Notes under the pieces: generated by a model | What the model saw: only the letters and a program-made list of their open reading frames with translations | What the model was told of the DNA's origin: nothing | Database searches by the model: none | Made by a program: the position numbers and the translations under genes | Source of the DNA: a phage | Reading direction: 5' to 3' (one strand) | Sequence record: PX969468.1 | Length of the DNA: 64,000 nucleotides | Part shown: positions 1 through 64,000 of the stretch, one piece after another | How positions within the stretch are numbered: the stretch's first letter is position 1 | Layout: each line of letters opens with the position of its first letter

Positions 1-44
1 TGACAGTTTACAACCTGTCTGACGATACAGTTAACTATCTGGAT

Positions 45-797
45 ATGCATCAGGCTGATGCCCTTGCAGTTATGTTTGAAGCTGGCTATGATAATGAGAA
101 CCAGTTGATATTCTCCGGAACTGTGGAGTTTGTTGAAGACAGGTGGGAAGGTCCGACCAGAAAAACTAAGTTCATCTTTGGGGATGGTACTGAGAACATC
201 ATTAAGTGCCAAAGCACAAGATCTTATCAGAAAGGCACACCTCTGAACTCTGTGCTTAATGACCTACTGAAGGATATGAACTTGCCAAAAGGTAGGGTTG
301 TGGGTTTTGGAAACCAGACCCTGCAATACTCTATGGCTTTCTCTGGAAACACTGCAGAGAACCTCCGCAGGTTTGCAAGACTGACCAATTCAACATTTAG
401 CGTTCAGGATGGAGCTTTGTATTGGACCAAGGTTGGAAAAAGGTTCAAAGACTCTGTGTTTGAAATAAGTGCAGAGTCTGGGATGCACGGATCGCCTACC
501 CCTAAAAACCCAGAACCTGCTAAAAAACGAAAAGCTAAAGCTGCTGCCAAAGGTGGTTCGACATCTAAAAAGAAAAAGAAAAACCCGAGAGAGGATGTTG
601 GTCTTACTGTAACCACATGCCTTAACGGAGCTATCCTCCCAGAGTCCACTATTTATCTTAAAAGCAAGCAATATACAGGCTTCTATAAGGTGATCACGGT
701 GCATCATAAGGGCACCATAGAAGGCGGTGATTACACTACAGAGCTTGGCCTTGGGGAAACAGTGGGTGGAGTTGTTGACAAAACTGAGGAGGTATAA
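45..797 (+). CDS. phage structural protein (baseplate region) with Lys-rich linker; frame is open to the window start so the gene may begin upstream
   Basis: 250-aa ORF directly upstream of and abutting the spike-like gene; KKRKAKAAAKGGSTSKKKKK low-complexity linker; no stop codon between position 3 and the ATG at 45. Confidence 0.4.
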   Translation: MHQADALAVMFEAGYDNENQLIFSGTVEFVEDRWEGPTRKTKFIFGDGTENIIKCQSTRSYQKGTPLNSVLNDLLKDMNLPKGRVVGFGNQTLQYSMAFSGNTAENLRRFARLTNSTFSVQDGALYWTKVGKRFKDSVFEISAESGMHGSPTPKNPEPAKKRKAKAAAKGGSTSKKKKKNPREDVGLTVTTCLNGAILPESTIYLKSKQYTGFYKVITVHHKGTIEGGDYTTELGLGETVGGVVDKTEEV

Positions 798-1474
798 TGG
801 CAATAAATAGGAAAGATGCTGCTGTAAGATCCTTTATAGAAAAAATAATGAGGGACTACCACACCAGCATCAGGGCCAGAGTTGTCAGTGTTGACTACAG
901 TATTCCTTCTGCAGCCGTGCAGCCAATAGCTGAAACCACGTTTGATGACGGAGATGTGGAGAGATACCCTCTTATCTATGACGTTCCAATTCAGGTGATG
1001 TCTGCAAACAGCGGAAAGGCAAGGTTAACACTTCCTATTAAGGCTGGAGATGTTGTAGGATTGCAGTTTTCAGAGAGAAATGAAAACAATAACGACGATC
1101 AACAAACTCACGGCCTGTTTCCAGGGTGGGCAATCACCTCTGTTCATTCAGACTCAAACGCCTTACAGATCGATCCTGATAATGTAGAGTTATGGAATGA
1201 TAGGGTTTATTTTAAACTGACACCTTCTGGCGATTTTGAGCTTCAAACACCTGGTGGGACATTACGGTGCGACAGCAGCGGGGAGTTTTCTTTCACTAAC
1301 GGGGCTGCCAATTTGCGAGCTGCTGTGGATGGGAATATCAGAATGAATGGTGCTACAATAGACCCATCTGGTAGAATTATAACTGCTGCTGGCGTGGATT
1401 TGGATTCATTCTATGCAGAATATAAAGGTCATACCCACTCTTGCCCTGATGGCGAGACAAGTGGACCGCACTAA
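797..1474 (+). CDS. baseplate central spike protein (gpV/gp5 OB-fold-like)
   Basis: ATGA overlap with upstream gene; OB-fold-like motif IKAGDVVGLQFSERN; His/Cys-rich C-terminal tip GHTHSCPDGETSGPH resembling metal-binding spike apex. Confidence 0.45.
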   Translation: MAINRKDAAVRSFIEKIMRDYHTSIRARVVSVDYSIPSAAVQPIAETTFDDGDVERYPLIYDVPIQVMSANSGKARLTLPIKAGDVVGLQFSERNENNNDDQQTHGLFPGWAITSVHSDSNALQIDPDNVELWNDRVYFKLTPSGDFELQTPGGTLRCDSSGEFSFTNGAANLRAAVDGNIRMNGATIDPSGRIITAAGVDLDSFYAEYKGHTHSCPDGETSGPH

Positions 1475-1486
1475 TAGAGGGCTTTC

Positions 1487-2203
1487 ATGGCTACGCTTTA
1501 TAGTGATATATTGATGGACCCACAGACAGGCGATTTGGCGATAGACAAAGGTCTTGAGTTGATAGATTCAAACCAGGTAAGTCTGCGCCAGCGCTTGTGG
1601 ATGAGGTTTAATACGTGGAAGGGGAGCTGGTACTTTGACGAACTGTTTGGCTTCCCTTATATGGACTTTCTCAGTAAGAAGGTCATGAAGACTGTTCTTG
1701 ATAACAAGATTATGGAAGTGGCAAGACAAGAGCCGGATGTGCTAAACATCATAAACTTCCAGTCTACCATGGACCGAAGATCGAGAACATACCAAGCGTT
1801 CTTTGAGGTTGTTACCAAAGAGAACGAGATTGTAAGGCTGGCTTTCGTAGGTCTTGATCAGTTCACCTACCCACAACCTGATTCTGGGACAACCTCTCTC
1901 TGTGATGATGAGGGTTGGATTAAGTGGGCTAATAAACTGTACTACCTGATCAACTTCAGATTACCTAGAACCGGAGATGCTACATGGTGGAACCAGTATG
2001 CTGGTCCTGAGATGGAAAACCCGATCCCTGTAGGCTCTCTGTTGACTCAGGATAAAGATCTGCTGATGACTGAGGCAGAACAAACCATTAACCGCAATAC
2101 CTGGACACTTGCTCCAGATGAGCGCGAATACTCTGGTGTTATTGCTACCTCCAATGATGAGGCTATTGCCAACCAGTCTGGTCGTGCTATTGATGTTAAC
2201 TAA
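1487..2203 (+). CDS. putative baseplate wedge protein (gpW/gp25/Mu gp46-like)
   Basis: position after spike gene; N-terminal GDL...KG.WYFDELFGFPY pattern typical of small baseplate wedge proteins; assignment tentative. Confidence 0.3.
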   Translation: MATLYSDILMDPQTGDLAIDKGLELIDSNQVSLRQRLWMRFNTWKGSWYFDELFGFPYMDFLSKKVMKTVLDNKIMEVARQEPDVLNIINFQSTMDRRSRTYQAFFEVVTKENEIVRLAFVGLDQFTYPQPDSGTTSLCDDEGWIKWANKLYYLINFRLPRTGDATWWNQYAGPEMENPIPVGSLLTQDKDLLMTEAEQTINRNTWTLAPDEREYSGVIATSNDEAIANQSGRAIDVN

Positions 2204-2212
2204 GGAGAAATC

Positions 2213-2881
2213 ATGGCTGTAGCTTATCCTACAATACCAATTCCAGATCTTGAAGATGCAGAAACAGTCCTGAGTGATGACTTCTTGGTTGTCAACCAGA
2301 CTGATGGGACAAGAAAGGCTAAGATTGACGATGTTGTCAACGATCTTAGCATTACTAAGATAGTCTATTTCACAGATGGTGGCTATCTTAAGAGCAAGAA
2401 GGACTTTGCTTATGACCCAGAGACTAAGCGCTACTACACGTGGAACGGGGATTATCCTAAAATAATCCTCCCAGACTCCACTGTAGAGGGTGCTGGGGGT
2501 GTGTCTGCAAATGCATGGTCTGTTTTTGGTGAGCTTGCTGCAACTTCTTATGGCAGAATAGTTGATTACGGATCTATCGGCGGTCAGCTTGATATGGATC
2601 TTGAAGTTGCGGATACCTTTAAGGTTCGACTAACTTCAAATACCACAATCTCTTTTGAAAATCAAACAGAAGGTCTTGAAGGTGTGGCGAGAACTATAAC
2701 CGTATGCATTACTCAGACCTCTGGCGGCAACAAAGTCTACTGGCCTGATAATGTTAAATGGGCCTACGGAAGAGATCCTATCCTAACATTTACAGCTGGT
2801 GCAACAGATATTTTCAAGTTGGAAACCTACGACAACGGGTTAACTTGGTACGGGGCACTGATCATCGCAGGAGCTATCTAA
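2213..2881 (+). CDS. fiber-related protein sharing N-terminal anchor domain with the 5516..9316 fiber
   Basis: N-terminal ~110 aa align with N-terminus of 5516..9316 (DDFLVVNQTDGTRKAKIDDVV vs DDYLVVQQPDLTRRVKIGDVV; DFAYDPE vs DFAYFEE). Confidence 0.45.
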   Translation: MAVAYPTIPIPDLEDAETVLSDDFLVVNQTDGTRKAKIDDVVNDLSITKIVYFTDGGYLKSKKDFAYDPETKRYYTWNGDYPKIILPDSTVEGAGGVSANAWSVFGELAATSYGRIVDYGSIGGQLDMDLEVADTFKVRLTSNTTISFENQTEGLEGVARTITVCITQTSGGNKVYWPDNVKWAYGRDPILTFTAGATDIFKLETYDNGLTWYGALIIAGAI

Positions 2882-2882
2882 G

Positions 2883-5480
2883 ATGCGTATTCAACACAAC
2901 ATTGATAACGTATTTCAGATGATTGAGGGGCACAGGAAGTGCCTCGATAACAACACAGGTATTACCAACACCTCTACACAAAATAGGCTAGTAAACCCTG
3001 ATGGTCTTATAGCTGCAGGGTGGGCAGGTAATAAGATAAATAATGATTGGGCAATGCATGAGTCCCAAGCTGTGTTGATTCTGGGATACATTGAAGCATA
3101 CAGGGCATCGAAAAGCGATTTCTATCTGGATAGGGCAAAAGATGCTTGGGAAGCTTACAATAGTCATCTTCTGGGTGCATATGCTGTAGAAAGTAAAATG
3201 CAAAGATTGTCCCACTACCCTCTATCCACAGACGGGGTTCCATCACATGGTGGGTTTAAAGATGTGGTGGTGTCTTTTACCAATGGTAGAGGAAAAATCC
3301 CAACTGGATCTCCGACATGGGGGGAATACCTGGACAAGGCATTCCAAGCGTATAACGGTGTGTTAGGAAGAAACACTGTAGACTCTGATGTTTACGGTGG
3401 CACAGATGCTAACCCAGATTGGACAACATCCGGATTAAGTTGGTGGGTTGAGTGGTACATAGCATGGGATGGTAACCGCTATTGGGCTAACGGTAGCATA
3501 GCCGACAGTGGTCATACGTCTGTAGAGTTCGGCACAATCCAATTACAAGATAAGGGTGTTACAGGCAGCCACAAGGTGACCTATTGTGTAAGATTACCTC
3601 AAGAGCAGGGTGGATCGGTGATACCTGCAGGATCCCCTGTAATTGTAAATCCTATAAACGTGGTTGCAGATAATCAGGCCCCAGAGCTGGACGGGGAAGA
3701 AATGTGGTGTGACGCTTGTTATCAACTCTACACCTTGACAGGTGAGGAAAAGTATTACACCGCGTTTAAACAGTCTTACAACAAGTTGCTTAATTTCAGT
3801 GATATAAACGCCTACGACAAGCTGTTTAGAAAGACCACGTTGATTAAGGCACCGTTCACGGATGGTACTTGTCTTGTTGCAGGAACAGTTCCTGTCATGA
3901 GCAGGGACAGTGACGGGTATATCAATTTTAGAATGAACGCACGCCAGCCTTGCGAAATAATTCAAAAAGGGACTACATACAAAATAGGCAGAGATGCTGA
4001 AATTGTTATGAATTTCGGAGGAGAAGGGGTTCTGTTCCAGCCGCATTTCATCCTTAACGATGGCAACAATAACAAAAAACAGTACAGGATAGGGGTTCCT
4101 TTTGGAGGGGCAGAGGTAACAGAAGTAGTTGCCAAGGTCACTGATTTCGTAGAGGTAGTTGGTAAAGACGGTAATCCGTATCTCTTACCTAAAGAGGAAA
4201 ACATTGCCGTAAGCGGTGGTGCTAGTGTCAGTATGCAGTATGATACCGACATTTACAACCACTCTGACAACTTCACCCGTTGTAATATAGCAAGAGGCAA
4301 AGTAACTTTCAATTTTGGAAGAGAGATTTCTTTAAACTCAGTAACTTATCGATCAGATGATGAGATGGTAAGGGTCAAATTTCTTGACAAAGACAGGTGG
4401 TTATGGTATGCTGATCTATATGCCACTAATGGACAATGGATAACAGAAACTCTTACTCTAGGAGATTTCAAACTAGATCCGACACAACCTCATCACACCG
4501 AAGAAGAGATTAAACCTTTCTTTGCTAATCCTAAGGGGCTCACCTCTGTAGATTTCAGCCTAAGCGACAGACAGATAGGTAATGGCTTGTTTGATCTGTA
4601 TTGCGTCAACACACTGCCGCAATTTTATATTGCAGATAGAGATGCTTATCTAATCTGGTTTAGCGTATGGATGGCAAGCAAGACAGAATCAACCGCTAAG
4701 GTTGGCGATTGCTATGTCAGAAACTACAAGCAAGGTGCATACAGGCACACACCGGGTGTGTTCCCTGCCGGAAAGGTGATAGATAAGGAAAACTATCTCT
4801 TAGAGGAAAGGCCAAATTGGCCCTACCCTGGCATGCAATACCCAGCAGTCTACTGCATGGGTGCAGAAAACATAGATCGCCATAGATTGTCAAATACAAT
4901 AGGCTTTCTGTATGACGCTCAAGTCTGGTATAATAATACATTTAAGACAGAGGGTCCAGTTGCCTCACGTTATGTATGGCAAAGAGGTAATGAAGGGTTG
5001 ACTGGTTGGTGGGAGATGGTAGATAACTCTAAGCTCCAGTCAAGATCTTTTGTTGCTGCGTGCCGCACAATATATGAGCTCAAGAAACATAAAGAACCTG
5101 TTGATGAAAGACTATTCCTGTTCTGCCAGAAATGGGCATGGTTCCTCAACAGATTCCAGTCATCTCATTCAGGAAATCTGCCTACAGACTTTAACACCTC
5201 TGGGGGATATTCTTATCAGGACAGAGGAGACAGGATGTGGGTGGTAGGTGAATGGCTTGCAGGTTGCTGCTGGCTAGGTCTGTGCGGGTATTCAGAGACA
5301 ATACCTCAAATAGATATTGTTGTGGAAGCCTGTGTGAAGCTACTGCAAAAGCACCACTTCATTAATGGGGATAATATTTTAAACGGCTGCTGGGCAGTTT
5401 CTGACCCGGTTGGCTATCACTCTGGCGAAATCCTTCGCGGTCTAGGTCTTTATGCTCAATACCGTGGATTGTACCTTTAA
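2883..5480 (+). CDS. large tail-associated protein, possibly alpha/alpha-toroid glycosidase-like (candidate depolymerase)
   Basis: 865-aa ORF, Trp/Tyr-rich helical segments (ESQAVLILGYIEAYRASKSDFYLDRAKDAWEAY; DPVGYHSGEILRGLGLYAQY) reminiscent of six-hairpin glycosidases; hairpin plus T-run downstream at 5485-5503. Confidence 0.3.
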   Translation: MRIQHNIDNVFQMIEGHRKCLDNNTGITNTSTQNRLVNPDGLIAAGWAGNKINNDWAMHESQAVLILGYIEAYRASKSDFYLDRAKDAWEAYNSHLLGAYAVESKMQRLSHYPLSTDGVPSHGGFKDVVVSFTNGRGKIPTGSPTWGEYLDKAFQAYNGVLGRNTVDSDVYGGTDANPDWTTSGLSWWVEWYIAWDGNRYWANGSIADSGHTSVEFGTIQLQDKGVTGSHKVTYCVRLPQEQGGSVIPAGSPVIVNPINVVADNQAPELDGEEMWCDACYQLYTLTGEEKYYTAFKQSYNKLLNFSDINAYDKLFRKTTLIKAPFTDGTCLVAGTVPVMSRDSDGYINFRMNARQPCEIIQKGTTYKIGRDAEIVMNFGGEGVLFQPHFILNDGNNNKKQYRIGVPFGGAEVTEVVAKVTDFVEVVGKDGNPYLLPKEENIAVSGGASVSMQYDTDIYNHSDNFTRCNIARGKVTFNFGREISLNSVTYRSDDEMVRVKFLDKDRWLWYADLYATNGQWITETLTLGDFKLDPTQPHHTEEEIKPFFANPKGLTSVDFSLSDRQIGNGLFDLYCVNTLPQFYIADRDAYLIWFSVWMASKTESTAKVGDCYVRNYKQGAYRHTPGVFPAGKVIDKENYLLEERPNWPYPGMQYPAVYCMGAENIDRHRLSNTIGFLYDAQVWYNNTFKTEGPVASRYVWQRGNEGLTGWWEMVDNSKLQSRSFVAACRTIYELKKHKEPVDERLFLFCQKWAWFLNRFQSSHSGNLPTDFNTSGGYSYQDRGDRMWVVGEWLAGCCWLGLCGYSETIPQIDIVVEACVKLLQKHHFINGDNILNGCWAVSDPVGYHSGEILRGLGLYAQYRGLYL

Positions 5481-5515
5481 CATAGGGGGCTGTTTGCCCC
5501 CTTTCAGGAGAAAGA

Positions 5516-8500
5516 ATGGCTGATATTAAAGTTGTCAGAATTGAATCTCTTCCTGCCACTACCGCAGTGACAGAGGATGATTACCTGGTTGTTCAACAAC
5601 CAGACCTGACTCGTCGTGTAAAAATTGGCGATGTTGTCCATGTTGATGGGACTGTTTCTCATGTAATCTCCTTTAAGGAAGGTGGTAAGTTAAACGGCCC
5701 AATGGATTTTGCCTACTTCGAAGAGGAAGACCTCTACCTGCGTTGGAAAGGCGAATTTCCACACACTGTTCCTGCACTGTCTTCACCGTACTCCGATGGT
5801 GGGATTACTGACGCTGCATGGATGGTATATACAGATCCGTCCTTAAGGGAGGAGCTGGAATCTACCATTGGCGCATCTATGATCATGACAGCCGAAGGGC
5901 AGTCTGTCCAGGATGTAATGGATGTTACTGTTCAGACAGCTAACGATGCTAAAGCCCTTGCACAGCGTGTAGATTTTGGTACAGTGCACACTGTAGGCGA
6001 TGTTATTCACCTTGATAACTTTGTTGGCCCTGCAGTTATTGAAGAGGGAAGAACTACCAACTACCCTTCTGTAGCAGCTGGTGAAAAATTTCTGAATGGT
6101 GTGGTATCTCGTCGTGATACTACAACTGTTGATGGTATTTTCCGTGGCGCTACTTCAGGAGCCATGTATACCATTGCAGTAACCAACGGTGTGGCAACAA
6201 CAAAAAGAATAGCACTTCGTGATGAATTTAAACGCCTAGAGGCAAATACCCCAACAAGAACAGTTATCCGTGCTGGAGATGACTTAAACACGGCAGGGTA
6301 CTTGCAGCTTGACGCAACAGGCCGTTGGGGCATGTGGAACCAACAAACAGCCTCGTGGCAACCTCTTGCTATAGAGCAAGGCGGTACAGGTGCCAGGGAT
6401 GCCGCAGGTGCACGCATTAACTTGGGGGCTTTCTATAAGCAACGTGCAGCCCTTGAGCCAAATTTCAATATCAATAACTTGACTGGTAATCAGGATGGTG
6501 TATACTACCAACCGATGACTGCTTATGCAACCGAGGCAAATGGTTACCCTGCAGGTTCTGGTGCTGGTCACTTGATTGTTTGGCAGAACAATGCTAACGG
6601 CGGTACAGGTTGTCGTCAGGAATACTATCCATTCTCTAACGTAGATGTTTGGTATTTGAGAACCTATCAGGCCAACACAAACCAGTGGACTGCATGGCAG
6701 CCGATGGTCAGACCTCGTAACGATGATACCTTTAGATCGCACATCGGTCTTGGGCCTAGAAATACCCCTACCTTCGGGCACCTTTACCTGTCTCAAAGTT
6801 CTGCTGATGTTAAGTCGGCATCAGGTATTGTTAACGGGGACAAATACAGTGCTGACGGTGTCCTTGAGCACGGGTATAGGATCTACTCTGAAGTAAGAAA
6901 CGACAATAAGGCTTGGTTGACAATCCACCTACACAAAGGTGCAAAAGGATCTGAAACTCATAGATATTTGGGTTTCCGCGAAGACGGTGTATTAGACTGC
7001 CCTAAATACATGCAGGTTGGGGATCTTACTGGTCAGCTGACAAACTGGGGACTTGGAGAGTGGATCCGTAGTTCAGGGGCAGAAAGAGGCTTCTGGGGGT
7101 CTAAGAAAGCCGCCAAGATGGTTGTCTGGGATGGTGGGATGGACGAATCCGGTAACGGCACTCTGGAATGGGGTGTTTATAACAACCGGAAGGCCAAGTG
7201 GGAACCTTTACCTCAAGCCGCAGGCGGCACTGGGGCTACAACTTTAGCAGATGCTCAGAATCTGTTCAAAGTTCCTATAGCAGCAGGTGTAAAAGACTTC
7301 TTGACACTGCCAAGAACCGCAGGGATGGAAGATGGGAAATACTACCCAATTATCGTTAGAACAGATCCGTATTACGCCCCTTCGACAGGTACAGATATTA
7401 CCATAGTCACCAGGTCTTCATCTGGAAATGACCCTATGAACTGTGCCACCCTGCAGTGTCACTATAGAACTGGTGGCTGGACGGACAGGGGAGACTCTTT
7501 CTACGGGGTAGTAAATTTCTACCAGAATGAAAAAGCACTTCTTGGGATGGTTGCTCCAACAAGGGGTAAACAAGAGTATGTTGCTTTCTATGTAGAGGCT
7601 CGTGCTTTCCCTGTCAGCATATACGCAAGTAGAAATGTTGTCGAAGTGTTTACCAGAGAGCAAGATTACCAGGTCGGGGCTGTAACAGACAATCAGGATG
7701 GGGTTAAGTTCGTTGCACCTCTTCAGTCAGCAGATTTGAATCTTGCTATTCTTGGAGATAACAACACCAATACCAGACCTATTGTTGACTTCAAAGGTAC
7801 TTCAGGGTTCTACACTGGTGGCGGCACACAGTGGCACTATATAGGCACTGCTGAGCGCTATGCTGTGATGAGCAAAATGAATATGCCAAAAGTCGAGCTA
7901 TGGGCAGACGGCCTTGACTATTTGTGCTACGGCAGTCCTAGAAAGGCGTTATTCTCTAATGCAGGATTCCAGTGTGCATCCGATGGGACAGAGGATCTGA
8001 CTAACGGTACGTTTACCTCTAAATGCGGTAATGGTGCTGGTCTCAAAGGTCAGGCAGAGTTCAGATCTACTCCAGAGGCTGGTCAAGTTATTGTTCGTGA
8101 TGTTGTAGGTTCTGCTCACAGATTCTACAACTTCAACAAAGATGGCACTTTCTCAGCTCCTGGTGGTTTTGTATGCCACACAGGTGCAGACTGGAACAAC
8201 CAGTTCGGGAATAACAACCCTTCTAAAATAATGGCTGGTAACGTCAACGGACCTGAAGGTTCCATGGTTGTAGCAGGGTTGTCGGTTGGTTTTTCTGGAA
8301 ACTACGCTTTCCAGATGGCAGGTCGTTTAGACCAGCTGTACACTCGTTCCATAGAGCAGGGAAACCACAGAGCGTGGAACAAAGTTATTCAGCACCGTGG
8401 TCAAGGGTTGGGAACTAATGACCTTAACGACTACAAAGGAGATAGAGAGGGTTTTTATCATCAGGAGGCCAATGCTCAAGCCGCACTTGATAGAAACTAC

Positions 8501-9316
8501 CCATGCTCTCAGGCAGGTACTCTCCTTGTCTATAGAAACTATGTCAACGTTCCAGAGAGTTGCGTACAGGAATATACAACATATCTTGGAGAAAAATTCC
8601 TGCGTTATGGAACAACGATAGGTGGTGTTTTCACATGGGGCCATTGGCAGCAGCTTGGCGGTAAGGGTATCACTTTAAAAACTCAAGGGTCCAATCTTGA
8701 ACCTGAGTTCACAATACACACAGGTGGTGGTACTGATGTTACCAACACTTCGAACATGCCTTCTAATACAGGCAGGTTGTACTATTGGGGTGATGGCGCT
8801 GATAGGAAGAATGTGTTTGAGTTTCAGATAAGTGATAACTCAACAGCCGCCAGCTGGGTATTCCACTGCGGAGCTAAGGCAGATGAGGCTAAATCAAGAT
8901 ATTTTGCTGTCAACGGCACGGTAGAATGTACCACTGTTAGCCAAAGTTCCGATAGAGACCTGAAGGATAATATAGAGGTCATACCTAACGCTCTGGAAGC
9001 AATTAGAAAGATGAAAGGCTATACCTACACCTTGAAAGAGAATGGTATGCCTTATGCAGGCGTGATTGCTCAAGAGGTTATGGAAGCATTGCCAGAGGCA
9101 GTAGGATCTTTCGTGAAAAGGAAGGAAATAGAAGGTCCTACTCAAGACGGTATTCCTCTGATGACCGAGGAAAGGTTCTATAACGTTGACTACGCAGCTG
9201 TAACAGGCTTGCTTGTCCAGGTTTGCAGGGAACAGGACGATAAAATAACCGCCCTTGAGGAGCAGGTTAAAAAATTGACAGAGGTTGTTACTGGATTGCA
9301 AGAGAAACTGAAGTAA
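5516..9316 (+). CDS. tail fiber/tailspike with C-terminal S74 intramolecular-chaperone autoproteolytic domain
   Basis: 1266 aa; C-terminal SDRDLKDNIEVIPNALEAIRKMKGYTYTLKENG...GVIAQEV hallmark of peptidase S74 chaperone domain followed by coiled coil; strong RBS; terminator downstream. Confidence 0.75.
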   Translation: MADIKVVRIESLPATTAVTEDDYLVVQQPDLTRRVKIGDVVHVDGTVSHVISFKEGGKLNGPMDFAYFEEEDLYLRWKGEFPHTVPALSSPYSDGGITDAAWMVYTDPSLREELESTIGASMIMTAEGQSVQDVMDVTVQTANDAKALAQRVDFGTVHTVGDVIHLDNFVGPAVIEEGRTTNYPSVAAGEKFLNGVVSRRDTTTVDGIFRGATSGAMYTIAVTNGVATTKRIALRDEFKRLEANTPTRTVIRAGDDLNTAGYLQLDATGRWGMWNQQTASWQPLAIEQGGTGARDAAGARINLGAFYKQRAALEPNFNINNLTGNQDGVYYQPMTAYATEANGYPAGSGAGHLIVWQNNANGGTGCRQEYYPFSNVDVWYLRTYQANTNQWTAWQPMVRPRNDDTFRSHIGLGPRNTPTFGHLYLSQSSADVKSASGIVNGDKYSADGVLEHGYRIYSEVRNDNKAWLTIHLHKGAKGSETHRYLGFREDGVLDCPKYMQVGDLTGQLTNWGLGEWIRSSGAERGFWGSKKAAKMVVWDGGMDESGNGTLEWGVYNNRKAKWEPLPQAAGGTGATTLADAQNLFKVPIAAGVKDFLTLPRTAGMEDGKYYPIIVRTDPYYAPSTGTDITIVTRSSSGNDPMNCATLQCHYRTGGWTDRGDSFYGVVNFYQNEKALLGMVAPTRGKQEYVAFYVEARAFPVSIYASRNVVEVFTREQDYQVGAVTDNQDGVKFVAPLQSADLNLAILGDNNTNTRPIVDFKGTSGFYTGGGTQWHYIGTAERYAVMSKMNMPKVELWADGLDYLCYGSPRKALFSNAGFQCASDGTEDLTNGTFTSKCGNGAGLKGQAEFRSTPEAGQVIVRDVVGSAHRFYNFNKDGTFSAPGGFVCHTGADWNNQFGNNNPSKIMAGNVNGPEGSMVVAGLSVGFSGNYAFQMAGRLDQLYTRSIEQGNHRAWNKVIQHRGQGLGTNDLNDYKGDREGFYHQEANAQAALDRNYPCSQAGTLLVYRNYVNVPESCVQEYTTYLGEKFLRYGTTIGGVFTWGHWQQLGGKGITLKTQGSNLEPEFTIHTGGGTDVTNTSNMPSNTGRLYYWGDGADRKNVFEFQISDNSTAASWVFHCGAKADEAKSRYFAVNGTVECTTVSQSSDRDLKDNIEVIPNALEAIRKMKGYTYTLKENGMPYAGVIAQEVMEALPEAVGSFVKRKEIEGPTQDGIPLMTEERFYNVDYAAVTGLLVQVCREQDDKITALEEQVKKLTEVVTGLQEKLK

Positions 9317-9323
9317 CTGTTCT

Positions 9324-9349
9324 GCCCTCGCTTCGGCGGGGGCTTTTTG
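9324..9349 (+). terminator. rho-independent terminator (UUCG tetraloop hairpin plus T-run)
   Basis: gccctcgc-ttcg-gcgggggc followed by tttttg directly after stop codon at 9314-9316. Confidence 0.7.
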
Positions 9350-9355
9350 TTTGTA

Positions 9356-9384
9356 TTGCGTATTAACTCAAAATCTGGTAAAAT
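9356..9384 (+). promoter_or_regulatory. sigma70-like promoter with extended -10 (TTGCGT-N17-TAAAAT, TG at -15/-14)
   Basis: motif caaaatYTGGTAAAATA shared with 14866-14894 and 21197-21225. Confidence 0.45.
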
Positions 9385-9415
9385 AGCTATCATGATTGTT
9401 TAACCTGGAGGCACA

Positions 9416-10006
9416 ATGTTTTTATGGGAAAGGCCTAGATACCTTCCAGATATTAGATTGGAGCTGCTGGCAGATATTGTTACGTTTAAAAGTCCGTTTA
9501 CAGGTAAAACGCAAAAAGTGACCTATGCCACACCTAACTGGAAAGGCACTTTGACGGTTTCCAATATCAGCGAGTCACAGCTGCTAGAGCTTAAGAGCTT
9601 TGTTGATCAGGTGTATAAAGATGGGAACATTTTTCTTATTAAAACGTACGGTCACTCAGTAACAGCTAATGAGCCAATCGCCCTTGGGCCTACTGGTAAC
9701 GACGATTTTTTGAAGACGGTCGGATGGGAGCCAAACAGAGACATAGCCAGAGCTGGGGATAAAATATCTGTCAATGATGAATTGAAAGTGGTAACAGCTC
9801 CAGTGCGCAGCGATGGTGTTGGGTCTGCTGTCATAAGCATATCCCCAAGACTTAGAAAACCTATTGCCGCAGGGGACACTATGAAGATAATAACTCAATC
9901 CCCAAAGGGTAGGTTTCATATCAGAGATATTTATAAAATTAAGCAAAAAGTCGATGCTATGCAAAAAGGTGATAATATAGTTATCAACTTCTTTGAGGAT
10001 TTCTAA
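9416..10006 (+). CDS. hypothetical tail/baseplate protein
   Basis: 196-aa ORF with RBS (ggagg) in structural operon; weak resemblance of KGTLTVSNISES to lambda gpL-type motif, not relied upon. Confidence 0.35.
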   Translation: MFLWERPRYLPDIRLELLADIVTFKSPFTGKTQKVTYATPNWKGTLTVSNISESQLLELKSFVDQVYKDGNIFLIKTYGHSVTANEPIALGPTGNDDFLKTVGWEPNRDIARAGDKISVNDELKVVTAPVRSDGVGSAVISISPRLRKPIAAGDTMKIITQSPKGRFHIRDIYKIKQKVDAMQKGDNIVINFFEDF

Positions 10007-10007
10007 G

Positions 10008-10559
10008 ATGATTAGAGCGCCATTAGATAATTTATTTCTTGAAAAGCTGGAGCTTGATAGTGTTGAGATCTTAATTGCTGCAAAGCTAGAGCTACCAACA
10101 GGTACTGTCAGGGTGTGCTCAGGAACTGGTGTTGTGGTGATTGAGGGGCAACATTTTATAGGGATAGGTGGATCAGCAACATTGACCGCTGTGTCTGAGA
10201 AAGATGCCACCAACTTCGGGTCTGTGGTAGCAACATTGAACGGGTTTGATCCAAAGTATGTAGGTGATCTGCTGAAGACGGAGTATTCGGGTTGTCGTGC
10301 CACGTTGTATATCACAGCTATGGAGAATGGTTTACCTGTTACAACCAATGGCTTGTTTGACGGCCTTATAACAGACATGGCTATTCAGACAGGGGAGAAT
10401 AGTGCTTTGTCCATATCCATATCTTCCATCTTCAACAGCTGGTTAAGAGGTTTTCCTTATCGGTACACAGAGGAGAGCCATAGCTCAAGAAACGATAATG
10501 ACAGATTTTTTAAATATGTGGATCAGGTGGCAAGCCGCCCGATCATTTGGGAGGTTTAA
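10008..10559 (+). CDS. hypothetical tail/baseplate protein
   Basis: ORF track starts at TTG 9993; ATG at 10008 with GAGGA RBS chosen; in structural operon. Confidence 0.35.
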   Translation: MIRAPLDNLFLEKLELDSVEILIAAKLELPTGTVRVCSGTGVVVIEGQHFIGIGGSATLTAVSEKDATNFGSVVATLNGFDPKYVGDLLKTEYSGCRATLYITAMENGLPVTTNGLFDGLITDMAIQTGENSALSISISSIFNSWLRGFPYRYTEESHSSRNDNDRFFKYVDQVASRPIIWEV

Positions 10560-10984
10560 TGAGCACACACCCTCGTTTAGTGGACTGGCAAGAAAGATTG
10601 TGGAAAGTGTTTGACGAAGAAGCCACCGTCCCGTTTGAATGGGGATTCCACGATTGCTGCACTTTTGCGGCTAAGTGTGTTGATGCCCAATACGGAACAG
10701 ATTTTCTTTCTAACTTTGAAGGAACGTATAAAACAGAGTTGGAAAGCAAGAGATGGTGCATGCTTCGTTTCAAAACCACACATCTGCCTACTATTTTTGA
10801 TCTCTTTTTGACTCGATTGGATACTCCTAAACAGGTTCAGCGTGGTGATATTGTTATTTTCGAAGGTCTGAACGGGCTCACCGCTGGTGTGTTCTGGAAC
10901 AACCAGATTTGGGCGAAAGGTGATAAAGGGATCTTTATGTTCGACATGAAAGATTCTATCGTTGTTGATGTCTGGAGGTATTAA
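10559..10984 (+). CDS. hypothetical tail-associated protein (possible papain-like Cys motif FEWGFHDCC)
   Basis: TAATG-coupled start at 10559; ORF track start 10547 is TTG; motif FHDCCTF and GDIVIF weakly NlpC/P60-like. Confidence 0.3.
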   Translation: MSTHPRLVDWQERLWKVFDEEATVPFEWGFHDCCTFAAKCVDAQYGTDFLSNFEGTYKTELESKRWCMLRFKTTHLPTIFDLFLTRLDTPKQVQRGDIVIFEGLNGLTAGVFWNNQIWAKGDKGIFMFDMKDSIVVDVWRY

Positions 10985-13900
10985 TGCCAATTGCAATGAT
11001 TGATAACATCGTTGCTTCTGCAAGATCTTCGAGCTATGACTGGAACGCATCCAAGGCAGCTCTGGCTGACAGCCTGAACACTGTTACCACCAGAACCCTT
11101 GATAAGATTTTCGAAGGCAACAAATCTTACAGAAGTCAACAAGATAGACAAAAACTTCTCAGATCTTCTGCTGCACCTTGCTCTGTAGTATATGGGAAGA
11201 CACGTACATCTGGATTGCTTGCGTTTTTAGAGCAGGACAGGGACAGAACCCTTCATTGTGCTATTGTTCTTGCCAATCATCCCTTGGAAGGTATAGAAGA
11301 TATACTTATCGACGGTAATCCTATTTCCTCGTATGGGGATTTGGTATCGTGGGAGTTGCATAACGACAGGAAAACCTCTGATCCTTTCATGGGCACACAC
11401 TGCCCTTCGTGGTCACCAGACATGATAGGTAGAGGGATCAGTTGGCTACGTGCCAGCTTTAAGTTTGACCCTAACAAGTTTCCTTTTGGGTTGCCAAACG
11501 TTACACTTGTCAAGGTTGGTAAAAAATGTTATGATCCTCGTATCAGTAAAGAGGTGTATACCAACAACGCTGCCTTGGTGATTCTGGACTATCTAAGAAC
11601 GTACCTTAAATGTCCTGACGAAACCATCAACTGGGAGTCCTTCAAGGAAGCTGCCAACATATGCGACGAGGCTGTAAAAAACGCGGACGGAACCAGTGAG
11701 CGCCGTTACACCATTAATGGTGAGTTCGACATGGACGAAGCACCAGCAAGTATTATGGCAGAAATGCTGAAGGCTTGTGGTGCAGATCTTAGCTATGTAG
11801 CTGGCAAATACGGTCTGCTGGTAGGTGCATACTATGGCCCGGCAACAATGACACTGAGTGAGGACTGTGTTTGCGGTGAGGTTAAGATCTATCCTGAAGC
11901 CTCCTTCGACAAAAGATCAAACACAATAACTGGGAGATTCACCAGTCCAACCAAAGGGTATTCTGAAACAGACTTCCCATCGGTGTTCGTACCTGAATGG
12001 GTAGAGAAGGACGGAGAAAGAAAGATAATTGATATAGATTATCGTTTTGTTACCAGTCCTTATCAGGCTCAGCGTGTTTCCGCAATATTCTTAAGACGTG
12101 CCAGAGCTGGCAGGATTATTGAAGTAACCTGCAATATGCGGGGTTTTAAATTTAAGCCTGGGCGTTACGTTACGATGGACCTCCCAAGTATTGGTATAGT
12201 GGGCCAAGAAATGAGGGTTCTTGAATGGGAGTTCACCAAAAAGGGCGGTGTCAAGGTAAAACTCCGTCAAGATGCTAAAGAGTGGAATGATGCCACAGGG
12301 CAACTTCCGGATTCTGGAGATGTGGATATTCCGATATCCCCGTCCGGTGTAGCTCAACCGCAAAACTTCAGATACTCTGTTCTTCAAGCTGGGGAAGTAA
12401 CTCATGGTGTTTTGGCTTGGGACAACGTTGGAACTTATGCTCAAAATATTGTGCAGGTAAGAAAGAACGGAGAGATTATTTGGACAGCGCAAACAGTCGA
12501 GCAGTTTGTCCGCGTAGAAGGATTGACCAAAGGGTCATATACAGCAACCGTGGTTGCAACATCTTATAAGGGTGGTGTATCTCCAGAAGCCTACTGCGAG
12601 TTCAACATTCAAGCACCTGAAGCTCCTGTTTCTGTAGAAGTTAAGCAGGGATACTTTGCTATCACCTTGATTCCGCACAGCAGGGACTTAGCAAGTGTAA
12701 GCACCCAGTATGATTTTTGGACATCTGGTATGACAAGGTTGCCTGACACAAGTGATGCAACCGTTACTTCAAAAGCCACCCGTATGGGTGTTGGTTCAAC
12801 TTGGACATCTGAAGGTCTGCAGAACGATAAGATTTATTATTGGTATATTCGAACCACAAACGCTTTTGGTAGTTCTCAGTTTGTAGAATGCGCTGCACGC
12901 TGCTACACCTCTATTGAAGATTTGATGCCTCAGATAGATGCTGAATTTAAAAAGACAGAAACTTATAAAGAGTTGATGAGCACTTTAGATTCCTCTATCG
13001 AGGAGGTTGAAAATCGTGTCATAGAGCTTAACAAGTACATGGACGGAAGGGTAGATGAGGCATTCCAACAACTTGGAGATAGGATAGGTGCGGTAGTTAC
13101 AGAGACAACTCAGAAGTTTGAGGATGTCAATGGAAATATCACAGCTCTGGATAGGAAACTTGTTGCTGCACAGAACAAGTTCACCAACGATCTGAACACT
13201 GAAAGTGGAAGACTGGCATCCCTGATCGAGACAACCAATAAAGCAACCACTGATCTTCTGAACAAAAAGACAGAGGCTTTAGACGAGAAATTGGTTGCAG
13301 CCAAAGGGGAGTTGGTAGAACAAATAAGTGGTGTGGAGAGCGGATACCTTGCCGGAGATAAAACTCTAGATGGCAAGATCAATACCCAGAGAACGGAACT
13401 TGATGCAAGCATCTTAAGCACCAACCAGGCGACAGTGGATCTTCTCAACAGGACATCTGAAACTCTGGATCAAAAGATCAGTCAGACAAACGCGACGGTA
13501 TCTAAGAACTATACCACCCTTGATGGTAAGATAACTACCGCAAAAACTGATCTCAATACCTTGATTGCCAATACCAACAAGGCCACCACAGATTTGTTGA
13601 ATCAGAAAACCTCTGCACTGTCGGAGCAGATAACTTCTGCACGTGGGGAAATTTCTACCAACAAACAGGCGATTAAGGATTTAGATGGGAAGCTGACCTC
13701 CACAAAAACAGCACTGGACGCTACAATCTCCGATACCAACAAAGCAACCGTGGATCTTATTAACGGCACAGCGTCAGCTATTCGTCAAGAACTTGCTGTT
13801 GCTAAGCAGGAGATCATTGATGATGTCGGTGATGTGTCAGAGCTTAGAGCTGCAGTAGCTACAACATCTAAGGCTGTGACAGACTTAGAGGGCAAAGTAA

Positions 13901-14823
13901 ATGCTCAATGGGGCACAAAAATACAGGTAGACTCCGCAGGGAATAAGTATGTGGCAGGTATCCAGTTAGGCATGGAAGGCTCTGGAGGCCAAGTTCAGTC
14001 ATATTTCATGGTTAGCGCAAACAACTTTGCGGTATACAACCCAGGCAATGGAACAGCAACCCTTGCTTTCGCAATCAAGAACAACCAAGCGTTCTTGAAA
14101 GACGCTTTTATAGAGAACGGCACGATCTCTTCTGCCAAGATCGCGCAAGAAATTTCGTCAAACAACTACGATGGCAATGGGTACCACAAATACGGTTGGT
14201 ATATTAACAAGAACGGGCACGCCCAGTTTATGGATGTGTGGGTGAAAGGTAACATCAACGCTAGTGCAGGTAACTTCACAGGGGCAGTTAACGCTACCAG
14301 TGGCACCTTCCGTGGAGATGTTTATGCCAACAATGGTAGCTTTAGAGGAACCATAGATGCAACAGGAGGTACATTCCGTGGACGTGTAGAAGCTTCCGTT
14401 ATCCGTGCTAACCAGTTCGAAGGTGCGATTGTTGCACACAGGACTTACGGAGATTGTGCTCCAGTATACAACTCCCAGCAAAGGGTTTGCCGTTGGAGGT
14501 GGAGATATGTAGATAACGTTTCAGGTCAGGGTAAGAACGTAACATTCTTCTTTAAACTGAATGGTACTCTTGCCAGCTCCCAGCTTAACGTTTGGATAGC
14601 CGGACATCAAATCCTTGCAGGCAAGAAGTACGGAAACGACAACAACGGCATGTGTGCGGTAGGGATAACAGGTCTTGGTGAACAAACTATAGACATTATC
14701 GTCGAGATTTACACACCATGGTCAACGTCAAGTGTGACAGGGGTTACAATATCTTGTCCAACCGTAATAGTTAGTCGTTCAAACTCTAGCCTCCAGGGAC
14801 CTTGGAACGAGTCTCATGACTAA
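10984..14823 (+). CDS. long tail fiber-like protein with internal coiled-coil repeat array and GxFxG-repeat tip
   Basis: 1279 aa; about five ~40-aa repeats (LDGKITT.KT.L...I..TNKATTDLLN.KT.AL) then repeated G(N/T/S)F(T/R)G motifs; TAATG coupling to upstream gene; terminator downstream. Confidence 0.5.
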   Translation: MPIAMIDNIVASARSSSYDWNASKAALADSLNTVTTRTLDKIFEGNKSYRSQQDRQKLLRSSAAPCSVVYGKTRTSGLLAFLEQDRDRTLHCAIVLANHPLEGIEDILIDGNPISSYGDLVSWELHNDRKTSDPFMGTHCPSWSPDMIGRGISWLRASFKFDPNKFPFGLPNVTLVKVGKKCYDPRISKEVYTNNAALVILDYLRTYLKCPDETINWESFKEAANICDEAVKNADGTSERRYTINGEFDMDEAPASIMAEMLKACGADLSYVAGKYGLLVGAYYGPATMTLSEDCVCGEVKIYPEASFDKRSNTITGRFTSPTKGYSETDFPSVFVPEWVEKDGERKIIDIDYRFVTSPYQAQRVSAIFLRRARAGRIIEVTCNMRGFKFKPGRYVTMDLPSIGIVGQEMRVLEWEFTKKGGVKVKLRQDAKEWNDATGQLPDSGDVDIPISPSGVAQPQNFRYSVLQAGEVTHGVLAWDNVGTYAQNIVQVRKNGEIIWTAQTVEQFVRVEGLTKGSYTATVVATSYKGGVSPEAYCEFNIQAPEAPVSVEVKQGYFAITLIPHSRDLASVSTQYDFWTSGMTRLPDTSDATVTSKATRMGVGSTWTSEGLQNDKIYYWYIRTTNAFGSSQFVECAARCYTSIEDLMPQIDAEFKKTETYKELMSTLDSSIEEVENRVIELNKYMDGRVDEAFQQLGDRIGAVVTETTQKFEDVNGNITALDRKLVAAQNKFTNDLNTESGRLASLIETTNKATTDLLNKKTEALDEKLVAAKGELVEQISGVESGYLAGDKTLDGKINTQRTELDASILSTNQATVDLLNRTSETLDQKISQTNATVSKNYTTLDGKITTAKTDLNTLIANTNKATTDLLNQKTSALSEQITSARGEISTNKQAIKDLDGKLTSTKTALDATISDTNKATVDLINGTASAIRQELAVAKQEIIDDVGDVSELRAAVATTSKAVTDLEGKVNAQWGTKIQVDSAGNKYVAGIQLGMEGSGGQVQSYFMVSANNFAVYNPGNGTATLAFAIKNNQAFLKDAFIENGTISSAKIAQEISSNNYDGNGYHKYGWYINKNGHAQFMDVWVKGNINASAGNFTGAVNATSGTFRGDVYANNGSFRGTIDATGGTFRGRVEASVIRANQFEGAIVAHRTYGDCAPVYNSQQRVCRWRWRYVDNVSGQGKNVTFFFKLNGTLASSQLNVWIAGHQILAGKKYGNDNNGMCAVGITGLGEQTIDIIVEIYTPWSTSSVTGVTISCPTVIVSRSNSSLQGPWNESHD
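13080..13810 (+). repeat. in-frame tandem repeat array (coiled-coil repeats) inside fiber gene; boundaries approximate
   Basis: repeated peptide NKATTDLLN/NKATVDLLN/NQATVDLLN at regular ~40-aa spacing. Confidence 0.5.
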
Positions 14824-14829
14824 CAGTAA

Positions 14830-14858
14830 AGCCCCGCTTCGGCGGGGTTTATTTTTAT
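14830..14858 (+). terminator. rho-independent terminator (UUCG tetraloop)
   Basis: agccccgc-ttcg-gcggggtt then tttatttttat after stop at 14821-14823. Confidence 0.7.
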
Positions 14859-14865
14859 GCTCGGA

Positions 14866-14894
14866 TTGACTATTGTTACAAAATTTGGTAAAAT
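14866..14894 (+). promoter_or_regulatory. sigma70-like promoter TTGACT-N17-TAAAAT with TG extension
   Basis: ttgact at 14866-14871, taaaat at 14889-14894, preceded by tg. Confidence 0.5.
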
Positions 14895-14927
14895 ACCTTG
14901 TAGAGATTTTCATACCGGAGGAGTGAC

Positions 14928-16418
14928 GTGGCTAAGTATGGATTGACAGAGGCTGGTTTCGTTATACCAACCCTAAATGACCTAATCGTTGAAACTAAGC
15001 AAAGCCTGATCCGTGCTTTTGGCGAAAACTTCAACGTACAGAGTAACTCCGTTGCAGATAAGCTGACCACTATCTTCAACGAGCGAGAGTATCAACTTAT
15101 TCTTATGGCAGCATCTGTATACGCATCGCAGACGCTGTATGGGGCAGAAGGTATTTACCTGGATGAGCTTCTTGGAAGACAGGGTATTTACCGAAGAGGC
15201 CGTTCTAAATCATCAGGTACCTGCCAGTTGACAATCAACACAACTGTGCCGTACAATATGATTTATGATTCCAAAACTTATACGCTGGACAGTGGCAACT
15301 TTGTTCTTAGCAACGATGTGCAGGTGGCGGGAAATCTTATTGCTCACAGAATAAACGCTCCAGACCTAAGAATTGGGAAATACAACTTTCAAATTACCAA
15401 CCAGACAGACGGAAGTATCAAAACAAAAAGTTTGGTTTTAACAGATAAGGCTCTGGACTCTTCTGATTTGCCAAGCTTTTACGGCGAGATTAAGCAATTC
15501 ATTGTCGATAATACAACCCTGCTGAATGATGATTTAATTCAGATAGATATGTTGACAGGGACGTTGTGGATAGGGTACAATTCGAATCTTGATCAGGTTG
15601 GACTTAATAGCAGGGTAGATTTCAGAGTATCCCCGATTGTAGGGGAAAGAACTATCACCCTAGATGTTATCGCTAACGAGGCTGGTGAGCTGTCAAGAGA
15701 GGCAGAAACCGTGACAACAATGTCACCTACTCCCAGCGGATTTATCAAGCTTACCAACCGAGAAAGATTCAATGAGGGTAGGGATGTTGAGAAAGACTCT
15801 GAGTATCGCTTAAGAGCTTCCAGCACTAAACAGCTGACATCTAAAGCTACCCGTCCTGCAATCCTTAGCGCTGTAAGCGAGGTGAAAGGTGTTGAAAAAG
15901 TAAGAGTGTTCTCTAACAACACCGATAAAACGGATGTGAAAGGTATACCACCTTATAAGTTTCAAGTGGTGGTGTTTGGTGGTGCAACAGAGGATATCTG
16001 TCAGGCGCTGTATCAAACCATAGCTTGCACAAACAGAACTTATGGGAATATCTTCTACGATATTACCACATCAGACGGTCAGACTGAAAGGATTTATTAC
16101 TCCAAGGCAAATACCTACCGCCTAGATGTAAGAATTACCTACTCAGGTGCTGCGCTTTCCACAACCGAAAAAGATGCCATTGTAGAGGCTCTTTTGCAGG
16201 TTGTTAACGGACTGGATGTTGCAGATACGTTGTACAATATCCAATTGGTTGGTGCTGCATCGGCTGCTGTGTCAATAGGCAGATTTAACAGACTTGTAAT
16301 TCAAGTCAAACCTGTGGGGGCCTCTGATGAAGCTTACACTACAAACGATATTGTTGCAAACATGACTGAGGTGTTTGACCTAGACGAAAGTAATATAACT
16401 TTCCAACAAACTATTTAA
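14928..16418 (+). CDS. baseplate J-like protein (P2 gpJ / T4 gp6 family)
   Basis: GTG start with GGAGG RBS; N-terminal pattern (FG...SNSVADKL...ASVYASQTLYGAEGIYLDELLGRQGIYRR) typical of Baseplate_J family. Confidence 0.55.
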   Translation: MAKYGLTEAGFVIPTLNDLIVETKQSLIRAFGENFNVQSNSVADKLTTIFNEREYQLILMAASVYASQTLYGAEGIYLDELLGRQGIYRRGRSKSSGTCQLTINTTVPYNMIYDSKTYTLDSGNFVLSNDVQVAGNLIAHRINAPDLRIGKYNFQITNQTDGSIKTKSLVLTDKALDSSDLPSFYGEIKQFIVDNTTLLNDDLIQIDMLTGTLWIGYNSNLDQVGLNSRVDFRVSPIVGERTITLDVIANEAGELSREAETVTTMSPTPSGFIKLTNRERFNEGRDVEKDSEYRLRASSTKQLTSKATRPAILSAVSEVKGVEKVRVFSNNTDKTDVKGIPPYKFQVVVFGGATEDICQALYQTIACTNRTYGNIFYDITTSDGQTERIYYSKANTYRLDVRITYSGAALSTTEKDAIVEALLQVVNGLDVADTLYNIQLVGAASAAVSIGRFNRLVIQVKPVGASDEAYTTNDIVANMTEVFDLDESNITFQQTI

Positions 16419-16429
16419 GGCGGTGAGAT

Positions 16430-17116
16430 ATGGCAGAGATTAAGTCGGATGTCAACCACATCCACACTCTGCCAGATTTTGTTCAGGGAGGTCTTGATTA
16501 CCTGCCTGGGGATTTTCTGGCTGAGAAGGTTAATTTAGTCACATTCTTAACCGTGTACCTTAAAAGGTTGGAGAATGTTGATAAAATACTGGTAGGCTTG
16601 GCTGAAGGAAGATTGCTTAACAATGCCAGCGGGAGATACCTTGACGAAGTTGGTAATCAACTTGGTATCCTTAGGAATGGTCTTTCAGACGCGGATTTTC
16701 GTGCTACGCTGATTATTCAGCAGGCAGCATCATCAAGAGGTGGTACTCGCGAAGATGTCATCTCCACCTTACGACAGTTGTTCGGAAGAGATAATTTCGA
16801 TACGTGGAAAGGTGACAATTTCAGGTTTGACATAAACATTAGAAAAACTTGCTTTGACATATTGCAGTCTATCGACCAGATCTTAGATATGCTGCCATTG
16901 CCTTGTCATTTGCGTCTTACGGAATCGCAAGGGCAAGCTTTTGGTTTTGAAGGGGACTCTGCAGCTCTCGGCTTCGGATCAGTGTGGGAAGAAAACCAGT
17001 TCGGGGTTGGTGGGTTGGCTACTTTGTTATATGTTCCTGACGTAAGACCTGATTGGGACACCACAACTATTTATTGTGAAAGTATTACAGTAAACGCAAC
17101 TAGACAGGAGGGTTAA
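16430..17116 (+). CDS. baseplate wedge component (DUF2612/gpI-like)
   Basis: follows baseplate J gene; motif GRYLDEVGNQLGILRNGLSDADFRATL resembling DUF2612 baseplate proteins. Confidence 0.4.
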   Translation: MAEIKSDVNHIHTLPDFVQGGLDYLPGDFLAEKVNLVTFLTVYLKRLENVDKILVGLAEGRLLNNASGRYLDEVGNQLGILRNGLSDADFRATLIIQQAASSRGGTREDVISTLRQLFGRDNFDTWKGDNFRFDINIRKTCFDILQSIDQILDMLPLPCHLRLTESQGQAFGFEGDSAALGFGSVWEENQFGVGGLATLLYVPDVRPDWDTTTIYCESITVNATRQEG

Positions 17117-19188
17117 TGGCAATAGCTGTTTTTAAACCTTACCGTGATTACTCTACAATGGCTGCACGGTTTCATTACCGCACAGTTCAAGATACTGCAG
17201 TTCCAGGTAGGGATTATGATCATGTTGAGGGTGATATAACTATTCCGGTTGGGGCAACCAGTATTGAGATTCCTGTAGAAATTGTTGACAAATTGCCAAA
17301 CAGGTTGCCAAGAAGCTTCTTTATGGAGTTTTCATCAAACTCCCAAGGGGTTATGATTGGAACACAAAGAGCGAAATGTACAATAGTTTCAGATGAGAAT
17401 CTTGACAGAATATCTTGGGATACCGTTGAGGAGAGAATGTTTCACCCAAGATACTGGGTTACAACCACACAGCAGACTGAAAGCACCTGTATTGTTGCGG
17501 ATAATAACTGCTGTATTAACCGTTTAGTGTCAAGAACATATGGAGGCATGGCTGGGTGCATTTGGGAAACAGTTGACAAGTATGACCATTTCGGTATTGG
17601 ATTTGATGATCACTACGAGATGAGAAACACCAAGCTTTGGTTCAGAATGTCAATAACCAATGCCAGCAACTTTTCCACCCCTGAAAAGATGATTATGACT
17701 GTAGACCTTGTTGATGGTACAATCATCTATGTTCCTTTAGCTCAATATGCTGTCAGCATCTCAGAGGATAAGAATGTTGCAGAAATTCATATTGATTTCG
17801 AGGACTGCGTCGGGATGGACCAGAACAACAACATGATGGGTGTTGATCCTCGGCAGGTGAGAAGGATTCTAATACCACTTATGCCTAAAGATTGGGTAGG
17901 TAATAGCACAGACCCGAGAACGGAAAATGTAGAGTGTGAGCTGCGTCTAGATCTGCTTCAGCCGGACACAGGCTGGAAAATGATGCAACTTAACAATATC
18001 CAGGTGAAAGAGCACGACGTCGGGATCTGCACAGCATATGACGATATGTGGAACGTATCCCCTTTAAGGGTGTTGAGCAATATCAAGCGCCTTGGCTATA
18101 CCGGAACCATAAATCATTATGTTGGTATGAGTCATTATTATGACTACACATGGTCAGGAACCCAATGGTCTATAAACAAAACAGGGGCTCTAAACGCTGC
18201 AGCTTATAAATGGCATGATGATTTTATGTACAATGCCAAACGACATGACTTCGACGTTATGCAGTCTGTAAGCTTTGAGCTTTATAGCGATGCCTGCCCG
18301 TTGGAATGGACCCAGAGAGACTGGAACGATAACTATGCTAAAACAGGCTATACGCCTTGTAGTTACCTCCTGTCTCCAACCATTGAAGAGGGTATGAATT
18401 TCCTTACTGCGGTATTTAAGAATTTTGCATCAGCCGCTATGAGAAACAACCTGCCAGTGATTATGCAGATTGGTGAACCGTGGTGGTGGTTCAATACCGA
18501 TACTCGTAAGCCTTGTATTTATGACTACCCTACAAAGCAGGCGTTTTATGATGAGACTGGTGAATATGCACTAGACATTGGGACTATTGACGATCCTAAA
18601 ACTGGCGGTGTTTATGACAAGTATGTAGCATTTTGTCGTGGTAAGCTTGGCGCTCGTATTGCAGCCATTTCAAAGGCAATAAAAGCACACGCTGCATCGG
18701 CTCAGATGACAGCTTTACTGTTTTTCCCCACTATTATGGAAACCGAGCTTACGCAAAAACTGAACCTTGCTGACCAATATAAAAAGGAAGCAGGTGCTCT
18801 TGATTTCTTCTGCACTGAGTGCTACGATTGGGTGATGCAGGGAGGTATTGAAAAGGCAAAAGAGTCTGTAAACATACCTATCGTTAAGTTAGGTTGGAAA
18901 CCGTCTGAAATACAATACCTTGCAGGGTTCGTTCCTAGCAAAGAGCTTGCTCCGGTATATGGCTACGACCCAACCAGGAATTACCAAGAATTTTTATGGA
19001 GATGTATTTGCGGAAACATGGCAACCATAGAGTATAGATACCCTGAGGTAAAACAGTATGTGTGGGCATACCCGCAAGTAATGTCTGACAGCATCACTGT
19101 TACCGCTAGAGATTCTACCGTGCTTCATATGGGGCAGGTTGCTCTGAAAGGGTATGTAGAAGATGTTGTCCCGCCAGACTTCTCATAA
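17116..19188 (+). CDS. structural protein with N-terminal Calx-beta-like domain; possible TIM-barrel glycosidase (candidate depolymerase)
   Basis: Calx-beta-like DTAVPGRDYDHVEGDITIPVGATSIEIPVEIVD; later QIGEPWWWFN and FFCTECYDW resemble glycoside hydrolase acid/nucleophile motifs; tentative. Confidence 0.3.
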   Translation: MAIAVFKPYRDYSTMAARFHYRTVQDTAVPGRDYDHVEGDITIPVGATSIEIPVEIVDKLPNRLPRSFFMEFSSNSQGVMIGTQRAKCTIVSDENLDRISWDTVEERMFHPRYWVTTTQQTESTCIVADNNCCINRLVSRTYGGMAGCIWETVDKYDHFGIGFDDHYEMRNTKLWFRMSITNASNFSTPEKMIMTVDLVDGTIIYVPLAQYAVSISEDKNVAEIHIDFEDCVGMDQNNNMMGVDPRQVRRILIPLMPKDWVGNSTDPRTENVECELRLDLLQPDTGWKMMQLNNIQVKEHDVGICTAYDDMWNVSPLRVLSNIKRLGYTGTINHYVGMSHYYDYTWSGTQWSINKTGALNAAAYKWHDDFMYNAKRHDFDVMQSVSFELYSDACPLEWTQRDWNDNYAKTGYTPCSYLLSPTIEEGMNFLTAVFKNFASAAMRNNLPVIMQIGEPWWWFNTDTRKPCIYDYPTKQAFYDETGEYALDIGTIDDPKTGGVYDKYVAFCRGKLGARIAAISKAIKAHAASAQMTALLFFPTIMETELTQKLNLADQYKKEAGALDFFCTECYDWVMQGGIEKAKESVNIPIVKLGWKPSEIQYLAGFVPSKELAPVYGYDPTRNYQEFLWRCICGNMATIEYRYPEVKQYVWAYPQVMSDSITVTARDSTVLHMGQVALKGYVEDVVPPDFS

Positions 19189-19200
19189 TCAGGAGATAAA

Positions 19201-20241
19201 ATGTCAAAACCTAGTTTTCCATTAGAGATTTGGGCAGAGGAGGATCAGGTTCTGCCTAACACCCACAGACAGAACAGGCTACGCCCGATTGATGATTTGT
19301 GGAGAAAAGGTTGGGATCTTGGTCAAAAGCCCTCATGTGAAGAACTTAACTATATTTTCAATATGCTCGGAACTTGGGCAAAATACATTGCTGACGAGCA
19401 GATCCCCGCTCAAGAAGGCCGTTATCTGGTACGCGATAATAACTTGAGTGATCTTTTGAACATCCCTGTTGCCCGTAGAAACCTTGGGATTATTACTAAG
19501 GAAGAGGCAGACGCCAGGTATGTAAAAGTTACAGGTGATACAATGACAGGCCCATTGGGTTTGCAACGTATCAACTTTAAAGCTGCCGAGACAGACAGGG
19601 CTTGGATAGAGACAACTATTGGCCCAGATAAGACAACTCTCGACTTTGGGTTAAGTGATAATATTGGGTCGTTTGATGATGGTGGTACATCTACAGTAGA
19701 TGCGTTTCGTTGGAGATTTCAGCCAACTCAGCCGGATATCAATCCGGAGTTCACTTTGATGTACCTTAACGCGATCACGGCTAACCGTGCGCTGTTGAAA
19801 GTGGTAGGCAATGTTGAAGTTGTCGATAACATGAGGTGCAATAACCTTACTATTAGCAATACAGCAACATTCACCAACTGTAATGTGGCTAGTCAGTTGA
19901 CGGCTGGGTCAGTGTATGTTAATGGTGGTACAAGTTGTGACAGTATGGTTGTAAGAAGTCAGCACTGTGTTGTCGGTAACAGAAATGTGGTGCGCTCTGT
20001 AAATGGAGTGACGGCTAACGGTAACGGTGATGTAACAATCACTATCCCGCAGACAGGTGTGCAAGACATCAGAATCGGTGCAAGACTTGTTGACGGCGTT
20101 TCCGAATCTCCAATTCGCAACGGCTACGTTGTCACAGGCTGGCATTTCGGTGACAAAAAAGAGATGCGTGGTTCAACCTACTGGGCAGGACCTTTACAAA
20201 AACTTGTAAATGGTCAATGGATCACTGTTAATTATGCATAG
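19201..20241 (+). CDS. tail fiber protein (short fiber, copy 1)
   Basis: classic tail-fiber motif ARRNLGIITKEEADARYVKVTGDTMTGPL; followed by Tfa chaperone gene; paralogue of 21253..22299. Confidence 0.7.
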   Translation: MSKPSFPLEIWAEEDQVLPNTHRQNRLRPIDDLWRKGWDLGQKPSCEELNYIFNMLGTWAKYIADEQIPAQEGRYLVRDNNLSDLLNIPVARRNLGIITKEEADARYVKVTGDTMTGPLGLQRINFKAAETDRAWIETTIGPDKTTLDFGLSDNIGSFDDGGTSTVDAFRWRFQPTQPDINPEFTLMYLNAITANRALLKVVGNVEVVDNMRCNNLTISNTATFTNCNVASQLTAGSVYVNGGTSCDSMVVRSQHCVVGNRNVVRSVNGVTANGNGDVTITIPQTGVQDIRIGARLVDGVSESPIRNGYVVTGWHFGDKKEMRGSTYWAGPLQKLVNGQWITVNYA

Positions 20242-20255
20242 ATCGGAGGACTAGC

Positions 20256-20840
20256 ATGAAAATACTTCAAGAGTTTAAACTTTACCAACCGGGATCTGGC
20301 GAATACCACGCCAACAAGGAAACCAAAGAGCTGACCCCTCAAGAGGTTGAGGATTACACCGCATACACTGGGTATTTTTTACGTAATGATGATGGCGATT
20401 GGTATGTGCAGTCACGAACATTACGACAAGAAAATCCGGGTTGTATCTTCCTACTTGTTGACGAGAAGGGAATTCTTAAGACATCTACAGAAGAGCCTGA
20501 TGCCTTATGGCCTGCTCCAGGTCTTCGTGTGGTTATCGCCAAAAAAGAAGAGGTACCAGAAAACATTATGCTTCACCACGACGCTTTGCGTTTAGTTGGT
20601 GATGAATTTGTCACAGATAATGAATTCTTTGTTCAACAGGCAGAGGGTGTCATAGAGACAGAACTTGCTTGGGCTACTGCTAGAATTGGTGCCTATCAAG
20701 ACATGATTGACCTTGAATATGATCTTACTGATGACCAGAAACGTAACATCAGAGATTTGAAAATGTACAGGGTAAAACTTCTTGAAATAGATACATCTAA
20801 AGCCCCTGACATTTTCTTCCCGGAGCGACCTACCCTCTAA
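20256..20840 (+). CDS. tail fiber assembly chaperone (Tfa family)
   Basis: C-terminal YRVKLLEIDTSKAPDIFFPERP matches conserved Tfa/Caudo_TAP C-terminus; immediately downstream of fiber gene. Confidence 0.7.
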   Translation: MKILQEFKLYQPGSGEYHANKETKELTPQEVEDYTAYTGYFLRNDDGDWYVQSRTLRQENPGCIFLLVDEKGILKTSTEEPDALWPAPGLRVVIAKKEEVPENIMLHHDALRLVGDEFVTDNEFFVQQAEGVIETELAWATARIGAYQDMIDLEYDLTDDQKRNIRDLKMYRVKLLEIDTSKAPDIFFPERPTL

Positions 20841-20851
20841 GAGGAGGTGTT

Positions 20852-21166
20852 GTGGAGTTGGATTTGGCGGCATTGTACGGTATCTGCATGGGTACCGTTG
20901 TCCCGATCTGTGTATGGGCTTTCAACCAGTGGCACACCAAATGGAAAGGCATTTCCAAGAGGTTGGATGAACTGGAGAAAGACCTCATCTTAGTGAAAAA
21001 CAGTATGGTTACAAAAGATAAACTTGATTCCGTTATCGAGACCCGGTTAAGCAAGCTAGAGGCCGATATTAACGACCTTAAGCAGGATGTCAGGACAGAT
21101 GTCTCCGGCATCCGAGCTGATGTACAAAAGATTTTGCACATGCTTGTAGAGCATAGTAAAAGGTAA
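20852..21166 (+). CDS. small membrane-anchored coiled-coil protein
   Basis: GTG start after AGGAGG; N-terminal hydrophobic helix (LYGICMGTVVPICVWAF) then coiled coil. Confidence 0.3.
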   Translation: MELDLAALYGICMGTVVPICVWAFNQWHTKWKGISKRLDELEKDLILVKNSMVTKDKLDSVIETRLSKLEADINDLKQDVRTDVSGIRADVQKILHMLVEHSKR

Positions 21167-21196
21167 ACAAAGGTCAGGACGGAAAGGACTCCGTTC

Positions 21197-21225
21197 TTGC
21201 ATTTTGTTTCCTAAAGTGTTAAAAT
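21197..21225 (+). promoter_or_regulatory. sigma70-like promoter TTGCAT-N17-TAAAAT with TG extension, upstream of second fiber paralogue
   Basis: ttgcat 21197-21202, taaaat 21220-21225; preceded by weak hairpin plus T-run at about 21177-21196. Confidence 0.45.
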
Positions 21226-21252
21226 AGTCCTAAGGAATTTTCTCAGGAGAAC

Positions 21253-22299
21253 GTGATGACTAAACCAGTTATCCCTCTTGATATTTGGGCCAATCAGGAT
21301 GTTGTGCTTGAAAATACGGGAGAATTGAATAAGTCTCAACCAAAAAAAGAAGAGAGATTGAAAGGTTGGGATATGACACAAAGAGTGGCATGTGAAGTTG
21401 TTAACTTTGAACTTCACATGCTTTCTGCGTGGTTAAAGCATTTAACAGAAGATGTTGTCCCAGGATGGGATAATAGATTCTTAAGGGTCACTAATAATCT
21501 AGCAGACGTTCCAGACAAAGCTGCTGCACGTCAAGTTCTCAATGTATACTCGCCTGAAGAAATGGACGATCTGTATGTTGACAAGTCTGGAGACATAATG
21601 ACTCAGACTCAAACTTTAGGCCTTCAAAGAATCGAGTTTGCATCTGCGTCAACAGACAATGCGGCAATATATACCACCATAACCTCAGACAAGACGATGA
21701 TGGATTTCTGGATTATGGACAACATCGGTGGTGCTGACGGCACAGATCTTGATGATCCTTCTCACCAAATAGACGGGTTCCGTTGGAGATTTCAGCCTTC
21801 TGGTGGGCAGCCTGTGTTTTCGGCTATGAAGCTCAATGCTATAACTGCCAACCGTGCAAGACTGGCTATTCAAGGAAATCTTGAATGCAACGATGCAAAA
21901 AGTTCCTCTGCAAATGCCAATGCAGTTACTATACCAAGAGCCACTGTTAATGGTCAACAATCCTGTGGAAGCGCTCAAATAGGTGGAAGAGTTGATTGTA
22001 ACGATGAAACCGTCAGGGGCCAATATGCAACAGTTGGTGGAAGAAACGTGGTCCGTAGGGTAAATGGTAACAGCGCAGACGGTAGTGGTAACCTTACTAT
22101 TCCTATGCCTAGTAGGGGTGTTGAAGATGTAAGGATAGCAAACCGTTTCAGAACCACCTACAGAGAATCAAGAGTATACCCTGGGCATGTAATGTGCTCC
22201 GGCAATTACGCCTATAAACACCCGTATCAGGGCGACTATTGGACTGGAGCCATTCAAAAATTTGTAAATGGTCAATGGATCACTATATCTTATGCTTAA
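21253..22299 (+). CDS. tail fiber protein (short fiber, copy 2; paralogue of 19201..20241)
   Basis: alignable end to end with 19201..20241 (PLEIWAEEDQVL vs PLDIWANQDVVL; FRWRFQP; LNAITANRA; C-terminal KLVNGQWITVNYA vs KFVNGQWITISYA); central region diverged. Confidence 0.7.
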   Translation: MMTKPVIPLDIWANQDVVLENTGELNKSQPKKEERLKGWDMTQRVACEVVNFELHMLSAWLKHLTEDVVPGWDNRFLRVTNNLADVPDKAAARQVLNVYSPEEMDDLYVDKSGDIMTQTQTLGLQRIEFASASTDNAAIYTTITSDKTMMDFWIMDNIGGADGTDLDDPSHQIDGFRWRFQPSGGQPVFSAMKLNAITANRARLAIQGNLECNDAKSSSANANAVTIPRATVNGQQSCGSAQIGGRVDCNDETVRGQYATVGGRNVVRRVNGNSADGSGNLTIPMPSRGVEDVRIANRFRTTYRESRVYPGHVMCSGNYAYKHPYQGDYWTGAIQKFVNGQWITISYA

Positions 22300-22310
22300 A
22301 AAGAGGGTAA

Positions 22311-22577
22311 ATGAAATTAACTCAGTTTTTATGGGGGTTGGTTGCAGCATCTGATGACCCTACGAAAGTGTCCCAATCTAAGCTATGGTCAAACATAGGC
22401 ATGGCAGTGATGACTGGGGTGTTTATTCATATGGGGTACAATGATACGCTTCCTGAATGGTATGCGTGGATATATGCACCTTCAGTAGCCTGCCCCCAGC
22501 TTATTAGCAAATTCATCTCGCTCCGGTGGGGTTGCCAGCACCCTGACCACGTTAAAAACGAAGAGCAAAAAGCTTAA
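22311..22577 (+). CDS. hypothetical small protein with hydrophobic segment
   Basis: 88-aa ORF with RBS (agagggtaa) between fiber genes. Confidence 0.3.
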   Translation: MKLTQFLWGLVAASDDPTKVSQSKLWSNIGMAVMTGVFIHMGYNDTLPEWYAWIYAPSVACPQLISKFISLRWGCQHPDHVKNEEQKA

Positions 22578-22586
22578 GGAGAAATC

Positions 22587-24332
22587 ATGGCGCAAGACAT
22601 GACAAGCTTCGAGCAGGCGGTAGATCAAGTAATTGTTGATTCTGAACGTTTGCACTTGATTGTCAACGGTAACGCTGTGGATGAAGTTGTCGTAGAGGAT
22701 GGGACCACCATCCCTACGGTACGAAAAGCCATGCTTGACACCCTTTATTTTAAAACGCCACCAATCCCTTGGGCGTATGGTGCATCCACAACAGTTTTTA
22801 ACCAGTTGTATGAGTTTAAAGGGGATACAGGCACTCAGTGGTGGTATGCCCCAGCAGCATCAAAATCTAACCCGGTTAGGATGCCAGCAGATCCTTCACA
22901 ATCTCCGAACTGGAGATTATATACCGATTCTGCAGTAATGGCAAAATACTACGCAAAACTTAACAGTCCAAGGTTCGAAGGTGACCCGAGAGCACCTACA
23001 CCTCCAATGGACGATAAGTCCGAGTCTATAGCAAACACAGAGTTTGTTGTTGACTATGTGGATAGTATATTCAAAGCCATGGAGGGGATGAAAGTAACTG
23101 TAGGGTCTTTGGTAGTAAAAGGTCTTACAGAACTGGCTAACACCATAGTTGGTGGCACCCTTACCATACACGGGCCTGTTAATGGAGCGGATTCTACTGC
23201 ACGCTTCAGGAACCTAATCCTTACTGCAAATACTTCTACACTAACTTTTGCGTGGAGCGATCCTAAGCATGCCGACTGGAGAAGCACAGAGCTGCAACCT
23301 CATGAAGTATCCACCCACAGAGTTATAGCCGACACTATAACCTCTGGGAAACCAGTGGCTAATAACAACGATGTGCATTTTGACGGTCTAGGTAATAACT
23401 TTTTTGACTACGTGTACATTCGTGGTAATGCCATGAAGGCAGCAACCGAACCGACATTGCAGGTCGATGGGACCACTAGGGTTAAGAACCTTGAGGTGAC
23501 AGGTACCGTTACAGGGATAACCTACTCTGTCGATGGCACCATGATCTACCCTAGCTATATTGAAAGCACGGGTGACGCATTAATAAATGGTGATTTGGAG
23601 GTTGGCGGGTCTGTAGTTATTCGAGGTACGGCCTCTATCCAAAACATAGCTCTGAATACTCTCAGAGTCAATGAGCGTGCAACTTTTGAAGGAGAAGGGC
23701 TTACAGCCAACAAAGGTGTAATTACCGAGCTGACAACCACCACTTTAACTGCAACAACTGCAAACTCTGAAAACTGCAACGTTACCAGAAACTTGCAGGT
23801 AAATGGGGATGTTAGTTTAAACGCAGCAGGTACGGGCACCACCTACCTTCACAACCTTGAAATATCCGGCACAGTGACTGGTTGGCTGCCAGACTTCTCT
23901 AATGTCAACTTTGTCTGTAATGGTATTAACTCTAGTGGTAAGATAACCACCTCTCAAGAAATTGAGGCTGGTAAAACCATCACTGCCCCTACTTTCCACG
24001 CAGGGAAGGTAGATTTCGATTTAGAGGAGGTTGACGCGTCCAGTGGGACATGGACACCTAACGGGCAGGCCAGTATGTATGTTGTCCACGCTAAAGGGGA
24101 TTTTACAATAGGCCAATGGCCTGGAACATCGGCTGAAGATAAACCTTACCCGTTTACTGCAATCATCTATGTCATTCAAGATGCCGTAGGCCACAACGTG
24201 ACTTTGCACGATAAATATGCCATACTGTCGGCTACCCCTGTTATTAACAACAAAGCCAACAGCGTCACCTTGCTACAATTGACATATTGTGGTGTTGGTG
24301 ATATCGTAGATGTGGTTATTGCACAACGTTAA
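22587..24332 (+). CDS. tail fiber/tailspike-like protein
   Basis: 581 aa, Thr/Gly/Asn-rich beta-rich repeats (VTGTVTGITYSVDG; LTATTANSENCNVTRNLQVNGDVSLN); RBS; terminator downstream. Confidence 0.4.
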   Translation: MAQDMTSFEQAVDQVIVDSERLHLIVNGNAVDEVVVEDGTTIPTVRKAMLDTLYFKTPPIPWAYGASTTVFNQLYEFKGDTGTQWWYAPAASKSNPVRMPADPSQSPNWRLYTDSAVMAKYYAKLNSPRFEGDPRAPTPPMDDKSESIANTEFVVDYVDSIFKAMEGMKVTVGSLVVKGLTELANTIVGGTLTIHGPVNGADSTARFRNLILTANTSTLTFAWSDPKHADWRSTELQPHEVSTHRVIADTITSGKPVANNNDVHFDGLGNNFFDYVYIRGNAMKAATEPTLQVDGTTRVKNLEVTGTVTGITYSVDGTMIYPSYIESTGDALINGDLEVGGSVVIRGTASIQNIALNTLRVNERATFEGEGLTANKGVITELTTTTLTATTANSENCNVTRNLQVNGDVSLNAAGTGTTYLHNLEISGTVTGWLPDFSNVNFVCNGINSSGKITTSQEIEAGKTITAPTFHAGKVDFDLEEVDASSGTWTPNGQASMYVVHAKGDFTIGQWPGTSAEDKPYPFTAIIYVIQDAVGHNVTLHDKYAILSATPVINNKANSVTLLQLTYCGVGDIVDVVIAQR

Positions 24333-24341
24333 TATATCTGA

Positions 24342-24366
24342 CCGCTCCTGACGGGGCGGTTTTCTT
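24342..24366 (+). terminator. rho-independent terminator
   Basis: ccgctcc-tgac-ggggcgg followed by ttttctt. Confidence 0.6.
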
Positions 24367-24380
24367 ATCTGGAGAACACA

Positions 24381-27300
24381 ATGCTTCCAATCCCTTTGCT
24401 AAAACTTGGTCGTCATTTCCTCGATAAGAGGGGTGGAGTTAAGGAACTTGCTGTTCTGTCATACCCAATAGACAACAGTGACGGTACAAGCACTACAGTG
24501 CCATATGTAAATAGCTTAGCCATACTTTTTGACGACGGTCAACTCAATATTACAGGTTACAACAGGTTCGGGGAGTGCAGGACTGGAGATCTTGACACGA
24601 TAAACTACCCAAATGAGGCTGCCTGGAACGTTGATCATGTGTGGAGAGCAGACCGTGCGTTTGTGATCCGAACTTTTGATAATCAGTTTTTCTACATCGG
24701 CTGCACTGCAGGGCTTATTGGATCTGATGCTGCAGGTGGTAATGATGTTTGTGTAAGGGAGTGGACACCTCTTCCTGAACAGATTGTTAAAGGGTTGCAC
24801 CTTGACACCCACCCGGAGCGCCTTGTTGAGGTGATGGGTGGTATTAACAACACTGTCTGGGTTATTGCAGAGGCAGAAGGCACAGGCATACTGAATCTGT
24901 ATGGGTCTGGTAACAACACCTACGGATCTTTGCATGTAGATAAAAATCAGCATGCAACCCCTGTAAAGATCGGTGAGACATCGGAAAATCCTGAAACAGG
25001 CCCTTGGAAAAACCCAAGCATTAACTGCGAGGTGCATGACAACTCTGTTATTTTCGGTGGTCCTAGAGGTTTCTGGATTGCTGGATACGACTTTCTGAGA
25101 AATAACAGTAGAAACGACCTTGTTTGGCCTCCTGTGCAGATTACTCGTAACGATTTGAGAGGCATTCCTGCAGATGAGGAGTGGAAAGGGTTTATGTGTG
25201 GTCCTAACGGGGCAATAATTGCCACACAGAGGATGCACAAACCTAATGACCAGCAGCTTGTTAACGTATTCTACGGGCAAGACGTCTGGGGAGATGACAC
25301 ATGGCGTTCCTTAAATATCACCTACACCCATGAGGTGATAATGGCTCGTGGATACGGCACAAGTGGCATTTTCTTCAATAATGGCACTAAGCAGTATCGT
25401 GGGTTCTCTCGCAACTTGTGTAATGATATTGGTGCACAATCTGCAAACAATAGCCCTAGGGCCAATTTTATCCACTATCAAGCTCTTGCTACAGCTAAAT
25501 ATGTTGAGCAACGCCTGCCAGTTAGCTGGACAGAGAGTGTTTATTTCCAAGGCATCCACAGAGAAGGTTTCTTAGGGACCTTTACTGTTGTTAATGGTAA
25601 ACTTTGGTGGTCAGGCATCCCGAGGGGAAGTTTTGCAGGATCTAACAACCTGTTTGGCGGCAGACTTAATAGTCAGGGGTTCACAGAGGTTCCTGAGAAT
25701 TGGTATAAAAATGTCCCAGTAGACAGTTGGGGTGTTGATGATATTTTCGATGTTAACGGTGTTAGCAGCGTTAGCAATATCTACATTGGTGACACGGTCA
25801 AGATGAAACTGAAGCCTCAGCCAGAGGGGGCTACGTTCATTATTGACAAAATTGAACTGGTAAATGCTGCAGGCACGGTTGTTACAGATGCAAATTACCA
25901 ATTCTCCACCAACTGGAACCACGGTGGGGCCAACGAAGTTGTTGTTACCCAATATAACAGAAATGTTAACAGACGTGGACTGTACTCTGTAAAAATAACC
26001 TATCATGACAAACATGGCACAGGCAGAACCCACACAACAAGGACTTTGAACTGGAACACTATCGTCCCAGCGTACCCGTCTGATGGTAAATGGCATACTG
26101 TCGGTAGAAACAAACAGTTCCATGTCAACGATACTGTATACTTTGGGTTGAATGCCGCCCAGCCTGCAGTAGAAGGGGATACATCGTATATGGTCAGACT
26201 CCATAGAATGGATGCTGGATCAGTAACTTATGATGTTACTCAAGAGATTTATAATCAGCGACGAAATACCTATGATAACTTGGTGCAGACACAGGCCTTA
26301 TGGGAGTTCAACCCAAACGGCAGAGGTGGTAAAATGTTGCAGGTCAATGAACAAAACTGGACATCGTTGACTGTTCACGAACACCAAAACCCTTGGCCTG
26401 ATCCTGGAAAACCTAACTCTGGTGCTCGTACACTGAAAATTGTCAGCCATGATGTAGGGTATTTCGGAATACGCTGGGAAGCTACAGTAAGATATGCTGA
26501 TGGGACAACAAACAACATAGGGATCACTCTTGGTGGCACTAGTGAGGATAACTCACTGAAAATTGCCTACACCCCTAGAGGCATCTCTATTGACAATATG
26601 GATGTTGTTCGCAACGGTTACGGCGATGTGAATGTCAAAGTTACTCTTGGCGAACATCTTGGTGGGGAAAGGATCATCATGTATGCCTTTGATCATGACC
26701 CTCGCACCAATGGAACCTATGCAGACCAAGCATGGAGTTACCTGATAAGCGCACCTGAGCCAAATACTAAAGAATTCTACTATGGTATGAAGCGAGATGT
26801 GTGCAAGAAAACAGGAACACATGACTGGATTGCTATCTGCGTTAAAGATGAGCGCACAGCTTGGGATGAGCCTGTTAACAGATGGTTCATAGGTATTCCT
26901 ACCAGAAGTGATAAGTATGTCGCAGAGTATATTGTATGCATGGGCGGTACCAACCTGAACATGTGTTGGAACGAAGATGTAAACAAATACTCTGATTATG
27001 ACTATATGAGGGATTACTCTTGCAATCTGTGGTTTAACCAAACTACAGGTTACCCTCCGCGTCAGGCAAGGGTAAATCCTGCAATCTTTACAGATACTCA
27101 GGTTTTCTTGACAAAACAGGCCAACGAGGTTCAGACCTTCAAGAATAAATACGATCCTAACAAGTGGTTCTACAACTGTTACGGCGCATTTTTCTGGGGC
27201 CCTGGTGAGTTACCTGGTGGAGGATCTTGCTTGAATGAGGCAACTTACGCCAGTGACTACATCATGGGGCAGGTCAAGAAGTATAAGATAATTCCCGGTC

Positions 27301-30008
27301 CTGAAACTCTGGGTAATGCCGTTGACCCTTATATCATCATGACTGCACTGAGATCCAACATGGACGGGACATCCATGTCTATGCAAATTCCGGTAACAAA
27401 CGGGTACAAACGTGTTGTGATGATCATTAAGTGCGACTTAATAGGTAAACAAGTTCTTGCAGAAAACGGGACATCCACACATCCTTTTGAGGTTGCTCTG
27501 CACTATCAGTTTGCTGACTCACCTTTTGCAGGCGATAAGAGAATATCTGATACAGATGCACAGCGTTGTAAGAAAGTATTGTTGGGTGCAGGTTGGTGGT
27601 GGTATGAGTTTGATTTAACAGACAAATTCACCGACACGTCTAAAGTTGTAACAGGACTTCGTCTAGACCTTGGTGAGAACATGCACAAAGCTGTTTGTGA
27701 TGGCACCTATGGTGACCCTACAATATACCTAAAATATATTTCTTTTGAGCATCCGGAAGATGTTGTCTACGGTCCAAAACTGAGATTGTTTGGCAGTTGG
27801 ATTGCAAAAGATAGGGTAGGGATGGGTAAGAAGGTGAGAGGGTTCTTGGTTGATGCAGGAACAGAAGACATGCTGGTTAATGCAGTATGGCCTGAATTAC
27901 CCGGGACTCAGTGGAACAACTCAGCCAAATCTATAAACTGGTTTAACATTCATAGAGCCATGTGGACCACCAACTGCTACTTGTGGAGAGAGCTTAACGA
28001 TCAGGCCTTTGGCTTCAGCGATGGTAGAAGGATGGCGATCATTTGCTGGACAACACTGCAAAGATGTTATGACCATGACTACGAGATTGGGGGCAGGGCA
28101 TGGAAAAATATCAGGGACAGAATCATAACCAATTTTGCAGACGACAACGGTGGTGGAGCACATAACTTTGGCACAAGCCGACTCATCCATTTGAACGGAT
28201 CCTCAGCCTACAAGAAAGAAGGTTACTCTGGGTCTATGATCGAGTGGGGTCTGGTGAAAGATGCTCGCGTATTGATGGGCCAGCAACTTGCTGCCGCAAT
28301 AGGTCCCAGCGCAGTGCAGTCGGTTAAACCAGCGTGGTTCGATATTCCAATATGGTCATCTGGAACACCAGGAACTGCTGCAATCAATCCTACTACCGGG
28401 GATCTGGAAATCTCTTGGGAGGACTTGAAGCAGGTTGGGGGCTGGGATAAGACAGGGTACCAGGTGCAATGGTGGAGGTCTGACGGATCGTTAGCTGCTG
28501 ATGAGTTTGTTAAGGACAACTTCTACACCATGCCCTCTGCAAAAGCACAACAACTGTTCGGTCAGTCTACCCCGTCAACGATCACCATGTCCATGTGCTG
28601 TAAAGACAACAGGACTGGAGCTTTGGGCCCAAGGGTTGCTAAAGTTTTCTCAGGTATCAAATGGAATCTTCCTGTTCAAAGTGTTGCATGGAAGCAAATA
28701 GGCGATAACAAGCTGCTAGTTACCCCAGCTTGTCAGTTCAACGCAACTCTTAACGTTGATCCTGCTGTTGCGGCAAACTCAGCTAAAGCTTCTGACTTCT
28801 CTGTGTCTAACACTGCCATGGCAGATGTGAGGAAGATTGACACGCTGAACGCCAGAATTACCTGTAAAAACACTTATGGCACATTTCAGATCATCAACAA
28901 CTTCACAGACGCGGATTCTAAGGTAGTGAGGACAGCAAGCCAGACTCTGAGTTTAGGAACTCTGGCCTATGCGGCCCTGATCACTGAACAGTCAGCAACA
29001 CTCCAAGGGGGTGGTGTAGGCAAGTCCATTACAACACCTGTGTGGAAGCCAAATGAGTGGGTTGTGTTTGATTTGACCGTGGACTTCTCCAGCGATAATA
29101 ACTGGACATGGGTAAGGAATTGCTTGTCACAACTGATGGGTGGTCCAAGCTCCGTTAGTGATAGCCACTACTCCACTGACCCGAGTGTGTTTCAGGTGGG
29201 TAAAACTCACCCGGAGACTGGAGCAACGTTGCCTGACAGGAAGTATGCTTTGGTTTGCATCTCTTACGGGAAGGCAGATGTCACCTTCTCAGGGACACAC
29301 ACTTATAACGGAACCTACAACTTCTCAAGGAAGTATAGTCTCAAAGCAGGGAACATTATAGACGAGGTTGGTGTGCTGTATAATCCTGGCAACGGCATAG
29401 GGATTGTGGGCGGTAAACTGCAGATGCAGGAACCTTCTATTACCCCTTCCAACGTATCCGGGATTAGAAAGACTTGGGAAAGTAGTAATACCAACATTGC
29501 AACAGTGGATGCCACCACAGGGCTGGTAACATTTAAAGCTACTGGGAATGTCACCATAAAGTTTGTAGTTACAGATGATGCAGGCCGCAAAACGTCTTCA
29601 ACATCGTTTACTGTCAGACAGATGGCACCTCAGTGGTTTATTTGGGAAGGAAATCCTCTTGACGGGGCTTACCCTAGACCTGCAGGAACGTCCAATATGA
29701 GGGTCTTTACCGGTCCGGTCATGAACAATCCGACCACAACCACCAACCCTACATTTTTTGGTGCTTACATACCTGAAATTATTGGCCTACCAAGGAACCA
29801 GATACAACTGCTTTTCGGAGCAGGTGTTGATGGTCTAGCCACTTTTGGGTACAGTGACAACATTGATGCAGCCAGAAGCTCGGGTTGGATTGGATTTAAG
29901 TTTCAGTGGAACCCTGGTGGTAGAACATTAGGTGTTGCAAGCATAGGTGTTATGCTACCTGGTGACCAGCAATACCATCTCGAAGCTTATACAAACTTCC
30001 CTAGTTAA
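24381..30008 (+). CDS. giant (1875 aa) virion-associated protein with N-terminal RCC1/beta-propeller-like repeats and C-terminal Big_2 Ig-like domain
   Basis: GSGNNTYGSLHV-type RCC1-like repeats near N-terminus; Big_2-like segment SNVSGIRKTWESSNTNIATVDATTGLVTFKATGNVTIKFVVTDDAGRKTSSTSFTV near C-terminus; last gene of rightward structural block. Confidence 0.5.
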   Translation: MLPIPLLKLGRHFLDKRGGVKELAVLSYPIDNSDGTSTTVPYVNSLAILFDDGQLNITGYNRFGECRTGDLDTINYPNEAAWNVDHVWRADRAFVIRTFDNQFFYIGCTAGLIGSDAAGGNDVCVREWTPLPEQIVKGLHLDTHPERLVEVMGGINNTVWVIAEAEGTGILNLYGSGNNTYGSLHVDKNQHATPVKIGETSENPETGPWKNPSINCEVHDNSVIFGGPRGFWIAGYDFLRNNSRNDLVWPPVQITRNDLRGIPADEEWKGFMCGPNGAIIATQRMHKPNDQQLVNVFYGQDVWGDDTWRSLNITYTHEVIMARGYGTSGIFFNNGTKQYRGFSRNLCNDIGAQSANNSPRANFIHYQALATAKYVEQRLPVSWTESVYFQGIHREGFLGTFTVVNGKLWWSGIPRGSFAGSNNLFGGRLNSQGFTEVPENWYKNVPVDSWGVDDIFDVNGVSSVSNIYIGDTVKMKLKPQPEGATFIIDKIELVNAAGTVVTDANYQFSTNWNHGGANEVVVTQYNRNVNRRGLYSVKITYHDKHGTGRTHTTRTLNWNTIVPAYPSDGKWHTVGRNKQFHVNDTVYFGLNAAQPAVEGDTSYMVRLHRMDAGSVTYDVTQEIYNQRRNTYDNLVQTQALWEFNPNGRGGKMLQVNEQNWTSLTVHEHQNPWPDPGKPNSGARTLKIVSHDVGYFGIRWEATVRYADGTTNNIGITLGGTSEDNSLKIAYTPRGISIDNMDVVRNGYGDVNVKVTLGEHLGGERIIMYAFDHDPRTNGTYADQAWSYLISAPEPNTKEFYYGMKRDVCKKTGTHDWIAICVKDERTAWDEPVNRWFIGIPTRSDKYVAEYIVCMGGTNLNMCWNEDVNKYSDYDYMRDYSCNLWFNQTTGYPPRQARVNPAIFTDTQVFLTKQANEVQTFKNKYDPNKWFYNCYGAFFWGPGELPGGGSCLNEATYASDYIMGQVKKYKIIPGPETLGNAVDPYIIMTALRSNMDGTSMSMQIPVTNGYKRVVMIIKCDLIGKQVLAENGTSTHPFEVALHYQFADSPFAGDKRISDTDAQRCKKVLLGAGWWWYEFDLTDKFTDTSKVVTGLRLDLGENMHKAVCDGTYGDPTIYLKYISFEHPEDVVYGPKLRLFGSWIAKDRVGMGKKVRGFLVDAGTEDMLVNAVWPELPGTQWNNSAKSINWFNIHRAMWTTNCYLWRELNDQAFGFSDGRRMAIICWTTLQRCYDHDYEIGGRAWKNIRDRIITNFADDNGGGAHNFGTSRLIHLNGSSAYKKEGYSGSMIEWGLVKDARVLMGQQLAAAIGPSAVQSVKPAWFDIPIWSSGTPGTAAINPTTGDLEISWEDLKQVGGWDKTGYQVQWWRSDGSLAADEFVKDNFYTMPSAKAQQLFGQSTPSTITMSMCCKDNRTGALGPRVAKVFSGIKWNLPVQSVAWKQIGDNKLLVTPACQFNATLNVDPAVAANSAKASDFSVSNTAMADVRKIDTLNARITCKNTYGTFQIINNFTDADSKVVRTASQTLSLGTLAYAALITEQSATLQGGGVGKSITTPVWKPNEWVVFDLTVDFSSDNNWTWVRNCLSQLMGGPSSVSDSHYSTDPSVFQVGKTHPETGATLPDRKYALVCISYGKADVTFSGTHTYNGTYNFSRKYSLKAGNIIDEVGVLYNPGNGIGIVGGKLQMQEPSITPSNVSGIRKTWESSNTNIATVDATTGLVTFKATGNVTIKFVVTDDAGRKTSSTSFTVRQMAPQWFIWEGNPLDGAYPRPAGTSNMRVFTGPVMNNPTTTTNPTFFGAYIPEIIGLPRNQIQLLFGAGVDGLATFGYSDNIDAARSSGWIGFKFQWNPGGRTLGVASIGVMLPGDQQYHLEAYTNFPS

Positions 30009-30020
30009 CAGGAGGCAAAT

Positions 30021-30050
30021 AAAAAGGGGGCCAGACGGCCCCTTTCTTTT
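30021..30050. terminator. bidirectional rho-independent terminator between convergent gene blocks
   Basis: aaaaaggggcc-agac-ggcccctttcttttt: GC stem flanked by A-run and T-run. Confidence 0.65.
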
Positions 30051-30055
30051 TATAA

Positions 30056-30256
30056 TTAGTAATATTCCCAACACGACCCATCTTCAGACGGCTGGACACG
30101 CTTACCTTCATGATCGACATAGGTGTAACCACAGCCTTCACAGATAACAGGGGCCGCATAACCTTCCTTCCACTGGTCCTCTGTGATCAGTCCTTTCAGA
30201 TCTCCGCAGTCACGACCAAACAACTCTTCAGAACAATCTTTGCAAAAATCAGCCAT
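30056..30256 (-). CDS. small zinc-ribbon protein
   Basis: 66 aa with CKDC...C..C...CEGCG cysteine pairs. Confidence 0.4.
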   Translation of the reverse strand: MADFCKDCSEELFGRDCGDLKGLITEDQWKEGYAAPVICEGCGYTYVDHEGKRVQPSEDGSCWEYY

Positions 30257-30259
30257 TTC

Positions 30260-30667
30260 TCAGTCCTCGCATTTAACAAATTTTTCTACAGATCCACCAA
30301 GCACAGCTTGTTGTTTAATGGCACTTTCTTCATCATAGTGGGTAGATTTATGTTCCGTACCTCCAAACTTACCTGTGTGGAAGGTGTGCACCCAAATCTC
30401 TTTAGGAAGGGATTTATTCTCTTCCTCCACCAACTCCCACATACCCCACAAGTGATCTGTGATATCTCTGATGAAATATCCCTCACCGAGGTTTGTATTC
30501 ACACTATAAGCTGATTCGTGATCTCCGCAAATATAACGGAAGGCAGTGTACTCTTTACCTGGTGTGAAGTGAGTGTCCATTAGTATAGCTGTTAAAGAAT
30601 AAGGGTCTCGAAAGCCTAAGAACTTTAGTTTAACAATTTCGACATTTACATCCGCAAGATTATCCAT
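30260..30667 (-). CDS. hypothetical protein
   Basis: ORF track start 30706 lacks RBS; internal ATG at 30667 is preceded by GAGGAG. Confidence 0.4.
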   Translation of the reverse strand: MDNLADVNVEIVKLKFLGFRDPYSLTAILMDTHFTPGKEYTAFRYICGDHESAYSVNTNLGEGYFIRDITDHLWGMWELVEEENKSLPKEIWVHTFHTGKFGGTEHKSTHYDEESAIKQQAVLGGSVEKFVKCED

Positions 30668-30831
30668 GACGATCTCCTCTGTTCGGTTGGTGAGATAATC
30701 ATACATAGATCTGGTGTTGGTGTCAAGTTTAATTTTAAGCGATTCTGGGGAGGTATTTTGTTCAGGAGGGTAATCACACAGGGTAGGGCAATTTATGAAG
30801 GCACAGGCCTCGTTTGAGGCCTTAAAATAGG

Positions 30832-31212
30832 TTATGACGCTTTGACGTAGCGCTCTGACAAAGCTGGGAAGCCAAAAGCAGTACCTATACTACCGTATGC
30901 TACCCACCAGTGAAGTTCATCGTGACACCATTTTCCGATCAGGAAGGTGCTGGGGTAGCGGGTCAGTATTTTGGCATAAGCTTTAGGGTCTGCATCCTCT
31001 GGGATAATGATACTTGGAACATCTTTGTTATGACCACAGCAGCAGTTTAGAGTTTTCAATCCTGCCGCCCATAGACTCATGATAGGCTTAGCCATGCACT
31101 TATCAAGGCACACACGTTTTTTGCCGTCACGGAGCTTTTTAGGCACATCAACGATAACATTTTGATGCTTGGCACCTTTCACTTTCCAATTATAGGATTT
31201 ACACTTGCACAT
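30832..31212 (-). CDS. hypothetical Cys/His/Trp-rich protein
   Basis: 126-aa ORF (CKCKSYNW...NCCCGHN...WCHDELHWW). Confidence 0.4.
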   Translation of the reverse strand: MCKCKSYNWKVKGAKHQNVIVDVPKKLRDGKKRVCLDKCMAKPIMSLWAAGLKTLNCCCGHNKDVPSIIIPEDADPKAYAKILTRYPSTFLIGKWCHDELHWWVAYGSIGTAFGFPALSERYVKAS

Positions 31213-31409
31213 TTAATCAGTCTCCATCTAGAAAGCAATACTTTACTTAAAATCTTTGTCACCTATTACGATTGCACGAATCCACTCATTGTGATGTTCA
31301 ATGGCGGTAAGATGTAACATAATGCAGTGATTGTCATTACCAAACACGGTGCGGTAAGCTTTAGCAGCACCATGATATAACTTCCACATCAGGTAATGAT
31401 ATCTTCGCC

Positions 31410-31883
31410 TCATGGCTCTTTCTCCGGTTCAGGATCTGGGTAATCTTCAATAATAAAGGGCCATCCGTTCCGCTTAGCCTCAGACTTGTACTCAATCTCC
31501 TTCATTGCAAACTCTAACTGATTTTTAGCCGGAATACATGCCGGAGAATCATCCACCCAGATGTCAGGGTAGATATCGAACTGCGCCAGGTAGGCTGCCT
31601 TCTGCACACCGCCTGTATAGAACACACCTACGTCCAACTCTTTGCGCCAATACTCAATGTCCACGTTGTCTTGAGTGATGAATCGGAAAGTCACAAGGTA
31701 TACTGTCCACCCTTCCTTTTTCAAGTCCCTAATCAGACGGGAGAAGATGAAAGGACTCGCATTAAATGTTCCATCAAAGTCAATGGCAATGATGTGTGTG
31801 CCGTGGCGAGTCTCGTATGGATTGCTTGTGGTAAGATTACTGTAGTTAAAAGGAACTTCTTCCCCGCAGTAGCTGTAGTCCAT
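31410..31883 (-). CDS. HAD-superfamily phosphatase-like protein (candidate nucleotidase)
   Basis: HAD motif I IAIDFDGT, motif II-like LVTF, C-terminal WVDDSP; ATG at 31883 preferred over GTG at 31889. Confidence 0.5.
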   Translation of the reverse strand: MDYSYCGEEVPFNYSNLTTSNPYETRHGTHIIAIDFDGTFNASPFIFSRLIRDLKKEGWTVYLVTFRFITQDNVDIEYWRKELDVGVFYTGGVQKAAYLAQFDIYPDIWVDDSPACIPAKNQLEFAMKEIEYKSEAKRNGWPFIIEDYPDPEPEKEP

Positions 31884-31885
31884 AT

Positions 31886-32161
31886 TCACACCTTCTCGTT
31901 GATAAATTTACGGGCGGTTTGGTGAGTTGTTTCTGCTGTCTTCAGAATGATATTAATTTTATTGTCAAGATCATTCATCTCTGCAGTTAATTCAGGAATC
32001 TCTCCAGCATGCATAGTGAAATCATACATAGACATGCCCAGAATCTCATTGATGCGACGGTTGCATTCTGCAGCACGCTGGTTCATTTTCCAAGCTAATA
32101 CCAAAGCCTCCTGCGTAGCCTCTAGTGCAAAGTCTAATACGTCGGCCTCTTCTTTCGTCAT
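31886..32161 (-). CDS. hypothetical protein
   Basis: 91-aa ORF, helical/charged. Confidence 0.35.
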   Translation of the reverse strand: MTKEEADVLDFALEATQEALVLAWKMNQRAAECNRRINEILGMSMYDFTMHAGEIPELTAEMNDLDNKINIILKTAETTHQTARKFINEKV

Positions 32162-32216
32162 CTCAGTCTCTCCTGTTGTATTGTTGGTAGGTGCATGAAC
32201 ACCTTATATCTCACTT

Positions 32217-32783
32217 TTATTCAAACTGCAATAGCAAGTCCACCACCGCACTAGGCCTGTCAACAAATTCCCCAGGTCCACATGCCCATAGAGGGTATCC
32301 ATCAACATACCGCCATATCCAACCTGCAGTGTGAAGCTCAAGCAGGGCAGTGCCGTCCTTACTGTCAACCACCCTTTCCCACAGTGTTGGGCAGCGAAGC
32401 TTGAGAATCGGATCACCCCCCTTATACCCGTCCATGTAGATGCCCATTGCAAAGTTCAGCATCATCTTTTTGTGCACTGATCTCTTACTGAGAGTGCTCA
32501 TCACTTCCTCTTTGTGAATGTTTGTAAGCTTCTCTTTGGCTACCCGCAGATCGTTGCAACCATTGTTCAGCAGATCTTCCAGACACTTGATCCGAAGGTC
32601 GTGAATGTCTTTGTCGTGTACCGTTGGCACAGGGTCGTAGCGGTATAGCACTGTTGATACAAGGTTGCTCGGGTGTGGGTCTGACAGCAACCCATAACCC
32701 CAATACTCTTCTGTATCTGAAAGGACAATACACCCAATGTCTCTGTCAAGCTTTCCTGTGTTGTAAGCCACATTGACCGCCAT
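32217..32783 (-). CDS. hypothetical protein
   Basis: 188-aa ORF in leftward early block. Confidence 0.4.
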   Translation of the reverse strand: MAVNVAYNTGKLDRDIGCIVLSDTEEYWGYGLLSDPHPSNLVSTVLYRYDPVPTVHDKDIHDLRIKCLEDLLNNGCNDLRVAKEKLTNIHKEEVMSTLSKRSVHKKMMLNFAMGIYMDGYKGGDPILKLRCPTLWERVVDSKDGTALLELHTAGWIWRYVDGYPLWACGPGEFVDRPSAVVDLLLQFE

Positions 32784-32785
32784 GA

Positions 32786-33031
32786 CTATAGCTCCACTAA
32801 CAAAGTGCTTTCAAAGTGCCGTTCATGCAGACCGTTGTAAGGGACCACTTCTACAACGCCATCACGGACATATGGGGCCATCATAGTAGTATAATCTCCA
32901 AACGGGTTGGTATTGTCACTAACCACAACCACCTTCTGCCCTTCCTTGGCAGAGTGCCAGATAGACCTGCACTTCATCAGGTGTTCGAGAGTTCCTGGTA
33001 AAATTTTGTTACGTTCTTTACGGGTCTTCAT
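32786..33031 (-). CDS. hypothetical protein
   Basis: 81-aa ORF tightly packed with neighbours. Confidence 0.35.
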   Translation of the reverse strand: MKTRKERNKILPGTLEHLMKCRSIWHSAKEGQKVVVVSDNTNPFGDYTTMMAPYVRDGVVEVVPYNGLHERHFESTLLVEL

Positions 33032-33477
33032 AACAGGTATAGCTCCTTATGAAAGTAGTCTTTTAATTTCTCACTGAGAAACTTCTTGATACCTTCCTCT
33101 AAAGTGTTTTCGATGTAGTCCAGCTTAACTGCTTCGATGGACATATCATAGATCGCCAGCTCTAAGCTGTCAAGTCCCATCATAGCATGAACCATAAGAT
33201 TTTCATCTTCAGATACATTCAGGGGACTTCCTATAACATCTGTAGGGAGGATAGTTTCCCAATTATTCTGGGGGGTAGTTCTCCCGCCATCCACTTTACG
33301 GCGCAGTTCGAAGGTGTTCTTAGTGTAGAACACTTCATAAGAAACGATACGACTATCGCTCTCATAATAAACGAAGTTCAGGTAGGAGCCTAGCCGCAGT
33401 CGGCAAACTTCTACCCCAAACCATTGTTTCTTATAAGAATTCAGGCTAATGCTGTCGCATTCACGTTTGCTCAACAC
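33028..33477 (-). CDS. hypothetical protein
   Basis: 149-aa ORF, 4-nt overlap with downstream gene. Confidence 0.35.
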   Translation of the reverse strand: MLSKRECDSISLNSYKKQWFGVEVCRLRLGSYLNFVYYESDSRIVSYEVFYTKNTFELRRKVDGGRTTPQNNWETILPTDVIGSPLNVSEDENLMVHAMMGLDSLELAIYDMSIEAVKLDYIENTLEEGIKKFLSEKLKDYFHKELYLL

Positions 33478-33492
33478 GGCTCTCTCCTTTTG

Positions 33493-33726
33493 TTAATCTT
33501 CGTAAATCAGGATTTCTGCTTTAGGTTTTCGTGCTTTCAGGTCCAGCTCTATCCAGTGCACCATAGCTGTTTCAAGAAAAACAGCTTGGATGCATCCGTC
33601 CTCAGCGTGCCCCACCAACATAACAAGATCTTCACCTTCGTCATCTGCATCACGAACATACAGAATCTCTCCAGATTCAAAGTCTTTCACAACCTGATTG
33701 CTGGATAATTTACGAATTTTTGCCAT
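33493..33726 (-). CDS. hypothetical protein
   Basis: 77-aa ORF. Confidence 0.35.
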   Translation of the reverse strand: MAKIRKLSSNQVVKDFESGEILYVRDADDEGEDLVMLVGHAEDGCIQAVFLETAMVHWIELDLKARKPKAEILIYED

Positions 33727-33727
33727 A

Positions 33728-33991
33728 TCAGAAACCCTCTAAAAAGCTCTTGTAGAAAATAATTTCAGTGTCCACACCTGTCACGATCTTATCGTTTCGG
33801 ATCTCATCTGTGAGGTAGGTGTCAAAACGCAGAACCTGTGTGGTGTTGTCACACATCCACTCAGCTGTGACCATTGCGAAAATCTTAGCATCTTCATTAT
33901 CTGGTGTGAATGTTACCACCTCACCGCACTTAAACTTTTCGATAGGTTGAGTGTTGGCTTTCGGTTCTGCGATAGTGATTTTTGTGGTCAT
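33728..33991 (-). CDS. hypothetical protein
   Basis: 87-aa ORF. Confidence 0.35.
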   Translation of the reverse strand: MTTKITIAEPKANTQPIEKFKCGEVVTFTPDNEDAKIFAMVTAEWMCDNTTQVLRFDTYLTDEIRNDKIVTGVDTEIIFYKSFLEGF

Positions 33992-34257
33992 TACTCTTCC
34001 TCCATAGTTTCACCAAATACTTCGATACGAGCATCGAGCTCGGTTGCTTTCAGCTCCCCAACAAAATCTTTTAGTTCTTTCTCGTCCAGATCGTAAGCCC
34101 ACACACAAGAAGAACATGCAGATTTCACAATCAGCAGCGTAGATATACGGCCTGACTCCGTGATCATGCTCACAATGGTTCCTACAGGGAACGTGTTGAT
34201 AGCTTTTTTAACTGGGCGTTCAGCTTTGATTACTACCTCTGTTGCCATAAATAACAT
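33991..34257 (-). CDS. hypothetical protein
   Basis: 88-aa ORF. Confidence 0.35.
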   Translation of the reverse strand: MLFMATEVVIKAERPVKKAINTFPVGTIVSMITESGRISTLLIVKSACSSCVWAYDLDEKELKDFVGELKATELDARIEVFGETMEEE

Positions 34258-34263
34258 CCTCTC

Positions 34264-35757
34264 TTACTTAGCGTACTCGATTAATTCCACAGTTTTCCCA
34301 AAGCTCGGAATATAATTTTTATTATACCCTTCGGTGAGAACCCATAGAGTATCGTACTTTTTCCACTTGTTGTCAACAGCCTTTTGTTCAAAGTTATGCT
34401 CAAAGTATAGGTCGGTCAGGACGATGACATCTTTTGCATTCGGTATGTTAGCATCCAGATACTCGAACACGCAAGCAGCTGTTGTGCCCCATGTTGAGTG
34501 GACCTCATAGTTGATCATCTCGTCTATGTTGCCGCGAGTGTATACTTTAACCTCTCCAACCTCAGTTGACCAACAGAACATTGTAACCTTAAACTCTTTA
34601 TACAGATTGCACAATCCTGTGATTTCATTGAACATTTTCTTTAAAGTTCTTTGAGAGATCGAGCCAGAAACGTCCAAAGCCACCACAATATCTATAGTGT
34701 TTTCCGGATTACGACCAGGAACAATAACGTGTTGGTTCTTGTTTATAGCTCCGACTTTTCGCATTGTGCTGGTCAAAGACCCAGATCGGCGACCAGGTTT
34801 TCTGTAGGTCAGTTCGGCCTTTCTTTTAGACAACATACGCTGCTTGATGATGTCTATATAATTGATTACAGGCTTACCTCTATTCTTGACAAACTCACGA
34901 ACCGCCTCAGGGCAACGACCTCCGGAAGCTTGCATTGCTGCCTCAAGCATGTCACCAGAGTCCTGCATGGCCTGATCTTTATCAGATTGGCTGATTACAG
35001 GTTGTGGCTGATCATACCCCATCGCCTTTCCAAGATCATCACTAGTGCCACCGTTACCACTCATGTGATCGTCGGTTTGTCGTTTATCTCCTTGAGAGTT
35101 CTCGCCTTTACCGTTCTTACTTTTACCGCTATTCTGATCTCTTTGCTTATCAAGAACCGCATAGACGTTCTCAGCAATCCATCCATGGAACCTCATGTCA
35201 CAGTAGCAACTAGCTAAGAAGCCAAAAGACTTACCTTTTACAAACGTAGTGCTTTTCCCCTTCGGGAAGAAAACACAAGGGGGCTTGCTAAAGTCAACCA
35301 CAAGACCTGTGTTGATAACATGATCACAGGCAATATTGAACAGCTCCGGCTCAAAACTTTTGCCACGGACCAGATGATCACAGATAATATGCCCCACCTC
35401 ATGCGATAGAAGAAATGCCACCTCTTTCACAGATTTTGGGGAATAGAAAACCTCAGCCATCTCAAACTGCTTGTCAGTCAAAGATGCTTTAAGAATGGTT
35501 TTGCGCTCATCCGCCAATCCCATAATGAACTCAGGGCTGTAATAAATGCGTTTATGGTCTGTTGCCATGGTGGAGCACCATGTGTGGTTTTCTACGAACT
35601 GCAACCCTGACAACAGTGTGCCATAAAACGGCAGTTTTTCAAGAAGATACATACGTGCTGCCTGCAGCATTCGCAAGGCGTCATCTTTTTGTGCGGCAAT
35701 GATTTCTGAACTTCTGCTATCCATTAAAACTCCAGAAGGGGCCTTGGCCCCTGTCAT
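34264..35757 (-). CDS. VWA-domain protein with N-terminal putative zinc-metallopeptidase domain (DUF2201-like; MoxR-partner type)
   Basis: HExxH motif (LSHEVGHIICDH); VWA MIDAS motif (IVVALDVSGSIS) and later VIVLTD; TAATG coupling to upstream gene. Confidence 0.65.
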   Translation of the reverse strand: MTGAKAPSGVLMDSRSSEIIAAQKDDALRMLQAARMYLLEKLPFYGTLLSGLQFVENHTWCSTMATDHKRIYYSPEFIMGLADERKTILKASLTDKQFEMAEVFYSPKSVKEVAFLLSHEVGHIICDHLVRGKSFEPELFNIACDHVINTGLVVDFSKPPCVFFPKGKSTTFVKGKSFGFLASCYCDMRFHGWIAENVYAVLDKQRDQNSGKSKNGKGENSQGDKRQTDDHMSGNGGTSDDLGKAMGYDQPQPVISQSDKDQAMQDSGDMLEAAMQASGGRCPEAVREFVKNRGKPVINYIDIIKQRMLSKRKAELTYRKPGRRSGSLTSTMRKVGAINKNQHVIVPGRNPENTIDIVVALDVSGSISQRTLKKMFNEITGLCNLYKEFKVTMFCWSTEVGEVKVYTRGNIDEMINYEVHSTWGTTAACVFEYLDANIPNAKDVIVLTDLYFEHNFEQKAVDNKWKKYDTLWVLTEGYNKNYIPSFGKTVELIEYAK

Positions 35758-36809
35758 TATTTAACGTGCTTGAAAATACCAGCCAACTCGGTCATTGTCA
35801 TGCGGGTGGTCTTCATAAGGTCTGTCATAGCCTTCTCCATAATTGGAGATACTACCATAAAGTTACCTTTGGTGAAACCTTTATTCCAATCGGTCACTAA
35901 TAGTGGTTTAAGTCCGGTCCCGAGACGCTCACCAGTTAAAGCACAACATTTTCGAATATACGTGCTCTTAAACTGACTGAATGACAGATCAACTTTCATA
36001 CCTGCATCGTAGAACGTCTGGCAATAGAAAGTGTAAGCTTTGGCAATCTCAACATCGTCAGGCAGTGCAGGAACCTCTTCTGTAAGCTCTTCTTCGGCCT
36101 CTTGAGGCTCTTTTTCCTCTTCGTGATCCTGTTGCATCATTTCTTCAATCTCTTCTGTTACAGGCTCATTTACGATGTCAGAAATGTGCTTGTTGGCTCC
36201 ACGATTAGCCATGAAGTTTTTAAAATCCTGCATTGGTGACATATCTTCCTCCCATTCTTCGTCAAAGAGTGCTAGTTTATCCTCTTCCGTTCCATATTGC
36301 AAGATGAAATCTTCAAAAGTGTAATCACCTTTCAATTTCTCCATACGCTCTTCGCTCAGGTGGAGCATCATCTGCTGGACAATTTTTCGATCAGTTTTGT
36401 CTTTAATCAAGACTGCGGTCTTTTTATCTACCAGACAGTCCTTTAGAGAGTTGCATCTCAATCCCACCACACAACAATTATCAACAGCATAAGGACCTTC
36501 ATCATCTATCCGCTCTAGGGAGGGGTAGAAAGGATTTCCCAGTCCGTTTTCATCTGTGTGCATGTCGAAAGGTATAAGGGTATAGTCGCACACCCCCTCT
36601 CCTAAAAGTTTTTTACCAAATAGGAGGTATTCTTCCCATGACAGGTTGAACTCTATATCTCGTTTCCGTGCATTATTTTGTTTGCGTCTGTATTTTTTGA
36701 GCAAGCGCTCTAACTCTTCTGGTGTATAATATTTTTCAAGATTCATGAGTTGTCTCTCGTGCTCTGTAAGTGAAGAAATCTTATCAATTGTCTCAACAGA
36801 TGTCAACAT
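35757..36809 (-). CDS. acidic hypothetical protein with two copies of an HNH_3-like motif (Arg in place of first His)
   Basis: PSLERIDDEGPYAVDNCCVVGLRCNSLK and PLLVTDWNKGFTKGNFMVV; long Glu-rich linker; first gene of leftward block. Confidence 0.4.
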   Translation of the reverse strand: MLTSVETIDKISSLTEHERQLMNLEKYYTPEELERLLKKYRRKQNNARKRDIEFNLSWEEYLLFGKKLLGEGVCDYTLIPFDMHTDENGLGNPFYPSLERIDDEGPYAVDNCCVVGLRCNSLKDCLVDKKTAVLIKDKTDRKIVQQMMLHLSEERMEKLKGDYTFEDFILQYGTEEDKLALFDEEWEEDMSPMQDFKNFMANRGANKHISDIVNEPVTEEIEEMMQQDHEEEKEPQEAEEELTEEVPALPDDVEIAKAYTFYCQTFYDAGMKVDLSFSQFKSTYIRKCCALTGERLGTGLKPLLVTDWNKGFTKGNFMVVSPIMEKAMTDLMKTTRMTMTELAGIFKHVK

Positions 36810-36819
36810 CAAAAACGTG

Positions 36820-36848
36820 TTGACTTTACTCTAAATCTCCGATATAGT
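36820..36848 (+). promoter_or_regulatory. sigma70-like promoter TTGACT-N17-TATAGT driving rightward early block
   Basis: ttgact 36820-36825, tatagt 36843-36848, in divergent intergenic region. Confidence 0.5.
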
Positions 36849-36888
36849 GCACCCATTCGAAAGAAAACTAACATAGGAGCACTCACTC

Positions 36889-37788
36889 ATGGCAAATCTT
36901 AACAGTTTTAGTACGCGGTGGAAACAGGACATAACAACCAATCTTTCAGCTGGGGACATCCTTTCTGCAATTTACGAGGCTTTAGATGATAAAGCTACTT
37001 CAAAAGCGGTTTGTACCAACCCACTAATTCCTATAGTGATGAAGGTGATTGAGCGTAGATTGGTATCGGGGTCTGATAAGTGGACATATTTAGATAATGA
37101 AGGACACACCTATTCCAACGGGTATGTCGATATAAAAGTAGAATACGCGGTATCATACCGCCGGAGCGGTTCTGTGACTTTCAACTTTTCTGGAGGTTTT
37201 CGATCTCTGGCAACTTCACCTTTTGTTTCCTCAGAAGAGAAGTTTGAACTTCCGTTCCTTTGGATGATGGCTAACGCGACAGGAAAAACCCCCGTGAGCA
37301 TTCGCGTAAAATACAACTACAACGGGTCCAGTAAGATCTATGCCGAGAGTATCTCAGCAAGTTTTTATTTTGTGATGGGGGATGGAATCCTCAAGCACAT
37401 AAAGATGTGCGATATGCATGATGTTATAAATGAAGTGACTGATAAGAATGTTTTAGTGAAGGACCTCAACAATTTCTATACACCTGGGGACTATTACGTC
37501 AACCGCCCACTGTGCATCTTTAATGCCGCACACCCTTTAGGTGAATACCTGATCGTTAATAGTGACATTGCTAACAACATTTTTGAACTGGCAAGAGTAC
37601 AAAATGAGGTATTGACATCCTGCAAAAGTGGTGATAAATTTACTGATGAAGAGATGGGTGTTTTAGAAATGATGGGGTATAAATGCAGTCTTTGGGTAGA
37701 TGAGGTGTTTAATGACTACATCTACGGACAGGATATTTACCCGTTAAAGAAGTATACTGATACAAGTTTAATTTATGCGGGGATTTGA
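36889..37788 (+). CDS. hypothetical protein
   Basis: 299-aa ORF, first gene of rightward block. Confidence 0.45.
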   Translation: MANLNSFSTRWKQDITTNLSAGDILSAIYEALDDKATSKAVCTNPLIPIVMKVIERRLVSGSDKWTYLDNEGHTYSNGYVDIKVEYAVSYRRSGSVTFNFSGGFRSLATSPFVSSEEKFELPFLWMMANATGKTPVSIRVKYNYNGSSKIYAESISASFYFVMGDGILKHIKMCDMHDVINEVTDKNVLVKDLNNFYTPGDYYVNRPLCIFNAAHPLGEYLIVNSDIANNIFELARVQNEVLTSCKSGDKFTDEEMGVLEMMGYKCSLWVDEVFNDYIYGQDIYPLKKYTDTSLIYAGI

Positions 37789-38063
37789 CTATGATGAAGG
37801 CATGTGGTAATGTATATTACGTCGGTGAGCATGTTCAGGCAGACAGTGTGTGGAAATCTATTAAGTCCACCACTGACGATGCCTTTCTGAGTGGACTATG
37901 TTTCCCCAATCCGGGAGACATCCTCCCTCACCCTGGAGATTTTGTTATCAACAAGATGGACGGTTATACCGTGTGCCTGATGGTTGAGAAAATCTTTTTA
38001 GACACTAGGCACAATCACCGTCTTGTGTTAAAATTTCAAGAATGTAAAATGACAATTGCCTAA
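37785..38063 (+). CDS. hypothetical protein
   Basis: 92-aa ORF, ATGA overlap. Confidence 0.35.
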   Translation: MTMMKACGNVYYVGEHVQADSVWKSIKSTTDDAFLSGLCFPNPGDILPHPGDFVINKMDGYTVCLMVEKIFLDTRHNHRLVLKFQECKMTIA

Positions 38064-38076
38064 GGAGGCCTTACCT

Positions 38077-38433
38077 ATGTCTAAAGTTACTTATCGTGCA
38101 GCTATTTACTGCAATGAACACCCAATCAATAATGATGGTCACTGCCTTTTTAAAGAAAATCAGTTGGGCTGTATTGTCCTACCTGATGAAGGGGAAGGTT
38201 ATCTGATTGCATTGACAGGGTTTGAGCCTGAAGCTCTGGAAGCCAATCTGGACTACCTGGTAGAAGAGGGTGCTGCAGACCTGGTTGCTAATGGCCTCTC
38301 CGTAAGCCTTGACGAAGTGGAGCGCTTCATGGGCAATTACCGTGTAGTGCGGGAGTTTACTATCGATGTGGAAACTCCAGAGTGGGGTAGCACTGAAACT
38401 AATGCCGAAGAAAAAGAAGAGGAGGTAGAATAA
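38077..38433 (+). CDS. hypothetical acidic protein
   Basis: ATG at 38077 follows AAGGAGG; ORF track start 38056. Confidence 0.35.
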   Translation: MSKVTYRAAIYCNEHPINNDGHCLFKENQLGCIVLPDEGEGYLIALTGFEPEALEANLDYLVEEGAADLVANGLSVSLDEVERFMGNYRVVREFTIDVETPEWGSTETNAEEKEEEVE

Positions 38434-38690
38434 TGAAAGTACAGATCTTGACTAATGCCGAGAAGATGTTTATTGAAGATACACCTTTTGAAGCTGGTGA
38501 GCTACAGTTTGTTTATTTTGTTGACTTAGATAAGGTGTTTCCTGCACTGAATCTGGGTCTGGATGAAGTTCCTCATAAGGTTTTGTGCCAAGTTGTTCGT
38601 GCCTTAGCGGCAGAGGGGGAGTTCCGCACCCTTCAAGATGTCCAGACCTACGGGTATCTTGAACTACAACGAGAAGAAGAGGTGGACTGA
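38433..38690 (+). CDS. hypothetical acidic protein
   Basis: 85-aa ORF, ATGA overlap. Confidence 0.35.
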   Translation: MKVQILTNAEKMFIEDTPFEAGELQFVYFVDLDKVFPALNLGLDEVPHKVLCQVVRALAAEGEFRTLQDVQTYGYLELQREEEVD

Positions 38691-38692
38691 TA

Positions 38693-39073
38693 ATGGCACG
38701 GTGGAAGACAACAGTTGACCTTCATGATCAGTGGTTAGGACGCATCACTGAAGACGGGAAACTAGTGGAGTGGGACAATAAGCATGTTAGCGAGTTGGCA
38801 AGCATTGTGGCTGGCAAGTTACGCTCCAAGTTCCCTGAACAACTGGATCCTGATAATTCAAAGTTCGATCCTGAGTTGGAGGATGTTGTATACTACTTCG
38901 ATACCGTGGATGACTACGATGCGTGGTTTGCAGCACGAGAGCTTTACCCACAAGGCTCTGCTATGCGCCAGATGGAAGAAGATTATCCTCCGTGCGAGCA
39001 ATTTAATAGCGCAATGACTTGCCTCTACGATTGGGCAGATAAGAACCTTGTCTGGATTCGGACTGCATTCTAG
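38693..39073 (+). CDS. hypothetical protein
   Basis: 126-aa ORF. Confidence 0.4.
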   Translation: MARWKTTVDLHDQWLGRITEDGKLVEWDNKHVSELASIVAGKLRSKFPEQLDPDNSKFDPELEDVVYYFDTVDDYDAWFAARELYPQGSAMRQMEEDYPPCEQFNSAMTCLYDWADKNLVWIRTAF

Positions 39074-39079
39074 CAGGTA

Positions 39080-39382
39080 GTGGCAAGGATGCCACTTAAA
39101 AGAGTAATAAACATGTTATACCAGAAACACGAACTTTGTGCAGAAAAAGAGTTAAATTTTGACAAAGTTATCCACAGATATTGTTATGGAAAAACCGGAA
39201 GACAACTAAGAAGATGCACTCCAGCATTCTTTCACCCCAGCAGGCGGCTAAGTCCTGAAGAGGCGACAGCAGAAAGGGTTGCATACAACTGGGAAGTTGT
39301 GTACGATATTGACAGATCCGATGTGACATCTGTTTTGGAAAACTTTGAAAACACTTACACACAAGTAGAGGATTTTTACTAA
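39080..39382 (+). CDS. hypothetical protein
   Basis: 100-aa ORF. Confidence 0.3.
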   Translation: MARMPLKRVINMLYQKHELCAEKELNFDKVIHRYCYGKTGRQLRRCTPAFFHPSRRLSPEEATAERVAYNWEVVYDIDRSDVTSVLENFENTYTQVEDFY

Positions 39383-40566
39383 TGTCAAGAAACGTATTTG
39401 AAAGTGGTCAAATCACTGTCCGTGAGTTGCCAGCTATCATTCAGTTTGCCCAGCGTCATAACCGATCTGTCCTGATTTTAGGACCAATGGGTGTGGGAAA
39501 GAGTCAGGTGATGAAGCAGATCGCTGATAATATGTTCGGTGAGCGAGATGACAACCTGGTTGACGTGCGGCTGTCAGATAAAGATCCTGCCGACTTATCT
39601 GGGCTACCTATCCCTGTAGAAGCTGATGGAACTACACGTACAGTGTTTGCAATTCCAGAATTTTGGCCTGCAGATCCGAACTGGAGCGGAATTATCTTTC
39701 TGGATGAGCTTACTCATGCAGATAACTATCTGCAAAAGGTTGCAATGCAGATTATGCTCGACCACAAGTGCGGCACCTATGCATTCCCTAAAGGCTCTGT
39801 TTTTGTGGCTGCGGGTAACCGTTCTACAGATGGTGCTGTTCTTTCGGCGCTCGAAGCTCCTCTGGCTAACCGCTTTATCATTGTAGAGGTTACAAGCAAT
39901 GCAGAGGTGTTTATTGAGGACTACGCATTCCTCAACGGGGTTCACTCCTCTGTAATTGGGTATCTGAAAAGAGTTCCATCAGCTATTGATAATTATGAGG
40001 CTATGGCTGAGATTAATTGTCCATCTTTTGCCACACCACGATCTTGGGTTGCTGCATCTGACATCTTGCACGATTTTGACAGCGGTATTATTTCTGACGC
40101 TATGGCCCGTGTTCTTCTGCAAGGTGCTATTGGTCACACTGCAGCGGTAGAGATCTGGACCTACCACACCAAGAAACGCAACTTACCGGAAATCGGTCGG
40201 ATTATGGCAGGGGGTTGCAAAGAATACGTAGGTCCTAAACAGCCAGACATCTTGTGGATTCTTGGATCTGAAGGTTGTATCGCTATTCGTAATATGATGG
40301 AAAATGCAAGTATCTCCGACGAAGATCTTGTTAGCTGTGTGGCAAACTTCCTCGATTTCCTTTGGGAAAACTTCAAGGACGAGAACCGAGATTTTGTATT
40401 CTCAGTCTTTATGGCGATGATGAAACCTAATGCCTTAGGAAATGCCTTGCTTATCGGTAAAGGTCGTGACAAGATTGTTGCTCAGCTGATCAAAGCATAC
40501 CCAAACCTGATGAAGATTGTAAAAGAGTTTGGTGAAGAGTTTAGCGCCATTTTGGCTAAAGCTTAA
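39382..40566 (+). CDS. AAA+ ATPase, MoxR/RavA-like
   Basis: Walker A LILGPMGVGKSQ, Walker B IIFLDELTHA; size and layout of MoxR-class ATPases; VWA partner at 34264..35757. Confidence 0.7.
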   Translation: MSRNVFESGQITVRELPAIIQFAQRHNRSVLILGPMGVGKSQVMKQIADNMFGERDDNLVDVRLSDKDPADLSGLPIPVEADGTTRTVFAIPEFWPADPNWSGIIFLDELTHADNYLQKVAMQIMLDHKCGTYAFPKGSVFVAAGNRSTDGAVLSALEAPLANRFIIVEVTSNAEVFIEDYAFLNGVHSSVIGYLKRVPSAIDNYEAMAEINCPSFATPRSWVAASDILHDFDSGIISDAMARVLLQGAIGHTAAVEIWTYHTKKRNLPEIGRIMAGGCKEYVGPKQPDILWILGSEGCIAIRNMMENASISDEDLVSCVANFLDFLWENFKDENRDFVFSVFMAMMKPNALGNALLIGKGRDKIVAQLIKAYPNLMKIVKEFGEEFSAILAKA

Positions 40567-40575
40567 GGAGGTTGT

Positions 40576-40956
40576 ATGGCTAAAGTAGGTAAGCGGGGAA
40601 ACTACCTGGTGGTATTGACCGAGGAGCCGGAGAAGGAGTACGAATGCAGCTCCACTTGCGTGATCGATATCCGAGAAAAAGATGTAGATGAAATCTGGTT
40701 TAAAATATTGGACGCTTGCGATAGCAGTGATTATTTCTTCATCTATGTCAACGATAAGGCTGGGTTCTTCCATGACGACGGAGAGTTGCCGTATGAAATC
40801 TATGAACTTGTAGAGGCTTGCCATCGTGGAGATGCGGAGTTGTTTGGCCTACGGCTGAAAAGCGGTAAATTCTTCTATCAAGATGAGTGCATGAATCTTC
40901 ATAACTTTGTAGAGGGAACTTGCAACGATGGAGAGATTTTGGCACACTACGATTAA
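40576..40956 (+). CDS. hypothetical protein
   Basis: 126-aa ORF with RBS (aaggagg). Confidence 0.4.
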   Translation: MAKVGKRGNYLVVLTEEPEKEYECSSTCVIDIREKDVDEIWFKILDACDSSDYFFIYVNDKAGFFHDDGELPYEIYELVEACHRGDAELFGLRLKSGKFFYQDECMNLHNFVEGTCNDGEILAHYD

Positions 40957-40968
40957 TTTCTAATACCA

Positions 40969-40994
40969 CCCCGCTTCGGCGGGGATTTTCTATT
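40969..40994 (+). terminator. rho-independent terminator (UUCG tetraloop)
   Basis: ccccgc-ttcg-gcgggg then attttctattt. Confidence 0.65.
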
Positions 40995-41004
40995 TGGAGT
41001 TATT

Positions 41005-41505
41005 GTGAAAATTAAGATCTTTGCTATTATTTTGAGCGCATTTTTATCGCTGCCTGTTGTTGCAGCACCAAAACAAAAAGTATATCATACTTGCAAGCCC
41101 TCAGATACTAAGGAAAACATTTTGGCATGTAATATCTACAGGGAAGCTAGAGGGGATGGCACGATGGGTATGCTGGCATCTGGGTTTGCCACATTAAACA
41201 GGAAATCTCACCCTAAATACCCAGACACTATAAGAAAGATTGTCTACCAACCTAACCAGTTTTCGTGGACAAACCACGGCAAAACTTTTAAGGTGACAGA
41301 AAAAGATTCATGGGATCACGCTAAAAGTCTTGCAAAGATGCTTCTAAAGGTCTATAATAACAACCATGTTGCATACATGGCTATGGACATAACAGGTGGA
41401 GCAACACACTACCATACAACCAAAGTACTACCGAAATGGGCAAAAAAGATGCAGAGGACAGCTCAATTCGGGAGCCATATCTACTACAAGGAGCGCAATA
41501 AATGA
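41005..41505 (+). CDS. secreted cell-wall hydrolase, SleB/Hydrolase_2 family
   Basis: GTG start with RBS; N-terminal Sec-type signal peptide MKIKIFAIILSAFLSLPVVAAP; motifs NIYREARGD...ATLNRKSHPKYPDTIRKIVYQPNQFSW. Confidence 0.7.
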   Translation: MKIKIFAIILSAFLSLPVVAAPKQKVYHTCKPSDTKENILACNIYREARGDGTMGMLASGFATLNRKSHPKYPDTIRKIVYQPNQFSWTNHGKTFKVTEKDSWDHAKSLAKMLLKVYNNNHVAYMAMDITGGATHYHTTKVLPKWAKKMQRTAQFGSHIYYKERNK

Positions 41506-43484
41506 TTGTAAACAGTAATGAAACTAAAGCAGTGCTAACCGGAAATATGGAGGTCACCAGGGGCTCAATTTCTCTTAACAAAGAGACTTTTGGGCTAATC
41601 ATTAAAGGGATTTACGAAGATAAGGTGCTGGCAAGCTGCCGTGAACCAATCTTCAATGCTGTGGACTCTCATGTTGAGTCTGGACGGGGTGATGTGCCGA
41701 TCATTATTCACTCTCCTACAGACCTTGAACCATACTTCTTTGTGCAGGACGTTGGATTGGGCATGTCAGAAGAGATGGTCCGCAACACTTTCATGAACCT
41801 CGGTGAGTCAACCAAGCGCAACAGCAACGCTCTGGTTGGCAATAAAGGTGTTGGTTCAAAGGCTCCGTTCAGCATGGTGGACACTTTCGATGTTATCAGT
41901 GTGCACAATGGTATTGAAAGCACATATCTATTGTTCTTGGATCAGGGTATCCCAAACGTTACCAAGATCCGCGAGCGGAAGACTGAAGAGCACAACGGGG
42001 TAAAAGTTCAGTTCCATGTTAAGAAAGAGCATGTTCTGAAATATCGCACTGCTATTGCGTCATGCCTACGCTATGCAAAGTTTCCGTTTACCGTTACCGA
42101 CCCTATGACCAGTAAGATGCTGGAAGGTGACAAGGTTGAGGCGCAGTATCGCTACGAGAAAGATGGTTGGAAAATGACTATCCTGAAAGGTTATACCAGC
42201 TCTGATGAGAGCCGTGTGGTGATGGGACACCAACCTTACCGCTCTAAGTTTCTGGAAACATTGACAGACTACCCTGCAATCTGTGTAGAGATCCCTATCG
42301 GGGATTGCAATATTAACCCTGGGCGCGAATGGACCATAGAGGGGCACGACGATGGTGGATTCCAGGATCGCCTGGAGGCCTTTGTCAAAGAAGGTATACG
42401 TCTTCGTGGGGCAGAAGTTGTTGCAGAACTGGAGACGGCAAAAACCTCCGCAGAAGCACGTGAAATGATGAAGAATAGTGGGGTGTTCGGACACATCTTC
42501 GGCAAAAACTTTATGTGGAACCGTTGGGAAGAAACAGGACTTGGAGACTTAGGCGATTGTGAAATTTTCGCTGGCGGCTTAAATAAAGGCCGCATAGGCT
42601 ATGCTCGTTATGGAAAGTCAGAGTTCTTACGGGGAGTCTATTTAGTATTTAACGACGGAGACGGCAAATATAACCGAAATAAGTGTAACTACTTAAGCGA
42701 GATCACCGGACGCAACGTTTTCTATTGCCGTAACACGGATCTGGTGGAAGAGTTTAAAGAAGCGGCACACCACCCGTTCTTTGCAGATACAGTCAAATTG
42801 TTATCAGAGCTCCCTCGCCGACCTGTCAAGAAAGGTGAAACAAAAACTCGTTATGAGCCAGGCTATTGGGTTAAAAAACTTGAGAAGGATGGTTACTTCC
42901 GCCGTGAGCGTATTACTAAGGCAGAGTTCCGGAAGATTAAACACTGCATCCCTTATGAGGGTGATATCCAACGTGGAAGTTGTTGGCTGGGGCAGATGAG
43001 TAACATCTACCAGCAAGATTATGACCGTGTACGTGCGGCACTTCAGATTCCTGAAGGTGAAGATCTGTATCTGGTATCTGAATCTCGTCTGCTTTGGACT
43101 GATCCTGATTGCCAGTATGTTACAGAGAAGAATGTGGAGCACCTGTTGAAAGAGGATGCTTGGAAATTCTTACTGACCCGTGCAGCAAATGAGACTTCTT
43201 ATGACAGCCTGTATAGACAATTAGGGAAAATTATTCCCATGCAAGATTTTGGAAATTATCGGCCACATTTCCACAAGTGGGAAGGTAACACCACGTGGAA
43301 GCACAGTGAGCTAAATCATCGTGCCAAAATCTTAATCGCCAACCGAGTTAAATGCGGGAAGGCCTATATTGCAAGATTGGAAAAGAAATACCCACTTTTG
43401 AAGCATGTAGGCTTGAAATATTGGGACACTCCTGCTATGATTGAATACCGTGAACTGATCGATACAAAGAATAACATCAAATAA
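41502..43484 (+). CDS. rIIA: rIIA-like protein (GHKL ATPase N-terminal domain)
   Basis: N-terminus alignable with T4 rIIA as recalled: REPIFNAVDSH, DVGLGMS, GNKGVGSKAPFSMVDTFDVISVHNG; followed by rIIB homologue. Confidence 0.8.
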   Translation: MIVNSNETKAVLTGNMEVTRGSISLNKETFGLIIKGIYEDKVLASCREPIFNAVDSHVESGRGDVPIIIHSPTDLEPYFFVQDVGLGMSEEMVRNTFMNLGESTKRNSNALVGNKGVGSKAPFSMVDTFDVISVHNGIESTYLLFLDQGIPNVTKIRERKTEEHNGVKVQFHVKKEHVLKYRTAIASCLRYAKFPFTVTDPMTSKMLEGDKVEAQYRYEKDGWKMTILKGYTSSDESRVVMGHQPYRSKFLETLTDYPAICVEIPIGDCNINPGREWTIEGHDDGGFQDRLEAFVKEGIRLRGAEVVAELETAKTSAEAREMMKNSGVFGHIFGKNFMWNRWEETGLGDLGDCEIFAGGLNKGRIGYARYGKSEFLRGVYLVFNDGDGKYNRNKCNYLSEITGRNVFYCRNTDLVEEFKEAAHHPFFADTVKLLSELPRRPVKKGETKTRYEPGYWVKKLEKDGYFRRERITKAEFRKIKHCIPYEGDIQRGSCWLGQMSNIYQQDYDRVRAALQIPEGEDLYLVSESRLLWTDPDCQYVTEKNVEHLLKEDAWKFLLTRAANETSYDSLYRQLGKIIPMQDFGNYRPHFHKWEGNTTWKHSELNHRAKILIANRVKCGKAYIARLEKKYPLLKHVGLKYWDTPAMIEYRELIDTKNNIK

Positions 43485-43494
43485 GGAGACCAAG

Positions 43495-44700
43495 ATGATT
43501 TTCATCTACGAACATTTCAAAACTCGTAAAGAAGCACGCGACCGCCGTGCAGAACTTGAGAAGAAAGGTTTCACATGTGCCATTGAGAAAGGTGACACAA
43601 CCTGGACACTGGCAGTGGGTGCCCCAGAATTGTTCGATCCTGACCGTGACAGCGTCTGCTACACCCGTGAGGATTTTGAAACCCGTGAAGAGGCCCGTCT
43701 ATTTCGATATGGGCTGGAAGATAACGGTAAGTACGCCATGATCTTAGACTTAGGCGAAGGTTCCGTTAAACGTTGGGGCGTGATATACCCACTGTGTGTT
43801 GTTCACGGTGTGGGGTTTACTGGGGTAGCAATCAAGTCAGAAGAACCTTTAGTAGAAGTCAAAGATCCGGTGCTGGAAGTGGTGAGCAGTGTGTCTCAGC
43901 AACAGACTCGAAGCATCGAGCCTTTGGTAGTTATTTGCGGGGAACTCCTCCAGATCACCTGCAACGAAGGAATTTTTGAAATTCGCCGCAGCGAAAGTGA
44001 GGAAGTTTACCAGAAAGTCTTCGACCATATCTCTGTTCAGGAATATGATGAGGCAATTGGTGAAATCCTTGTCTGGCTGGAACGCAAGAATGAGTTCACC
44101 ACACTTGCAGACAACCTGATCATGAAAGATGGTAAGCTCTACTACTACGGTGTAGAGATGCGATCCACCATTGCAAAGAAAATTGAGAAAGATTATGCAG
44201 ACGGAACGCTGGATGACCGCTATGTGAAATTCCTCGTTCGCCTGCTACGCAATCCTTCTGCAAAATCTGTAAACATGCTCTACGATTTTATGCAGGCCAA
44301 TGATATTCAGATTGCAGAAGATGGTCGAATCATTTGCTACAAAGGGGTTCAGTTTAACGGCAGCAAGTGGGTGGATTGTCACAGTGGTAAAGTTCCACAA
44401 TACCAGGGTGCTTTTGTATCCATGCCTCGTAACTTTGTAGAGGATGATCCGGAAGCTGCGTGCTCCTATGGCTTACACTGCGCCAGCAAAGAGTATGCAA
44501 AGAGCTACGGCACTGTAATGACTGTTATGGTTGATCCTGCAGATGTGGTTAGTGTGCCATACCAACACAATAGCGCTAAGTGCCGTGCATGCCGCTATGA
44601 GATTGTGGTAGCTCCGGAAGCACGCAAAGATGGAGACCCTATTGAATATGTAGTTGATCGTGACGGTAACACTATCGACATTCTTTACGAGGAGGCGTAA
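43495..44700 (+). CDS. rIIB: rIIB-like protein
   Basis: C-terminal half aligns with T4 rIIB as recalled (LYDFMQANDIQIAEDG; DCHSG; SMPRNFVEDD; GLHCASKEYAKSYG; DVVSVPYQHNSAKCRACRYEIV). Confidence 0.85.
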   Translation: MIFIYEHFKTRKEARDRRAELEKKGFTCAIEKGDTTWTLAVGAPELFDPDRDSVCYTREDFETREEARLFRYGLEDNGKYAMILDLGEGSVKRWGVIYPLCVVHGVGFTGVAIKSEEPLVEVKDPVLEVVSSVSQQQTRSIEPLVVICGELLQITCNEGIFEIRRSESEEVYQKVFDHISVQEYDEAIGEILVWLERKNEFTTLADNLIMKDGKLYYYGVEMRSTIAKKIEKDYADGTLDDRYVKFLVRLLRNPSAKSVNMLYDFMQANDIQIAEDGRIICYKGVQFNGSKWVDCHSGKVPQYQGAFVSMPRNFVEDDPEAACSYGLHCASKEYAKSYGTVMTVMVDPADVVSVPYQHNSAKCRACRYEIVVAPEARKDGDPIEYVVDRDGNTIDILYEEA

Positions 44701-46070
44701 TGGAAAAAGGGCAGTATGATGTAGGCACAGATGCTGCCCTCGTTGCAATCATGAGCGGTGAGAATGTCTTCGTTTCAGGACCCGCAGGTTGTGGGAAGAC
44801 GTACCTCATCAACATGATCCAGTCAATGTATGGAGACTCTTGCATAACGGTTGCCCCGACAGGGGTAGCCGCTTTAAACGTTAATGGAGCAACAGCACAC
44901 CGAACCTTCGATCTTGCAGCAGGTGTGAGCATGGAGTCAGACTGGACCGCAATAAGGGAAAAAACAGCAAAGCCTTTGAAAAGCAAGGCATTTACCATCC
45001 TAATTATCGATGAAATCTCTATGATCCGTGCTGATAAGTTTATAGAGATGGATAGGAAACTCCGCTTCCTTCGAAAAAATGACAAACCTTTCGGGGGCAT
45101 ACAGGTCATATTGTTTGGCGATTTTTACCAGGCACCTCCTGTTGTCTCTTCTATGGAGAAGGAAGCCTACTTCAACTTCTACCATACGGACCTATGTTGC
45201 TATACCGAATCTTGGAAAGAGCTTGACCTCCACAACATAGCCCTAATAGATCAGTTCCGACAGGAGTCTATTCGATTCGCCACAATGCTCAACTGTGTTC
45301 GTGAGGGTCGTCGCATAAAAGAGGTTGTAGCAGAGCTTAATGCTCGCTGTTACAAAGGTGGTGTACCAACAGACGCTCTCACAATTTGCGCCACCAACAA
45401 ACAAGCAGAGGAAGTGAACAGAAGGTTCTATGATGCCATCAACGCCCCAGAGAAGGTATACACTGGTGAAATGAAGGGTAAGTTTCCCTCCACCTTGCCA
45501 GTTGAGCAGGAGATGAAGTTGAAAATTGGCATGAAAGTTATGATAACCGCCAACGATGTTGACCCGACGCACAAAGTACCTTATTATGTTAACGGAACAC
45601 GTGCCACGATTGTTAAATTTAAGAACAAGGCAGTGGTGGTAGAGCTTGAAGATGGAACACAGGTTGACATAGAGCAGAGGTTGTGGGAGAATAACGAGTA
45701 TAAGCCATCTCAAAGATACAACATTGCAGAAAGGAAGATGGAGAAGTTTATAGAGAGGGTAGTGATTGGATCATACAAGCAACTTCCTCTGAAATCTGGG
45801 TATGCCGTAACATCTCATAAAAGTCAAGGACTTACGCTAGATTGTTACAACCTGGACCTTGGAAAGAACGGAGCTTTCTCTCCTGGGATGACGTATGTTG
45901 CTTTGAGTCGAGTTAAGACAATACAAGGAATAAACTTGTTGCGTCCACTAAGAGAAGTTGACATTATTGTTGACCCGCGAGTCGTAGAGTTTTACAATAC
46001 AACATTCCCTGACTTAGACAAAATTGTCAGGAAAGATTTTGAAACCAGAGCAGAAGAGGGGGACGTATGA
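44700..46070 (+). CDS. dda: SF1B DNA helicase, Dda/PIF1/RecD-like
   Basis: Walker A GPAGCGKT; IIDEISMI; ILFGDFYQAPPV; C-terminal VTSHKSQGLTLD and TYVALSRVK. Confidence 0.8.
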   Translation: MEKGQYDVGTDAALVAIMSGENVFVSGPAGCGKTYLINMIQSMYGDSCITVAPTGVAALNVNGATAHRTFDLAAGVSMESDWTAIREKTAKPLKSKAFTILIIDEISMIRADKFIEMDRKLRFLRKNDKPFGGIQVILFGDFYQAPPVVSSMEKEAYFNFYHTDLCCYTESWKELDLHNIALIDQFRQESIRFATMLNCVREGRRIKEVVAELNARCYKGGVPTDALTICATNKQAEEVNRRFYDAINAPEKVYTGEMKGKFPSTLPVEQEMKLKIGMKVMITANDVDPTHKVPYYVNGTRATIVKFKNKAVVVELEDGTQVDIEQRLWENNEYKPSQRYNIAERKMEKFIERVVIGSYKQLPLKSGYAVTSHKSQGLTLDCYNLDLGKNGAFSPGMTYVALSRVKTIQGINLLRPLREVDIIVDPRVVEFYNTTFPDLDKIVRKDFETRAEEGDV

Positions 46071-46408
46071 GTTTGTGGAGAAATATAGTTAACTACGTGT
46101 GTGGCAATCCAACTCCTGAAGAGAAGGATGTTGTGATTCACGATTTTACTAAAAGATCTCGTGAAAAAGACCTACTGCTAACAAAGGTGACTGATAAAGA
46201 TCCTGCAGTAGGGGACTGGGCAGGTTTTGCGTTTACATCGGACAAATACACCTTTAACAAAGGTGACTATCTTGTTGTAGATTTTAACGAAGACATTGAT
46301 GGTGCTGAACCCTACTATCAGACCCTTATTATTGCAGGGTGCGTTGATCTCTCTGCAGGCATGCACAGTTTGATTCTTTTTGAGCTTGACTCTGAAGACC
46401 TTCAGTAG
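46067..46408 (+). CDS. hypothetical protein
   Basis: 113-aa ORF, ATGA overlap. Confidence 0.35.
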   Translation: MSLWRNIVNYVCGNPTPEEKDVVIHDFTKRSREKDLLLTKVTDKDPAVGDWAGFAFTSDKYTFNKGDYLVVDFNEDIDGAEPYYQTLIIAGCVDLSAGMHSLILFELDSEDLQ

Positions 46409-46468
46409 TAAGATGTTAGTCTAAAGGGGAGGCACTCCTCCCCACAAAAACTAAGGAAGCACTAAACG

Positions 46469-46771
46469 ATGAAACGTTATAAACCATACACTTTTGAAAT
46501 CGATTTCGAACTTGACGATATGTTTACTGTGGAAGCTCAAGCAGTTGTCCAGTTGCCAGACTCGGAGTGCCGTGACTCTGATGTTGACTATTACGGATTT
46601 AGACAAATTACCGATGTGCGTGTTTACCACAACGGTGAAGAGGTGGACTTCCACCAACTGCCAAACGATATGCGCTACTCAATTTACAAACGTGCAGCCC
46701 GTGAACTAGAGTCCTATCTGGATGCAGCGACGACAGCAGCTGCATTTGCTGAAGAAGTTGGAGGTTTCTGA
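46469..46771 (+). CDS. hypothetical protein
   Basis: 100-aa ORF. Confidence 0.35.
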   Translation: MKRYKPYTFEIDFELDDMFTVEAQAVVQLPDSECRDSDVDYYGFRQITDVRVYHNGEEVDFHQLPNDMRYSIYKRAARELESYLDAATTAAAFAEEVGGF

Positions 46772-47166
46772 TGATTACAGGTGTGAAGATTATCCAATAC
46801 CACTTAACCAAATTGGAAGATGCTGAAAAAGAGCTTGCAGAAGTTCTGAATAGTGGATATACTTTGCTATCATGCGCCTGCTCAGATACCTACGCTGTGT
46901 GGACACTTACCCGGAAGGAAGAGCCTGCATGGGTCTTGGTGCCAAACCCTAAGATTATTAGTGAGGTGGATGACTACCCTCAGGACGGCCTGCCAGAAGA
47001 CTGGGAAGTATGGGAAGGTGGTGAAAACCCTGCACCAGGTAAGTGGGTAAAATATAAACTACGTAGTGGTGCACAGTACGCTGACTACTCTGATAACCTA
47101 GACTGGAGTCATTCTTCACTAGGATCGTCTGCAAGTTCATATGATATCGTTGCTTTTCAGGAATAA
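46771..47166 (+). CDS. hypothetical protein
   Basis: 131-aa ORF. Confidence 0.35.
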   Translation: MITGVKIIQYHLTKLEDAEKELAEVLNSGYTLLSCACSDTYAVWTLTRKEEPAWVLVPNPKIISEVDDYPQDGLPEDWEVWEGGENPAPGKWVKYKLRSGAQYADYSDNLDWSHSSLGSSASSYDIVAFQE

Positions 47167-47178
47167 GGAGAAGGTAGT

Positions 47179-47661
47179 ATGTCAGATTTTATGTGGAAAG
47201 TAGGTTATGCCTCTCCTGAAATGTGCGAGGCTTGCTTTGTAAAAATAGGCCGCGAGGATATTGACAAAGTGATCTTTAAGTTTCGTGATGTATCTGTGAT
47301 CGGCAACCGAGTGCTTAAGCACTTAAAGAATCTGAAGCTCACCAAAAAGAAGTTCTTCGGACTTTTCGAAGAGAAAGTTGATGCTTGGACCCATTGCATT
47401 CAGGAAGCTAAATCTCACTACAGTGCTATCGTTACCCCAGAACGGGTAGCCAAGATGGAAGGATTCATCAACAGCACAGAGTTTGAGTGCCTAAAGGCTG
47501 CCCTTAATAGTTATCCAAAGTGCCTCAAACACCTTGACAAGTATGTAGAAAAGGATGGGGAAATGTATCTCACCCTGGATGCATACTATGAGATGCAAGA
47601 AATTTTAAATTTAGATTTGACATTGGTATCCACCGAGTATACAATAGGTATCCGGGTTTAA
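47179..47661 (+). CDS. hypothetical protein
   Basis: 160-aa ORF with RBS (aaggagaagg). Confidence 0.4.
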   Translation: MSDFMWKVGYASPEMCEACFVKIGREDIDKVIFKFRDVSVIGNRVLKHLKNLKLTKKKFFGLFEEKVDAWTHCIQEAKSHYSAIVTPERVAKMEGFINSTEFECLKAALNSYPKCLKHLDKYVEKDGEMYLTLDAYYEMQEILNLDLTLVSTEYTIGIRV

Positions 47662-47667
47662 CACTAG

Positions 47668-47695
47668 GCCCTGCCCGAAAGGGTGGGGCTTTTTG
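47668..47695 (+). terminator. rho-independent terminator (GAAA-loop hairpin), duplicated at 58665
   Basis: gccctgccc-gaaa-gggtggggc then tttttg. Confidence 0.6.
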
Positions 47696-47712
47696 CATTA
47701 GGAGACAGCAAA

Positions 47713-48477
47713 TTGAAATTTATCTATAAAGAACACTACCACAAAGGTGTTGTGTGGAGTCTATTTGACGGATCTGGCGGTGCAGTCATTGACTGGGCAA
47801 AAGCTGGATATCTGTGCCTGTGCTTTAACGCAGAAGGTGCTGACCACGGCAGTTATGCAGAGGTGATCACCGATCATCCAAATATTCACTATGTAGATTA
47901 TTGGATTGATCCATGGTTCCCTCAGGAAACTTTCTGCATGTACCCAGCTCCGGACTTTGTTCTTGCATTTCCTCCGTGCACGCATTTAGCGGTATCAGGT
48001 GCTGCACATTTTAAGAAAAAGCTGGCTAAGGATCCTTTGATCCAAATTAATGCTGTAAAGGATGCTCGGGTTGCGGAAGAGCTGGGAGAGATTTACGATT
48101 GCCCGTGGCATGTAGAGAATCCTGTTGGTGTTATGTCCACACTGTGGCGCAAACCTGATTACCGTTTTCATCCTTCTGACTATGGCGGGTATTTACCGGA
48201 GGATGATGTAAACCCCTGGTTTCCTGAATTTATAGCTCCACGTGATGCCTATCCAAAAATAACTTGCGGCTGGATAGGTAATGGATTTATAATCCCGGCC
48301 ACAAAACCTGTCCCGCAAATAGTTGACGCGGTTAGCGGGTATTCCATGCAACACGCCAAGCTGGGTGGAAAGAGTGCAAGAACGAAGATGATCCGAAGCC
48401 TCACACCACGTGGCTGGGCAAAAGCCGTATTCTTAGCAAACGAGCCTGTAGTAAGGAGCAGAATTAATGGGAAGTAA
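47713..48477 (+). CDS. DNA (cytosine-5)-methyltransferase-like protein
   Basis: motif I-like SLFDGSGG, motif IV-like FPPCTHLAVSG, motif VI-like HVENPVG; ORF track start 47683 lies inside the terminator hairpin, so TTG at 47713 after AGGAG is used (uncertain). Confidence 0.4.
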   Translation: MKFIYKEHYHKGVVWSLFDGSGGAVIDWAKAGYLCLCFNAEGADHGSYAEVITDHPNIHYVDYWIDPWFPQETFCMYPAPDFVLAFPPCTHLAVSGAAHFKKKLAKDPLIQINAVKDARVAEELGEIYDCPWHVENPVGVMSTLWRKPDYRFHPSDYGGYLPEDDVNPWFPEFIAPRDAYPKITCGWIGNGFIIPATKPVPQIVDAVSGYSMQHAKLGGKSARTKMIRSLTPRGWAKAVFLANEPVVRSRINGK

Positions 48478-50545
48478 ATTTATGGCATCTGCATACAACC
48501 GTTTCGGTGAGCCAAACCCGAAAGCAACTAAGTATAAAAGTGGGGGAAGTGTGAAACGAGACTATCGTGATGAAAAAGAAGTTGAAACTGTAGAGACTGT
48601 TTTAGAAAATACTAAAATTGTCCCTGTCCCACAACAAAATATCGGTCTGATGGCTGCACAATATTTTGGTGTGCGATCAGCATTGTCCCAAGAAGACGGT
48701 GTGACAGTCACTGCAACATATTTCCCATATTACGACCGCTACGGAAATCTGTCCGGTTTCAAAAAGCGTGACTGGACGATTCCTAAAGAGCAAAGGGGCC
48801 ATTTCTCCGTTGTTGGCATCGTAAAGGCCAACTCCCAGATGTTTGGTCAAAAGCTGTGTGCATCTTCCAACAACCGTAAGCAGATTAACGTTTGTGAGGG
48901 AGAAGGTGATGTTATTGCAGCATGGCAGGCTGCATATCAGATACAAGTAAAAGGGATTCTCACCAACGCTAAAGCCCCGGCAAAGGTGAAGCAGTGGGCT
49001 AAAGAGGTCCAGGACGGGATCGACGCAGTTATCAACGGTGGTGATCTGGCAGGAAAACCCTGCCTGCCTTTTGTTGGAATTAACTGTGGATGTGCAAACG
49101 CAGTAGATACTTTTGCAAACAATGAGAAGTTTATCCGTAGCTATGGAACAGTTGTGCTGGCAATGGATAACGATGCAGCTAACGAGGTAGAGAAGCAAAA
49201 ACACGTCATTAAAGGTGTTGAGGCCACGCACAATATCGCAGCATTTTTGATGGCTGATAACGTTTACCACGTAGAATACCCTGGTGAAGTAAATGACCCT
49301 GACGGTGTAAAAGATATCCGAGACATGCTGAAGGCTAAAAAGCTGGAAGATATTGTCAACATGTTCCGGCACCCTGTTAAATATGTGCCTGATGCTGTGT
49401 CGGATTTAGAAGACTTCTCTATCGAATCTTTGCGGAAAAAGACTTCCAACGGGGTAGATATCAGCGCAGAGTTCCCAAAACTGCAAAAAATGCTAAAAGG
49501 CTTGCACAAAGGGACACTTGTAATGCTTACAGGTCCATCAGGAGGCGGTAAAACAACTGTAGCTAAAAAACTGGAACACTGTATTGCAAGATACCTAATG
49601 GACCCGACATGCCAGAAGGCTGATGACTACGAAGAGGATGATCGTCTATGTATGATCCATCTTGAGGAGGACCCAGAGGAAGCAATTAACTCCTTGTATG
49701 CAAACCAGTTAGGGTTCGATGTTAAAGAGTTTGTTGAAGATCCTAGCCAGTTTTTAACTGATCAAGAACACGCAGAGATTCACCAATCATGGGCAAAAGC
49801 TGGAAAAATCAAAGTGTTCAAACATTTCGGGTCTATTCCGGTGGACGAGTTGATTACCAAGCTTAAGCAAATGGTTTGCCTGTACCATTGTCGTTATATT
49901 GTACTGGATCACCTGTCCATGGTAATTTCAGGGCTTAATGTTAAGGATGAGCGAAAAGAACTGGACATAGCTATGACCCAACTGGCTGCGTTTTGTAAGC
50001 AGTTTAATGTGTTTATCTTGGTGATCGCTCACCTCAAACGTACAGAGATTGTGCCTCCTAAAGACAAGGATGGTAACCCGTTACCTTTCTGGTATCCTGT
50101 GCGAAAAGAGAATTTGCGAGGATCGGCTGGGCTTGAACAGTTGAGTTGGGTAGTTATAGGTGTCGAGGCCGAAGAAATGGTGGATCGTTCTCGTGGACGT
50201 GTCCGTCTGGTAGGTCTTAAAAACCGTCCAGCAAAAACTTTAGGTATTGCTGACACTTTGGTTATGGACCCGCATACAGGTAAGTTCCATGATGCCAGTA
50301 ATTGGTACTGGGACAAAGAAATGCAAATGTTTACAGATGGAGAAGGTGGGGAGGTTGTTTGGAGACCTCAGGCTATGTTTGAGGATCAGGAGCATGCAGT
50401 TGTAGAAACACCTATGGGCAAGGTTGTGGCTGATAAGGTTGTAACTCCTACTGTTAAGCCTGTTGACACGCAGGAAGACCTCCAGTACGATGATCCGTCC
50501 TCTGACCCTGTTCCTGGTTTTGAAGACGATGAAACACCTTTTTAA
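48467..50545 (+). CDS. DNA primase-helicase (T7 gp4-like; Toprim plus DnaB-family helicase)
   Basis: Toprim-like CEGEGDVIAAWQ and VLAMDNDAANE; helicase Walker A LTGPSGGGKTT, Walker B YIVLDHLS, AHLKR. Confidence 0.75.
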   Translation: MGSKFMASAYNRFGEPNPKATKYKSGGSVKRDYRDEKEVETVETVLENTKIVPVPQQNIGLMAAQYFGVRSALSQEDGVTVTATYFPYYDRYGNLSGFKKRDWTIPKEQRGHFSVVGIVKANSQMFGQKLCASSNNRKQINVCEGEGDVIAAWQAAYQIQVKGILTNAKAPAKVKQWAKEVQDGIDAVINGGDLAGKPCLPFVGINCGCANAVDTFANNEKFIRSYGTVVLAMDNDAANEVEKQKHVIKGVEATHNIAAFLMADNVYHVEYPGEVNDPDGVKDIRDMLKAKKLEDIVNMFRHPVKYVPDAVSDLEDFSIESLRKKTSNGVDISAEFPKLQKMLKGLHKGTLVMLTGPSGGGKTTVAKKLEHCIARYLMDPTCQKADDYEEDDRLCMIHLEEDPEEAINSLYANQLGFDVKEFVEDPSQFLTDQEHAEIHQSWAKAGKIKVFKHFGSIPVDELITKLKQMVCLYHCRYIVLDHLSMVISGLNVKDERKELDIAMTQLAAFCKQFNVFILVIAHLKRTEIVPPKDKDGNPLPFWYPVRKENLRGSAGLEQLSWVVIGVEAEEMVDRSRGRVRLVGLKNRPAKTLGIADTLVMDPHTGKFHDASNWYWDKEMQMFTDGEGGEVVWRPQAMFEDQEHAVVETPMGKVVADKVVTPTVKPVDTQEDLQYDDPSSDPVPGFEDDETPF

Positions 50546-50603
50546 TGTTTAACCAAGAGTGGGAGGGGTAGTACAACCGCCTCCCCTTTAAGGAGAACAC
50601 TTT

Positions 50604-53027
50604 ATGAGTATGTATAGCTTCGATTTTGAGGCCTCTGGGCTTTTGGAAGATCCAGACCTTTATTATCACTGCGGCCTGTTTAAAGCGTTGAATAAGAACC
50701 GTTTTATGCTGTTCCTTCCTCTAAATGACCGCACACACTACTCCGAGGAGGATATAGAAAAGGCTAAGAACTTCATTCTGGCAAAGAAAACTCTTTATAA
50801 AGATTTTGAAGTTCGCATAGCAGATTTTTCAGAGTTGGAAGGTTGGCTTACAGGAAATTCTGACTGGTCACCAACAGCTTTGAACTGCCATAACTGCTAC
50901 AGTTATGACTTTATGCTGATGGAAAGATTATCTGGTATTCATTTTGATATGTTCCGTGATCCTAAATGTATGGGGACTATCAACGATCACCAGGTTAACC
51001 TGTTTGATACGTTGGCGATGAGCCGAATCTTGTGGCCTGATCGCCCTTTACCAAAAGGTTGTCCGGACTCTGTATTCAACCCGGTTACTAAGAAAATGCA
51101 GCCTGTTGGTCCTCACGGCCTTATGGCATGGGGCTACGCCCTTGGTAACCAGAAAGTTCAAATTGATGACTGGCGCGATCTTCCGTTATGGAAGTATGTG
51201 GATCGTGTATTTGAGGACGTTATCATCCAGGAGCTGCTCTGGAAAGAGCTGGTAGCGGAATCAAAAGGTGTATTCTACGGCAAATCTGACATGCAGAACT
51301 TTATGTACGATCCTGCCAAAGAGAAGCCGAAAGGGTTCAAGAAGATCACCTGGAAGAACGCATTACGTCGAGGCATGTTGCAGCACTTCCTGATGGAGCT
51401 GCAGGCCCGTCAGGGTGTATACTTCGACATAGATGGAGCTATTGCTTTACGTGACCGTTGCGATGCGTGGATGAAAGAAATCGCTGATCGTGTTGAACCA
51501 CAACTGCCTTTAAAAGAGCTGTCAATGTCTCAGCGGCCCAAGTTCCCTGAAAAGCCGTTTAACCAAGATGGGACAATCTCTAATAATGGTTGGAAATGGT
51601 TAAAAGATAAGCTTGGCTATCCTGTGGACATGAGTGCTTTAGAGTTCAAAGCCCCACCTAAGCGAGCATTTACCTCTACAGGAGATGTCAGTAAGATGGG
51701 GATAAAATGGTGTGAAGAGATGGGCTGCAAAGACCACGATAAGATGGCTGATTTCTTGAGAGGCTATATTAAGGGCACCTCCACACCACAACCTTTACCT
51801 AAAGAGCTAATGGATCAGGCAATAAGTGATCTACAGCAGAAGCGAATGCCGGACTGCAAGATACCTATGAAAATCAGCAATCAGGACGACATTAAGCGAT
51901 ACCTGATCAGTGCTGGTTGGCTTCCGACAATGTGGAGAACTAAGGATGTAACTAAAGACAGCAAGAAGAAAGCTTTACCTGATGCAGATGTTGATGCACG
52001 AGTATATGCATATATGGACGAGCTTTTGGAGTCAGAGTATTGTGACCTAATTATCAACTTCTGGAACAAAACTGATGCTAAGTTCCAGACAACCGTGCAC
52101 AAGTTCCGAAGCTTTCCTAACTCCGAAAGGATTAAAAAGGAAGTATTCGGGAAAATACGTAGAAAAGCTAGGGCACTTATTACTTCTCCGCAACTGAAAG
52201 ATACGTTTGGACACCTGTGTCCGAATCTTGAAAAATTGAACGGAGAGATGGCTAAAGATATCGTCTTATGGTTATCATTGCGAAACCGCAGATCGGTACT
52301 TGATCCAATCAAGGAGGATAAGGTTGACACTGGTCTTCTTAATCACCCACGTTTGAAGATTGACCATAAGCTTCCTGCTAAAAGCTCTGGATTAACAAAC
52401 ACTTCCAGACAGAAACACAGTATTTGTGCAAACATGCCTAAACCCTCTCCTAAAGTGGTTATGGGTAAAGAGATGCGTAGCTTGTGGGGTGTTCCTCCAG
52501 GATACTTTGAGATCGGTATCGACGGGTCCAACTTAGAGCAGCTTATCGGGGCTTGGGGTGCCTTTGAGTTCGACAACGGCCTGTATTACGATGTTGTAAG
52601 TAACGGAGACGCACACCAAAACAATGCTGAGGCATATACAAAAGTAGCAGGCAGAGAGGTGTCCCGTAACGACGGTAAACCTATCACGTATGGGGTTATG
52701 TACGGGGCACAAAAAGATAAAGTTGCAGATATGCTGGACATCTCTCCAGAGTTGGGACAAAGGGTAATCGATGCGCTTTGGGATGCCAACCCTGGTCTTA
52801 AGGGCCGTAAAGAGGATCTGGAGAAATTCTGGGAAGCAACGGGTAAGAAGTTTATCTACTCTTTTGATGGTCATGCCATCTGGACCCGATCTAAACACTC
52901 TTTACTTAATGCATACCAACAGAATGGTGGTGCATCGCTGTGTGACTTAGTTGGGATACTCATGCACCACCAAATGGTGAAGCGTGGGTGGTACGATGAA
53001 GGTGTTCGTCGTATTATTTATTACCAT
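50604..53027 (+). CDS. DNA polymerase, family A (T7 gp5-like), exon 1
   Basis: exo motif FDFEASGL...HCG; FDTLAMSRIL; GPHGLMAWGY; motif B RNDGKPITYGVMYGAQ; exon ends after His codon of motif C (IIYYH), then in-frame stop inside the intron. Confidence 0.85.
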
Positions 53028-53303
53028 AAATAACATTGTGGCTTCATAGAGTAATCTATGTCGAATAACCTCTTTAACTGCGGGAAGCCTAAACCTTATG
53101 GCAAGGTAATCCGCAACGAAGCGCTCAAAAGAGCGAACGCTCAGAGGCCATTCCGAAAGGAAGTAGACCAGCAAGTGCGGTCGAAATGGGAGGATTCCTG
53201 TGGTTGCTTATCATAGGAATATGAGATGGTCCGATCCTACGTGAAAACGTATGGCTATGCACGTAATGGTGCGGGGTAGCTTAACGACCTACCTGAACTA
53301 TTG
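53028..53303 (+). mobile_element. group I self-splicing intron (ORF-less, 276 nt) in the DNA polymerase gene
   Basis: 5' exon ends in U (ccaT) pairing with IGS gtgg at 53038-53041; intron ends with G at 53303; P/Q/R/S-like core elements in order (ctgcgggaag at about 53078; aatccgcaac at about 53108; ctcagaggcca at about 53140; gagatggtccg at about 53222); splicing restores HDE. Confidence 0.75.
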
Positions 53304-53657
53304 GATGAGTACCAACTTCAAGTGCCTGACACACCGAAGTATAAGACTGTGTACACCTTCGACACAATTGAAGAACTGGAAGCATTTAAGGCAGAACAGG
53401 AGGCCAAACTTCATGTGTTCGACGGTCATAAGTACAAAAAGGCACGCAAAGATGAGGACGGAAACGAAGTAGTTGACAGGGACGGAAACACGGTGTACGA
53501 TCCTATCCTGAACGATGACGGAAAGCTTGAACTTATCTGGAGCCCTGTGGGCGAAATGGTGGTGCATTGCTTCTGGCAAGCTTCTAAAATGATGGGCGTT
53601 CCGTTCCAGATCACAGGTGAATACTTGTGTGGTCGTAACTGGGGCGATTGTCACTAA
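53304..53657 (+). CDS. DNA polymerase, family A, exon 2
   Basis: begins DEYQLQV completing motif C as YYH-DE; C-terminus ...GRNWGDCH ends in His as T7 DNAP does; ORF track lists it as 53301..53657. Confidence 0.75.
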   Translation, partial: DEYQLQVPDTPKYKTVYTFDTIEELEAFKAEQEAKLHVFDGHKYKKARKDEDGNEVVDRDGNTVYDPILNDDGKLELIWSPVGEMVVHCFWQASKMMGVPFQITGEYLCGRNWGDCH

Positions 53658-53706
53658 TGTAAACTATCAACACACGGAAGTGTTGTTAGATAGAGAGGAG
53701 ACTTTT

Positions 53707-53991
53707 ATGGTAGTAGAACCGACAAAAACATTTACCTCCATGACTATTCCTGTTATTATGCAGGTAGAGTGCGTTCAGGTGTCTCAAGTGTGGCCAGGTA
53801 CTAAAATTCCAACAGGGCCTGATTTCTTTCAGGTCGGCAAAGTGTATAATGTCTGGAAGGCACCGGATTGTTACCCTTTCATTAAAGATGACCGTGGAAT
53901 GTTATGGTATCTGGGAAATGATTTGACACTGCATCTTGGAAATGCTATTATTGCAGTGTTCCGGCTCAACAAGAAGGAGGCAGATCAATGA
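53707..53991 (+). CDS. small protein, paralogue family A member 1
   Basis: ATG at 53707 after GAGAGGAG; core FFQVGKVYNVW...IKDDRGMLWYL shared with next two genes. Confidence 0.4.
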   Translation: MVVEPTKTFTSMTIPVIMQVECVQVSQVWPGTKIPTGPDFFQVGKVYNVWKAPDCYPFIKDDRGMLWYLGNDLTLHLGNAIIAVFRLNKKEADQ

Positions 53992-54215
53992 CAACTTTGG
54001 TTAAAGCGACGTTTGTAGAAGAAAAGATGACAGACCTGTCATTCTTTGAAGAAGGTAAGGTCTACAAGGTTTACTACGATAAGGATCGCAGGAACAATAT
54101 GATCGAAGACGAGGAAGGTGTTGCCTGGTTTATCTCCCATCTGGCAAATGGTGAGTATCATATCTATGGAACCACCCTACTTGCCAAGTTTGTAGCTGTT
54201 GAAGAGGATCTATGA
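53988..54215 (+). CDS. small protein, paralogue family A member 2
   Basis: FFEEGKVYKVYY...IEDEEGVAWFISH; ATGA coupling. Confidence 0.4.
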   Translation: MTTLVKATFVEEKMTDLSFFEEGKVYKVYYDKDRRNNMIEDEEGVAWFISHLANGEYHIYGTTLLAKFVAVEEDL

Positions 54216-54406
54216 AAGTAAAGTATCTGGCTGAAGGTATGAGTAGGTATTTTACCCTCGGAGAGGAGTATTGGCCCTTTACGGAAAATGGAGATGTATA
54301 CGTGAAGGATGACCAAGGTGTGCCGTGGTTTCTGCACCATAATGGGTTGGGGTATTCCATCTACTGCGGTGCAGTGAACAACACAACCCTTGCAGAGTTT
54401 GTCTAG
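54212..54406 (+). CDS. small protein, paralogue family A member 3
   Basis: YFTLGEEYWPF...VKDDQGVPWFLHH; ATGA coupling. Confidence 0.4.
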   Translation: MKVKYLAEGMSRYFTLGEEYWPFTENGDVYVKDDQGVPWFLHHNGLGYSIYCGAVNNTTLAEFV

Positions 54407-54416
54407 AGGAGGCAGA

Positions 54417-54788
54417 ATGTTAGTAAAAGGTACCCACACAGTCAAGCAACGTATTGAAGTTGAGATCGATGATTGTGAGCTGAAGCATATTTTGCGGTCA
54501 TGCTCCAACGTTTTGCTCCTTAGTATTCTCCAGGAGCGAGCGGAGAACGAGTTCTTAAATGCACTGGCAGGTCGCCCCGGTGACTTCTGTGTGCGTAAGC
54601 GTGGTGACAACAAGTCATGGTTGTGGGAAATCGATGCCGACTGGGATTACCACAAAAATGAGGGTATAGATGAGCCTATTCGTGAATTGACAGACAAAGA
54701 GATTCAGATGTACAATGAAGTTTGTCATTGGGCAACACGCCAACAAATTTACCTCGACCCTGTGTGGCTGATTGAAAATAGCCATTGA
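54417..54788 (+). CDS. hypothetical protein
   Basis: ATG at 54417 after AGAGGAGG; ORF track start 54390. Confidence 0.4.
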   Translation: MLVKGTHTVKQRIEVEIDDCELKHILRSCSNVLLLSILQERAENEFLNALAGRPGDFCVRKRGDNKSWLWEIDADWDYHKNEGIDEPIRELTDKEIQMYNEVCHWATRQQIYLDPVWLIENSH

Positions 54789-54864
54789 CAAGAAGTAAGA
54801 TTAGATATAAGATGCTTCACACAAACAGAGCGTTGATTTTTAAATAACCAAGGAGACTGCCAAG

Positions 54865-55119
54865 ATGAAAATCACTTTGAAGCCAGAAGAAGTTGCAAAT
54901 GACCGAGCTTTTAAGGATTGCACAGTCGGTGCAATTTATGAAGCAGAGTTTTGTGAGAACCCTCTGGTAAAAGCCCTTCTGGAAGAAGGGGCCCCTTTAT
55001 CACAAGAAGAGATTGATGAGCTGGAAAACTCAGCACAGTGCCTTACCTTTAAAGACGATGAAGGAGACTCTGTCTTGTGCACTGTTAACGAAGTAGTTTT
55101 TGTAAAACCTGAACATTAA
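54865..55119 (+). CDS. small acidic protein, paralogue family B member 1
   Basis: KPEEVANDRAFKDCTVGAIY...FKDDEGDSVLCTVNEV, similar to 55183..55443 and 56142..56387. Confidence 0.4.
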   Translation: MKITLKPEEVANDRAFKDCTVGAIYEAEFCENPLVKALLEEGAPLSQEEIDELENSAQCLTFKDDEGDSVLCTVNEVVFVKPEH

Positions 55120-55122
55120 TAC

Positions 55123-55151
55123 TTGACAACAGTGATAGGGCCTAATATAAT
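55123..55151 (+). promoter_or_regulatory. consensus sigma70 promoter TTGACA-N17-TATAAT with -10 inside a palindrome
   Basis: ttgaca 55123-55128, tataat 55146-55151; palindrome atagggcc-taatataa-tggccctat spans the -10. Confidence 0.55.
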
Positions 55152-55182
55152 GGCCCTATCAAAACGAAAGGGGACCACAGCA

Positions 55183-55443
55183 ATGACTAAACAATATCAA
55201 CGAATTAAAGCCAAGGTTAAGCCAGACTATCTGGAGAAGGACTCTGCTTTTCGGGACTGCACAGCGGACAAAGTTTACACAGGGGCCGTCCTGTTGAACG
55301 ATGAACTTGAAGTAGATGTTCTGGGTAAAGAGGCCGTTATCGAGGATGACAACGGTGACTGTGTTTTCTGCACCACACGGGAGCTAGAAGTTTTAGAATA
55401 CTTCGGTGAAATCTTCAACTCCTTAGACGAAGAGGAAGCGTGA
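55183..55443 (+). CDS. small acidic protein, paralogue family B member 2
   Basis: ATG at 55183 after aaagggga; ORF track start 55123 (TTG) would overlap the promoter; KPDYLEKDSAFRDCTADKVY...IEDDNGDCVFCTTREL. Confidence 0.4.
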   Translation: MTKQYQRIKAKVKPDYLEKDSAFRDCTADKVYTGAVLLNDELEVDVLGKEAVIEDDNGDCVFCTTRELEVLEYFGEIFNSLDEEEA

Positions 55444-55832
55444 TGAAAAATATTTGGGATATTGATATCTTTGAAGCCTCTAAGCTTGACGGTGCTGATG
55501 GAGTGATTATGGTGTCTGATGGCAAGGCAACACTAACTTCCGGAGATACCATCTATGCCTTGGACGAGCTGGCGCTTCTGAAATCTACCGGTAACACTTT
55601 AGAGGAGCGTCTTCAAGGCTTCGCCTTCAAAGAAGGCACAAATACCGCCATGATGGGTACCACACGGACAGTCCAGGTTGGTAACGGTGTCTATATGATC
55701 ATTGCTGTGTGTCCTAAATTCAGCAACGTCAACAAAGATGATGCTGACGCTGTCAACGATGTGGTTGTTCTCTTCGTGGGTGACGCTATGGCAGACCTGA
55801 TGAATGCAGGAGAAGCGGCAAATGAAGACTGA
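55440..55832 (+). CDS. hypothetical protein
   Basis: 130-aa ORF, ATGA overlap. Confidence 0.35.
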   Translation: MMKNIWDIDIFEASKLDGADGVIMVSDGKATLTSGDTIYALDELALLKSTGNTLEERLQGFAFKEGTNTAMMGTTRTVQVGNGVYMIIAVCPKFSNVNKDDADAVNDVVVLFVGDAMADLMNAGEAANED

Positions 55833-56124
55833 AAACATTACCCCAGCAGGGTTCTTAAAAGTATACCGTGAACTGCTATATACTACAGAGGACAGTGTTC
55901 TAGAGTATCCAGAATATCTTTTGCTGTATAAGTATCTACAGGAAGCTGGTGAAAATCTGCCAGTTAGTGCAGAAGGTGGTCCGAACTGGATATACAGCGC
56001 ATGGAGAAAGGTTGACATTCTCCCAGATCCAGGTAAAGATATGGTAGTTTGGCAGCTTATCAACAACATCGGGATTCCAATCTTCGATGAAGCTGTTAAA
56101 ATCTATTTTGAACTTGACGATTAA
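55804..56124 (+). CDS. hypothetical protein (start uncertain; ATG at 55822 possible)
   Basis: 106-aa ORF overlapping upstream gene end. Confidence 0.3.
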   Translation: MQEKRQMKTENITPAGFLKVYRELLYTTEDSVLEYPEYLLLYKYLQEAGENLPVSAEGGPNWIYSAWRKVDILPDPGKDMVVWQLINNIGIPIFDEAVKIYFELDD

Positions 56125-56141
56125 TATCAGGAGACCTTAAG

Positions 56142-56387
56142 ATGGCTGAAGCAGTTGCTCGCGCGGGACAGAAAGTACGTTGTGTTGAAGTAGGTTTTGG
56201 TGGTAAAGGGTGTCAAAACTTGACTCAAGGTAAGGAATACGCTGTTATTTCTGGTGGTGGCGACGAAAGTATTGTGTTCGAGGGCCACATCCTGGATGCT
56301 GAAAACTTTGAAATCTTTGACGACGATGGGGATCCGATCACCTGCCTGCTGGACGGGAATTGGGGAACTTTCGAAGTGATTGGCTAA
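56142..56387 (+). CDS. small acidic protein, paralogue family B member 3
   Basis: KVRCVEVGFGG...FEIFDDDGDPITCLLDGNW shares the DD-GD-C core. Confidence 0.35.
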   Translation: MAEAVARAGQKVRCVEVGFGGKGCQNLTQGKEYAVISGGGDESIVFEGHILDAENFEIFDDDGDPITCLLDGNWGTFEVIG

Positions 56388-56397
56388 CAAATACCTA

Positions 56398-56426
56398 TTG
56401 TAATTTACAGAAGGGGATGCTAAAAT
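56398..56426 (+). promoter_or_regulatory. sigma70-like promoter TTGTAA-N17-TAAAAT with TG extension
   Basis: ttgtaa 56398-56403, tgctaaaat 56418-56426. Confidence 0.45.
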
Positions 56427-56470
56427 AGTGTCTCCTTCTATGTTGTTCAAATAAAATCGGAGATTCCATA

Positions 56471-56836
56471 ATGGAACAAATGAACGATCAAGCGTCGGTT
56501 GCGATGAACGAGCAAGAACAACCTCAAGAATTTTTCTTAGGGTTAAGTAAAGATCAAGTGTCTCTTCTGCTAGTGCTTTCTTCTTTCATGGGAAGACTTC
56601 AGGAGCTCACACAACAACCGGAGGCTGAACAATTATTTCAGGCTCTGCGTGAAGAAGAAAAATATCGTCGTTTGGACTATGCCTTAGGTTGGGTAGCTCA
56701 ACAACGAGATATGCTGATGGCCCTCTCTGGGACCACAAGTTTTGCAATGGGCCTGTTGGCTCAAGTTCAGGACAAATTAATTCAAGCAGGGTTTGCACAC
56801 ACGGCAAACACTAACGAAGAACAAGGAGACAAATAA
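56471..56836 (+). CDS. hypothetical protein
   Basis: 121-aa ORF with RBS (ggagattcc). Confidence 0.4.
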   Translation: MEQMNDQASVAMNEQEQPQEFFLGLSKDQVSLLLVLSSFMGRLQELTQQPEAEQLFQALREEEKYRRLDYALGWVAQQRDMLMALSGTTSFAMGLLAQVQDKLIQAGFAHTANTNEEQGDK

Positions 56837-58062
56837 TGAGCGTTATTCAACAATTCGCTAACCCGATGAATCCGCGTGAAACTGTTTTACTGGCTCACGG
56901 CATGATCAAGCGTGTTAGCATCAAGCCTATCAAAGGTGCTGATCCTACAACAGGTATTAAAACCACTGTGTGGCAAGGTAAGAAAATTGAGTCCAGCCAC
57001 ACCATCTCTTTACTGATTTCTGAACTGGATTCCTCTGATAACCTACTTCAAGGTGGTGAAGAAGTTTGGATCAGTATGGGCGATAAGCTGCTTAAACCGG
57101 GTCATCAAGACTCTGTCTCTGTTAAAATTGATGACAAGTGGGAAACCGTAACGCCAGGATGGATCGTAAATATCCCTTTGAAGGCAAACGAGCATAACGG
57201 TAAGACCTACTACAAAGGCTCACTGGCTAAGATGGTTAAGCTGGGTGCAGGAGAGGCTCCAGCAGCGACTCAGCAGCAAAAACCGCAACAAGGTGCACAA
57301 TCACAAGGCCAGAAGCAGAAACATCAGCAGAATGCCAATCAGGACGTTTTACGCATCTATGGTGATGTGACTCAGATTGTTGGCAACGTGGTTACTGTTA
57401 ATGACCACAAGATTGGCGAAGGTGCTATGGTTGTAACTGATGAGCAGCTTAAAGACCTGGTGGTAGGTGGTCGTGTTGCAGCCATTGTTGACAAAGACAC
57501 CGGAAACATTATCAGTGGTTTCAAGGCCTATCCTCCTAAGGCAGAGAACGGCACTCAAGGCTCTGGTGGCAAGCGTAAATCCTCTTACGACCCTATCGGT
57601 GTGGAAACGGGGCATAGCATCAATGCGTTGCAAATCATCCTGGATCGCGGGTTTAAGGTAGACGACCCACTAGGAGTGGCTAAAACACTACACGTAGTCA
57701 CTATTGAGCTTAAGAAAGAGTATGCTCAAGCCACCAACCGAACTGAAGATGAAGTAGGTGCCAGTGTCGGTAATGCGGTGTTGAACGCTTGTCGCCGTAT
57801 TGACAAGAAAACGAAAGTTGATGATTTTGCAGCGGCAATTACTGCAGAAGCAAAAGATGTCTTGACTAATCTGGCTGAGCCGTTGTACGATTGGATCAAG
57901 AACGGTGCTGGGTCAACTGACCATCAAGAACCTCAGGCTGCCAAACAGGAAGCAGCTCCACAGCAAAACACTGTAGACGCTCCTCCTGTAAATGATGAGG
58001 AAGATGACCCAATGGATCAGAATCCAGCACAGTATGAGTTCGATGACTCGATCCCCTTCTGA
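56836..58062 (+). CDS. single-stranded DNA-binding protein-like (SSB-type acidic C-terminal tip)
   Basis: Gln/Gly-rich linker then acidic tail ending DEEDDPMDQNPAQYEFDDSIPF, resembling canonical SSB DDDIPF tip; sits in replication module. Confidence 0.5.
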   Translation: MSVIQQFANPMNPRETVLLAHGMIKRVSIKPIKGADPTTGIKTTVWQGKKIESSHTISLLISELDSSDNLLQGGEEVWISMGDKLLKPGHQDSVSVKIDDKWETVTPGWIVNIPLKANEHNGKTYYKGSLAKMVKLGAGEAPAATQQQKPQQGAQSQGQKQKHQQNANQDVLRIYGDVTQIVGNVVTVNDHKIGEGAMVVTDEQLKDLVVGGRVAAIVDKDTGNIISGFKAYPPKAENGTQGSGGKRKSSYDPIGVETGHSINALQIILDRGFKVDDPLGVAKTLHVVTIELKKEYAQATNRTEDEVGASVGNAVLNACRRIDKKTKVDDFAAAITAEAKDVLTNLAEPLYDWIKNGAGSTDHQEPQAAKQEAAPQQNTVDAPPVNDEEDDPMDQNPAQYEFDDSIPF

Positions 58063-58070
58063 GTCCAGTT

Positions 58071-58649
58071 ATGAAATGCAAACGTTGTGGGGAGGACAAG
58101 GAGGCCTCCGACTTCTATACCAGCAACAAATCAACGTGCAAAGAGTGTTGCAAGAAGGCCAGTAGAGAGTCTGACCAATTTGCTAGAGACTCTTCAGAAA
58201 AAGGTGTAATACGCGTGTTGTACAAGGCTCAAAAGTGCAACAGCAAGCAAAGAGGTCACCCTCCTCCGACTTACACCAAGAAAGAGTTTAAGGATTGGCT
58301 ATACCTAAACGGTTACAAAGAGTTGTATGACCAATGGGTAGCCAGCGGATACGACAAAAGGAAAAAGCCTTCTTGTGACAGGATAGATGATTTCAAAGGA
58401 TACTCTTTTGATAATATCCGTTTAACGACTTGGGGAGAAAATAAAGACAAGCAGACAGAGGATATTCTATTGCATAGAAGCACCAGCGGTAGACGGTGTA
58501 AAAACGTAAGAAGGCTGGACAGGAATGGCAACATTCTCAAAGAGTGGGTATCTCACAACTCTTGTAGGAGAGAAACCGGAATATGTGTTGATTACTACAT
58601 TCATGAAAAAATTCCAGCCCCCGATGGGTACTTCTATGAATACTTTTAA
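58071..58649 (+). CDS. HNH_3-like endonuclease-family protein (zinc ribbon plus HNH-like motif with Arg at first His position)
   Basis: CKRCG...CKECC zinc ribbon; PSCDRIDDFKGYSFDNIRLTTWGENKDK resembles the HNH_3 core. Confidence 0.4.
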   Translation: MKCKRCGEDKEASDFYTSNKSTCKECCKKASRESDQFARDSSEKGVIRVLYKAQKCNSKQRGHPPPTYTKKEFKDWLYLNGYKELYDQWVASGYDKRKKPSCDRIDDFKGYSFDNIRLTTWGENKDKQTEDILLHRSTSGRRCKNVRRLDRNGNILKEWVSHNSCRRETGICVDYYIHEKIPAPDGYFYEYF

Positions 58650-58664
58650 CACCTAGTTAACATA

Positions 58665-58693
58665 GCCCTGCCCGAAAGGGTGGGGCATTTTTG
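58665..58693 (+). terminator. rho-independent terminator, second copy of the 47668 hairpin
   Basis: gccctgccc-gaaa-gggtggggc then atttttg; same flanking context (aacac..tag upstream, aggaga RBS downstream). Confidence 0.6.
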
Positions 58694-58711
58694 TATAAGG
58701 AGATCTGAAAA

Positions 58712-59128
58712 ATGACATTAGAAGATATCATTGTTAAACCTGAGAACTATAACCAATACAATCTATCAACCCAATCTGTGGACCTTGGATGCGCCACTGT
58801 CAGTGCGTGGCTGGTTAACGGAAAAGAGTTGGATAAATGCTTAGAAGCTCACATGACTGTGAACAAGTTCCTTGATGAAAATACTCACTGGCTGGAAGGT
58901 GCAGGTGTATACGCTTCGTGGCTAGAGAGTATGGGATTTGACTACCAATCTGAAGAGGGGTGGTGGAGCTATCTGGCTATCTGTCCAGAGACATTGCAAT
59001 GCTTCATGAAATATTCTGAAGATTTGGAGTACCGGGCGGTGGTTGACAGTGCTATTGCTCGTTATAGCCGTAAACCTTTTTCCCACGACATTAAAACTGT
59101 GGAAGAATTTGTTGAAGTTTTCTGTTGA
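58712..59128 (+). CDS. hypothetical protein
   Basis: 138-aa ORF after RBS (taaggagatc). Confidence 0.4.
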   Translation: MTLEDIIVKPENYNQYNLSTQSVDLGCATVSAWLVNGKELDKCLEAHMTVNKFLDENTHWLEGAGVYASWLESMGFDYQSEEGWWSYLAICPETLQCFMKYSEDLEYRAVVDSAIARYSRKPFSHDIKTVEEFVEVFC

Positions 59129-59224
59129 CACAGGTTGTAAGGTGTGCAATTATAACCTTGTAGAGCTGGAGGATGTGATGAACGAAGAAAACTGGGATGT
59201 GTAACTAACAGGAGGCCACTGCCC

Positions 59225-59422
59225 ATGATTTATCGAATCCGTGTGAGAGAAGATGCACCAGGTTGTTACTTTGACTGGCGTGGGTGGTGGTTTCTCCACC
59301 CAATGGATGGACTCACAGATAGAATGCTGGATGCTGCCCTTTACACAGATACCGACATAGAGTATAATCTTTACTTGAAAGATGGTATCGATAACGGCCT
59401 GTTTGAAGCAATTCCTGCGTAA
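59225..59422 (+). CDS. hypothetical small protein
   Basis: 65-aa ORF with RBS (caggagg). Confidence 0.3.
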   Translation: MIYRIRVREDAPGCYFDWRGWWFLHPMDGLTDRMLDAALYTDTDIEYNLYLKDGIDNGLFEAIPA

Positions 59423-59487
59423 GAGAATGTGATCGCCATGTTTTATGATCTTCCTGTAGCACCACCTATTGATCCTGGAGAACTACG

Positions 59488-59907
59488 ATGATTTATGAAA
59501 TGCCAAAATTGATCCGTGACGATGCCCAAAACCACACCATTATTATGGGTAAACGCATGAATATCCTTTGCCGTAACGATTTCTGTGGTGTAGAATACGT
59601 TGCAGACTACTTCGGTGAGAATGGTAAACACCCTGTTCAGTTCTTCCTTGACCATGAGGATAACATTATCTGGGAGTTTGAAACTGAAGATATCCGCAAC
59701 CTCTTCATCTTCCTCGGTGTCAAGGTTAAGGCCAATTTCGCGGAAGGTGAGTGCGACGATTGTGGATTTTATGAGGTGACAGACTTCTATCTCCCGAGTG
59801 GCAAGAACCTTTACTATGAGAGTCACTTCGGAAACACCAACATGCCTCAAAGCTGGGAAGAATTTTTCAGTATCGTAGAAGAGGAGCTGGCATACCGTGA
59901 TTATTGA
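59488..59907 (+). CDS. hypothetical protein
   Basis: 139-aa ORF. Confidence 0.4.
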   Translation: MIYEMPKLIRDDAQNHTIIMGKRMNILCRNDFCGVEYVADYFGENGKHPVQFFLDHEDNIIWEFETEDIRNLFIFLGVKVKANFAEGECDDCGFYEVTDFYLPSGKNLYYESHFGNTNMPQSWEEFFSIVEEELAYRDY

Positions 59908-60355
59908 TACTGTAAAGGGAGATTTAATCTCCCTTTTTAAGAGCGGTGCTGGTCACCTAATCCACGGTTGTAACTGCTTCCACACAATGGGTAAGGGCAT
60001 AGCAAAACAGATTGCCCGTGAGTTTCCTCAAGCATTGTCAGCCGACAAAGAGACCAGACACGGTTGCCTAAGTAAACTGGGTGCGTTCTCCCGATGGGAG
60101 CACTTATCTCCGAGAGGTATTGTCTACGGAATCAATCTGTATACTCAGTTCTACCCAGGGCCTAATGCTGAATATTTCTCAATCCTGAAAGGCTTTGAGC
60201 TAGTCAATGAGGTATTCGAGGGATCGACTTTACCATTCTACATCCCTAAGATCGGATGCGGTATAGGCGGTTTGAAGTGGGAGCACGTAGAGGACGTTAT
60301 TAACCTCGCCACTTTTGATATAGATATTATCGTGGTGGAGTACAAAGAGTGTTGA
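59897..60355 (+). CDS. macro-domain protein (ADP-ribose-binding/processing fold)
   Basis: GHLIHGCNCFHTMGKGIAKQI matches macro-domain Gly-rich loop 1; LPFYIPKIGCGIGGLKWE matches second loop; GTG start after GAGGAG. Confidence 0.55.
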   Translation: MIIDTVKGDLISLFKSGAGHLIHGCNCFHTMGKGIAKQIAREFPQALSADKETRHGCLSKLGAFSRWEHLSPRGIVYGINLYTQFYPGPNAEYFSILKGFELVNEVFEGSTLPFYIPKIGCGIGGLKWEHVEDVINLATFDIDIIVVEYKEC

Positions 60356-60380
60356 CAGCTGACTTTTGAGATGGTATAGT
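60352..60380 (+). promoter_or_regulatory. sigma70-like promoter TTGACA-N17-TATAGT
   Basis: ttgaca 60352-60357, tatagt 60375-60380. Confidence 0.5.
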
Positions 60381-60411
60381 CACCACAACGATTGAGAGAG
60401 GGAGCACCACT

Positions 60412-60612
60412 ATGGAGACTAAAATCTTAATTCTGGCTGTGATAGATACGACCGAAGGGGCCGTGTTCGAATCTGCAGGAGGGTATTTCTACCTGCCCTA
60501 CGGAAAAATAACTTCCGAACCGAGTAAAGATTCAATCCTTAAAGTGTTCCCTTGTGCTTTCTGGCTGGAGATTCTGGTAGAAGATTGCAGAGGATTGGGG
60601 AGAGAATTATGA
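60412..60612 (+). CDS. hypothetical small protein
   Basis: 66-aa ORF after RBS (agagggag). Confidence 0.3.
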   Translation: METKILILAVIDTTEGAVFESAGGYFYLPYGKITSEPSKDSILKVFPCAFWLEILVEDCRGLGREL

Positions 60613-60803
60613 GAAACAAGAAAGAGCTTTACTCTGGCGAGTGGATCAACGATCAACAGGTCGGAGAGGTAACCTGCTTCCGGTGTTTTACTCGGTACAA
60701 TCTTAAAACTGCACCAAAAAGTGTTCCAAAGACTGACGGTTATTACATAAAAGAACCTCATTGCCCAAAATGTAAATGCCGATTGTACTGGAGCAATCTA
60801 TAA
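60609..60803 (+). CDS. small zinc-ribbon protein
   Basis: ATG at 60609 after ggggagag; CFRCF...CPKCKC; ORF track start 60552. Confidence 0.35.
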   Translation: MRNKKELYSGEWINDQQVGEVTCFRCFTRYNLKTAPKSVPKTDGYYIKEPHCPKCKCRLYWSNL

Positions 60804-60807
60804 GAGG

Positions 60808-60835
60808 TTGACATCTGAAAACTGCAGTGTATAGT
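60808..60835 (+). promoter_or_regulatory. sigma70-like promoter TTGACA-N16-TATAGT
   Basis: ttgaca 60808-60813, tatagt 60830-60835. Confidence 0.5.
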
Positions 60836-60866
60836 ATACACATAAACTAACAGAGAGCGATGTATT

Positions 60867-61058
60867 ATGGTAATTTTTAACCGGGATGGTATCATAGTTA
60901 GACAGCACCCGTTCCTTGAATACTATCAAATTGAGCAATGGTGCTACGGGGATTGCAGTCACTCTTATGGGCAAAGTTGGGGATATCGCACAGTTTTTGA
61001 ATCAACAGACCTTGACAAAGTAAGACAGAAAGTTTTAGAACTTATTAACAACAAGTGA
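60867..61058 (+). CDS. hypothetical small protein
   Basis: 63-aa ORF. Confidence 0.3.
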   Translation: MVIFNRDGIIVRQHPFLEYYQIEQWCYGDCSHSYGQSWGYRTVFESTDLDKVRQKVLELINNK

Positions 61059-61068
61059 GTATCGTGCC

Positions 61069-61401
61069 ATGGTAACATTGGAAAGACGTAAAGCTATCGC
61101 CGCCACACTGGCAGACATCTTTTGGGATTGCAACTTAAAAGATACTCGAAATTGTGGCGCATCTGTAGATGTATTATTCCCACGGCCCACCATTGTTGCA
61201 ATGGGAAACCTGCTCGATGTGGTATATGGAGCATGGGACAAGGAAGGTGGATTCTATATCTGGCAACCTGACTACGGGACTTGGAAAGAGGTTAGTGGTT
61301 CTTCGGACTTCACTCCTGCAGTGGCTAAAATGGATAGCTGGAAAATCTATGTCGGTAACGACATGGAACTGAAAGGCGAAATTGTTTACTGGTTACCTTA
61401 A
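61069..61401 (+). CDS. hypothetical protein
   Basis: 110-aa ORF. Confidence 0.35.
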   Translation: MVTLERRKAIAATLADIFWDCNLKDTRNCGASVDVLFPRPTIVAMGNLLDVVYGAWDKEGGFYIWQPDYGTWKEVSGSSDFTPAVAKMDSWKIYVGNDMELKGEIVYWLP

Positions 61402-61422
61402 GAAAGTCCAGGAGATAAAGTT

Positions 61423-61668
61423 ATGAACAAAGGGTGGACATTTGTAGACGGCGTTAAAAACATGCCTCTAGGAAAGTATATTGTAGCCATGGCAGATGAG
61501 AATGGCAATGTGGATTTCGGAGCTTGCGAGGTTGTTCTTGCAGGATCTGGTAACTATGTGGACAAAACCGGGATAATTAACGGTCAGTTCTACTTTGATC
61601 ACAACCCTGTTGTAGCGTATATGGCTATGCCAGAGTTCAAGTTCCCAAAGGAGGGTGCAGATGTTTAA
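61423..61668 (+). CDS. hypothetical protein
   Basis: 81-aa ORF with RBS (caggagataaag). Confidence 0.35.
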   Translation: MNKGWTFVDGVKNMPLGKYIVAMADENGNVDFGACEVVLAGSGNYVDKTGIINGQFYFDHNPVVAYMAMPEFKFPKEGADV

Positions 61669-61858
61669 GCTTAAATCTGCATGGAACATCGCTGTGGGGG
61701 ACGAGATCCGTATCCCAGGTGGAAAGACCATTATGAAGATATCTCGTATCGAGTACGAAGGTGATCGTGTATTTCATATCTTTGCAGAGGATGGTCGAGA
61801 AATTTATATACAGGCAGGCTCTCACATCTATATTCGTAAGAAAGGGGACGACAAATGA
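61655..61858 (+). CDS. hypothetical protein
   Basis: 67-aa ORF overlapping neighbours by a few nt. Confidence 0.35.
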   Translation: MQMFKLKSAWNIAVGDEIRIPGGKTIMKISRIEYEGDRVFHIFAEDGREIYIQAGSHIYIRKKGDDK

Positions 61859-62181
61859 CAGAGATCATCGTTTCAACTGCAGGGTATGTATTCCTGACAA
61901 TCATTGCGCTGGCTATTCTGGTGGCGGTGTATGGATTTGTTATCCTGCCCATTCTTGAGACATTTAGTTTGTGTCGGTGTTGGAGAAAAGCTTACGGTCC
62001 ACAACCATGGAAGGACTGGCCCCACCTGGTGCGCTTAGCGTTCTCTTATGCTTACGATCACTCCAGCAGTGCATGCATAACCGGATACCACGCCCACAAC
62101 TGGAGCTGGGAAGGGTTGAGGAAATGGAATGTTACAAAGACCATACCTCTGCGCATGTACAAAGGAAAAAGGAGGGATTGA
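61855..62181 (+). CDS. small membrane protein
   Basis: N-terminal hydrophobic segment GYVFLTIIALAILVAVYGFVILPIL. Confidence 0.35.
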   Translation: MTEIIVSTAGYVFLTIIALAILVAVYGFVILPILETFSLCRCWRKAYGPQPWKDWPHLVRLAFSYAYDHSSSACITGYHAHNWSWEGLRKWNVTKTIPLRMYKGKRRD

Positions 62182-62825
62182 TGGGGATACCTGTTAAAGA
62201 CAGAAAAATATGTGGTCGTGGAGTAAACGATTTAAAAGACAAAGTCCCAATGTACCAATCTGTTAATGGTAAGAGAGTACCAGAACCTCACTATGCTACA
62301 TGGAAAGCATTATTCCAGAGGTGCTACGGCGATAACTCAAAGTACCATACAGGTTGTGAAGTTGTAGAAGATTGGTGGTTGTTCTCAGAATTCTGGAAAT
62401 GGATGGATACACAAGAGTGGAAAAGAGACGCTAAGAAGTTCACTCTTGACAAAGACCTGAAAATCCCCGGAAACAGAATATACTCCCCAGAAACATGTAT
62501 GTTTGTTCCACCACAAATAAACACCTTATTTGGCATAAGACAGGCAGCACGAGGGGATTTACCTTTGGGTGTGACACTTAGAAAAGATGTAAACAAGTAT
62601 CTCGTGCATTGTCATCAAGATGGAAAAATTGTTCATGGTGGTCATTTCGATGATCCGCAGATAGCACACAAGGTGTGGCAAGAAATGAAACTTGAGGAGA
62701 TGAAGCTTCAAGCTATTAAAAACAAAGATGAGATTTGGCTGTTCGCCATTAAACGTGCAATAACTATCCTTGAGAATGATTTGAAAAATAATAAGGAGAC
62801 TATAACATTGGTGAAATTTATTTAA
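62181..62825 (+). CDS. AP2-domain protein, homing-endonuclease-like architecture
   Basis: ATG at 62181 after AAAGGAGGGA (ATGA overlap); C-terminal AP2-like segment GVTLRKDVNKYLVHCHQDGKIVHGGHFDDPQIAHKVWQE; upstream part of the 61971 ORF judged non-coding. Confidence 0.45.
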   Translation: MGIPVKDRKICGRGVNDLKDKVPMYQSVNGKRVPEPHYATWKALFQRCYGDNSKYHTGCEVVEDWWLFSEFWKWMDTQEWKRDAKKFTLDKDLKIPGNRIYSPETCMFVPPQINTLFGIRQAARGDLPLGVTLRKDVNKYLVHCHQDGKIVHGGHFDDPQIAHKVWQEMKLEEMKLQAIKNKDEIWLFAIKRAITILENDLKNNKETITLVKFI

Positions 62826-62889
62826 GATATTTATGGTGGTATTTATTTTAAAATTATAAAAATTTTAGGTGATGAGGGAAAATATGTAA

Positions 62890-63340
62890 TGGATTTTCCC
62901 TTATTTATCAGATATTTGCAGATATTTGGAAATCCTTAGAAAATCAGAAAATGGATCGAAAACTAAAATGGATTTTTCAGAGTAGGCGCGACAAGCTGAA
63001 TAACTCATCCTATCGTTTGCACCATATTCCAGGCCACCATTATAGATTTCCCACACATGCTAACCTCCCTCTACTAGAACTTCCTCCACTTACCCTTGAC
63101 CTTCTATGGTAACAATCTAACCACTATCTTGAAGTTGCGGTGCAGCTTTCCAGGTACTCGATCTACTTTTCATTTCAGGGCTTGGATTTTCTGAAAATTT
63201 TTCTCGATAAATTTCTCAGTACTCGATCTGTTTTTCGTTTTCTGAATCGGATTTTCTGGAAATCGTTCCGGATCTAGGCCTGAAATTTTTAGGGACGAAA
63301 TCGATTTTTCGTTTTCAGAAATGGATTTTTAAAATTTCTA
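62890..63340. repeat. AT-rich array of direct repeats and ATTTTC/GAAAAT palindromes (iteron-like)
   Basis: tandem cagatatttg x2 (62908-62927); ~66-bp units at about 63150 and 63216 each containing agtactcgatct...ggattttctgRaaat; palindrome attttc-tg-gaaaat at 63185-63197. Confidence 0.6.
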
Positions 63341-63442
63341 TATGGGAATATTTTAGTGGATACTATTTTATAGGAAATTGTTACGGAGGGTAATTAGCGT
63401 GCTAATTAAATTTATTAAATGCGAGGAGTTCTCATTTAGAAT

Positions 63443-63461
63443 TTTGAATGATAATCATTCT
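63443..63461. promoter_or_regulatory. Fur-box-like palindrome, copy 1 (15/19 to GATAATGATAATCATTATC)
   Basis: ttgAATGATAATCATTcTC. Confidence 0.3.
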
Positions 63462-63578
63462 CGTTTGCAGAATAACGGGCAGGCCCGGTGATTGTCTCCC
63501 GGCCCCTACTGCCCCGGCTTGTTATTATAGTAACACACAGGACAAAGAAAGCAAGAAGTTTTTGCATAAATTTTTAGA

Positions 63579-63597
63579 CGATAATGATAATCGTTCT
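63579..63597. promoter_or_regulatory. Fur-box-like palindrome, copy 2 (17/19 to GATAATGATAATCATTATC)
   Basis: GATAATGATAATCgTTcTC; both copies followed by ...tgcag and a GC-rich segment ccggtgRttgtctccc. Confidence 0.35.
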
Positions 63598-63675
63598 CAT
63601 TTCATGCAGCGCCCATCCCCGGTGGTTGTCTCCCCCGTCACCGGTGCCTGCCGTCCTTTCGATATGTATATTGTG

Positions 63676-63998
63676 CCACCTGGCGGGGCCGCTGTCAACA
63701 CTTTTCAAAAAATTTTTTCTAACCTGATGCGCTAACCGCTGCAACCTGGCGGGGCCAGCCTGGCAGGACCTAACTGACCAGGTAGGGGAGAATGAAGGCT
63801 TGCAAACCTGGTGGGCCTATGCTATAGGATAGGTAACAATTGAAGAGGAGGTACAAAAAATGAAAGGTAATATATGATCCCCCTGGAAAATGTAGCTATT
63901 AATGACACTGAGGCTATCGCCCTGGTTGAAAAGGCTATGGCGGGAGCGTTGGAACATAAAGAAGAGTACGAAAAAATGATGGTTAACCTGGCAGGGGC
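63676..63998. repeat. GC-rich iterons AACCTGG(C/T)(G/A)GGG(C)C, four copies
   Basis: ccacctggcggggcc (about 63676), caacctggcggggcc (about 63741), aaacctggtgggcc (about 63802), aacctggcagggg (about 63984). Confidence 0.5.
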
Positions 63999-64000
63999 GG
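63873..64000 (+). CDS. hypothetical protein, 5' partial (runs off window end), preceded by 5-codon micro-ORF
   Basis: ATG at 63873 opens MIPLENVAINDTEAIALVEKAMAGALEHKEEYEKMMVNLAGA...; GAGGAGG RBS serves an upstream MKGNI micro-ORF (63859-63876) overlapping the start. Confidence 0.3.

Follow-up and report, generated by a model that had tools for sequence, protein, structure and literature searches.

Group I introns are removed by guanosine attack at the 5′ splice site, followed by exon ligation at the 3′ site. Self-splicing members of subgroup IA2, for which the criterion is a P7.1 and a P7.2 helix joined by G-U-A, interrupt conserved catalytic regions of the family A DNA polymerase genes of SPO1, SP82, Bastille and Pf-WMP3, the sources of I-HmuI, I-HmuII, I-BasI and I-PfoP3I (PMC3428280). 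The same paper cites a 2004 report of IA2 introns in T7-like phages at the polymerase site considered here, and describes the introns of the T7-like phages PhiI and W31 as IA2 elements with P7.1/P7.2 and an HNH ORF in P6a, located at Pol I "site 881". Nearer to the present locus, RT-PCR and Sanger sequencing have established that the homologous intron of Pectobacterium phage CB7 splices (PMC7344957), and intron boundaries in the BASEL collection were annotated by comparative genomics (PMC8594841). The rV5 genome paper reports introns in the terminase gene only and a polymerase of 775 aa (PMC3606486).

We analysed a window of 64,000 nt from phage record PX969468.1, read as one strand from 5′ to 3′. 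Positions 53028-53303 very probably form an IA2 group I intron in a Vequintavirus family A polymerase gene, from which splicing would yield a 925-aa enzyme. The region 52400-53700 matched 132 phage records, the best of which (93.6-98.5% identity) are rV5-like coliphages (Vequintavirus). About 16 GenBank records of the MG0656xx series, named "Campylobacter phage" with C. jejuni as host, share 96-98.5% identity with this region of an rV5-like coliphage, and on that similarity their organism and host labels look wrong.

A primase/helicase gene at 48467-50545 lies upstream of the polymerase ORF, which starts at 50604. The parts of the polymerase gene are as follows, with a slash marking the junction here and below.

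50604-53027, + strand: DNA polymerase exon 1, 808 codons, the last being the His of motif C (ORF list and Pfam).
53028-53303, + strand: predicted group I intron of subgroup IA2, 276 nt, with no coding content (RF00028, intron-less alleles and covariation).
53031-53033, + strand: UAA stop of the exon-1 frame, in the P1 loop (sequence and ORF list).
53303, + strand: terminal guanosine (omega G) at the 3′ splice site, with ...UUG/GAUGA conserved in all homologues.
53304-53657, + strand: DNA polymerase exon 2, 117 codons and a stop, beginning with the Asp-Glu of motif C and ending ...GDCH.

The exon-1 frame reaches ...RRIIYYH (cgt att att tat tac cat, to 53027) and continues into aaa taa. The first-pass annotation, made from the sequence alone, had the polymerase ORF ending in IIYYH and then a stop; the frame does close there, but the ORF ends in IIYYHK, as unspliced RNA is read through one extra Lys (AAA, 53028-30) before UAA. 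Its account of the second frame was exact: closed by TAG at 53277-79, this frame is open from 53280 and runs from DEYQLQV at 53304 to ...NWGDCH and a stop at 53657. Joining 53027 to 53304 gives 2424 + 354 = 2778 nt, encoding 925 aa with ...IIYYHDEYQ... and an estimated mass of about 105 kDa. The nucleotide junction is predicted to read ...TATTACCAT/GATGAGTAC..., and the residues spanning it in the spliced protein are ...IIYYHDEYQLQVPDTPK. This product matches Pfam DNA_pol_A. Its alignment to T7 polymerase, which the first-pass annotation had proposed as a check, confirmed that the join recreates the HDE motif: across the junction, yyHDEyql falls on wvHDEiqv of T7 gp5 (solved structures), that is, on H653-D654-E655.

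Comparison with uninterrupted alleles revealed the same boundaries. In V18 and CarlMeissner the polymerase gene is continuous and 2778 nt long, as predicted for the spliced gene here, and reads ...TATTACCAT/GACGAATAT... (CCAT/GAC) at the insertion site. The end codon of exon 1 coincides with the junction codon of both genomes, and exon 2 shows full or almost full identity to the C-terminus of the continuous V18 gene; excision of the intron thus restores an uninterrupted frame whose length and junction equal those of the intron-less alleles. Intron-bearing alleles contain 276, 328-329 or 842-843 nt at exactly the same bond, and the junction cannot slide because neither end base of the intron matches the exon base that adjoins it.

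A covariance-model search with Rfam RF00028 matched 53018-53253 over model positions 1-253 of 253, scoring 64.7 bits where the gathering score is 50, with an E value of 4e-14. The match ends at P9; the last 50 nt of the intron form two further hairpins, P9.1 and P9.2, beyond the model end at 53253. A permissive Rfam scan (E<=1) of the whole 64 kb detected no second intron and no other RNA family. The structural elements are listed below.

53024-53041, + strand: P1 hairpin, CCAU (53024-27) and AA (53028-29) with UUGUGG (53036-41); invariant in 6/6 homologues.
53034-53037, + strand: 5′ part of the guide, CAUU, pairing as P10 with exon-2 GAUG (53304-07); directly adjoins P1, with 91.7% of cells paired.
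53045-53060, + strand: P2 hairpin, CAUAG with CUAUG; 3/5 pairs compensatory.
53069-53074, + strand: P3 5′ strand CCUCUU, pairing at long range with GGGAGG at 53188-53193; 100% paired, 2 compensatory pairs.
53079-53115, + strand: P4 (53079-84 with 53110-15), enclosing a short P5 arm whose register is approximate (about 53087-89 with 53100-02); Rfam alignment and covariation.
53117-53139, + strand: P6 (53117-18 with 53138-39) and P6a (53122-26 with 53131-35, AAAA loop); Rfam alignment and covariation.
53144-53150, + strand: P7 5′ strand, consisting of G53144, bulged A53145 and GGCCA (53146-50); 100% paired, 2 compensatory pairs.
53151-53182, + strand: P7.1, UUCC-GAAA-GGAA (53151-62), then GUA (53163-65) and P7.2, GACC...GGUC (53166-82); the IA2 signature, P7.2 having a compensatory pair.
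53188-53193, + strand: P3 3′ strand; covariation.
53196-53218, + strand: P8 hairpin, 9 bp; 3 compensatory pairs in the outer 5 bp.
53227-53232, + strand: P7 3′ strand UGGUCC; Rfam alignment and covariation.
53238-53294, + strand: P9 (53238-51, GAAA loop), P9.1 (53259-72) and P9.2 (53274-94), with 4, 1 and 3 compensatory pairs, respectively.

To evaluate these pairings, we scored a structure of 62 pairs in 14 helices, with P7 and P10 as pseudoknots, on a MAFFT alignment of six ORF-less homologues at 66-86% identity. Pairing was present in 98.1% of cells, versus 35-43% when the 3′ partners were slid by 1-3 columns, and compensatory changes occurred in 24 of the 62 pairs, including the P3 and P7 pseudoknot; none of 500 shuffles reached the observed pairing or covariation. 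Seven helices (P3, P7, P7.2, P8, P9, P9.1 and P9.2) were each 100% paired in the six homologues and each contained compensatory pairs. In P7, by analogy the guanosine-binding helix, the window has GGCCA with UGGUC where the family consensus is GACUA with UAGUC, a compensated change. At the level of sequence comparison, this pattern shows a structurally intact ribozyme that has been selectively maintained. The plain MFE fold of the intron is non-canonical and lacks P3 and P7, which is expected because the ribozyme is pseudoknotted; its z of -2.83 against shuffles is modest, and it was set aside as evidence since such a fold cannot represent the P3/P7 pseudoknot.

At the 5′ splice site, U53027 pairs with G53038 of the guide gtgg (53038-41) as a U.G wobble in P1. 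The first codon of exon 2 is GAT in 9/9 intron-bearing alleles and GAC in 2/2 intron-less ones, U being the base that pairs in P10. The first-pass annotation had recognised the guide-paired splice-site U and the terminal G (G53303), and the group I core elements it had placed in order were recovered by the full-length RF00028 match, the check it had suggested, and by the six-homologue covariation. Its guess of subgroup IA2 agrees with the one applicable feature, P7.1 and P7.2 lying between P7 and the P3 3′ strand and linked by G-U-A, with GUAG at this linker invariant among homologues. Its central claim, an ORF-less group I intron at H/DE, is upheld by RF00028, covariation, the intron-less alleles and the CB7 RT-PCR (PMC7344957).

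A search with the intron alone identified homologues at 66-86% identity in Vibrio phages and in other Vequintavirinae, always in the polymerase gene, and each of the diverged homologues interrupts it between ...Y-(Y/S)-H and D-E. The 276-nt form was found at ≥95% identity in about 24 records; in rV5/V5, RudolfGeigy, MaxTheCat, LL12, YP-6 and others it is 100% identical and at the same site. Roughly estimated from an evenly spaced sample of spliced-junction matches, about half or more of Vequintavirus-like records are intron-less, and a rough estimate puts the 328-329-nt or HNH-bearing forms at a few tens of records. The deposited RudolfGeigy polymerase CDS is a two-piece join, and its product, QXV84155.1, exactly equals the one derived here, whereas RefSeq rV5 has two "DNA polymerase" CDSs and small ORFs within the intron (gp222 and gp221), with no intron called. 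The novelty that the first-pass annotation had implied therefore does not stand, as the same intron and boundaries were already deposited in RudolfGeigy (QXV84155.1) and IA2 introns at this site were described in 2004, according to PMC3428280. As an IA2 intron the element is ordinary: it had been annotated before, and its polymerase site had already been described.

Longer relatives occupy the same position. FFH2, FV3, SophiaRose, CR9, phiTE and CB7 share with the window the site YYH/DE, the P1/guide and the 3′ end ...UUG/GAUGA; in CB7, whose intron contains the HNH gene CB7_50, the sequence runs IIYYH/AAGUAACAUUGUGGC...UUUUG/GAUGAA with DEYQLE after it, giving the same site and guide. HNH-bearing introns of the Vequintavirinae measure 687-843 nt and have a core homologous to that of the window at 73-94% identity, but in them a frame of ~140-175 aa annotated as HNH replaces the P6a tip, unlike the window, where P6a is only a 5-bp hairpin and holds no ORF. 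The FFH2 intron (843 nt) corresponds to the 329-nt intron of JLBYU08 with ~528 nt replacing the P6a tip, at 98-100% identity on both sides; the SophiaRose intron (842-843 nt) is 91-95% identical to that of JLBYU08 on both sides of the insert. Within this ~528-nt insert of FFH2 and SophiaRose lies an ORF of 168 aa that is annotated as an HNH endonuclease; its HNH_3 match is weak and falls short of the Pfam cutoff. At the gathering threshold, Rfam gave no match in the long HNH-bearing introns of FFH2, SophiaRose and CB7, which were placed by exon alignment and by their shared P1 and 3′ ends.

The catalytic pair of E. coli Pol I is Asp882 and Glu883, which makes site 881 the His of motif C (H881-D882-E883). 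The PhiI/W31 intron site is apparently that of the window or the adjacent codon boundary. As described in PMC3428280, PhiI and W31 (AY769989 and AY769990) resemble the window in having an IA2 intron in a T7-type family A polymerase gene, and their HNH ORF in P6a has its counterpart in the ORF-bearing relatives of the window's intron; unlike that of the window, their introns code for an endonuclease, I-TslI in the case of W31, and the hosts are podoviruses. The introns of SPO1, SP82, Bastille and Pf-WMP3 differ from the window in lying at Pol I position 674, in the fingers subdomain, and in encoding HNH nicking endonucleases, while Pf-WMP3 shares with it a stop codon right at the intron start (PMC3428280).

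Other insertions were observed in the same gene and related intron segments elsewhere. SSE121 (358-999), phiTE (396-1066) and CB7 (about 909-1621) contain a second, upstream group I intron in the polymerase gene, directly after the motif B "...GVTYG", which corresponds to "...GKPITYG" of the window, intact here; in CB7 this upstream intron contains the HNH gene CB7_52. The genomes of 241Ecol014PP (CDS 705-4103), JEP1 and YP-6 have ~969 nt more in exon 1 in one continuous frame, and a metagenome protein (P0012) has an intein-like insert at motif B, ITYA[CLPKDT...TITGN]CLYGA. Among matches to parts of the intron at 73-82%, the terminase large subunit gene of Escherichia phage Av-05 matches the 5′ half, and Pseudomonas SPA01, Vibrio 1.161.O and Pseudaeromonas KLEP7 match the 3′ portion from P8 to P9.2. 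This similarity suggests that other genes and hosts contain related introns, or intron modules that have been shuffled.

The insert encodes no protein. Its sole internal ORF, 53058-53216 (+), encodes 52 aa, overlaps the ribozyme core from P3 to P8 and has rV5 gp222 as its counterpart; it was rejected as a degraded endonuclease on account of that overlap and the lack of any Pfam match. A second ORF, 53251-53472 (+), straddles the 3′ splice site and corresponds to rV5 gp221, annotated as a hypothetical protein. Both are almost certainly not genes. An intein was also rejected, as a stop codon lies 4-6 nt into the insert. Searches by tblastn with the HNH proteins of relatives found nothing inside or beside the polymerase gene of the window, and no endonuclease gene flanks it. 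Farther away, the window ORF 61971-62825 (+), with a probable start near 62181, is 33% identical (tblastn E 1e-22) to a protein of Vibrio phage K470 annotated as HNH; Pfam matched neither protein, and the ORF may be a putative free-standing homing-endonuclease-like gene.

Because it has no endonuclease gene, the 276-nt intron cannot home alone. Relative to the HNH-bearing introns of this site, it has either lost the ORF by deletion or never been invaded by one. Recombination probably carries it from one co-infecting phage to another, and endonucleases acting in trans may assist. In rV5, RudolfGeigy and 241Ecol014PP the intron is identical at 276/276 positions, whereas in the polymerase exons these genomes depart from the window by 2.0-3.6%. 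The tract of perfect identity spanning the intron measures 393-436 nt, reaching back 55-105 nt into exon 1 and forward 12-92 nt into exon 2, and its ends differ from genome to genome. A simple Poisson calculation gives P values of 2e-4 to 8e-7 for zero differences across the tract, in phage genomes that are mosaic in general. Intron-bearing and intron-less alleles also show clustered synonymous differences beside the junction. Such an identity island is suggestive only, in generally mosaic genomes, of recent lateral transfer with co-conversion.

The perfect 393-436-nt island in backgrounds diverged by 2-6%, together with its variable tract ends, is the reason for considering a stronger reading, which we hold tentatively and think rather less likely to be right than wrong. 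The intron might be actively spreading among Vequintavirus populations without an endonuclease of its own, either trans-mobilised in co-infected cells by HNH endonucleases of sister introns or free-standing genes, or favoured as a disruptor of the target site that protects the polymerase gene. An HNH-annotated gene lies directly downstream of a polymerase gene with an ORF-less intron in 241Ecol014PP (L004 4748-5395), K470 and VpB-34 (L011 1994-2641; L012 1989-2729); Pfam NUMOD4 and HNH_3 were matched in the downstream protein of 241Ecol014PP only, the K470 protein giving no match. In collaborative homing, ORF-less introns reportedly sit beside free-standing endonuclease genes, as is said of cyanophage psbA (Zeng et al. 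2009; Bonocora and Shub 2009). The present locus is similar in that an ORF-less intron occupies a site presumably targeted by endonucleases of related elements. The arrangement in 241Ecol014PP, K470 and VpB-34 is reminiscent of it, while the window differs in having no flanking endonuclease gene.

Less probable, and in our judgement unlikely, is that the 276-nt form is a decayed remnant that has lost peripheral elements and its endonuclease gene, and that now needs a protein cofactor or splices poorly and so limits polymerase supply. Compared with those of its 328-329-nt relatives, its P5 arm is reduced by ~50 nt, its P7.1 is also shorter and its P8 is longer, and its Rfam score is the lowest of the ORF-less homologues (64.7 vs 70-91 bits). 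Decay of function is hard to reconcile, however, with core helices that are all intact and canonical and with P7 changes that are compensated; the Vibrio phage homologues are shorter still (252-254 nt), and the 276-nt form is 100% identical in ~23 independently isolated viable phage genomes. Since these genomes are viable and the polymerase is presumed essential, splicing is therefore taken to be adequate.

We infer splicing of the 276-nt intron itself in this phage from the general mechanism of group I introns, with the CB7 homologue in support. After transcription the RNA would fold so that exon-1 CCAU pairs with the guide GUGG, with the U53027.G53038 wobble at the splice site, and a free guanosine bound in P7 would attack after U53027. 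The guide CAUU would then align exon-2 GAUG as P10, allowing the freed 3′-OH of exon 1 to attack after G53303 and ligate the exons. Ligation would join His (about residue 809) to Asp (about 810), giving the 925-aa polymerase with motif C intact. Unspliced RNA would instead direct an 809-aa product without the Asp and Glu of motif C, its translation ended at the UAA in the P1 loop.

An unspliced insert, with the enzyme made up of two polypeptides that are each translated on their own, as has been reported for Aeh1 nrdA/mobE, would accommodate the two separate "DNA polymerase" CDSs of RefSeq rV5, and the CB7 paper cites the non-spliced Aeh1 precedent along with one non-spliced case in CB7 (PMC7344957). 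We consider it very improbable here. The insert is a full group I ribozyme with pairings under selection, and splicing has been demonstrated for its CB7 homologue. Exon 2 lacks both an ATG and any visible Shine-Dalgarno sequence, its frame is open for just 24 nt ahead of the junction, and its sole start-like codon is TTG at 53301, within the 3′ end of the intron. The break would also cut between His and Asp in the turn of the active-site beta-hairpin. A sequencing or assembly error, or a frameshift, that produced two ORFs has next to no chance of being the explanation, as the same 276 nt recur in ~23 independent genome records, the RF00028 E value is 4e-14, and intron-less and longer alleles differ by a clean insertion at one phosphodiester bond.

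The predicted spliced protein was also compared with known polymerases by structure and by sequence. An AlphaFold model of its C-terminal 305 aa has a mean pLDDT of 92.4, and its best structural matches are T7 gp5, followed by Klenow, Taq and Bst, in keeping with a T7-like palm/fingers region. In this model the H/D boundary forms the turn of a beta-hairpin, between strands 182-187 and 190-196 of the fragment. Homologues in the protein collection fall into three classes: those that read straight through YYHDEYQ to the C-terminal His, those that end in YYHK or YYHKQHCGF..., representing exon 1 read into the same intron, and those that begin just after the motif B "TYG". Neither the spliced protein of the window nor its exon-1 product has an exact entry in that collection, where the RudolfGeigy equivalent is present.

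Relative to T7 gp5 (704 aa), the spliced protein has 114 rather than 49 residues after the motif C Glu, in line with the roughly 65 extra residues reported by the first-pass annotation. The ~65-aa insertion, at about residues 818-885, is modelled by AlphaFold with high confidence as an ordered alpha/beta subdomain. Its length varies within the Vequintavirinae, with longer versions in some metagenomic homologues and none in distant ones. A tie between this block and the intron was rejected, as intron-less alleles have the block and distant homologues are without it regardless of intron status. From these comparisons the block is a clade-specific protein insertion, unrelated to the intron.

Collectively, the main value of the locus lies in annotation: the correct rV5-type polymerase is a single 925-aa enzyme, whereas in the records of rV5, the type phage of the genus, and of many relatives it still appears as a truncated gene accompanied by a small ORF labelled "DNA polymerase" or "hypothetical". 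The 276-nt intron opens no new question by itself and adds one more case to a known pattern, in which the group I introns of phages interrupt replication genes at their most conserved catalytic codons. Across relatives, this one polymerase gene carries a motif B intron, a motif B intein-like insert, and both ORF-less and HNH-bearing introns at motif C. The genus thus offers a convenient natural series of intron-less, ORF-less and HNH-bearing alleles for studying the persistence and movement of introns that lack an endonuclease.

Follow-up and report, generated by a model that had tools for sequence, protein, structure and literature searches.

The virion RNA polymerase of coliphage N4 uses promoters built around small DNA hairpins that are extruded under supercoiling, with stems of 5-7 bp and 3-nt loops, and the polymerase that reads them is encoded by the phage itself. 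At the RNA level, intercistronic and 3'-end stem-loops without a U-tract occur in mRNA, as exemplified by REP-type stabilizers. In T4-like phages, PeSL elements combine a strong sigma-70-like early promoter with a G/C-rich stem-loop between ORFans (PMC2839356, PMC4122927) and also act as recombination points (Arbiol et al. 2010, PMC2839356; Comeau et al. 2014, PMC4122927). PeSL is the closest described composite element to the locus analyzed here. For a role at the level of DNA, the nearest precedent, to judge from its description in a later paper, is the promoter of Horwitz and Loeb (1988), an engineered Escherichia coli promoter that is repressed by a cruciform (cited in PMC6060812). For phages of the rV5 type, Kropinski et al. 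(2013) predicted 33 sigma-70 promoters across the rV5 genome, which has a long early transcription unit with many small genes without assigned function (PMC3606486).

The locus compared here with these systems is a promoter-like element whose -10 hexamer is surrounded by an inverted repeat. It lies in a stretch of 64,000 nucleotides from the phage record PX969468.1, hereafter referred to as the window. On the basis of sequence similarity, we assign the window to Vequintavirus, as a virulent myophage of E. coli that is rV5-like. The 3 kb surrounding the site matched 116 phage records at 88-97% identity, and those matching records that were looked at in detail are classified as Vequintavirus. 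The label "Campylobacter phage" is carried by 16 of the 116 matching records. A tblastn search with the protein encoded downstream of the element returned the same 116 Vequintavirus records only, all at least 86% identical, and scans of IMG/VR and metagenomes by protein and by DNA pattern gave 2 + 2 further loci on contigs that are partly identical. Since the homologue searches stay inside Vequintavirus, the comparative depth of this study is one genus. For the comparison, 28 versions of the intergenic region were aligned, drawn from phage records, two IMG/VR contigs, and one gut-metagenome contig. In the searchable literature, we found no transcription start site or transcriptome data for Vequintavirus or Vequintavirinae.

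The site sits inside an early unit equivalent to that of rV5, in a spacer of 63 nt that separates two small genes. All ten neighbouring small proteins fall in PHROGs of unknown function, and neither flanking protein matched Pfam. The operon of small genes probably ends at the terminator-like site at 56409..56439. The features of the locus, all on the + strand, are as follows.

54785..54813, + strand: upstream promoter, TTGACA-N17-TAAGAT, annotated as "P220" in the rV5 record
54865..55119, + strand: upstream gene, 84 aa, a weak paralogue and the homologue of rV5 ORF220
55123..55128, + strand: -35 hexamer TTGACA, matching the consensus at 6/6 positions; its TTG is also the "start" of the mechanical ORF 55123-55443
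55129..55145, + strand: spacer of 17 nt, the 3' part of which is the left hairpin arm
55133..55142, + strand: left arm of the inverted repeat, TGATAGGGCC, 10 bp
55143..55151, + strand: loop, TAATATAAT, 9 nt, the last six bases of which are the -10 hexamer
55146..55151, + strand: -10 hexamer TATAAT, 6/6, inside the hairpin loop
55152..55161, + strand: right arm of the inverted repeat, GGCCCTATCA, 10 bp, lying over the discriminator and the predicted +1
55157..55159, + strand: predicted transcription start, A 55158, 7 nt past the -10 hexamer as in the usual sigma-70 geometry
55168..55174, + strand: Shine-Dalgarno sequence AAGGGGA, annotated as a ribosome-binding site in Murica and conserved as GGGG or GGAG
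55183..55443, + strand: downstream gene, an 86-aa ORFan starting at ATG 55183, homologue of rV5 ORF219 and member of phrog_11936
56409..56439, + strand: next terminator-like site, annotated as a terminator in Murica

The sequence TTGACA-N17-TATAAT is, exactly as the sequence-only reading had described it, a perfect sigma-70 consensus, and it is the single 12/12 match to TTGACA-N16-18-TATAAT across both strands of the 64-kb window. From dinucleotide shuffles, 0.06 such matches are expected, and at least one occurred in 5 of 100 shuffles. An extended -10 TG is absent from the spacer. In all 28 related sequences TTGACA is unchanged and the spacer is 17 nt long with variable bases, while the -10 hexamer varies at its third position only, reading either TATAAT or TACAAT (the latter in rV5). 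The intergenic region of Shigella phage CM1 is 78-82% identical to the window, the flanking genes being 93-97% identical; in this phage 7 of the 17 spacer bases are changed and the leader is heavily substituted, with both hexamers and their spacing intact. In phage Gotham, a PhagePromoter annotation covers exactly these 29 bases. The rV5 GenBank record annotates P220 upstream and no promoter at the site itself.

Transcription from the predicted +1 at 55158 would yield a 25-nt leader with AAGGGG before ATG 55183, and the element shares its strand with the Shine-Dalgarno sequence and ATG, lying 25-30 nt upstream of them. In phage ime, the complete genome has four 12/12 sites, each followed by a Shine-Dalgarno-like stretch of purines (AGGAG, GAGAG, or AGGGG); at the promoter site and at 93876, an ATG can be seen beyond that stretch. 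The locus has a -35 hexamer, a -10 hexamer, a spacer within 17 ± 1 bp, and a same-strand gene with a plausible leader. Judged by these sequence features, TTGACA-N17-TATAAT is likely a real sigma-70 promoter; the earlier claim to this effect is supported by the hexamers and spacing kept in the 28 relatives (with TAcAAT in some) and by the Gotham annotation. The promoter is an ordinary one for rV5-like phages, of a kind already known and already annotated in one relative.

The mechanical ORF is open from the TTG of the -35 hexamer (55123), and an upstream ATG is present at 55150, where the -10 hexamer meets the right arm. Were the protein to start at either of these, the "promoter" would be an accidental sequence within an N-terminal extension. 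The ATG equivalent to 55150 is the annotated start in rV5, RudolfGeigy, magaca, HMD-6, JES2013, and others, FV3 and slur16 are annotated with a start that is even earlier, and the phrog_11936 profile has 11 extra N-terminal positions. However, in CM1 the upstream ATG reads ATG GTC CCC CTC TAA, with a stop after four codons, and in MiataMamis one inserted nucleotide, a G within the Shine-Dalgarno region, shifts the upstream ATG out of frame, so that its frame ends nine codons beyond the real ATG. Neither 55150 nor 55123 is preceded by a Shine-Dalgarno sequence, whereas a conserved AAGGGG, whose GGGG core at 55170-55173 lies 9 nt before the ATG, precedes 55183. By inspection, the substitutions in 55152-55182 lack a third-position bias, and the alignment with the upstream paralogue (30% identity, E = 8e-9) has residue 28 of the long ORF as its first position, beyond 55183. 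That the region is coding is, in our view, extremely improbable.

The sequence comparison places the true start at ATG 55183, the equivalent of which is annotated in Murica, JEP1, V18, CM1, ime, ECP2309, and EPFV3. The sequence-only reading had preferred this ATG on the argument that a start in the open reading frame would overlap the promoter; its choice was right, and the CM1 stop and the MiataMamis frameshift are stronger evidence for it than the overlap. In phrog_11936 the 86-aa protein aligns with positions 12-96, and the 11 positions before these therefore stem from mis-annotated members. The start of a widely mis-annotated ORFan is thereby fixed at ATG 55183, and many records, together with the phrog_11936 profile, carry at least 11 spurious N-terminal residues that correspond to promoter and leader.

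The inverted repeat that had been reported around the -10 hexamer is real, but its arms are 10 bp long, two bases longer on each side than described, and an end coordinate of 55158 cuts off the right arm because this arm runs to 55161. Six of the 10 pairs in the stem are G-C. The predicted RNA fold has a free energy of -18.3 (centroid) to -19.6 kcal/mol (z = -4.1), and none of 200 shuffles folded as well. Perfect hairpins with a stem of at least 10 bp and a loop of 3-12 nt make up 4 entries at 3 loci in the window, compared with 0.78 ± 1.08 in first-order Markov shuffles. Among the 105 promoter-like sites of the ime genome, the promoter site is the only one where a 10-bp inverted repeat encloses the -10 hexamer. 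The search for a second ime promoter with its -10 in a loop gave none, the next best bracket being one of 6 bp at 16491, which is within chance, and the remainder being 5 bp or shorter. The repeat is perfect in a minority of relatives: the identical 46-mer is present in 8 of 115 records (ime shares the perfect palindrome), and in most relatives the left arm reads GATGGGGCC, making the arms asymmetric.

Pairing, rather than arm sequence, is what the relatives keep. In the 20 distinct sequences, 92.5% of the pair cells hold standard pairs, compared with 25-49% in a control in which the 3' partners were slid by 1-3 columns. Both sides have changed in three pairs. Pair 55140/55154 is mostly G-C and is A-T in rV5, JES2013, AlexBoehm, and MiataMamis. 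At 55137/55157 the window has A-T, the commonest variant G·T, and PMBT16 G-C, a series that, read from the alignment, follows the classical route via a wobble intermediate. Further G·T pairs are found in ECP2309 and in the JEP1/EPFV3 group, and CM1 keeps a stem, GGGACC(A)...(T)GGTCCC, around the -10 hexamer despite a different surrounding sequence. When folded as + strand RNA, all 14 distinct variants form the same hairpin, at -9.9 to -18.3 kcal/mol.

The covariation score was 0.166, as against 0.121 ± 0.014 in shuffles, and 1 of 500 shuffles reached the observed score; in this shuffle-based test, related sequences can exceed shuffles without any structure. Taken by itself, the number of double-change pairs lacks significance, with 74 of 500 shuffles reaching it. 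Murica and C12, HMD-6, and 241Ecol014PP have a mismatch in the stem and fold at only -10 to -11 kcal/mol, and PMBT16 is mismatched at the loop-closing pair. The outermost pair is unpaired in 8 of the 20 distinct sequences, and among single transitions, counted as events, wobble pairs are about as frequent as mismatches. The evidence from pairing is modest because the sequences are close relatives, the independent events number about three, the double-change count is non-significant, and the stem has mismatches. The locus nevertheless shows what defines a conserved stem-loop, namely pairing kept by compensatory and wobble changes, with the modest weight that close relatives give it, and we conclude from the alignment that the hairpin is real and that its pairing is probably selected.

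We also asked which known type of element the hairpin might be. A G+C-rich stem-loop is present, but no U-run follows the stem in either direction: the + strand continues AAACGAAAGG and the - strand CTGTTGTCAA. For lack of a U-tract, an intrinsic (Rho-independent) terminator was rejected on both strands, and the terminator scan likewise left the site unlisted. Rfam gave no hit over the hairpin at E ≤ 1; the sole hit within 54600-55700 was a chance T-box match (E = 0.37). Classical RNase III substrates are longer than a 10-bp stem, and an RNase III site was set aside for that reason. No sequence similar to the palindrome was found in E. coli genomes. The Tn10 tet operator has half-sites (CCCTATCA / TGATAG) similar to the arms, which are in swapped order and about 13 bp further apart; we take this similarity to be coincidence.

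The sequence-only reading had left the repeat as a potential operator or hairpin. The hairpin half of this is supported by pairing that persists through compensatory and wobble changes; the operator half is unsupported. A dimeric protein, either a phage early or middle protein or a host regulator, could in principle bind the 10-bp half-sites and shut the promoter off. The perfect dyad of the window genome covers the -10 and the +1, a classical repressor position, and the small protein ime_12, with weak helix-turn-helix matches just below the Pfam cutoffs, is a possible candidate. Yet the half-site is not a recurring signal: with at most one mismatch it has 6 matches in the window against 8.6 expected and is never paired elsewhere, and with at most two mismatches it has 80 matches in the ime genome against at least 72 expected, none of them paired. 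Nor does a comparable bracket occur at any other ime promoter. The half-site centres are 19 bp apart, substitutions preserve pairing and not half-site sequence, CM1 keeps its stem with a different outer sequence, and E. coli genomes contain nothing similar. An operator is unlikely for a palindrome that has no second copy in the genome and whose arms are asymmetric in most relatives, the perfect 46-mer being confined to the 8 of 115 records. A role in the DNA itself, in which negative supercoiling, for instance in the wake of polymerases arriving from upstream, would extrude a cruciform and the -10 would be switched by being placed in a single-stranded loop, is suggested by the perfect repeat with its 10-bp arms and AT-rich 9-bp centre prone to melting, by a single-stranded DNA fold of -10.3 kcal/mol (z = -6.35), and by the enrichment of inverted repeats in E. 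coli promoter regions (PMC6060812). The relatives speak against it, most of them having one G·T pair on the + strand. The counterpart of this pair on the opposite strand is A·C, so that a cruciform would have one weakened hairpin; with RNA parameters, the + and - strands fold at -18.0 and -13.0 kcal/mol in the commonest variant and at -14.4 and -4.7 kcal/mol in ECP2309. Arms of 10 bp around a 9-nt loop are, besides, short for stable cruciform extrusion, and the design is absent from the other promoters in the genome. We regard this role as distinctly unlikely.

The palindrome may also have no function, having arisen by chance or hitch-hiking in the spacer and discriminator, with the covariation produced by linked substitutions and recombination among close phages. 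The intergenic region is a recombination junction, and linked changes can therefore arrive together; the rarity of the perfect repeat, the mismatches in Murica, C12, HMD-6, 241Ecol014PP, and PMBT16, the open outermost pair, and the non-significant double-change count all fit this account. What it leaves less well explained is that the 10-bp bracket is far beyond those of the other 104 promoter-like sites (maximum 6 bp), that compensatory replacement has taken place in two different pairs, that a third lineage, CM1, has rebuilt the stem from different sequence, and that each variant folds at -9.9 kcal/mol or better. We therefore treat a functionless palindrome as possible but doubtful. The composite reading that we prefer, of a real promoter together with a selected stem-loop that has an RNA-level role in read-through transcripts, we put at about an even chance of being correct as a whole.

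According to this composite reading, unmodified host RNA polymerase would use the promoter early in infection, starting near A 55158, and the 25-nt leader with its Shine-Dalgarno sequence would serve the gene beginning at ATG 55183. Because the left arm lies upstream of the predicted start, the promoter's own transcript would contain no more than the end of the right arm, a few bases, and would be unable to form the hairpin. Inspection of the sequence upstream of 55133 revealed no acceptable -10/-35 combination that would give a transcript with the hairpin at its 5' end. The hairpin would thus form solely in sense RNA initiated farther upstream, at P220 (54785), the likely source of read-through, or at promoters beyond it. 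Such read-through is plausible since no terminator-like site was found between the 54785 promoter and the hairpin, the next one being that at 56409-56439. Two ordinary intergenic signals, an internal early promoter and an intercistronic RNA stem-loop, would then be superimposed.

Elsewhere in the ime genome, hairpins at early promoters occupy one of two positions: 40-75 nt upstream of the -10, where some are canonical terminators with a T-run and give a terminator-then-promoter layout, or 15-30 nt past the -10, as hairpins in the 5' leader. At our locus the two signals would overlap because the 63-nt spacer leaves no room for them side by side. By analogy with known stem-loops, the most likely role of this one would be to protect or mark the 3' end of the upstream message after processing, or to weakly attenuate read-through. 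This RNA role is proposed by analogy only, given the missing U-tract and a stem that, at 10 bp, is short for RNase III.

The overlap might instead be a device that couples the activity of the internal promoter to transcription arriving from upstream. Transcription-driven supercoiling could extrude the cruciform and so hide or expose the -10 hexamer, or a sigma-70-dependent pause at the non-template TATAAT could be reinforced by the nascent RNA hairpin before the next ribosome-binding site. If true, read-through and local initiation would be mutually regulated, and the locus would be a natural promoter controlled by its own flanking inverted repeat. We consider such coupling very unlikely and retain the superposition of promoter and stem-loop as our working explanation.

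With this analysis, the map of the rV5-like phages, which serve phage therapy and biocontrol, gains one well-conserved early promoter. The 63-nt spacer indicates that one set of bases can accommodate both a promoter and a selected stem-loop, and it offers a compact natural test case of whether overlaps between promoters and stem-loops have regulatory consequences. In practical terms little changes; the hairpin surrounding the -10 is a minor curiosity, and no long-standing question is opened up by the site.

Of the systems considered at the outset, the N4 promoters share with this locus a small DNA hairpin within a phage early promoter. They are not of the sigma-70 -35/-10 type, whereas the Vequintavirus promoters fit the host consensus. 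The REP-type stem-loops resemble the element in position and form, as the stem-loop here lies 14 nt past a stop codon in a polycistronic setting, has no U-run, and is followed by an A-rich single-stranded stretch; the difference is that function here is proposed from position and the conservation of pairing only. In the Horwitz-Loeb promoter, as far as its description in the citing paper goes, the -10 region likewise lies within an inverted repeat, such that extrusion would remove the -10 from the duplex. That promoter was engineered and its cruciform shown experimentally, whereas the present one is read from sequence and has short arms, and in most of its relatives one pair is G·T on one strand only.

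The early promoters of the rV5-like phages (PMC3606486) belong to the same genus and share the consensus TTGACA-N15-20-TATAAT and the location before small early genes in a long leftward early unit. At this site rV5 has TACAAT, and its record leaves the site unannotated; the rV5 and Gotham annotations are predictions, and they make no mention of the inverted repeat. PeSL shares with the locus the composite of promoter and stem-loop, the small ORFans, the plastic early region, and the setting in a large virulent myophage. PeSL elements also have recombination breakpoints within them, and a joint at the -10 is seen here in a single case, the chimera 241Ecol014PP, which is of the CM1 type to the left of the -10 and of the standard type to its right. 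The stem-loop of PeSL lies beside the promoter, upstream of an AT-rich tract, and its termination activity has been demonstrated, whereas the one described here overlaps the -10 and has no U-tract. Likewise, the PeSL motif is found in many copies per genome, as opposed to a single copy here, no second one occurring in the window or in the complete ime sequence. Our locus thus has the promoter in an ORFan-rich early region that is typical of PeSL and lacks the adjacent terminating stem-loop and the repetition. Set against these systems, a promoter overlapped by a covarying stem-loop is a small new variant.

As is apparent from the records of related phages, the start of the ORF219 homologue downstream of the promoter has been annotated at three differing positions, at the window equivalent of 55123-55182. 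That this gene starts at the ATG at 55183 is shown by a stop codon in phage CM1 and a frameshift in phage MiataMamis. In the phrog_11936 profile, 11 positions at the N-terminus correspond in reality to promoter and leader.

The intergenic region is rewritten locally in CM1 (positions 434-500 of its sequence, L018). Phage 241Ecol014PP (398-470 of L025) was found to be a chimera, CM1-type up to the -10 and standard in sequence from there on. This switch at the -10 places a recombination breakpoint inside the promoter/hairpin loop of 241Ecol014PP, and one stem position is mismatched (A·C) as a result.

Promoter-like sites are enriched in the early region (window 50000-64000, + strand), with 38 sites compared to 23.2 ± 4.9 in shuffles. 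TTGACA-type sites in the early region lie mainly on the + strand, and some, including those at 53923 and 54687, are located within ORFs. Phage ime has a near-identical leader hairpin, G(G)CGGGAA-nnn-TTCCCGC(C), approximately 10 nt past the -10 of three early promoters, positioned as follows.

L023 (ime genome sequence) ~2918, 6995 and 8884, corresponding to genome 52918, 56995 and 58884, - strand: ime early promoters with leader hairpin

The promoter and leader hairpin of ime form a repeated promoter-plus-stem-loop cassette, of which the window holds zero copies.

The surroundings of the promoter and the stretch close to the end of the window contain the following features.

53018-53253, + strand: group I intron, scoring 64.7 bits with Rfam RF00028 (gathering score 50)
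53617-56387, + strand: some ten small early genes in a row, 64-129 aa long and each assigned to a PHROG of unknown function
63144-63760: repeat-rich stretch, close to the window end

The intron splits the DNA polymerase gene into two ORFs (50604-53033 and 53301-53657). The polymerase gene of phage Murica runs without interruption over 2778 nt, that of RudolfGeigy is annotated as a join of two pieces, and in ime an HNH endonuclease gene sits between the polymerase pieces. Among the small early genes, the two flanking the promoter are weak paralogues, with 30% identity and cross-hits between phrog_12544 and phrog_11936. By eye, a 'DD.G..W/C'-like motif is common to several of the small-gene neighbours.

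The repeat-rich stretch comprises a 47-nt unit present three times at a spacing of 65-74 nt, together with 17-20-nt repeats in pairs spaced by ~135 and ~66 nt, and it is not overlapped by any ORF of 100 aa or longer. The map of rV5 shows a 'non-coding' box (PMC3606486), to which this stretch may correspond; it could be an origin or a regulatory region.

Among the phage records matching window 54000-57000, sixteen named 'Campylobacter phage' share ~96% identity with this E. coli Vequintavirus, which suggests that the hosts of these submissions were mislabelled or that coliphage contamination occurred. C12, the one such record inspected, carries the flag UNVERIFIED.

The hairpin arms TGATAGGG and CCCTATCA (window 55133-55161) appear similar to the Tn10 tet operator half-sites. 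Compared to those half-sites, the arms stand in swapped order and far wider apart, and the likeness is therefore probably a coincidence.

Follow-up and report, generated by a model that had tools for sequence, protein, structure and literature searches.

The 64,000-nucleotide stretch of phage DNA analysed here (PX969468.1; the window) encodes a 152-residue protein which had been predicted, from the letters of the sequence, to be a macrodomain that might counter host defence or process ADP-ribose. Two questions arise from this locus: whether the protein is a macrodomain at all and, if so, on which ADP-ribose-containing substrate it would act.

The open reading frame lies on the + strand at 59897..60355, the coordinates first given for it, with a GTG start codon and a TGA stop codon. 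A Shine-Dalgarno-like GAGGAG, found by direct reading of the sequence, is located 10 nt 5' of the GTG (59881..59886, + strand). A 459-nt coding sequence with the identical GTG start is annotated likewise in phages ECP32, FFH2 and MaxTheCat, and the window gene is DNA-identical to bas57_0089 of MaxTheCat. The window comes from a Vequintavirus, one of the rV5-like phages of E. coli.

Pfam Macro (PF01661) matched the protein with 28.5 bits (E = 1.6e-6), which passes the gathering cutoff of 22. The best-scoring stretch of this match spans profile positions 1-32 of 118 only, so the protein is strongly divergent from the Pfam model. The match to PHROG 335, on the other hand, covered residues 1-151 (E = 2.9e-60). 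An AlphaFold2 model (pLDDT 96.6, pTM 0.91) has the three-layer alpha/beta/alpha macrodomain fold with two glycine-rich ADP-ribose-binding loops, and over 50 solved macrodomains matched it in Foldseek with a probability of 1.00. Both loops quoted in the original prediction are present in the open reading frame, on the + strand: the first, HGCNCFHTMGKGIAKQI, comprises residues 23-39 (H23-I39; 59963..60013), and the second, the diphosphate-binding loop IPKIGCGIGGL, comprises I116-L126 (60242..60274). The protein is thus a genuine macrodomain, a call upheld, well above chance expectation, by profile, structure and family evidence together.

The structural and sequence matches also place it within the macrodomains. 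The top structural match was human TARG1/OARD1 (PDB 4j5r; E = 6e-10, TM 0.78, rmsd 2.6 Å over the whole protein), accompanied by Poa1p (TM 0.69-0.74), the DarG proteins of Thermus aquaticus (Taq) and M. tuberculosis (Mtb), BT1257 and SCO6735. Viral and MacroD-type macrodomains ranked lower, viral and macroH2A/Af1521-type relatives giving E = 1e-6 to 1e-5 and TM 0.56-0.69. A search of the PDB with the family profile returned the same TARG1/Poa1p/DarG/BT1257/SCO6735 set, with E values from 2e-19 to 2e-14, and the sole match in both PADLOC and NCBIfam was a DarG model. Comparison with the MacroD and YmdB families had been suggested alongside the original prediction, but the protein belongs instead to the TARG1/DarG/SCO6735/Poa1p (ALC1-like) class. 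MacroD and YmdB enzymes carry the catalytic motifs N-x6-GG-[VLI]-D and G-[VIA]-[YF]-G. Neither motif is found in the window protein, which has N26-CFHTM-GKG-IA, the Asp of MacroD being replaced by an invariant Ala36, and whose second loop reads G-I-G-G, lacking the aromatic residue.

The active site was examined by alignment. Asn26 (codon 59972-59974) is present in all 118 aligned homologs and aligns with N22 of TaqDarG, N23 of PhiKZ AdfM and N27 of SCO6735. Gln84 (codon 60146..60148, + strand), within the motif N80-L-Y-T-Q84, is present in 116 of 117 aligned homologs. It corresponds to Q85 of SCO6735 in the profile and MAFFT alignments, and to the Mtb DarG lysine in a pairwise alignment. BT1257 also has Gln at this position, which is occupied by the catalytic lysine in TARG1 (K84), DarG (K80) and PhiKZ AdfM (K78). 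His23 aligns with SCO6735 H24, and G120 and G122 with its G126 and G128; G24, G34 and A36 are invariant in the family. Lys33 aligns with SCO6735 K34 and is not conserved: T4 has Ser at this position, and most family members have Ala. In the profile alignment Gly124 falls at the position of TARG1 Asp125 ('GCGIG' against 'GCGLD'), so the second loop has no Asp. The sequence thus has Gln in place of the catalytic Lys of DarG and TARG1 together with a conserved Asn, which is the arrangement of SCO6735.

SCO6735 cleaves thymidine-linked ADP-ribose from ssDNA and is inactivated by Q85A and N27S mutations; its Q85 is positioned by the conserved Asn N27 (PMC9411070). Thymidine-ADPr hydrolysis is common to TaqDarG, TARG1, fly Targ1/3 and SCO6735, with MACROD1 and PARP9/14 MD1 being inactive (PMC12879935). 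Since the catalytic lysine of DarG and TARG1 is absent from the window protein, its proposed activity follows by analogy from one characterised Gln-type enzyme.

The closest functional precedent comes from phage T4. The window gene is a member of the Tk.4/AdfM family by full-length homology: in a tblastn comparison 99% of the length aligned with T4 Tk.4 at 39.9% identity (E = 1e-31), and Tk.4 of RB49 is 69.5% identical. The family, PHROG 335, comprises some 2,800 phage records from many lineages, and its invariant residues G24, N26, G34, A36, N80, Q84 and G120 are all found in the window protein and in the Tk.4 proteins of T4 and RB49. The window protein and T4 Tk.4 are both single macrodomains of about 152-155 residues and have the motifs HGCNCFHTMG-G-A, NLYTQF-PGPN and P-IG-GIG in common. 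A transposon screen of T4 gave only one significant DarTG2-dependent hit, tk.4, and a clean knockout sensitised the phage to DarTG2; Tk.4 was hence named AdfM, for anti-DarT factor Macrodomain (10.1101/2025.11.20.689424). This evidence is genetic, comes from a preprint (HIDEN-SEQ) and concerns a homolog just 40% identical to the window protein; within the family, protection from DarTG2 is known for T4 alone. The anti-defence reading of the original prediction is nevertheless supported, by analogy with a full-length homolog. The likely substrate, on the same analogy, is thymidine-linked ADP-ribose on ssDNA, rather than protein ADP-ribose or a signalling nucleotide, and the suggestion that the protein degrades ADP-ribose-derived signals found no support. 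The window protein adds a member to a family recognised only recently; it is not a new kind of system.

Among characterised enzymes the closest in active-site arrangement are SCO6735 from S. coelicolor (PDB 5e3b) and BT1257 from B. thetaiotaomicron (PDB 2fg1/2afc), the latter being the best profile match of the window family (E = 2e-19). All three proteins are stand-alone and ALC1-like with Gln at the Lys position, and His, Asn and the Gly-Cys-Gly loop residues of the window protein are like those of SCO6735. Identity to the two is only about 26%, however, and both are cellular proteins, SCO6735 being DNA-damage inducible. Their motif is NMIGQH, in contrast to NLYTQF in the window protein, and the 5-6-residue insertion that follows the Gln in both is missing from it. 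The mobile loop of SCO6735 is five residues longer than that of DarG or TARG1, and its Lys89 contacts the diphosphate (and DNA). In the alignments the window protein has no such extended loop; its short 'FYPGPNAEY' contains no Lys.

DarG of the DarTG2 system (Mtb, PDB 5m3i; T. aquaticus, PDB 5m31/5m3e) is of the same class, shares the Asn (N22) and both glycine loops, and is the best single-sequence PDB match (E = 8e-8); by analogy the window protein would be expected to have the same activity on ADP-ribosylated thymidine in ssDNA. It ends after the macrodomain, however, and lacks the C-terminal DarT-binding domain. The PADLOC DarG model matched over positions 3-141 of 329, and the DarG equivalog NF048014 (NCBIfam), whose cutoff is 250 bits, scored 48.5 bits, over profile positions 2-143 of 338 only. 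In both pairwise and multiple alignments the DarG catalytic lysine (TaqDarG K80) is replaced by Gln84. No darT gene lies beside the macrodomain gene, whose neighbours are small phage ORFs and a homing endonuclease. TARG1 is the same size as the window protein and shares the H...MG-GIA and PRIGCG motifs, but it is a eukaryotic enzyme whose substrates include Glu/Asp-linked protein ADP-ribose as well as T-ADPr DNA. Its catalytic dyad Lys84/Asp125 is absent from the window protein, which has Gln84/Gly124 in the profile alignment.

An orphan phage macrodomain with the predicted activity has already been described. PhiKZ gp104, the chimallivirus AdfM, confers protection from DarTG2, and in vitro it strips T-ADPr off ssDNA (PMC13309987). 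The two phage proteins belong to separate lineages and are 25% identical to each other. The PhiKZ protein shares 40% identity with Mtb DarG and reaches 133 bits with the PADLOC DarG model, against 27% and 51 bits for the window ORF; it also retains the catalytic Lys (K78), enters the phage nucleus and is expressed late. This suggests that 'AdfM' now names two separate macrodomain lineages.

The genomic context was also analysed. The macrodomain gene is in a genome arm shared with the helicase/primase and DNA polymerase. Its start overlaps by 11 nt the end of an upstream 139-residue ORF (59488..59907, + strand), identified from the ORF list and assigned to phrog_8157, so translational coupling would be possible; the two genes are probably co-transcribed. 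T4 tk.4 likewise overlaps the stop codon of the gene upstream, although T4 belongs to the Straboviridae and not the Vequintavirinae, and the neighbourhoods differ. In both T4 and RB49 the gene preceding tk.4 is vs. The upstream ORF of the window was considered as a homolog of T4 Vs and rejected (BLASTP E = 0.057 over 15 residues), which leaves no conserved vs-macrodomain gene pair. No ADP-ribosyltransferase, NADAR, Tpt1 or NAD-salvage partner was found when ten neighbouring ORFs were searched against PHROGs and six against Pfam; apart from one homing endonuclease, these ORFs matched families of unknown function or nothing. Pfam and PDB sequence searches with a 408-residue SSB-tail protein were both negative.

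The gene had been assigned to an early sigma70 promoter cluster. Between 52 and 64 kb, 36 sigma70-like sites were counted against 22.2 ± 4.9 in shuffled sequences, and of the twelve listed sites that score 10/12 or more, ten belong to the coding (+) strand. A candidate promoter (TTTACA-17-TATAAT, 11/12; 59340..59368, + strand) lies 5' of the two-gene unit that ends with the macrodomain gene. A second (TTGACA-17-TATAGT with a TG extension, 11/12; 60352..60380, + strand) overlaps the macrodomain stop codon and would serve the next small ORF. Both candidates are consensus matches only. Early expression is predicted from such matches.

The macrodomain gene is under purifying selection, with dN/dS values of 0.15-0.22. 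It is also dispensable and behaves as an accessory gene. The Bas54 ortholog, bas54_0092, was hit at 31 of 31 TA sites and is non-essential on E. coli K-12, and a deletion or a frameshift affects the gene in two related genomes. The deletion in variant L007 has removed part of the upstream 139-residue ORF together with the N-terminal half of the macrodomain gene.

Taken with the T4 precedent, these observations make it probable, though some way from certain, that the protein is a stand-alone ADP-ribosyl glycohydrolase of the TARG1/DarG/SCO6735 class and the Tk.4/AdfM family, which undoes thymidine ADP-ribosylation of phage ssDNA by DarT2. The gene would probably be expressed early from host-type promoters. 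Infection would free the host toxin DarT2, which would add ADP-ribose to thymidines of single-stranded phage DNA and so block replication. The two glycine-rich loops of the phage macrodomain may then hold the ADP-ribose, with Asn26 and Gln84 positioning the distal ribose, and the N-glycosidic bond would be hydrolysed in a lysine-independent, water-mediated reaction such as has been proposed for SCO6735. Unmodified thymidine would be regained and replication could proceed. The phage macrodomain would, in effect, be an orphan enzymatic 'antitoxin' without the toxin-binding domain of DarG. Other Vequintavirinae encode a NADAR anti-DarT1 factor (PMC11825919), which shows that this subfamily is under pressure from DarTG systems.

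The possibility that the protein hydrolyses a small ADP-ribose metabolite was also considered. It could be a Poa1p-like ADP-ribose-1''-phosphate phosphatase, or it could deacetylate O-acetyl-ADP-ribose made by the phage's own Sir2-like enzyme. Poa1p ranks among the best matches in both sequence and structure, and its H23 and S30, which are mutated in deposited structures (PDB 6lfs and 6lft), align with H23 and T30 of the window protein if a 3-residue tag offset is assumed; because this similarity is equally strong, a small-molecule substrate has some claim to consideration. TARG1 has the alias O-acetyl-ADP-ribose deacetylase 1, and databases tag the family 'phosphatase' or 'A1pp phosphatase motif', but this label seems to derive from an old domain name (Appr-1-p processing) and not from any assay of a phage protein, and is probably misleading for the Tk.4 family. 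The full annotation of the related phage FFH2 lists a Sir2-like protein, an Rnl1-like RNA ligase and a phosphoesterase. However, these genes are about 52 kb from the macrodomain gene and outside the window, the Sir2-like and RNA ligase genes in another transcription arm, and of the 60 rows sampled from the roughly 2,800 phage records, most list no partner of this kind under the match. T4-type tRNA repair is not known to leave a 2'-phosphate, and Appr-1''-p would then not be formed. As DarTG2 sensitivity is, moreover, the sole phenotype reported for a member of the family, we regard metabolite hydrolysis as distinctly unlikely. A different ADP-ribosylation might instead be reversed, on a protein or RNA target of another defence or toxin ADP-ribosyltransferase or on DNA modified by an enzyme other than DarT2, DarTG2 then not being the relevant target for a Vequintavirus. 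SCO6735 and TARG1 de-ADP-ribosylate proteins too (PMC9411070), specificity may have shifted given that the window protein is just 40% identical to T4 Tk.4, and the Bas54 ortholog was not depleted on a clinical isolate (a comparison in the supplement). This reading also seems unlikely: every family-invariant active-site position is common to the window protein and T4 Tk.4. T4 carries Tk.4 and still succumbs to CmdTAC, a defence system with an mRNA ADP-ribosyltransferase, so that RNA is not a likely substrate of the family. Macrodomains of this class have T-ADPr hydrolysis in common (PMC12879935), and guanosine-linked ADP-ribose is handled by NADAR enzymes and not by macrodomains (PMC11825919; 10.1101/2025.11.20.689424).

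A role without catalysis, either as an ADP-ribose-binding sponge for NAD-derived signals (gcADPR or His-ADPR of Thoeris) or as a stoichiometric inhibitor of DarT2, is very improbable. Macrodomains may serve as readers only, the window protein lacks the canonical catalytic Lys, the host ThsA of type II Thoeris binds His-ADPR through its macrodomain (10.64898/2026.06.04.730250), and the dead SCO6735 Q85A mutant still inhibits DarT in vitro (PMC9411070). However, Asn26 is fully and Gln84 nearly invariant, as is to be expected of the catalytic and positioning residues that are essential in SCO6735, and the C-terminal DarT-binding domain is absent. The Thoeris sponges (Tad proteins, Sequestin and RyR-Tad) are not described as macrodomains in 10.64898/2026.06.04.730250, a Thoeris/CBASS preprint whose own mentions of macrodomains concern the host ThsA effector and N4-like phages and were set aside as not relevant, and our literature search found no report of signal binding by the Tk.4/AdfM family.

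Hydrolysis of thymidine-linked ADP-ribose thus remains the preferred reading, and a more tentative proposal, which we hold to be possible but would not favour, concerns its origin. Tk.4-type macrodomains may represent a second, independent recruitment against DarT2, not from DarG but from stand-alone, Gln-type 'genome-guardian' macrodomains like SCO6735 and BT1257. Their catalysis would be lysine-independent and substrate- or water-assisted, and their range possibly broader (DNA and protein ADP-ribose) than that of the Lys-type PhiKZ AdfM. If this is true, the roughly 2,800 phage records would make the Tk.4 type the dominant natural form of anti-DarT2 counter-defence.

The invariant Gln in place of the catalytic Lys gives a concrete mechanistic point that ties a very large phage family to SCO6735. 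If the proposed function is correct, the Vequintavirinae would join the T-even phages and the chimalliviruses as carriers of an enzymatic anti-DarTG2 factor. rV5-like phages, which are therapy candidates, infect a broad range of hosts, and if the macrodomain removes DarT2-made ADP-ribose, its presence would help to predict which E. coli strains these phages can overcome.

The macro gene was found where the original prediction had placed it, at 59897..60355 on the + strand, with a GTG start and a product of 152 aa that contains both of the quoted macro motifs, HGCNCFHTMGKGIAKQI (residues 23-39) and IPKIGCGIGGL (residues 116-126). On the same strand a Shine-Dalgarno-like GAGGAG lies 10 nt upstream of the GTG, which overlaps the end of a preceding 139-aa ORF (+) by 11 nt, and three genomes of related phages have the 459-nt coding sequence annotated with the identical start. 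A 2.5-kb region containing the gene (window 59000-61500) matched 119 phage records, nearly all of them Vequintavirus (rV5-like) phages of E. coli at 80-97% identity. MaxTheCat, which is Bas57 in the BASEL collection, was the top match, and its bas57_0089 is 100% identical to the macro gene in DNA sequence. GenBank names for the product vary between "hypothetical protein", "macro domain protein" and "phosphatase". Sixteen unannotated "Campylobacter phage" records (e.g. MG065644.1, MG065690.1) are ~91.6% identical to the same 2.5 kb, and 15 of the 16 give C. jejuni as host; these are probably mislabelled or contaminant genomes.

The macrodomain call was confirmed by Pfam (Macro, 28.5 bits against a gathering cutoff of 22) and by PHROG 335 (E=2.9e-60). 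An AlphaFold2 model generated from 71 homologs had a pLDDT of 96.6 and a pTM of 0.91, and the closest solved structures according to Foldseek were TARG1 (E=6e-10, TM 0.78), Poa1p, the DarG proteins of T. aquaticus and M. tuberculosis, BT1257 and SCO6735, with viral macrodomains, macroH2A and Af1521 well down the ranking. Sequence searches of the PDB returned the same group: M. tuberculosis DarG was on top with the single sequence (E=8e-8), and BT1257 (E=2e-19) and SCO6735 (E=3e-17) with the family profile. DarG models were the sole match in both PADLOC and NCBIfam, only the macrodomain half being aligned, and the NCBIfam equivalog score of 48.5 bits is far under the 250-bit cutoff. Because of these profile, Foldseek, PDB, PADLOC and NCBIfam results, the protein is assigned to the TARG1/DarG/SCO6735/Poa1p (ALC1-like) class of macrodomains, as a stand-alone member. 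Of the MacroD, YmdB and DarG families proposed for comparison in the original prediction, the MacroD/YmdB type does not apply to this protein, and the DarG relationship holds for the macrodomain class and not for a DarG antitoxin, which is excluded by the half-length match and the low equivalog score.

Homologs were detected by tblastn in 2,812 phage records. T4 Tk.4 aligned by tblastn at 39.9% identity, with 99% of the length covered (E=1e-31). When a T4 transposon library was screened by sequencing on a host carrying DarTG2, tk.4 was the only significant hit and its clean knockout sensitised the phage to this defence system; on this genetic evidence the gene was renamed adfM, for anti-DarT factor Macrodomain (preprint 2025, 10.1101/2025.11.20.689424). 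Some GenBank annotations already name the macro domain, and a function had been published for a member of the family. Macrodomain class and homology to T4 Tk.4 together support, by analogy, the anti-defence role that had been proposed from the sequence, in the refined form given below.

Residues G24, N26, G34, A36, N80, Q84 and G120 are invariant in 71/71 aligned homologs, and when 120 homologs were retrieved N26 was present in 118/118 and Q84 in 116/117 aligned sequences. A consistent set of equivalences emerged from three kinds of alignment taken together: pairwise (HMMER, M. tuberculosis DarG), profile-based (BT1257, SCO6735 and TARG1) and multiple (MAFFT, eight sequences). N26 corresponds to N22 of DarG, N27 of SCO6735 and N23 of the PhiKZ macrodomain gp104, Q84 corresponds to Gln85 of SCO6735, a Gln in BT1257 and the catalytic Lys of TARG1 (K84), DarG (K80) and gp104 (K78), and Gly124 occupies the place of TARG1 Asp125. 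SCO6735 cleaves thymidine-linked ADPr-DNA despite missing the Lys/Asp residues; activity is abolished by Q85A and almost abolished by N27S, and it has been proposed that the Val25 backbone holds a water molecule while Gln85 positions the distal ribose (PMC9411070). Among the SCO6735 residues considered there, H24/N27/K34/Q85/G126/G128 are matched by identical residues in the phage protein (H23/N26/K33/Q84/G120/G122). K33 varies within the phage family, and the extended mobile loop of SCO6735 with G87 and K89 has no counterpart.

Thymidine-ADPr hydrolysis is common to TaqDarG, TARG1, fly Targ1/3 and SCO6735, whereas MACROD1, ARH1 and the PARP9/14 macrodomains do not act on this substrate (PMC12879935), so class membership predicts the activity. 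It is probable, on our assessment, that the gene encodes the Vequintavirus AdfM, an orphan enzymatic antitoxin. In a DarTG2-bearing host DarT2 would mark thymidine of single-stranded phage DNA with ADP-ribose, the macro protein would hydrolyse this adduct by a lysine-independent route using Asn26 and Gln84, and phage replication would thereby continue. Reversal of some other ADP-ribosylation, on protein, RNA or DNA, appears unlikely. Slightly less likely again is a small-molecule hydrolase, either a phosphatase acting on Appr-1''-p in the manner of Poa1p, itself among the structural neighbours, or an OAADPr deacetylase, possibly tied to a distant phage Sir2-like gene. A non-catalytic sponge or DarT2 binder is very improbable; N26 and Q84 are near-universal in the family.

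The behaviour of the gene is that expected of an accessory counter-defence gene, as it is conserved and constrained but not needed under laboratory conditions, and is now and then lost. Pairwise dN/dS against the ECP32 and FFH2 orthologs was 0.15-0.22, indicating purifying selection. Its Bas54 ortholog was taken by synteny to be bas54_0092 (gene by gene, Bas54 is laid out like Bas50, always shifted by 2 nt). This gene is classed as non-essential on E. coli K-12, with 31/31 TA sites hit, and was not depleted in the clinical-isolate comparison drawn from the supplement of this HIDEN-SEQ transposon screen (log2FC 0.42, q=1; 10.1101/2025.11.20.689424). The gene has been lost from two related genomes in public read archives, compared here over the region corresponding to window 59488-60355. 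In one (L007 2501-2866) a ~500 bp deletion joins the upstream ORF to the macro coding sequence from residue ~84 onward, removing N26; in the other, sequenced in two runs (L008 2501-2961, L009 820-1280), there is a 1-nt frameshift near codon 53, possibly an assembly error.

The gene lies ~5.5 kb downstream of the DNA polymerase gene on the same strand, in an arm ordered rIIB, helicase, methyltransferases, helicase/primase, DNA polymerase and then many small ORFs. As for the early sigma70 promoter cluster originally proposed, sigma70-like sites are indeed over-represented: the 52-64 kb interval has 36 (shuffles, 22.2 +/- 4.9), and most of them lie on the coding strand. Early expression is plausible, as a prediction from these sites. 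Consensus matches on the + strand at 59340-59368 and 60352-60380 respectively precede the two-gene unit of 139-aa ORF and macro gene and overlap the macro stop codon. The 408-aa protein encoded at 56836-58062 (+; phrog_4477, a family of unknown function) has a Q/P-rich linker and a C-terminus, ...YEFDDSIPF, resembling the acidic tip in which bacterial SSB ends (DDDIPF in E. coli). It may be a phage ssDNA-binding protein or SSB-tail mimic; Pfam gave no match and a PDB sequence search no meaningful one. Its ortholog bas54_0087 is classed as essential, with TA sites hit 8/57 (HIDEN-SEQ supplement, 10.1101/2025.11.20.689424). The 192-aa ORF at 58071-58649 (+; phrog_1035, "endonuclease VII", HNH-like), followed by a terminator-like hairpin (58665-58686), looks like a mobile homing endonuclease, and Bas54 has bas54_0088, "putative homing endonuclease", at the equivalent position. 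It is missing at this site in MaxTheCat, ECP32 and FFH2, so this phage differs from MaxTheCat, although the two macro genes are the same. A 284-aa ORF at 61971-62825 (+), for which the Pfam search found nothing and which corresponds in position to an unannotated gap of ECP32 (L001 15341-16206), could be a further mobile or accessory gene. No ADP-ribosyltransferase, NADAR or Tpt1 gene was found when ORFs neighbouring the macro gene were compared with PHROGs (ten ORFs) and Pfam (six). Bas60-62, other Vequintavirinae, carry NADAR anti-DarT1 factors, and the BASEL-collection search in the same study reported none for the Bas57 group (PMC11825919). Outside the window, Vequintaviruses have a gene cluster (in FFH2, NC_024134.1 65646-69498) with annotations for phosphoesterase, ATPase, Rnl1-like RNA ligase, Sir2-like NAD-dependent deacetylase and nucleotide pyrophosphohydrolase, near six tRNA genes and possibly serving RNA repair or an NAD-related function.

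RB49 Tk.4 is 69.5% identical to the macro protein, and its gene (L011 2001-2456) occupies the position that is conserved among T-even phages (regB, vs.1, vs, tk.4, ..., tk), with flanking genes different from those in Vequintavirus. This closeness to a T4-like Krischvirus (~70%, against 41% for T4 Tk.4) without shared flanks suggests horizontal transfer of the single gene between Krischvirus-like and rV5-like phages.

[quoted passage not shown] It is 40% identical to M. tuberculosis DarG, compared with 27% for our ORF and 28-30% for the Tk.4-type and Vequintavirus hits; it scores 133 bits with the PADLOC DarG model (our ORF 51, T4 Tk.4 36) and is a mere 25% identical to our ORF. By these comparisons T4 Tk.4 (Gln-type, genetic evidence) and PhiKZ gp104 (Lys-type, biochemical evidence) represent separate, non-orthologous lineages, and their common name may lead to confusion in annotation. 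Like SCO6735, the entire Tk.4 lineage is Gln-type, in contrast to PhiKZ AdfM and DarG, which are Lys-type. This point seems under-appreciated and suggests two independent recruitments of macrodomains, and a different chemistry.

Follow-up and report, generated by a model that had tools for sequence, protein, structure and literature searches.

The closest described system with which the locus reported here can be compared is that of phage T5, in which Repeat Region 3, located 7.9% from the left end, is the proposed injection-stop region. The mechanism of the T5 transfer pause is unsettled, and the current proposal invokes DnaA. As for other phage elements, the primary origin of T7 is made of two promoters and an AT-rich segment, T4 origins operate through an R-loop, and the PeSL elements of T4-type phages are mobile cassettes composed of an early sigma-70 promoter and a stem-loop. 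On the host side, the Fur sites of E. coli have been described, under a single-dimer model, as 19-bp 9-1-9 inverted repeats that usually overlap at 6-bp steps, and the Fur site of the mntH promoter, at position -56, carries 19.9 bits (PMC2189734).

The sequence considered in this work, a window of 64,000 nucleotides (PX969468.1), corresponds to the genome of a Vequintavirus, an rV5/FFH2-like coliphage. A first-pass annotation of this window had singled out a repeat-rich region of about 1 kb as a candidate origin, packaging site or regulatory hub, and we will refer to this region as the hub. Phages similar to rV5, PVP-SE1 and phAPEC8 are widely used as candidates for therapy and biocontrol. To our knowledge, there is no report of a two-step transfer of DNA in rV5-like phages.

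A conserved region devoid of genes

The hub (62826-63872) contains only short, unconserved ORFs and is thus free of genes over approximately 1 kb. Among six Vequintavirus genomes, substitutions displayed no codon periodicity, with 27/29/31 changes at the three codon positions in the variable part and 7/7/7 and 3/6/9 in the conserved parts, a result that upholds the non-coding status initially assigned to the region. A 95-aa ORF (63448-63735) and a 51-aa ORF on the minus strand were considered as possible genes and rejected, given their lack of codon periodicity, the presence of frame-breaking indels and their absence from some relatives. Spurious 'hypothetical protein' annotations span the hub in several relatives, and the present analysis corrects them. 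A search with the covariance models of Rfam 15, covering the window region and seven related loci, gave nothing near the gathering score, and a tRNA scan found none.

The left border of the hub in PX969468.1 is set by an inserted ORF that matches PHROG 953 ('HNH endonuclease', E=2e-64) and has no match in Pfam, and most relatives align only from position 62921 onward. On the opposite side, a 2-nt insertion in PX969468.1 at the start of the first small gene generates a mini-ORF of five codons, followed by a restart ATG at 63875. The hub stands between a co-directional upstream gene block and about 28 small genes that reach the left terminus. The comparison with related phage genomes that had been proposed as a check revealed that the layout of the hub (Table 1) is kept across Vequintavirinae and Phapecoctavirus, and that the stretch from about 63402 to 63555 is the only part still detectable by blastn in Seunavirus, Mydovirus, Certrevirus, Henunavirus and Phapecoctavirus.

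Table 1. Features of the hub and its borders, in window positions of PX969468.1.
Feature	Position	Strand	Remarks
HNH-endonuclease-like ORF	62181..62825	+	Insertion at left edge of hub; missing from most relatives
Terminator-like inverted repeat AGGGAAAAT-N9-ATTTTCCCT	62872..62904		Ends upstream + strand unit; possibly bidirectional
GATATTTG x2 and phased GAAAAT/GGATTTT A-tract block	62909..62985	+	TRF 62909-62928
Poorly conserved non-coding spacer	62986..63150		87/165 columns variable; codon positions 27/29/31
Three tandem ~65-74-bp AT-rich repeats	63144..63345	+	Each with GGTACTCGATCT, T-rich run, GGATTTT, A/T tract
Hub repeats bearing GGTACTCGATC			
Inverted repeat TAATTAGC-GT-GCTAATTA	63396..63413		Sequence reading
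Weak Fur-like box 0	63418..63436		4 mismatches to phage box consensus; exactly 29 bp left of box 1
Fur-like box 1 AATGATAATCATTCTCGTT	63447..63465		9-1-9 palindrome; 17/19 to AATGATAATCATTATCATT
GC-rich inverted-repeat element 1, core CCGGTGATTGTCTCC (63485-63499)	63474..63520	-	Cross-genus alignment
Leftward promoter P_L2 (predicted), TTGCTT-N16-TACTAT	63527..63554	-	Alignment; weak in PX969468.1
Fur-like box 2 AATGATAATCGTTCTCATT	63583..63601		17/19 to AATGATAATCATTATCATT
GC-rich inverted-repeat element 2, core CCGGTGGTTGTCTCC (63619-63633)	63608..63650	-	Paralogue of element 1
Leftward promoter P_L1 (predicted), TTGACA-N17-CACAAT with TG	63670..63698	-	Promoter scan
A6T6 tract CAAAAAATTTTTTC	63704..63718		Just upstream of P_L1 -35; UP-element-like; palindrome
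GC-rich motif copies 2-3, ACCTGGCGGGGCC and GCCTGGCAGGACC	63742..63771	+	CTGCAA before, no -10
Candidate weak rightward promoter TTGCAA-N17-TATAGG	63800..63828	+	Sequence reading; spacer holds GC-rich copy 4
First downstream small gene start	63861..63878	+	Alignment, ORF lists

Position relative to the genome ends

Phage Gotham has a 459-bp terminal repeat, with ends inferred from sequencing coverage (PMC7471380). This repeat occupies positions 1-459 of the Gotham record, and the hub maps 10.8-11.8 kb from the left end, that is, about 8% inside it (8.2-8.3% on Gotham coordinates). In KPP-1, the 514-bp DTR (PMC9862379) lies at 116.3-116.8 kb and the hub at 125.0-125.2 kb, about 8.8 kb apart. 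The hub is, therefore, terminal-proximal and not a terminus. The suggestion that it might be a pac site or the boundary of a terminal repeat, which the repeat-rich non-coding DNA could evoke and to which the presence of a hub-type palindrome at the true terminus might lend some appeal, is refuted by these distances in both phages, and we give it practically no weight.

Palindromes resembling Fur operators

The strongest feature of the hub is its Fur-like palindromes. The two Fur-box-like units noticed in the first reading were borne out and could be sharpened to two 19-bp 9-1-9 inverted repeats, boxes 1 and 2, separated by 136 bp, which are the sole sites with three or fewer mismatches in the 64 kb, against a chance expectation of 0.03. 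Both conform to the sequence definition of a Fur box, be it GATAATGATAATCATTATC or the 19-bp 9-1-9 AATGATAATnATTATCATT inverted repeat; indeed, positions 63580-63598, overlapping box 2, match the classical GATAATGATAATCATTATC at 17/19, and positions 63449-63467 are identical at 19/19 to the Fur site of the E. coli mntH promoter, a sequence that is present in 3938 of 5426 genomes. Weak partners located 6 bp upstream can be recognized at 63441 and 63577 (four mismatches each), the main spacing being 29 bp. This exact 29-bp spacing recurs in the arrays of GAP31, 4MG, Mydo, CB7, F2M1E, anhysbys and ZCKP1, and 4MG carries a perfect 7-1-7 palindrome, TGATAATCATTATCA. The sequence of the box is almost invariant across genera whose flanks can no longer be aligned. 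Only 8/12 promoter-like hexamers lie over the boxes, and their -11 position is unconserved, which holds for the rightward TTGAAT-N18-CAGAAT site.

In the whole genome of FFH2, boxes cluster in two non-coding regions only. Three boxes lie at the hub and about four at the terminus, where, in the rV5 group, they are found at the start of the terminal repeat. Beyond these phages, at least 118 unrelated viral contigs, whose GC contents range from 0.21 to 0.58, contain the palindrome, often as arrays (of as many as about 12 boxes) and often near contig ends or terminase genes, the latter being enriched. No iron-related genes were found beside the palindrome in these contigs, no Fur homologue was detected in the phage by tblastn with an approximate E. 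coli Fur query, and no link between Fur boxes and rV5-like phages or T5 was found in the literature searched. The breadth of occurrence over unrelated contigs favours a conserved host protein, rather than a phage protein, as the ligand, and we infer from the sequence match that host Fur would bind the hub boxes.

Binding could serve an end that has little to do with the hub itself. The boxes might act as a decoy, soaking up host Fur upon replication and so derepressing iron uptake, which would feed the iron-dependent ribonucleotide reductases; the position of the boxes within the hub would then be incidental. Such a role would be in keeping with the several near-consensus boxes per genome, their two clusters, the long arrays of other phages and the presence in FFH2 of ribonucleotide reductases of both class I and class III. 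However, cellular Fur numbers exceed the box count per genome, so that the boxes at hub and terminus are few in comparison, and their exact 29-bp phasing, their fixed place beside a GC-rich element and the bias towards ends and terminase genes suggest a local role in cis. We consider the decoy quite improbable.

Predicted leftward promoters and GC-rich elements

Each Fur-like box follows a GC-rich inverted repeat which is, in turn, located downstream of a leftward sigma-70-type promoter, as predicted, and the boxes fall at about +63 to +92 relative to P_L1 and P_L2. A minus-strand promoter equivalent to P_L1, with a GC-rich spacer, was recognized in all nine loci examined in other genera (9/9). 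In the window, the P_L1 spacer has a GC content of 0.88, the highest of 87 promoter-like sites. P_L2 is better in other genera, with the form TTGCAA/TTGATC-N16-17-TATATT/TATTAT, and its position is among the best minus-strand promoter-like matches in 7/9 of their loci, while its -35 falls below the scan threshold in the window and in two Phapecoctavirus loci. The stems of element 1 vary between genera around a fixed core. A small structured RNA at the two units was considered and rejected, since fold z-scores were only -0.7 (element 1) to -1.9 and wobble-pair evidence on the strand conflicts between genera; the transcribed strand of these elements is ambiguous.

The first-pass annotation had also described four copies of a GC-rich iteron, AACCTGGCGGGGCC. 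The local cluster exists and includes two exact 13-mers (63678 and 63744), the other copies (63758, 63806 and 63986, the last within coding DNA) being degenerate; the whole window has 14 matches where 8.2 would be expected, so that the motif stands out for its local clustering only. These repeats are mostly promoter-spacer motifs: copy 1 lies in the spacer of P_L1 and copy 4 in that of the candidate rightward promoter. The latter was not reported by the promoter scan and seems dispensable, as its -35 is deleted in S127, by a deletion (63768-63816) between GC-rich repeats, and its -10 is damaged in NHEP1. Copies 2-3 are candidates for a promoter remnant or a regulator site, and the CB7 counterpart with which they can be compared reads TTGACA-ACCTGGCCGGGCCGGGC-CACAAT.

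A third copy of the promoter plus GC-rich element is found at 108.1 kb in FFH2, and one of the three copies is co-directional with the genes. This repetition, together with the S127 deletion between GC-rich repeats and the boxes found at the terminal-repeat start and, in other phages, ahead of terminase genes, could be understood if the hub were an ordinary control region for early promoters, built from mobile promoter and stem-loop cassettes of the PeSL kind, and the palindromes were operators of a phage protein, such as a repressor acting early or a factor associated with the terminase, that only resemble Fur boxes. A protein restricted to one lineage would, however, leave unexplained why unrelated phages that differ widely in GC content bear the palindrome; nor does it agree with a box nearly invariant across genera with unalignable flanks, or with one box being identical to a Fur site of the chromosome along 19 bases. 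We regard the phage-operator explanation as unlikely, if somewhat less so than the decoy.

AT-rich repeats and the question of an origin

The left part of the hub (62826-63417) has a GC content of 0.34, compared with 0.445 for the whole window, a composition compatible with an unwinding region. It holds the terminator-like inverted repeat, which folds as RNA with -15.3 kcal/mol (z=-3.15 on the plus and z=-2.0 on the minus strand) and, by sequence reading, has a T-rich tail. The adjacent A-tract block is near-invariant in the six genomes of the genus, with motifs recognizable in Seunavirus and Certrevirus (4MG, CB7). The tandem repeats proper (63144-63329), also nearly invariant in the genus, carry GGTACTCGATCT at 63153 and 63218, the third copy being degenerate, and GGATTTT at 63184, 63249 and 63323; exact and one-mismatch copies of GGTACTCGATCT are restricted to this array. 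The direct repeats shared across genera are GGTNCTCGATC units within these three repeats of about 70 bp: 4MG has the unit three times, and CB7 contains at least seven copies of GGKTCTCGATC. The inverted repeat that precedes the boxes is kept in the genus with one arm change. Thus, of the AT-rich repeats and palindromes initially described, the direct repeats stand (five GGATTTT and three tandem units of 65-74 bp), whereas the perfect ATTTTC-N2-GAAAAT palindromes do not, the count being a single ATTTTC-N1-GAAAAT at 63186.

These features raise the possibility of a transcription-activated origin, in which P_L1 and P_L2, with no gene to serve, would fire into the AT-rich array and open or prime it, a phage initiator would bind GGTNCTCGATC, and Fur would modulate the firing, a scheme resembling the T7 primary origin or the R-loop origins of T4. 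The leftward promoters do aim at this A-tract-rich array, the direct repeats are kept across genera with variable copy number, and rV5, whose origin has not been found, encodes a T7-like primase-helicase and a family A polymerase (PMC3606486). Nevertheless, the argument based on iterons rests on the wrong repeats, the GC-rich copies being mostly promoter-spacer motifs, and the 65-74-bp spacing of the AT-rich repeats is unlike that of classical iterons. The region has no DnaA boxes (TTWTNCACA) and no GATC cluster, its 4 GATC per kb equalling the window average; no similarity to plasmid origins was found, except for one misfiled phage record; the annotation of the flanks examined includes no initiator gene; GC skew tracks the direction of transcription only; and the T5 origins are central and do not coincide with the region that shares motifs with the hub (bioRxiv 10.1101/866236). 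The origin reading is weakened by these observations, and we hold it to be improbable. The notion of a regulatory hub fits, in view of the conserved predicted promoters, the terminator-like hairpin and the arrays resembling host-factor sites.

A tentative role for host Fur at the hub

From left to right, the hub consists of a terminator-like hairpin, three AT-rich repeats of about 70 bp, two tandem modules and the GC-rich promoter-spacer repeats, each module being made of a predicted leftward sigma-70-type promoter, a GC-rich inverted repeat whose core is fixed, and one or two 19-bp palindromes. The explanation that we favour, with somewhat less than even confidence, is that the hub may be a terminal-proximal region occupied by host Fur and the counterpart of the boundary of first-step transfer in T5. 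Fur dimers would occupy the boxes on phage DNA as it enters and replicates, Fur probably being the one factor that the widely differing phages with this palindrome have in common. As the boxes are placed some 60-90 bp downstream of P_L1 and P_L2, between the promoters and the repeat array, bound Fur might gate leftward non-coding transcription, should these promoters fire, and possibly the transit of DNA at this boundary, following a cis-logic like that of the palindrome array at the T5 boundary. Against this Fur-based explanation it must be said that the boxes overlap no convincing promoter, that E. coli sites step by 6 bp and not by 29 bp (PMC2189734), that neither homologues of T5 A1, A2 and dmp nor DnaA boxes were found, and that, in other viral contigs, the neighbours of the palindrome are genes with no relation to iron.

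A broader proposal, which we consider unlikely to hold, is that Fur-operator arrays would represent a widespread and unrecognised cis-element of virulent phages at end-proximal control points, and that Fur bound at the hub of rV5-like phages would tie a pausing or gating of genome entry, or of early expression, to the iron state of the host, a T5-like checkpoint that would operate without A1/A2. The control points so proposed are the T5 injection-stop region, the hub and the terminal-repeat start of the rV5 group and, in other phages, sites that precede terminase genes. If the host iron regulator does dock on the hub, the iron status would bear on infection; both the gut and infected tissue are environments where iron is limiting. 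Since the palindrome array is shared with the place where T5 DNA transfer is calculated to pause, the Fur hypothesis may open to test a long-standing question on phage DNA entry and iron sensing.

Comparison with known systems

In its layout, the hub shares with PeSL the succession of an early-type sigma-70 promoter and a stem-loop, the presence of several copies and evidence of recombination between them; in contrast, two of the copies are oriented opposite to the genes on their flanks and go together with Fur-like boxes. It resembles the T7 primary origin and T4 oriF-type origins in having tandem promoters directed into AT-rich DNA and, in these phages, a T7-like replisome, but its promoters are of the host sigma-70 type, with repeat arrays and Fur-like boxes in between. 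As regards the Fur operators of E. coli, the 19-bp 9-1-9 structure, the 17/19 match to consensus and the 19 bases identical to the mntH site are in common, whereas the hub boxes are not placed over a clear -35/-10, are spaced by 29 or 136 bp instead of overlapping at 6-bp steps, favour ATTCTCA over ATTATCA in one half and have no iron-related gene nearby.

With respect to T5, the hub lies outside a terminal repeat of 459 bp, whereas the T5 region is inside one of 10 kb, and because of this difference a two-step transfer of the T5 type is not implied for the hub. The hub has no DnaA-box pairs, its direct-repeat sequences differ, its leftward promoters have no annotated counterpart in T5, and no homologues of A1, A2 and dmp were found (with the T5 pre-early proteins, tblastn against FFH2 gave nothing below E=0.1, a result at the sequence level only). 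The repeated unit of T5 is mainly the half-site AAATGAGAATCATT and, therefore, a different protein could be involved. Repeat Region 3 and the hub coincide in being untranslated over about 1-1.2 kb, better conserved than the neighbouring ORFs and located some 8% inward of the left end (7.8-7.9% for the T5 boxes, 8.2-8.3% for the hub), with a GC-rich hairpin, direct-repeat arrays and a GAAAAATTTTT tract, with HNH insertions nearby, and with small genes between region and end that are mostly transcribed endward. Repeat Region 3 has 5-14 11-mers in common with the hubs, compared with 0.8 in controls. Both regions contain an array of AATGAGAATCATT-type palindromes, which in T5 form boxes at 9473, 9508, 9531, 9577 (18/19 to the Fur consensus) and 9612, correspond to the annotated direct repeat C (DRC) and palindromes E, G and I, and adjoin the calculated shear point (9618) and the 7.9% nick.

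Identity and Non-Coding Nature of the Hub

About 120 records of rV5/FFH2-like Escherichia phages (Vequintavirus) match the region at 62826-63872, hereafter the hub, and its flanks at 91-98% identity, the match to most relatives beginning at 62921. In the rV5 genome paper a grey 'non-coding' box was drawn, and the origin could not be defined (PMC3606486). The absence of genes proposed in the first-pass annotation is upheld by an alignment of six Vequintavirus genomes: the hub holds short ORFs only, which are not retained throughout the six, and its variable columns lack codon periodicity. Relatives carry conflicting small 'hypothetical proteins' here (for example, FFH2 ORF179-181 and six NHEP1 calls), and these annotations are probably spurious. 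With a 2-nt insertion relative to FFH2 (63861-63878), the first small downstream gene is broken up: a mini-ORF of 5 codons is followed by a restart at 63875. HNH genes are also inserted within or next to the corresponding repeat regions of PVP-SE1, Hena1, L132 and T5, as at the hub's left edge (see the table). Some 16 records filed as 'Campylobacter phage' (MG0656xx) share 95-98% identity with this region of an E. coli Vequintavirus, and CP057073.1 (137.6 kb), filed as a 'plasmid', is in fact a Vequintavirus genome; they are probably mislabelled or contaminants.

The architecture of the hub is kept within the genus and, by layout, across genera. In the six Vequintavirus genomes, 62925-62985 and 63150-63700 are nearly invariant, and the spacer between them, 62986-63150, evolves fast. 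Outside Vequintavirus, in Seunavirus, Mydovirus, Certrevirus, Henunavirus and Phapecoctavirus, sensitive blastn matches only ~63402-63555, that is, box 1 and the adjoining GC-rich element, where annotation is mostly absent or limited to small hypothetical-protein calls; the loci, read directly, share the overall layout. The AT-rich part (GC 0.34) does contain direct repeats, as reported earlier: GGATTTT occurs there in five direct copies, and a 65-74-bp unit is repeated three times in tandem. However, the multiple perfect ATTTTC-N2-GAAAAT palindromes reduce to a single ATTTTC-N-GAAAAT (63186). Phage 4MG has three such ~70-bp units, with the motif GGTWCTCGATC, and CB7 at least seven GGKTCTCGATC copies. 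The direct repeats conserved across genera are these AT-rich GGTACTCGATCT-type units, not the GC-rich motifs.

Features of the hub and example palindrome arrays in viral contigs
Feature	Position	Strand	Remarks
HNH-endonuclease-like ORF	62181-62825	+	PHROG 953, E=2e-64; extra gene, inserted at hub left edge
Terminator-like hairpin	62872-62904		closes upstream unit; fold z=-3.15
~70-bp AT-rich units	start with GGTACTCGATCT at 63153, 63218		third copy degenerate; T-runs, GGATTTT, A/T tract
Fur-like boxes 1 and 2	63447-63465; 63583-63601
Second leftward promoter (P_L2)	63554-63527	-	between two units; weak in window, better in other genera
P_L1	63698-63670	-	strongest promoter-like site of region; TTGACA-N17-CACAAT with TG
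Promoter-like remnant	63742-63771		with GC-rich copies
Weak, dispensable rightward site	63800-63828	+	spacer is a GC-rich copy
Example arrays (IMG/VR contigs)	L028 2340-2760; L059 5760-5920; L011 5690-5950; L022 1-30; L070 1-30

Fur-Like Boxes

The two Fur-box-like units noticed at first reading are real and lie ~136 bp apart, and their boxes are the sole sites with at most three mismatches to AATGATAATCATTATCATT in 64 kb (expected 0.03). The phage consensus, AATGAKAAT-N-ATTMTCATT, is a 9-1-9 inverted repeat, the same form as the published single-dimer Fur model (PMC2189734), and 4MG carries a perfect 7-1-7 TGATAATCATTATCA. All 19 bases of 63449-63467 recur 55 bp upstream of mntH in 3938 of 5426 complete E. 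coli genomes, at a site listed as a Fur cluster of 19.9 bits at -56 (PMC2189734). Loci of other genera hold one to six boxes, spaced exactly 29 bp centre to centre in seven phages, a spacing kept in the window (63418 to 63447). In the complete FFH2 genome the boxes cluster in two non-coding regions only, one being the hub and the other a convergent junction (105.4-106.0 kb). The hub palindromes look like Fur operators, to which host Fur may bind; tblastn with E. coli Fur finds no homologue encoded by the phage. That the boxes act as a decoy for Fur, or as operators of a phage protein, are both live rival readings.

The exact palindrome is common among unrelated IMG/VR contigs (at least 120 loci). 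Among the matches listed, the same 19 bp recur in arrays in many unrelated contigs of GC 0.21-0.58, several of the contigs are T5-sized, and further boxes lie within 200 bp in 61 of 118 non-rV5-like loci. Among these same matches, the palindrome falls within 300 bp of a contig end in 13 of 43 whole contigs, against 3.9 expected (p ~8e-5), and downstream ORFs are enriched in terminase subunits and include none of iron function.

Putative Leftward Promoter Modules

Each unit, read leftward, consists of a promoter, a GC-rich inverted repeat whose core, GGAGACAAWCACCGG (minus strand), is fixed, and one or two Fur-like boxes at ~+63 to +92. Each of the nine other-genus loci inspected has a minus-strand promoter with a GC-rich spacer, equivalent to P_L1. 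The leftward promoters may fire. The P_L1 spacer (GC 0.88) is the first of four GC-rich 'iterons' claimed initially; two exact and three degenerate copies do exist, but their window-wide frequency is barely above chance. Fold statistics and wobble pairs single out neither an RNA role nor a strand for the GC-rich elements.

FFH2 has a third promoter and GC-rich element copy at 108,050-108,200 (core CCCGGTGATTGTCTCC), co-directional with genes, and then a further promoter with a GC-rich spacer, TTGACA-TCTGCCAGGGGGTGGGG-TAACAT. S127 BCL3 has lost the 49 bp (window 63768-63816) that separate two GC-rich CCTGG(Y)RGG repeats, and with them the -35 of the candidate rightward promoter, a deletion that suggests recombination between the repeats. 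In other genera (L003 2650-2745, L002 2690-2780 and equivalents; alignment A1), unit 2 is replaced by a ~95-nt conserved element, CTACCGGCGATCCACCTTCC...GGGGTGGCG, in which one base pair covaries cleanly (A:U in nine, G:C in five); a second and a third, pseudoknot-like helix are possible. Rfam gives no match for this element, whose sequence includes CU-rich stretches that resemble an anti-Shine-Dalgarno. Directly upstream of the second leftward promoter's -35, other-genus loci (L003 2618-2640, L006, L005, L009; TCTTTACAAATCTTTACAAAT) show a perfect reverse-strand GTAAA-N5-GTAAA, the CpxR box consensus; the window counterpart (63560-63580) is degenerate.

Position Relative to the Genome Ends

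The suggestion of a pac site or terminal-repeat boundary is refuted by the location of the hub. The record of Gotham (Vequintavirus), whose 459-bp terminal repeats were inferred from coverage (PMC7471380), opens with the terminal repeat, and 62921-64000 corresponds to its 11,845-10,803, inside the left end, with the boxes at 11.2-11.3 kb (8.2-8.3% of the genome). In KPP-1 (Mydovirus; 514-bp DTR, PMC9862379), the hub lies ~8.8 kb from the DTR. Some 28 small genes separate the hub from the genome end, toward which they are transcribed. The Vequintavirus terminal repeat itself starts 9 nt before a Fur-like box, contains two more (Gotham 1-170; FFH2 105,384-105,966) and is followed by a TGTTTACA repeat run.

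Comparison with T5

In T5, Repeat Region 3 is a 1.2-kb untranslated region for which an injection stop signal has been proposed; the T5 preprint (bioRxiv 10.1101/866236) considers DnaA boxes and makes no reference to Fur. In AY587007.1, this region carries Fur-like boxes at 9473, 9508, 9531, 9577 (AATGAGAATCATTATCATT, 18/19 to the Fur consensus) and 9612, annotated as copies 1-4 of direct repeat C and palindromes E, G and I (9473-9631). They adjoin the shear point calculated for first-step transfer (9618), as well as the 7.9% nick. T5 and the hubs have the strings GAAAAATTTTT and ATTCGCATTCAG in common, and 5-14 11-mers (controls, 0.8). Within dmp, T5 also has a perfect 7-1-7 Fur motif (233-247), at a distance of 233 bp from its left end.

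An origin activated by transcription retains some weight, given that the leftward promoters aim into AT-rich repeats in a phage whose replisome is T7-like; the T5 parallel and the absence of other origin marks make it less likely. On the best-supported reading, the region is a control hub near the terminus that has at its conserved core an array of host Fur-type operators, linked with leftward promoter/hairpin modules, and it corresponds to the region of the first-step-transfer boundary in T5; what is gated there would be non-coding transcription in the leftward direction, the transit of DNA, or both. No link of Fur boxes with T5 or rV5-like phages was found in the literature searched, where such arrays appear undescribed, both as a conserved component of hubs in virulent phages and at the T5 stop region. 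They would surprise specialists, and they make a long-open problem accessible to simple experiments. Three points tell against a complete T5-type system: the hub shows no DnaA boxes, tblastn detects no homologues of T5 A1/A2/dmp in FFH2, and the terminal repeat is short. In kind, the hub would belong with T5-type end-proximal repeat regions and with phage control regions that carry host-factor sites.
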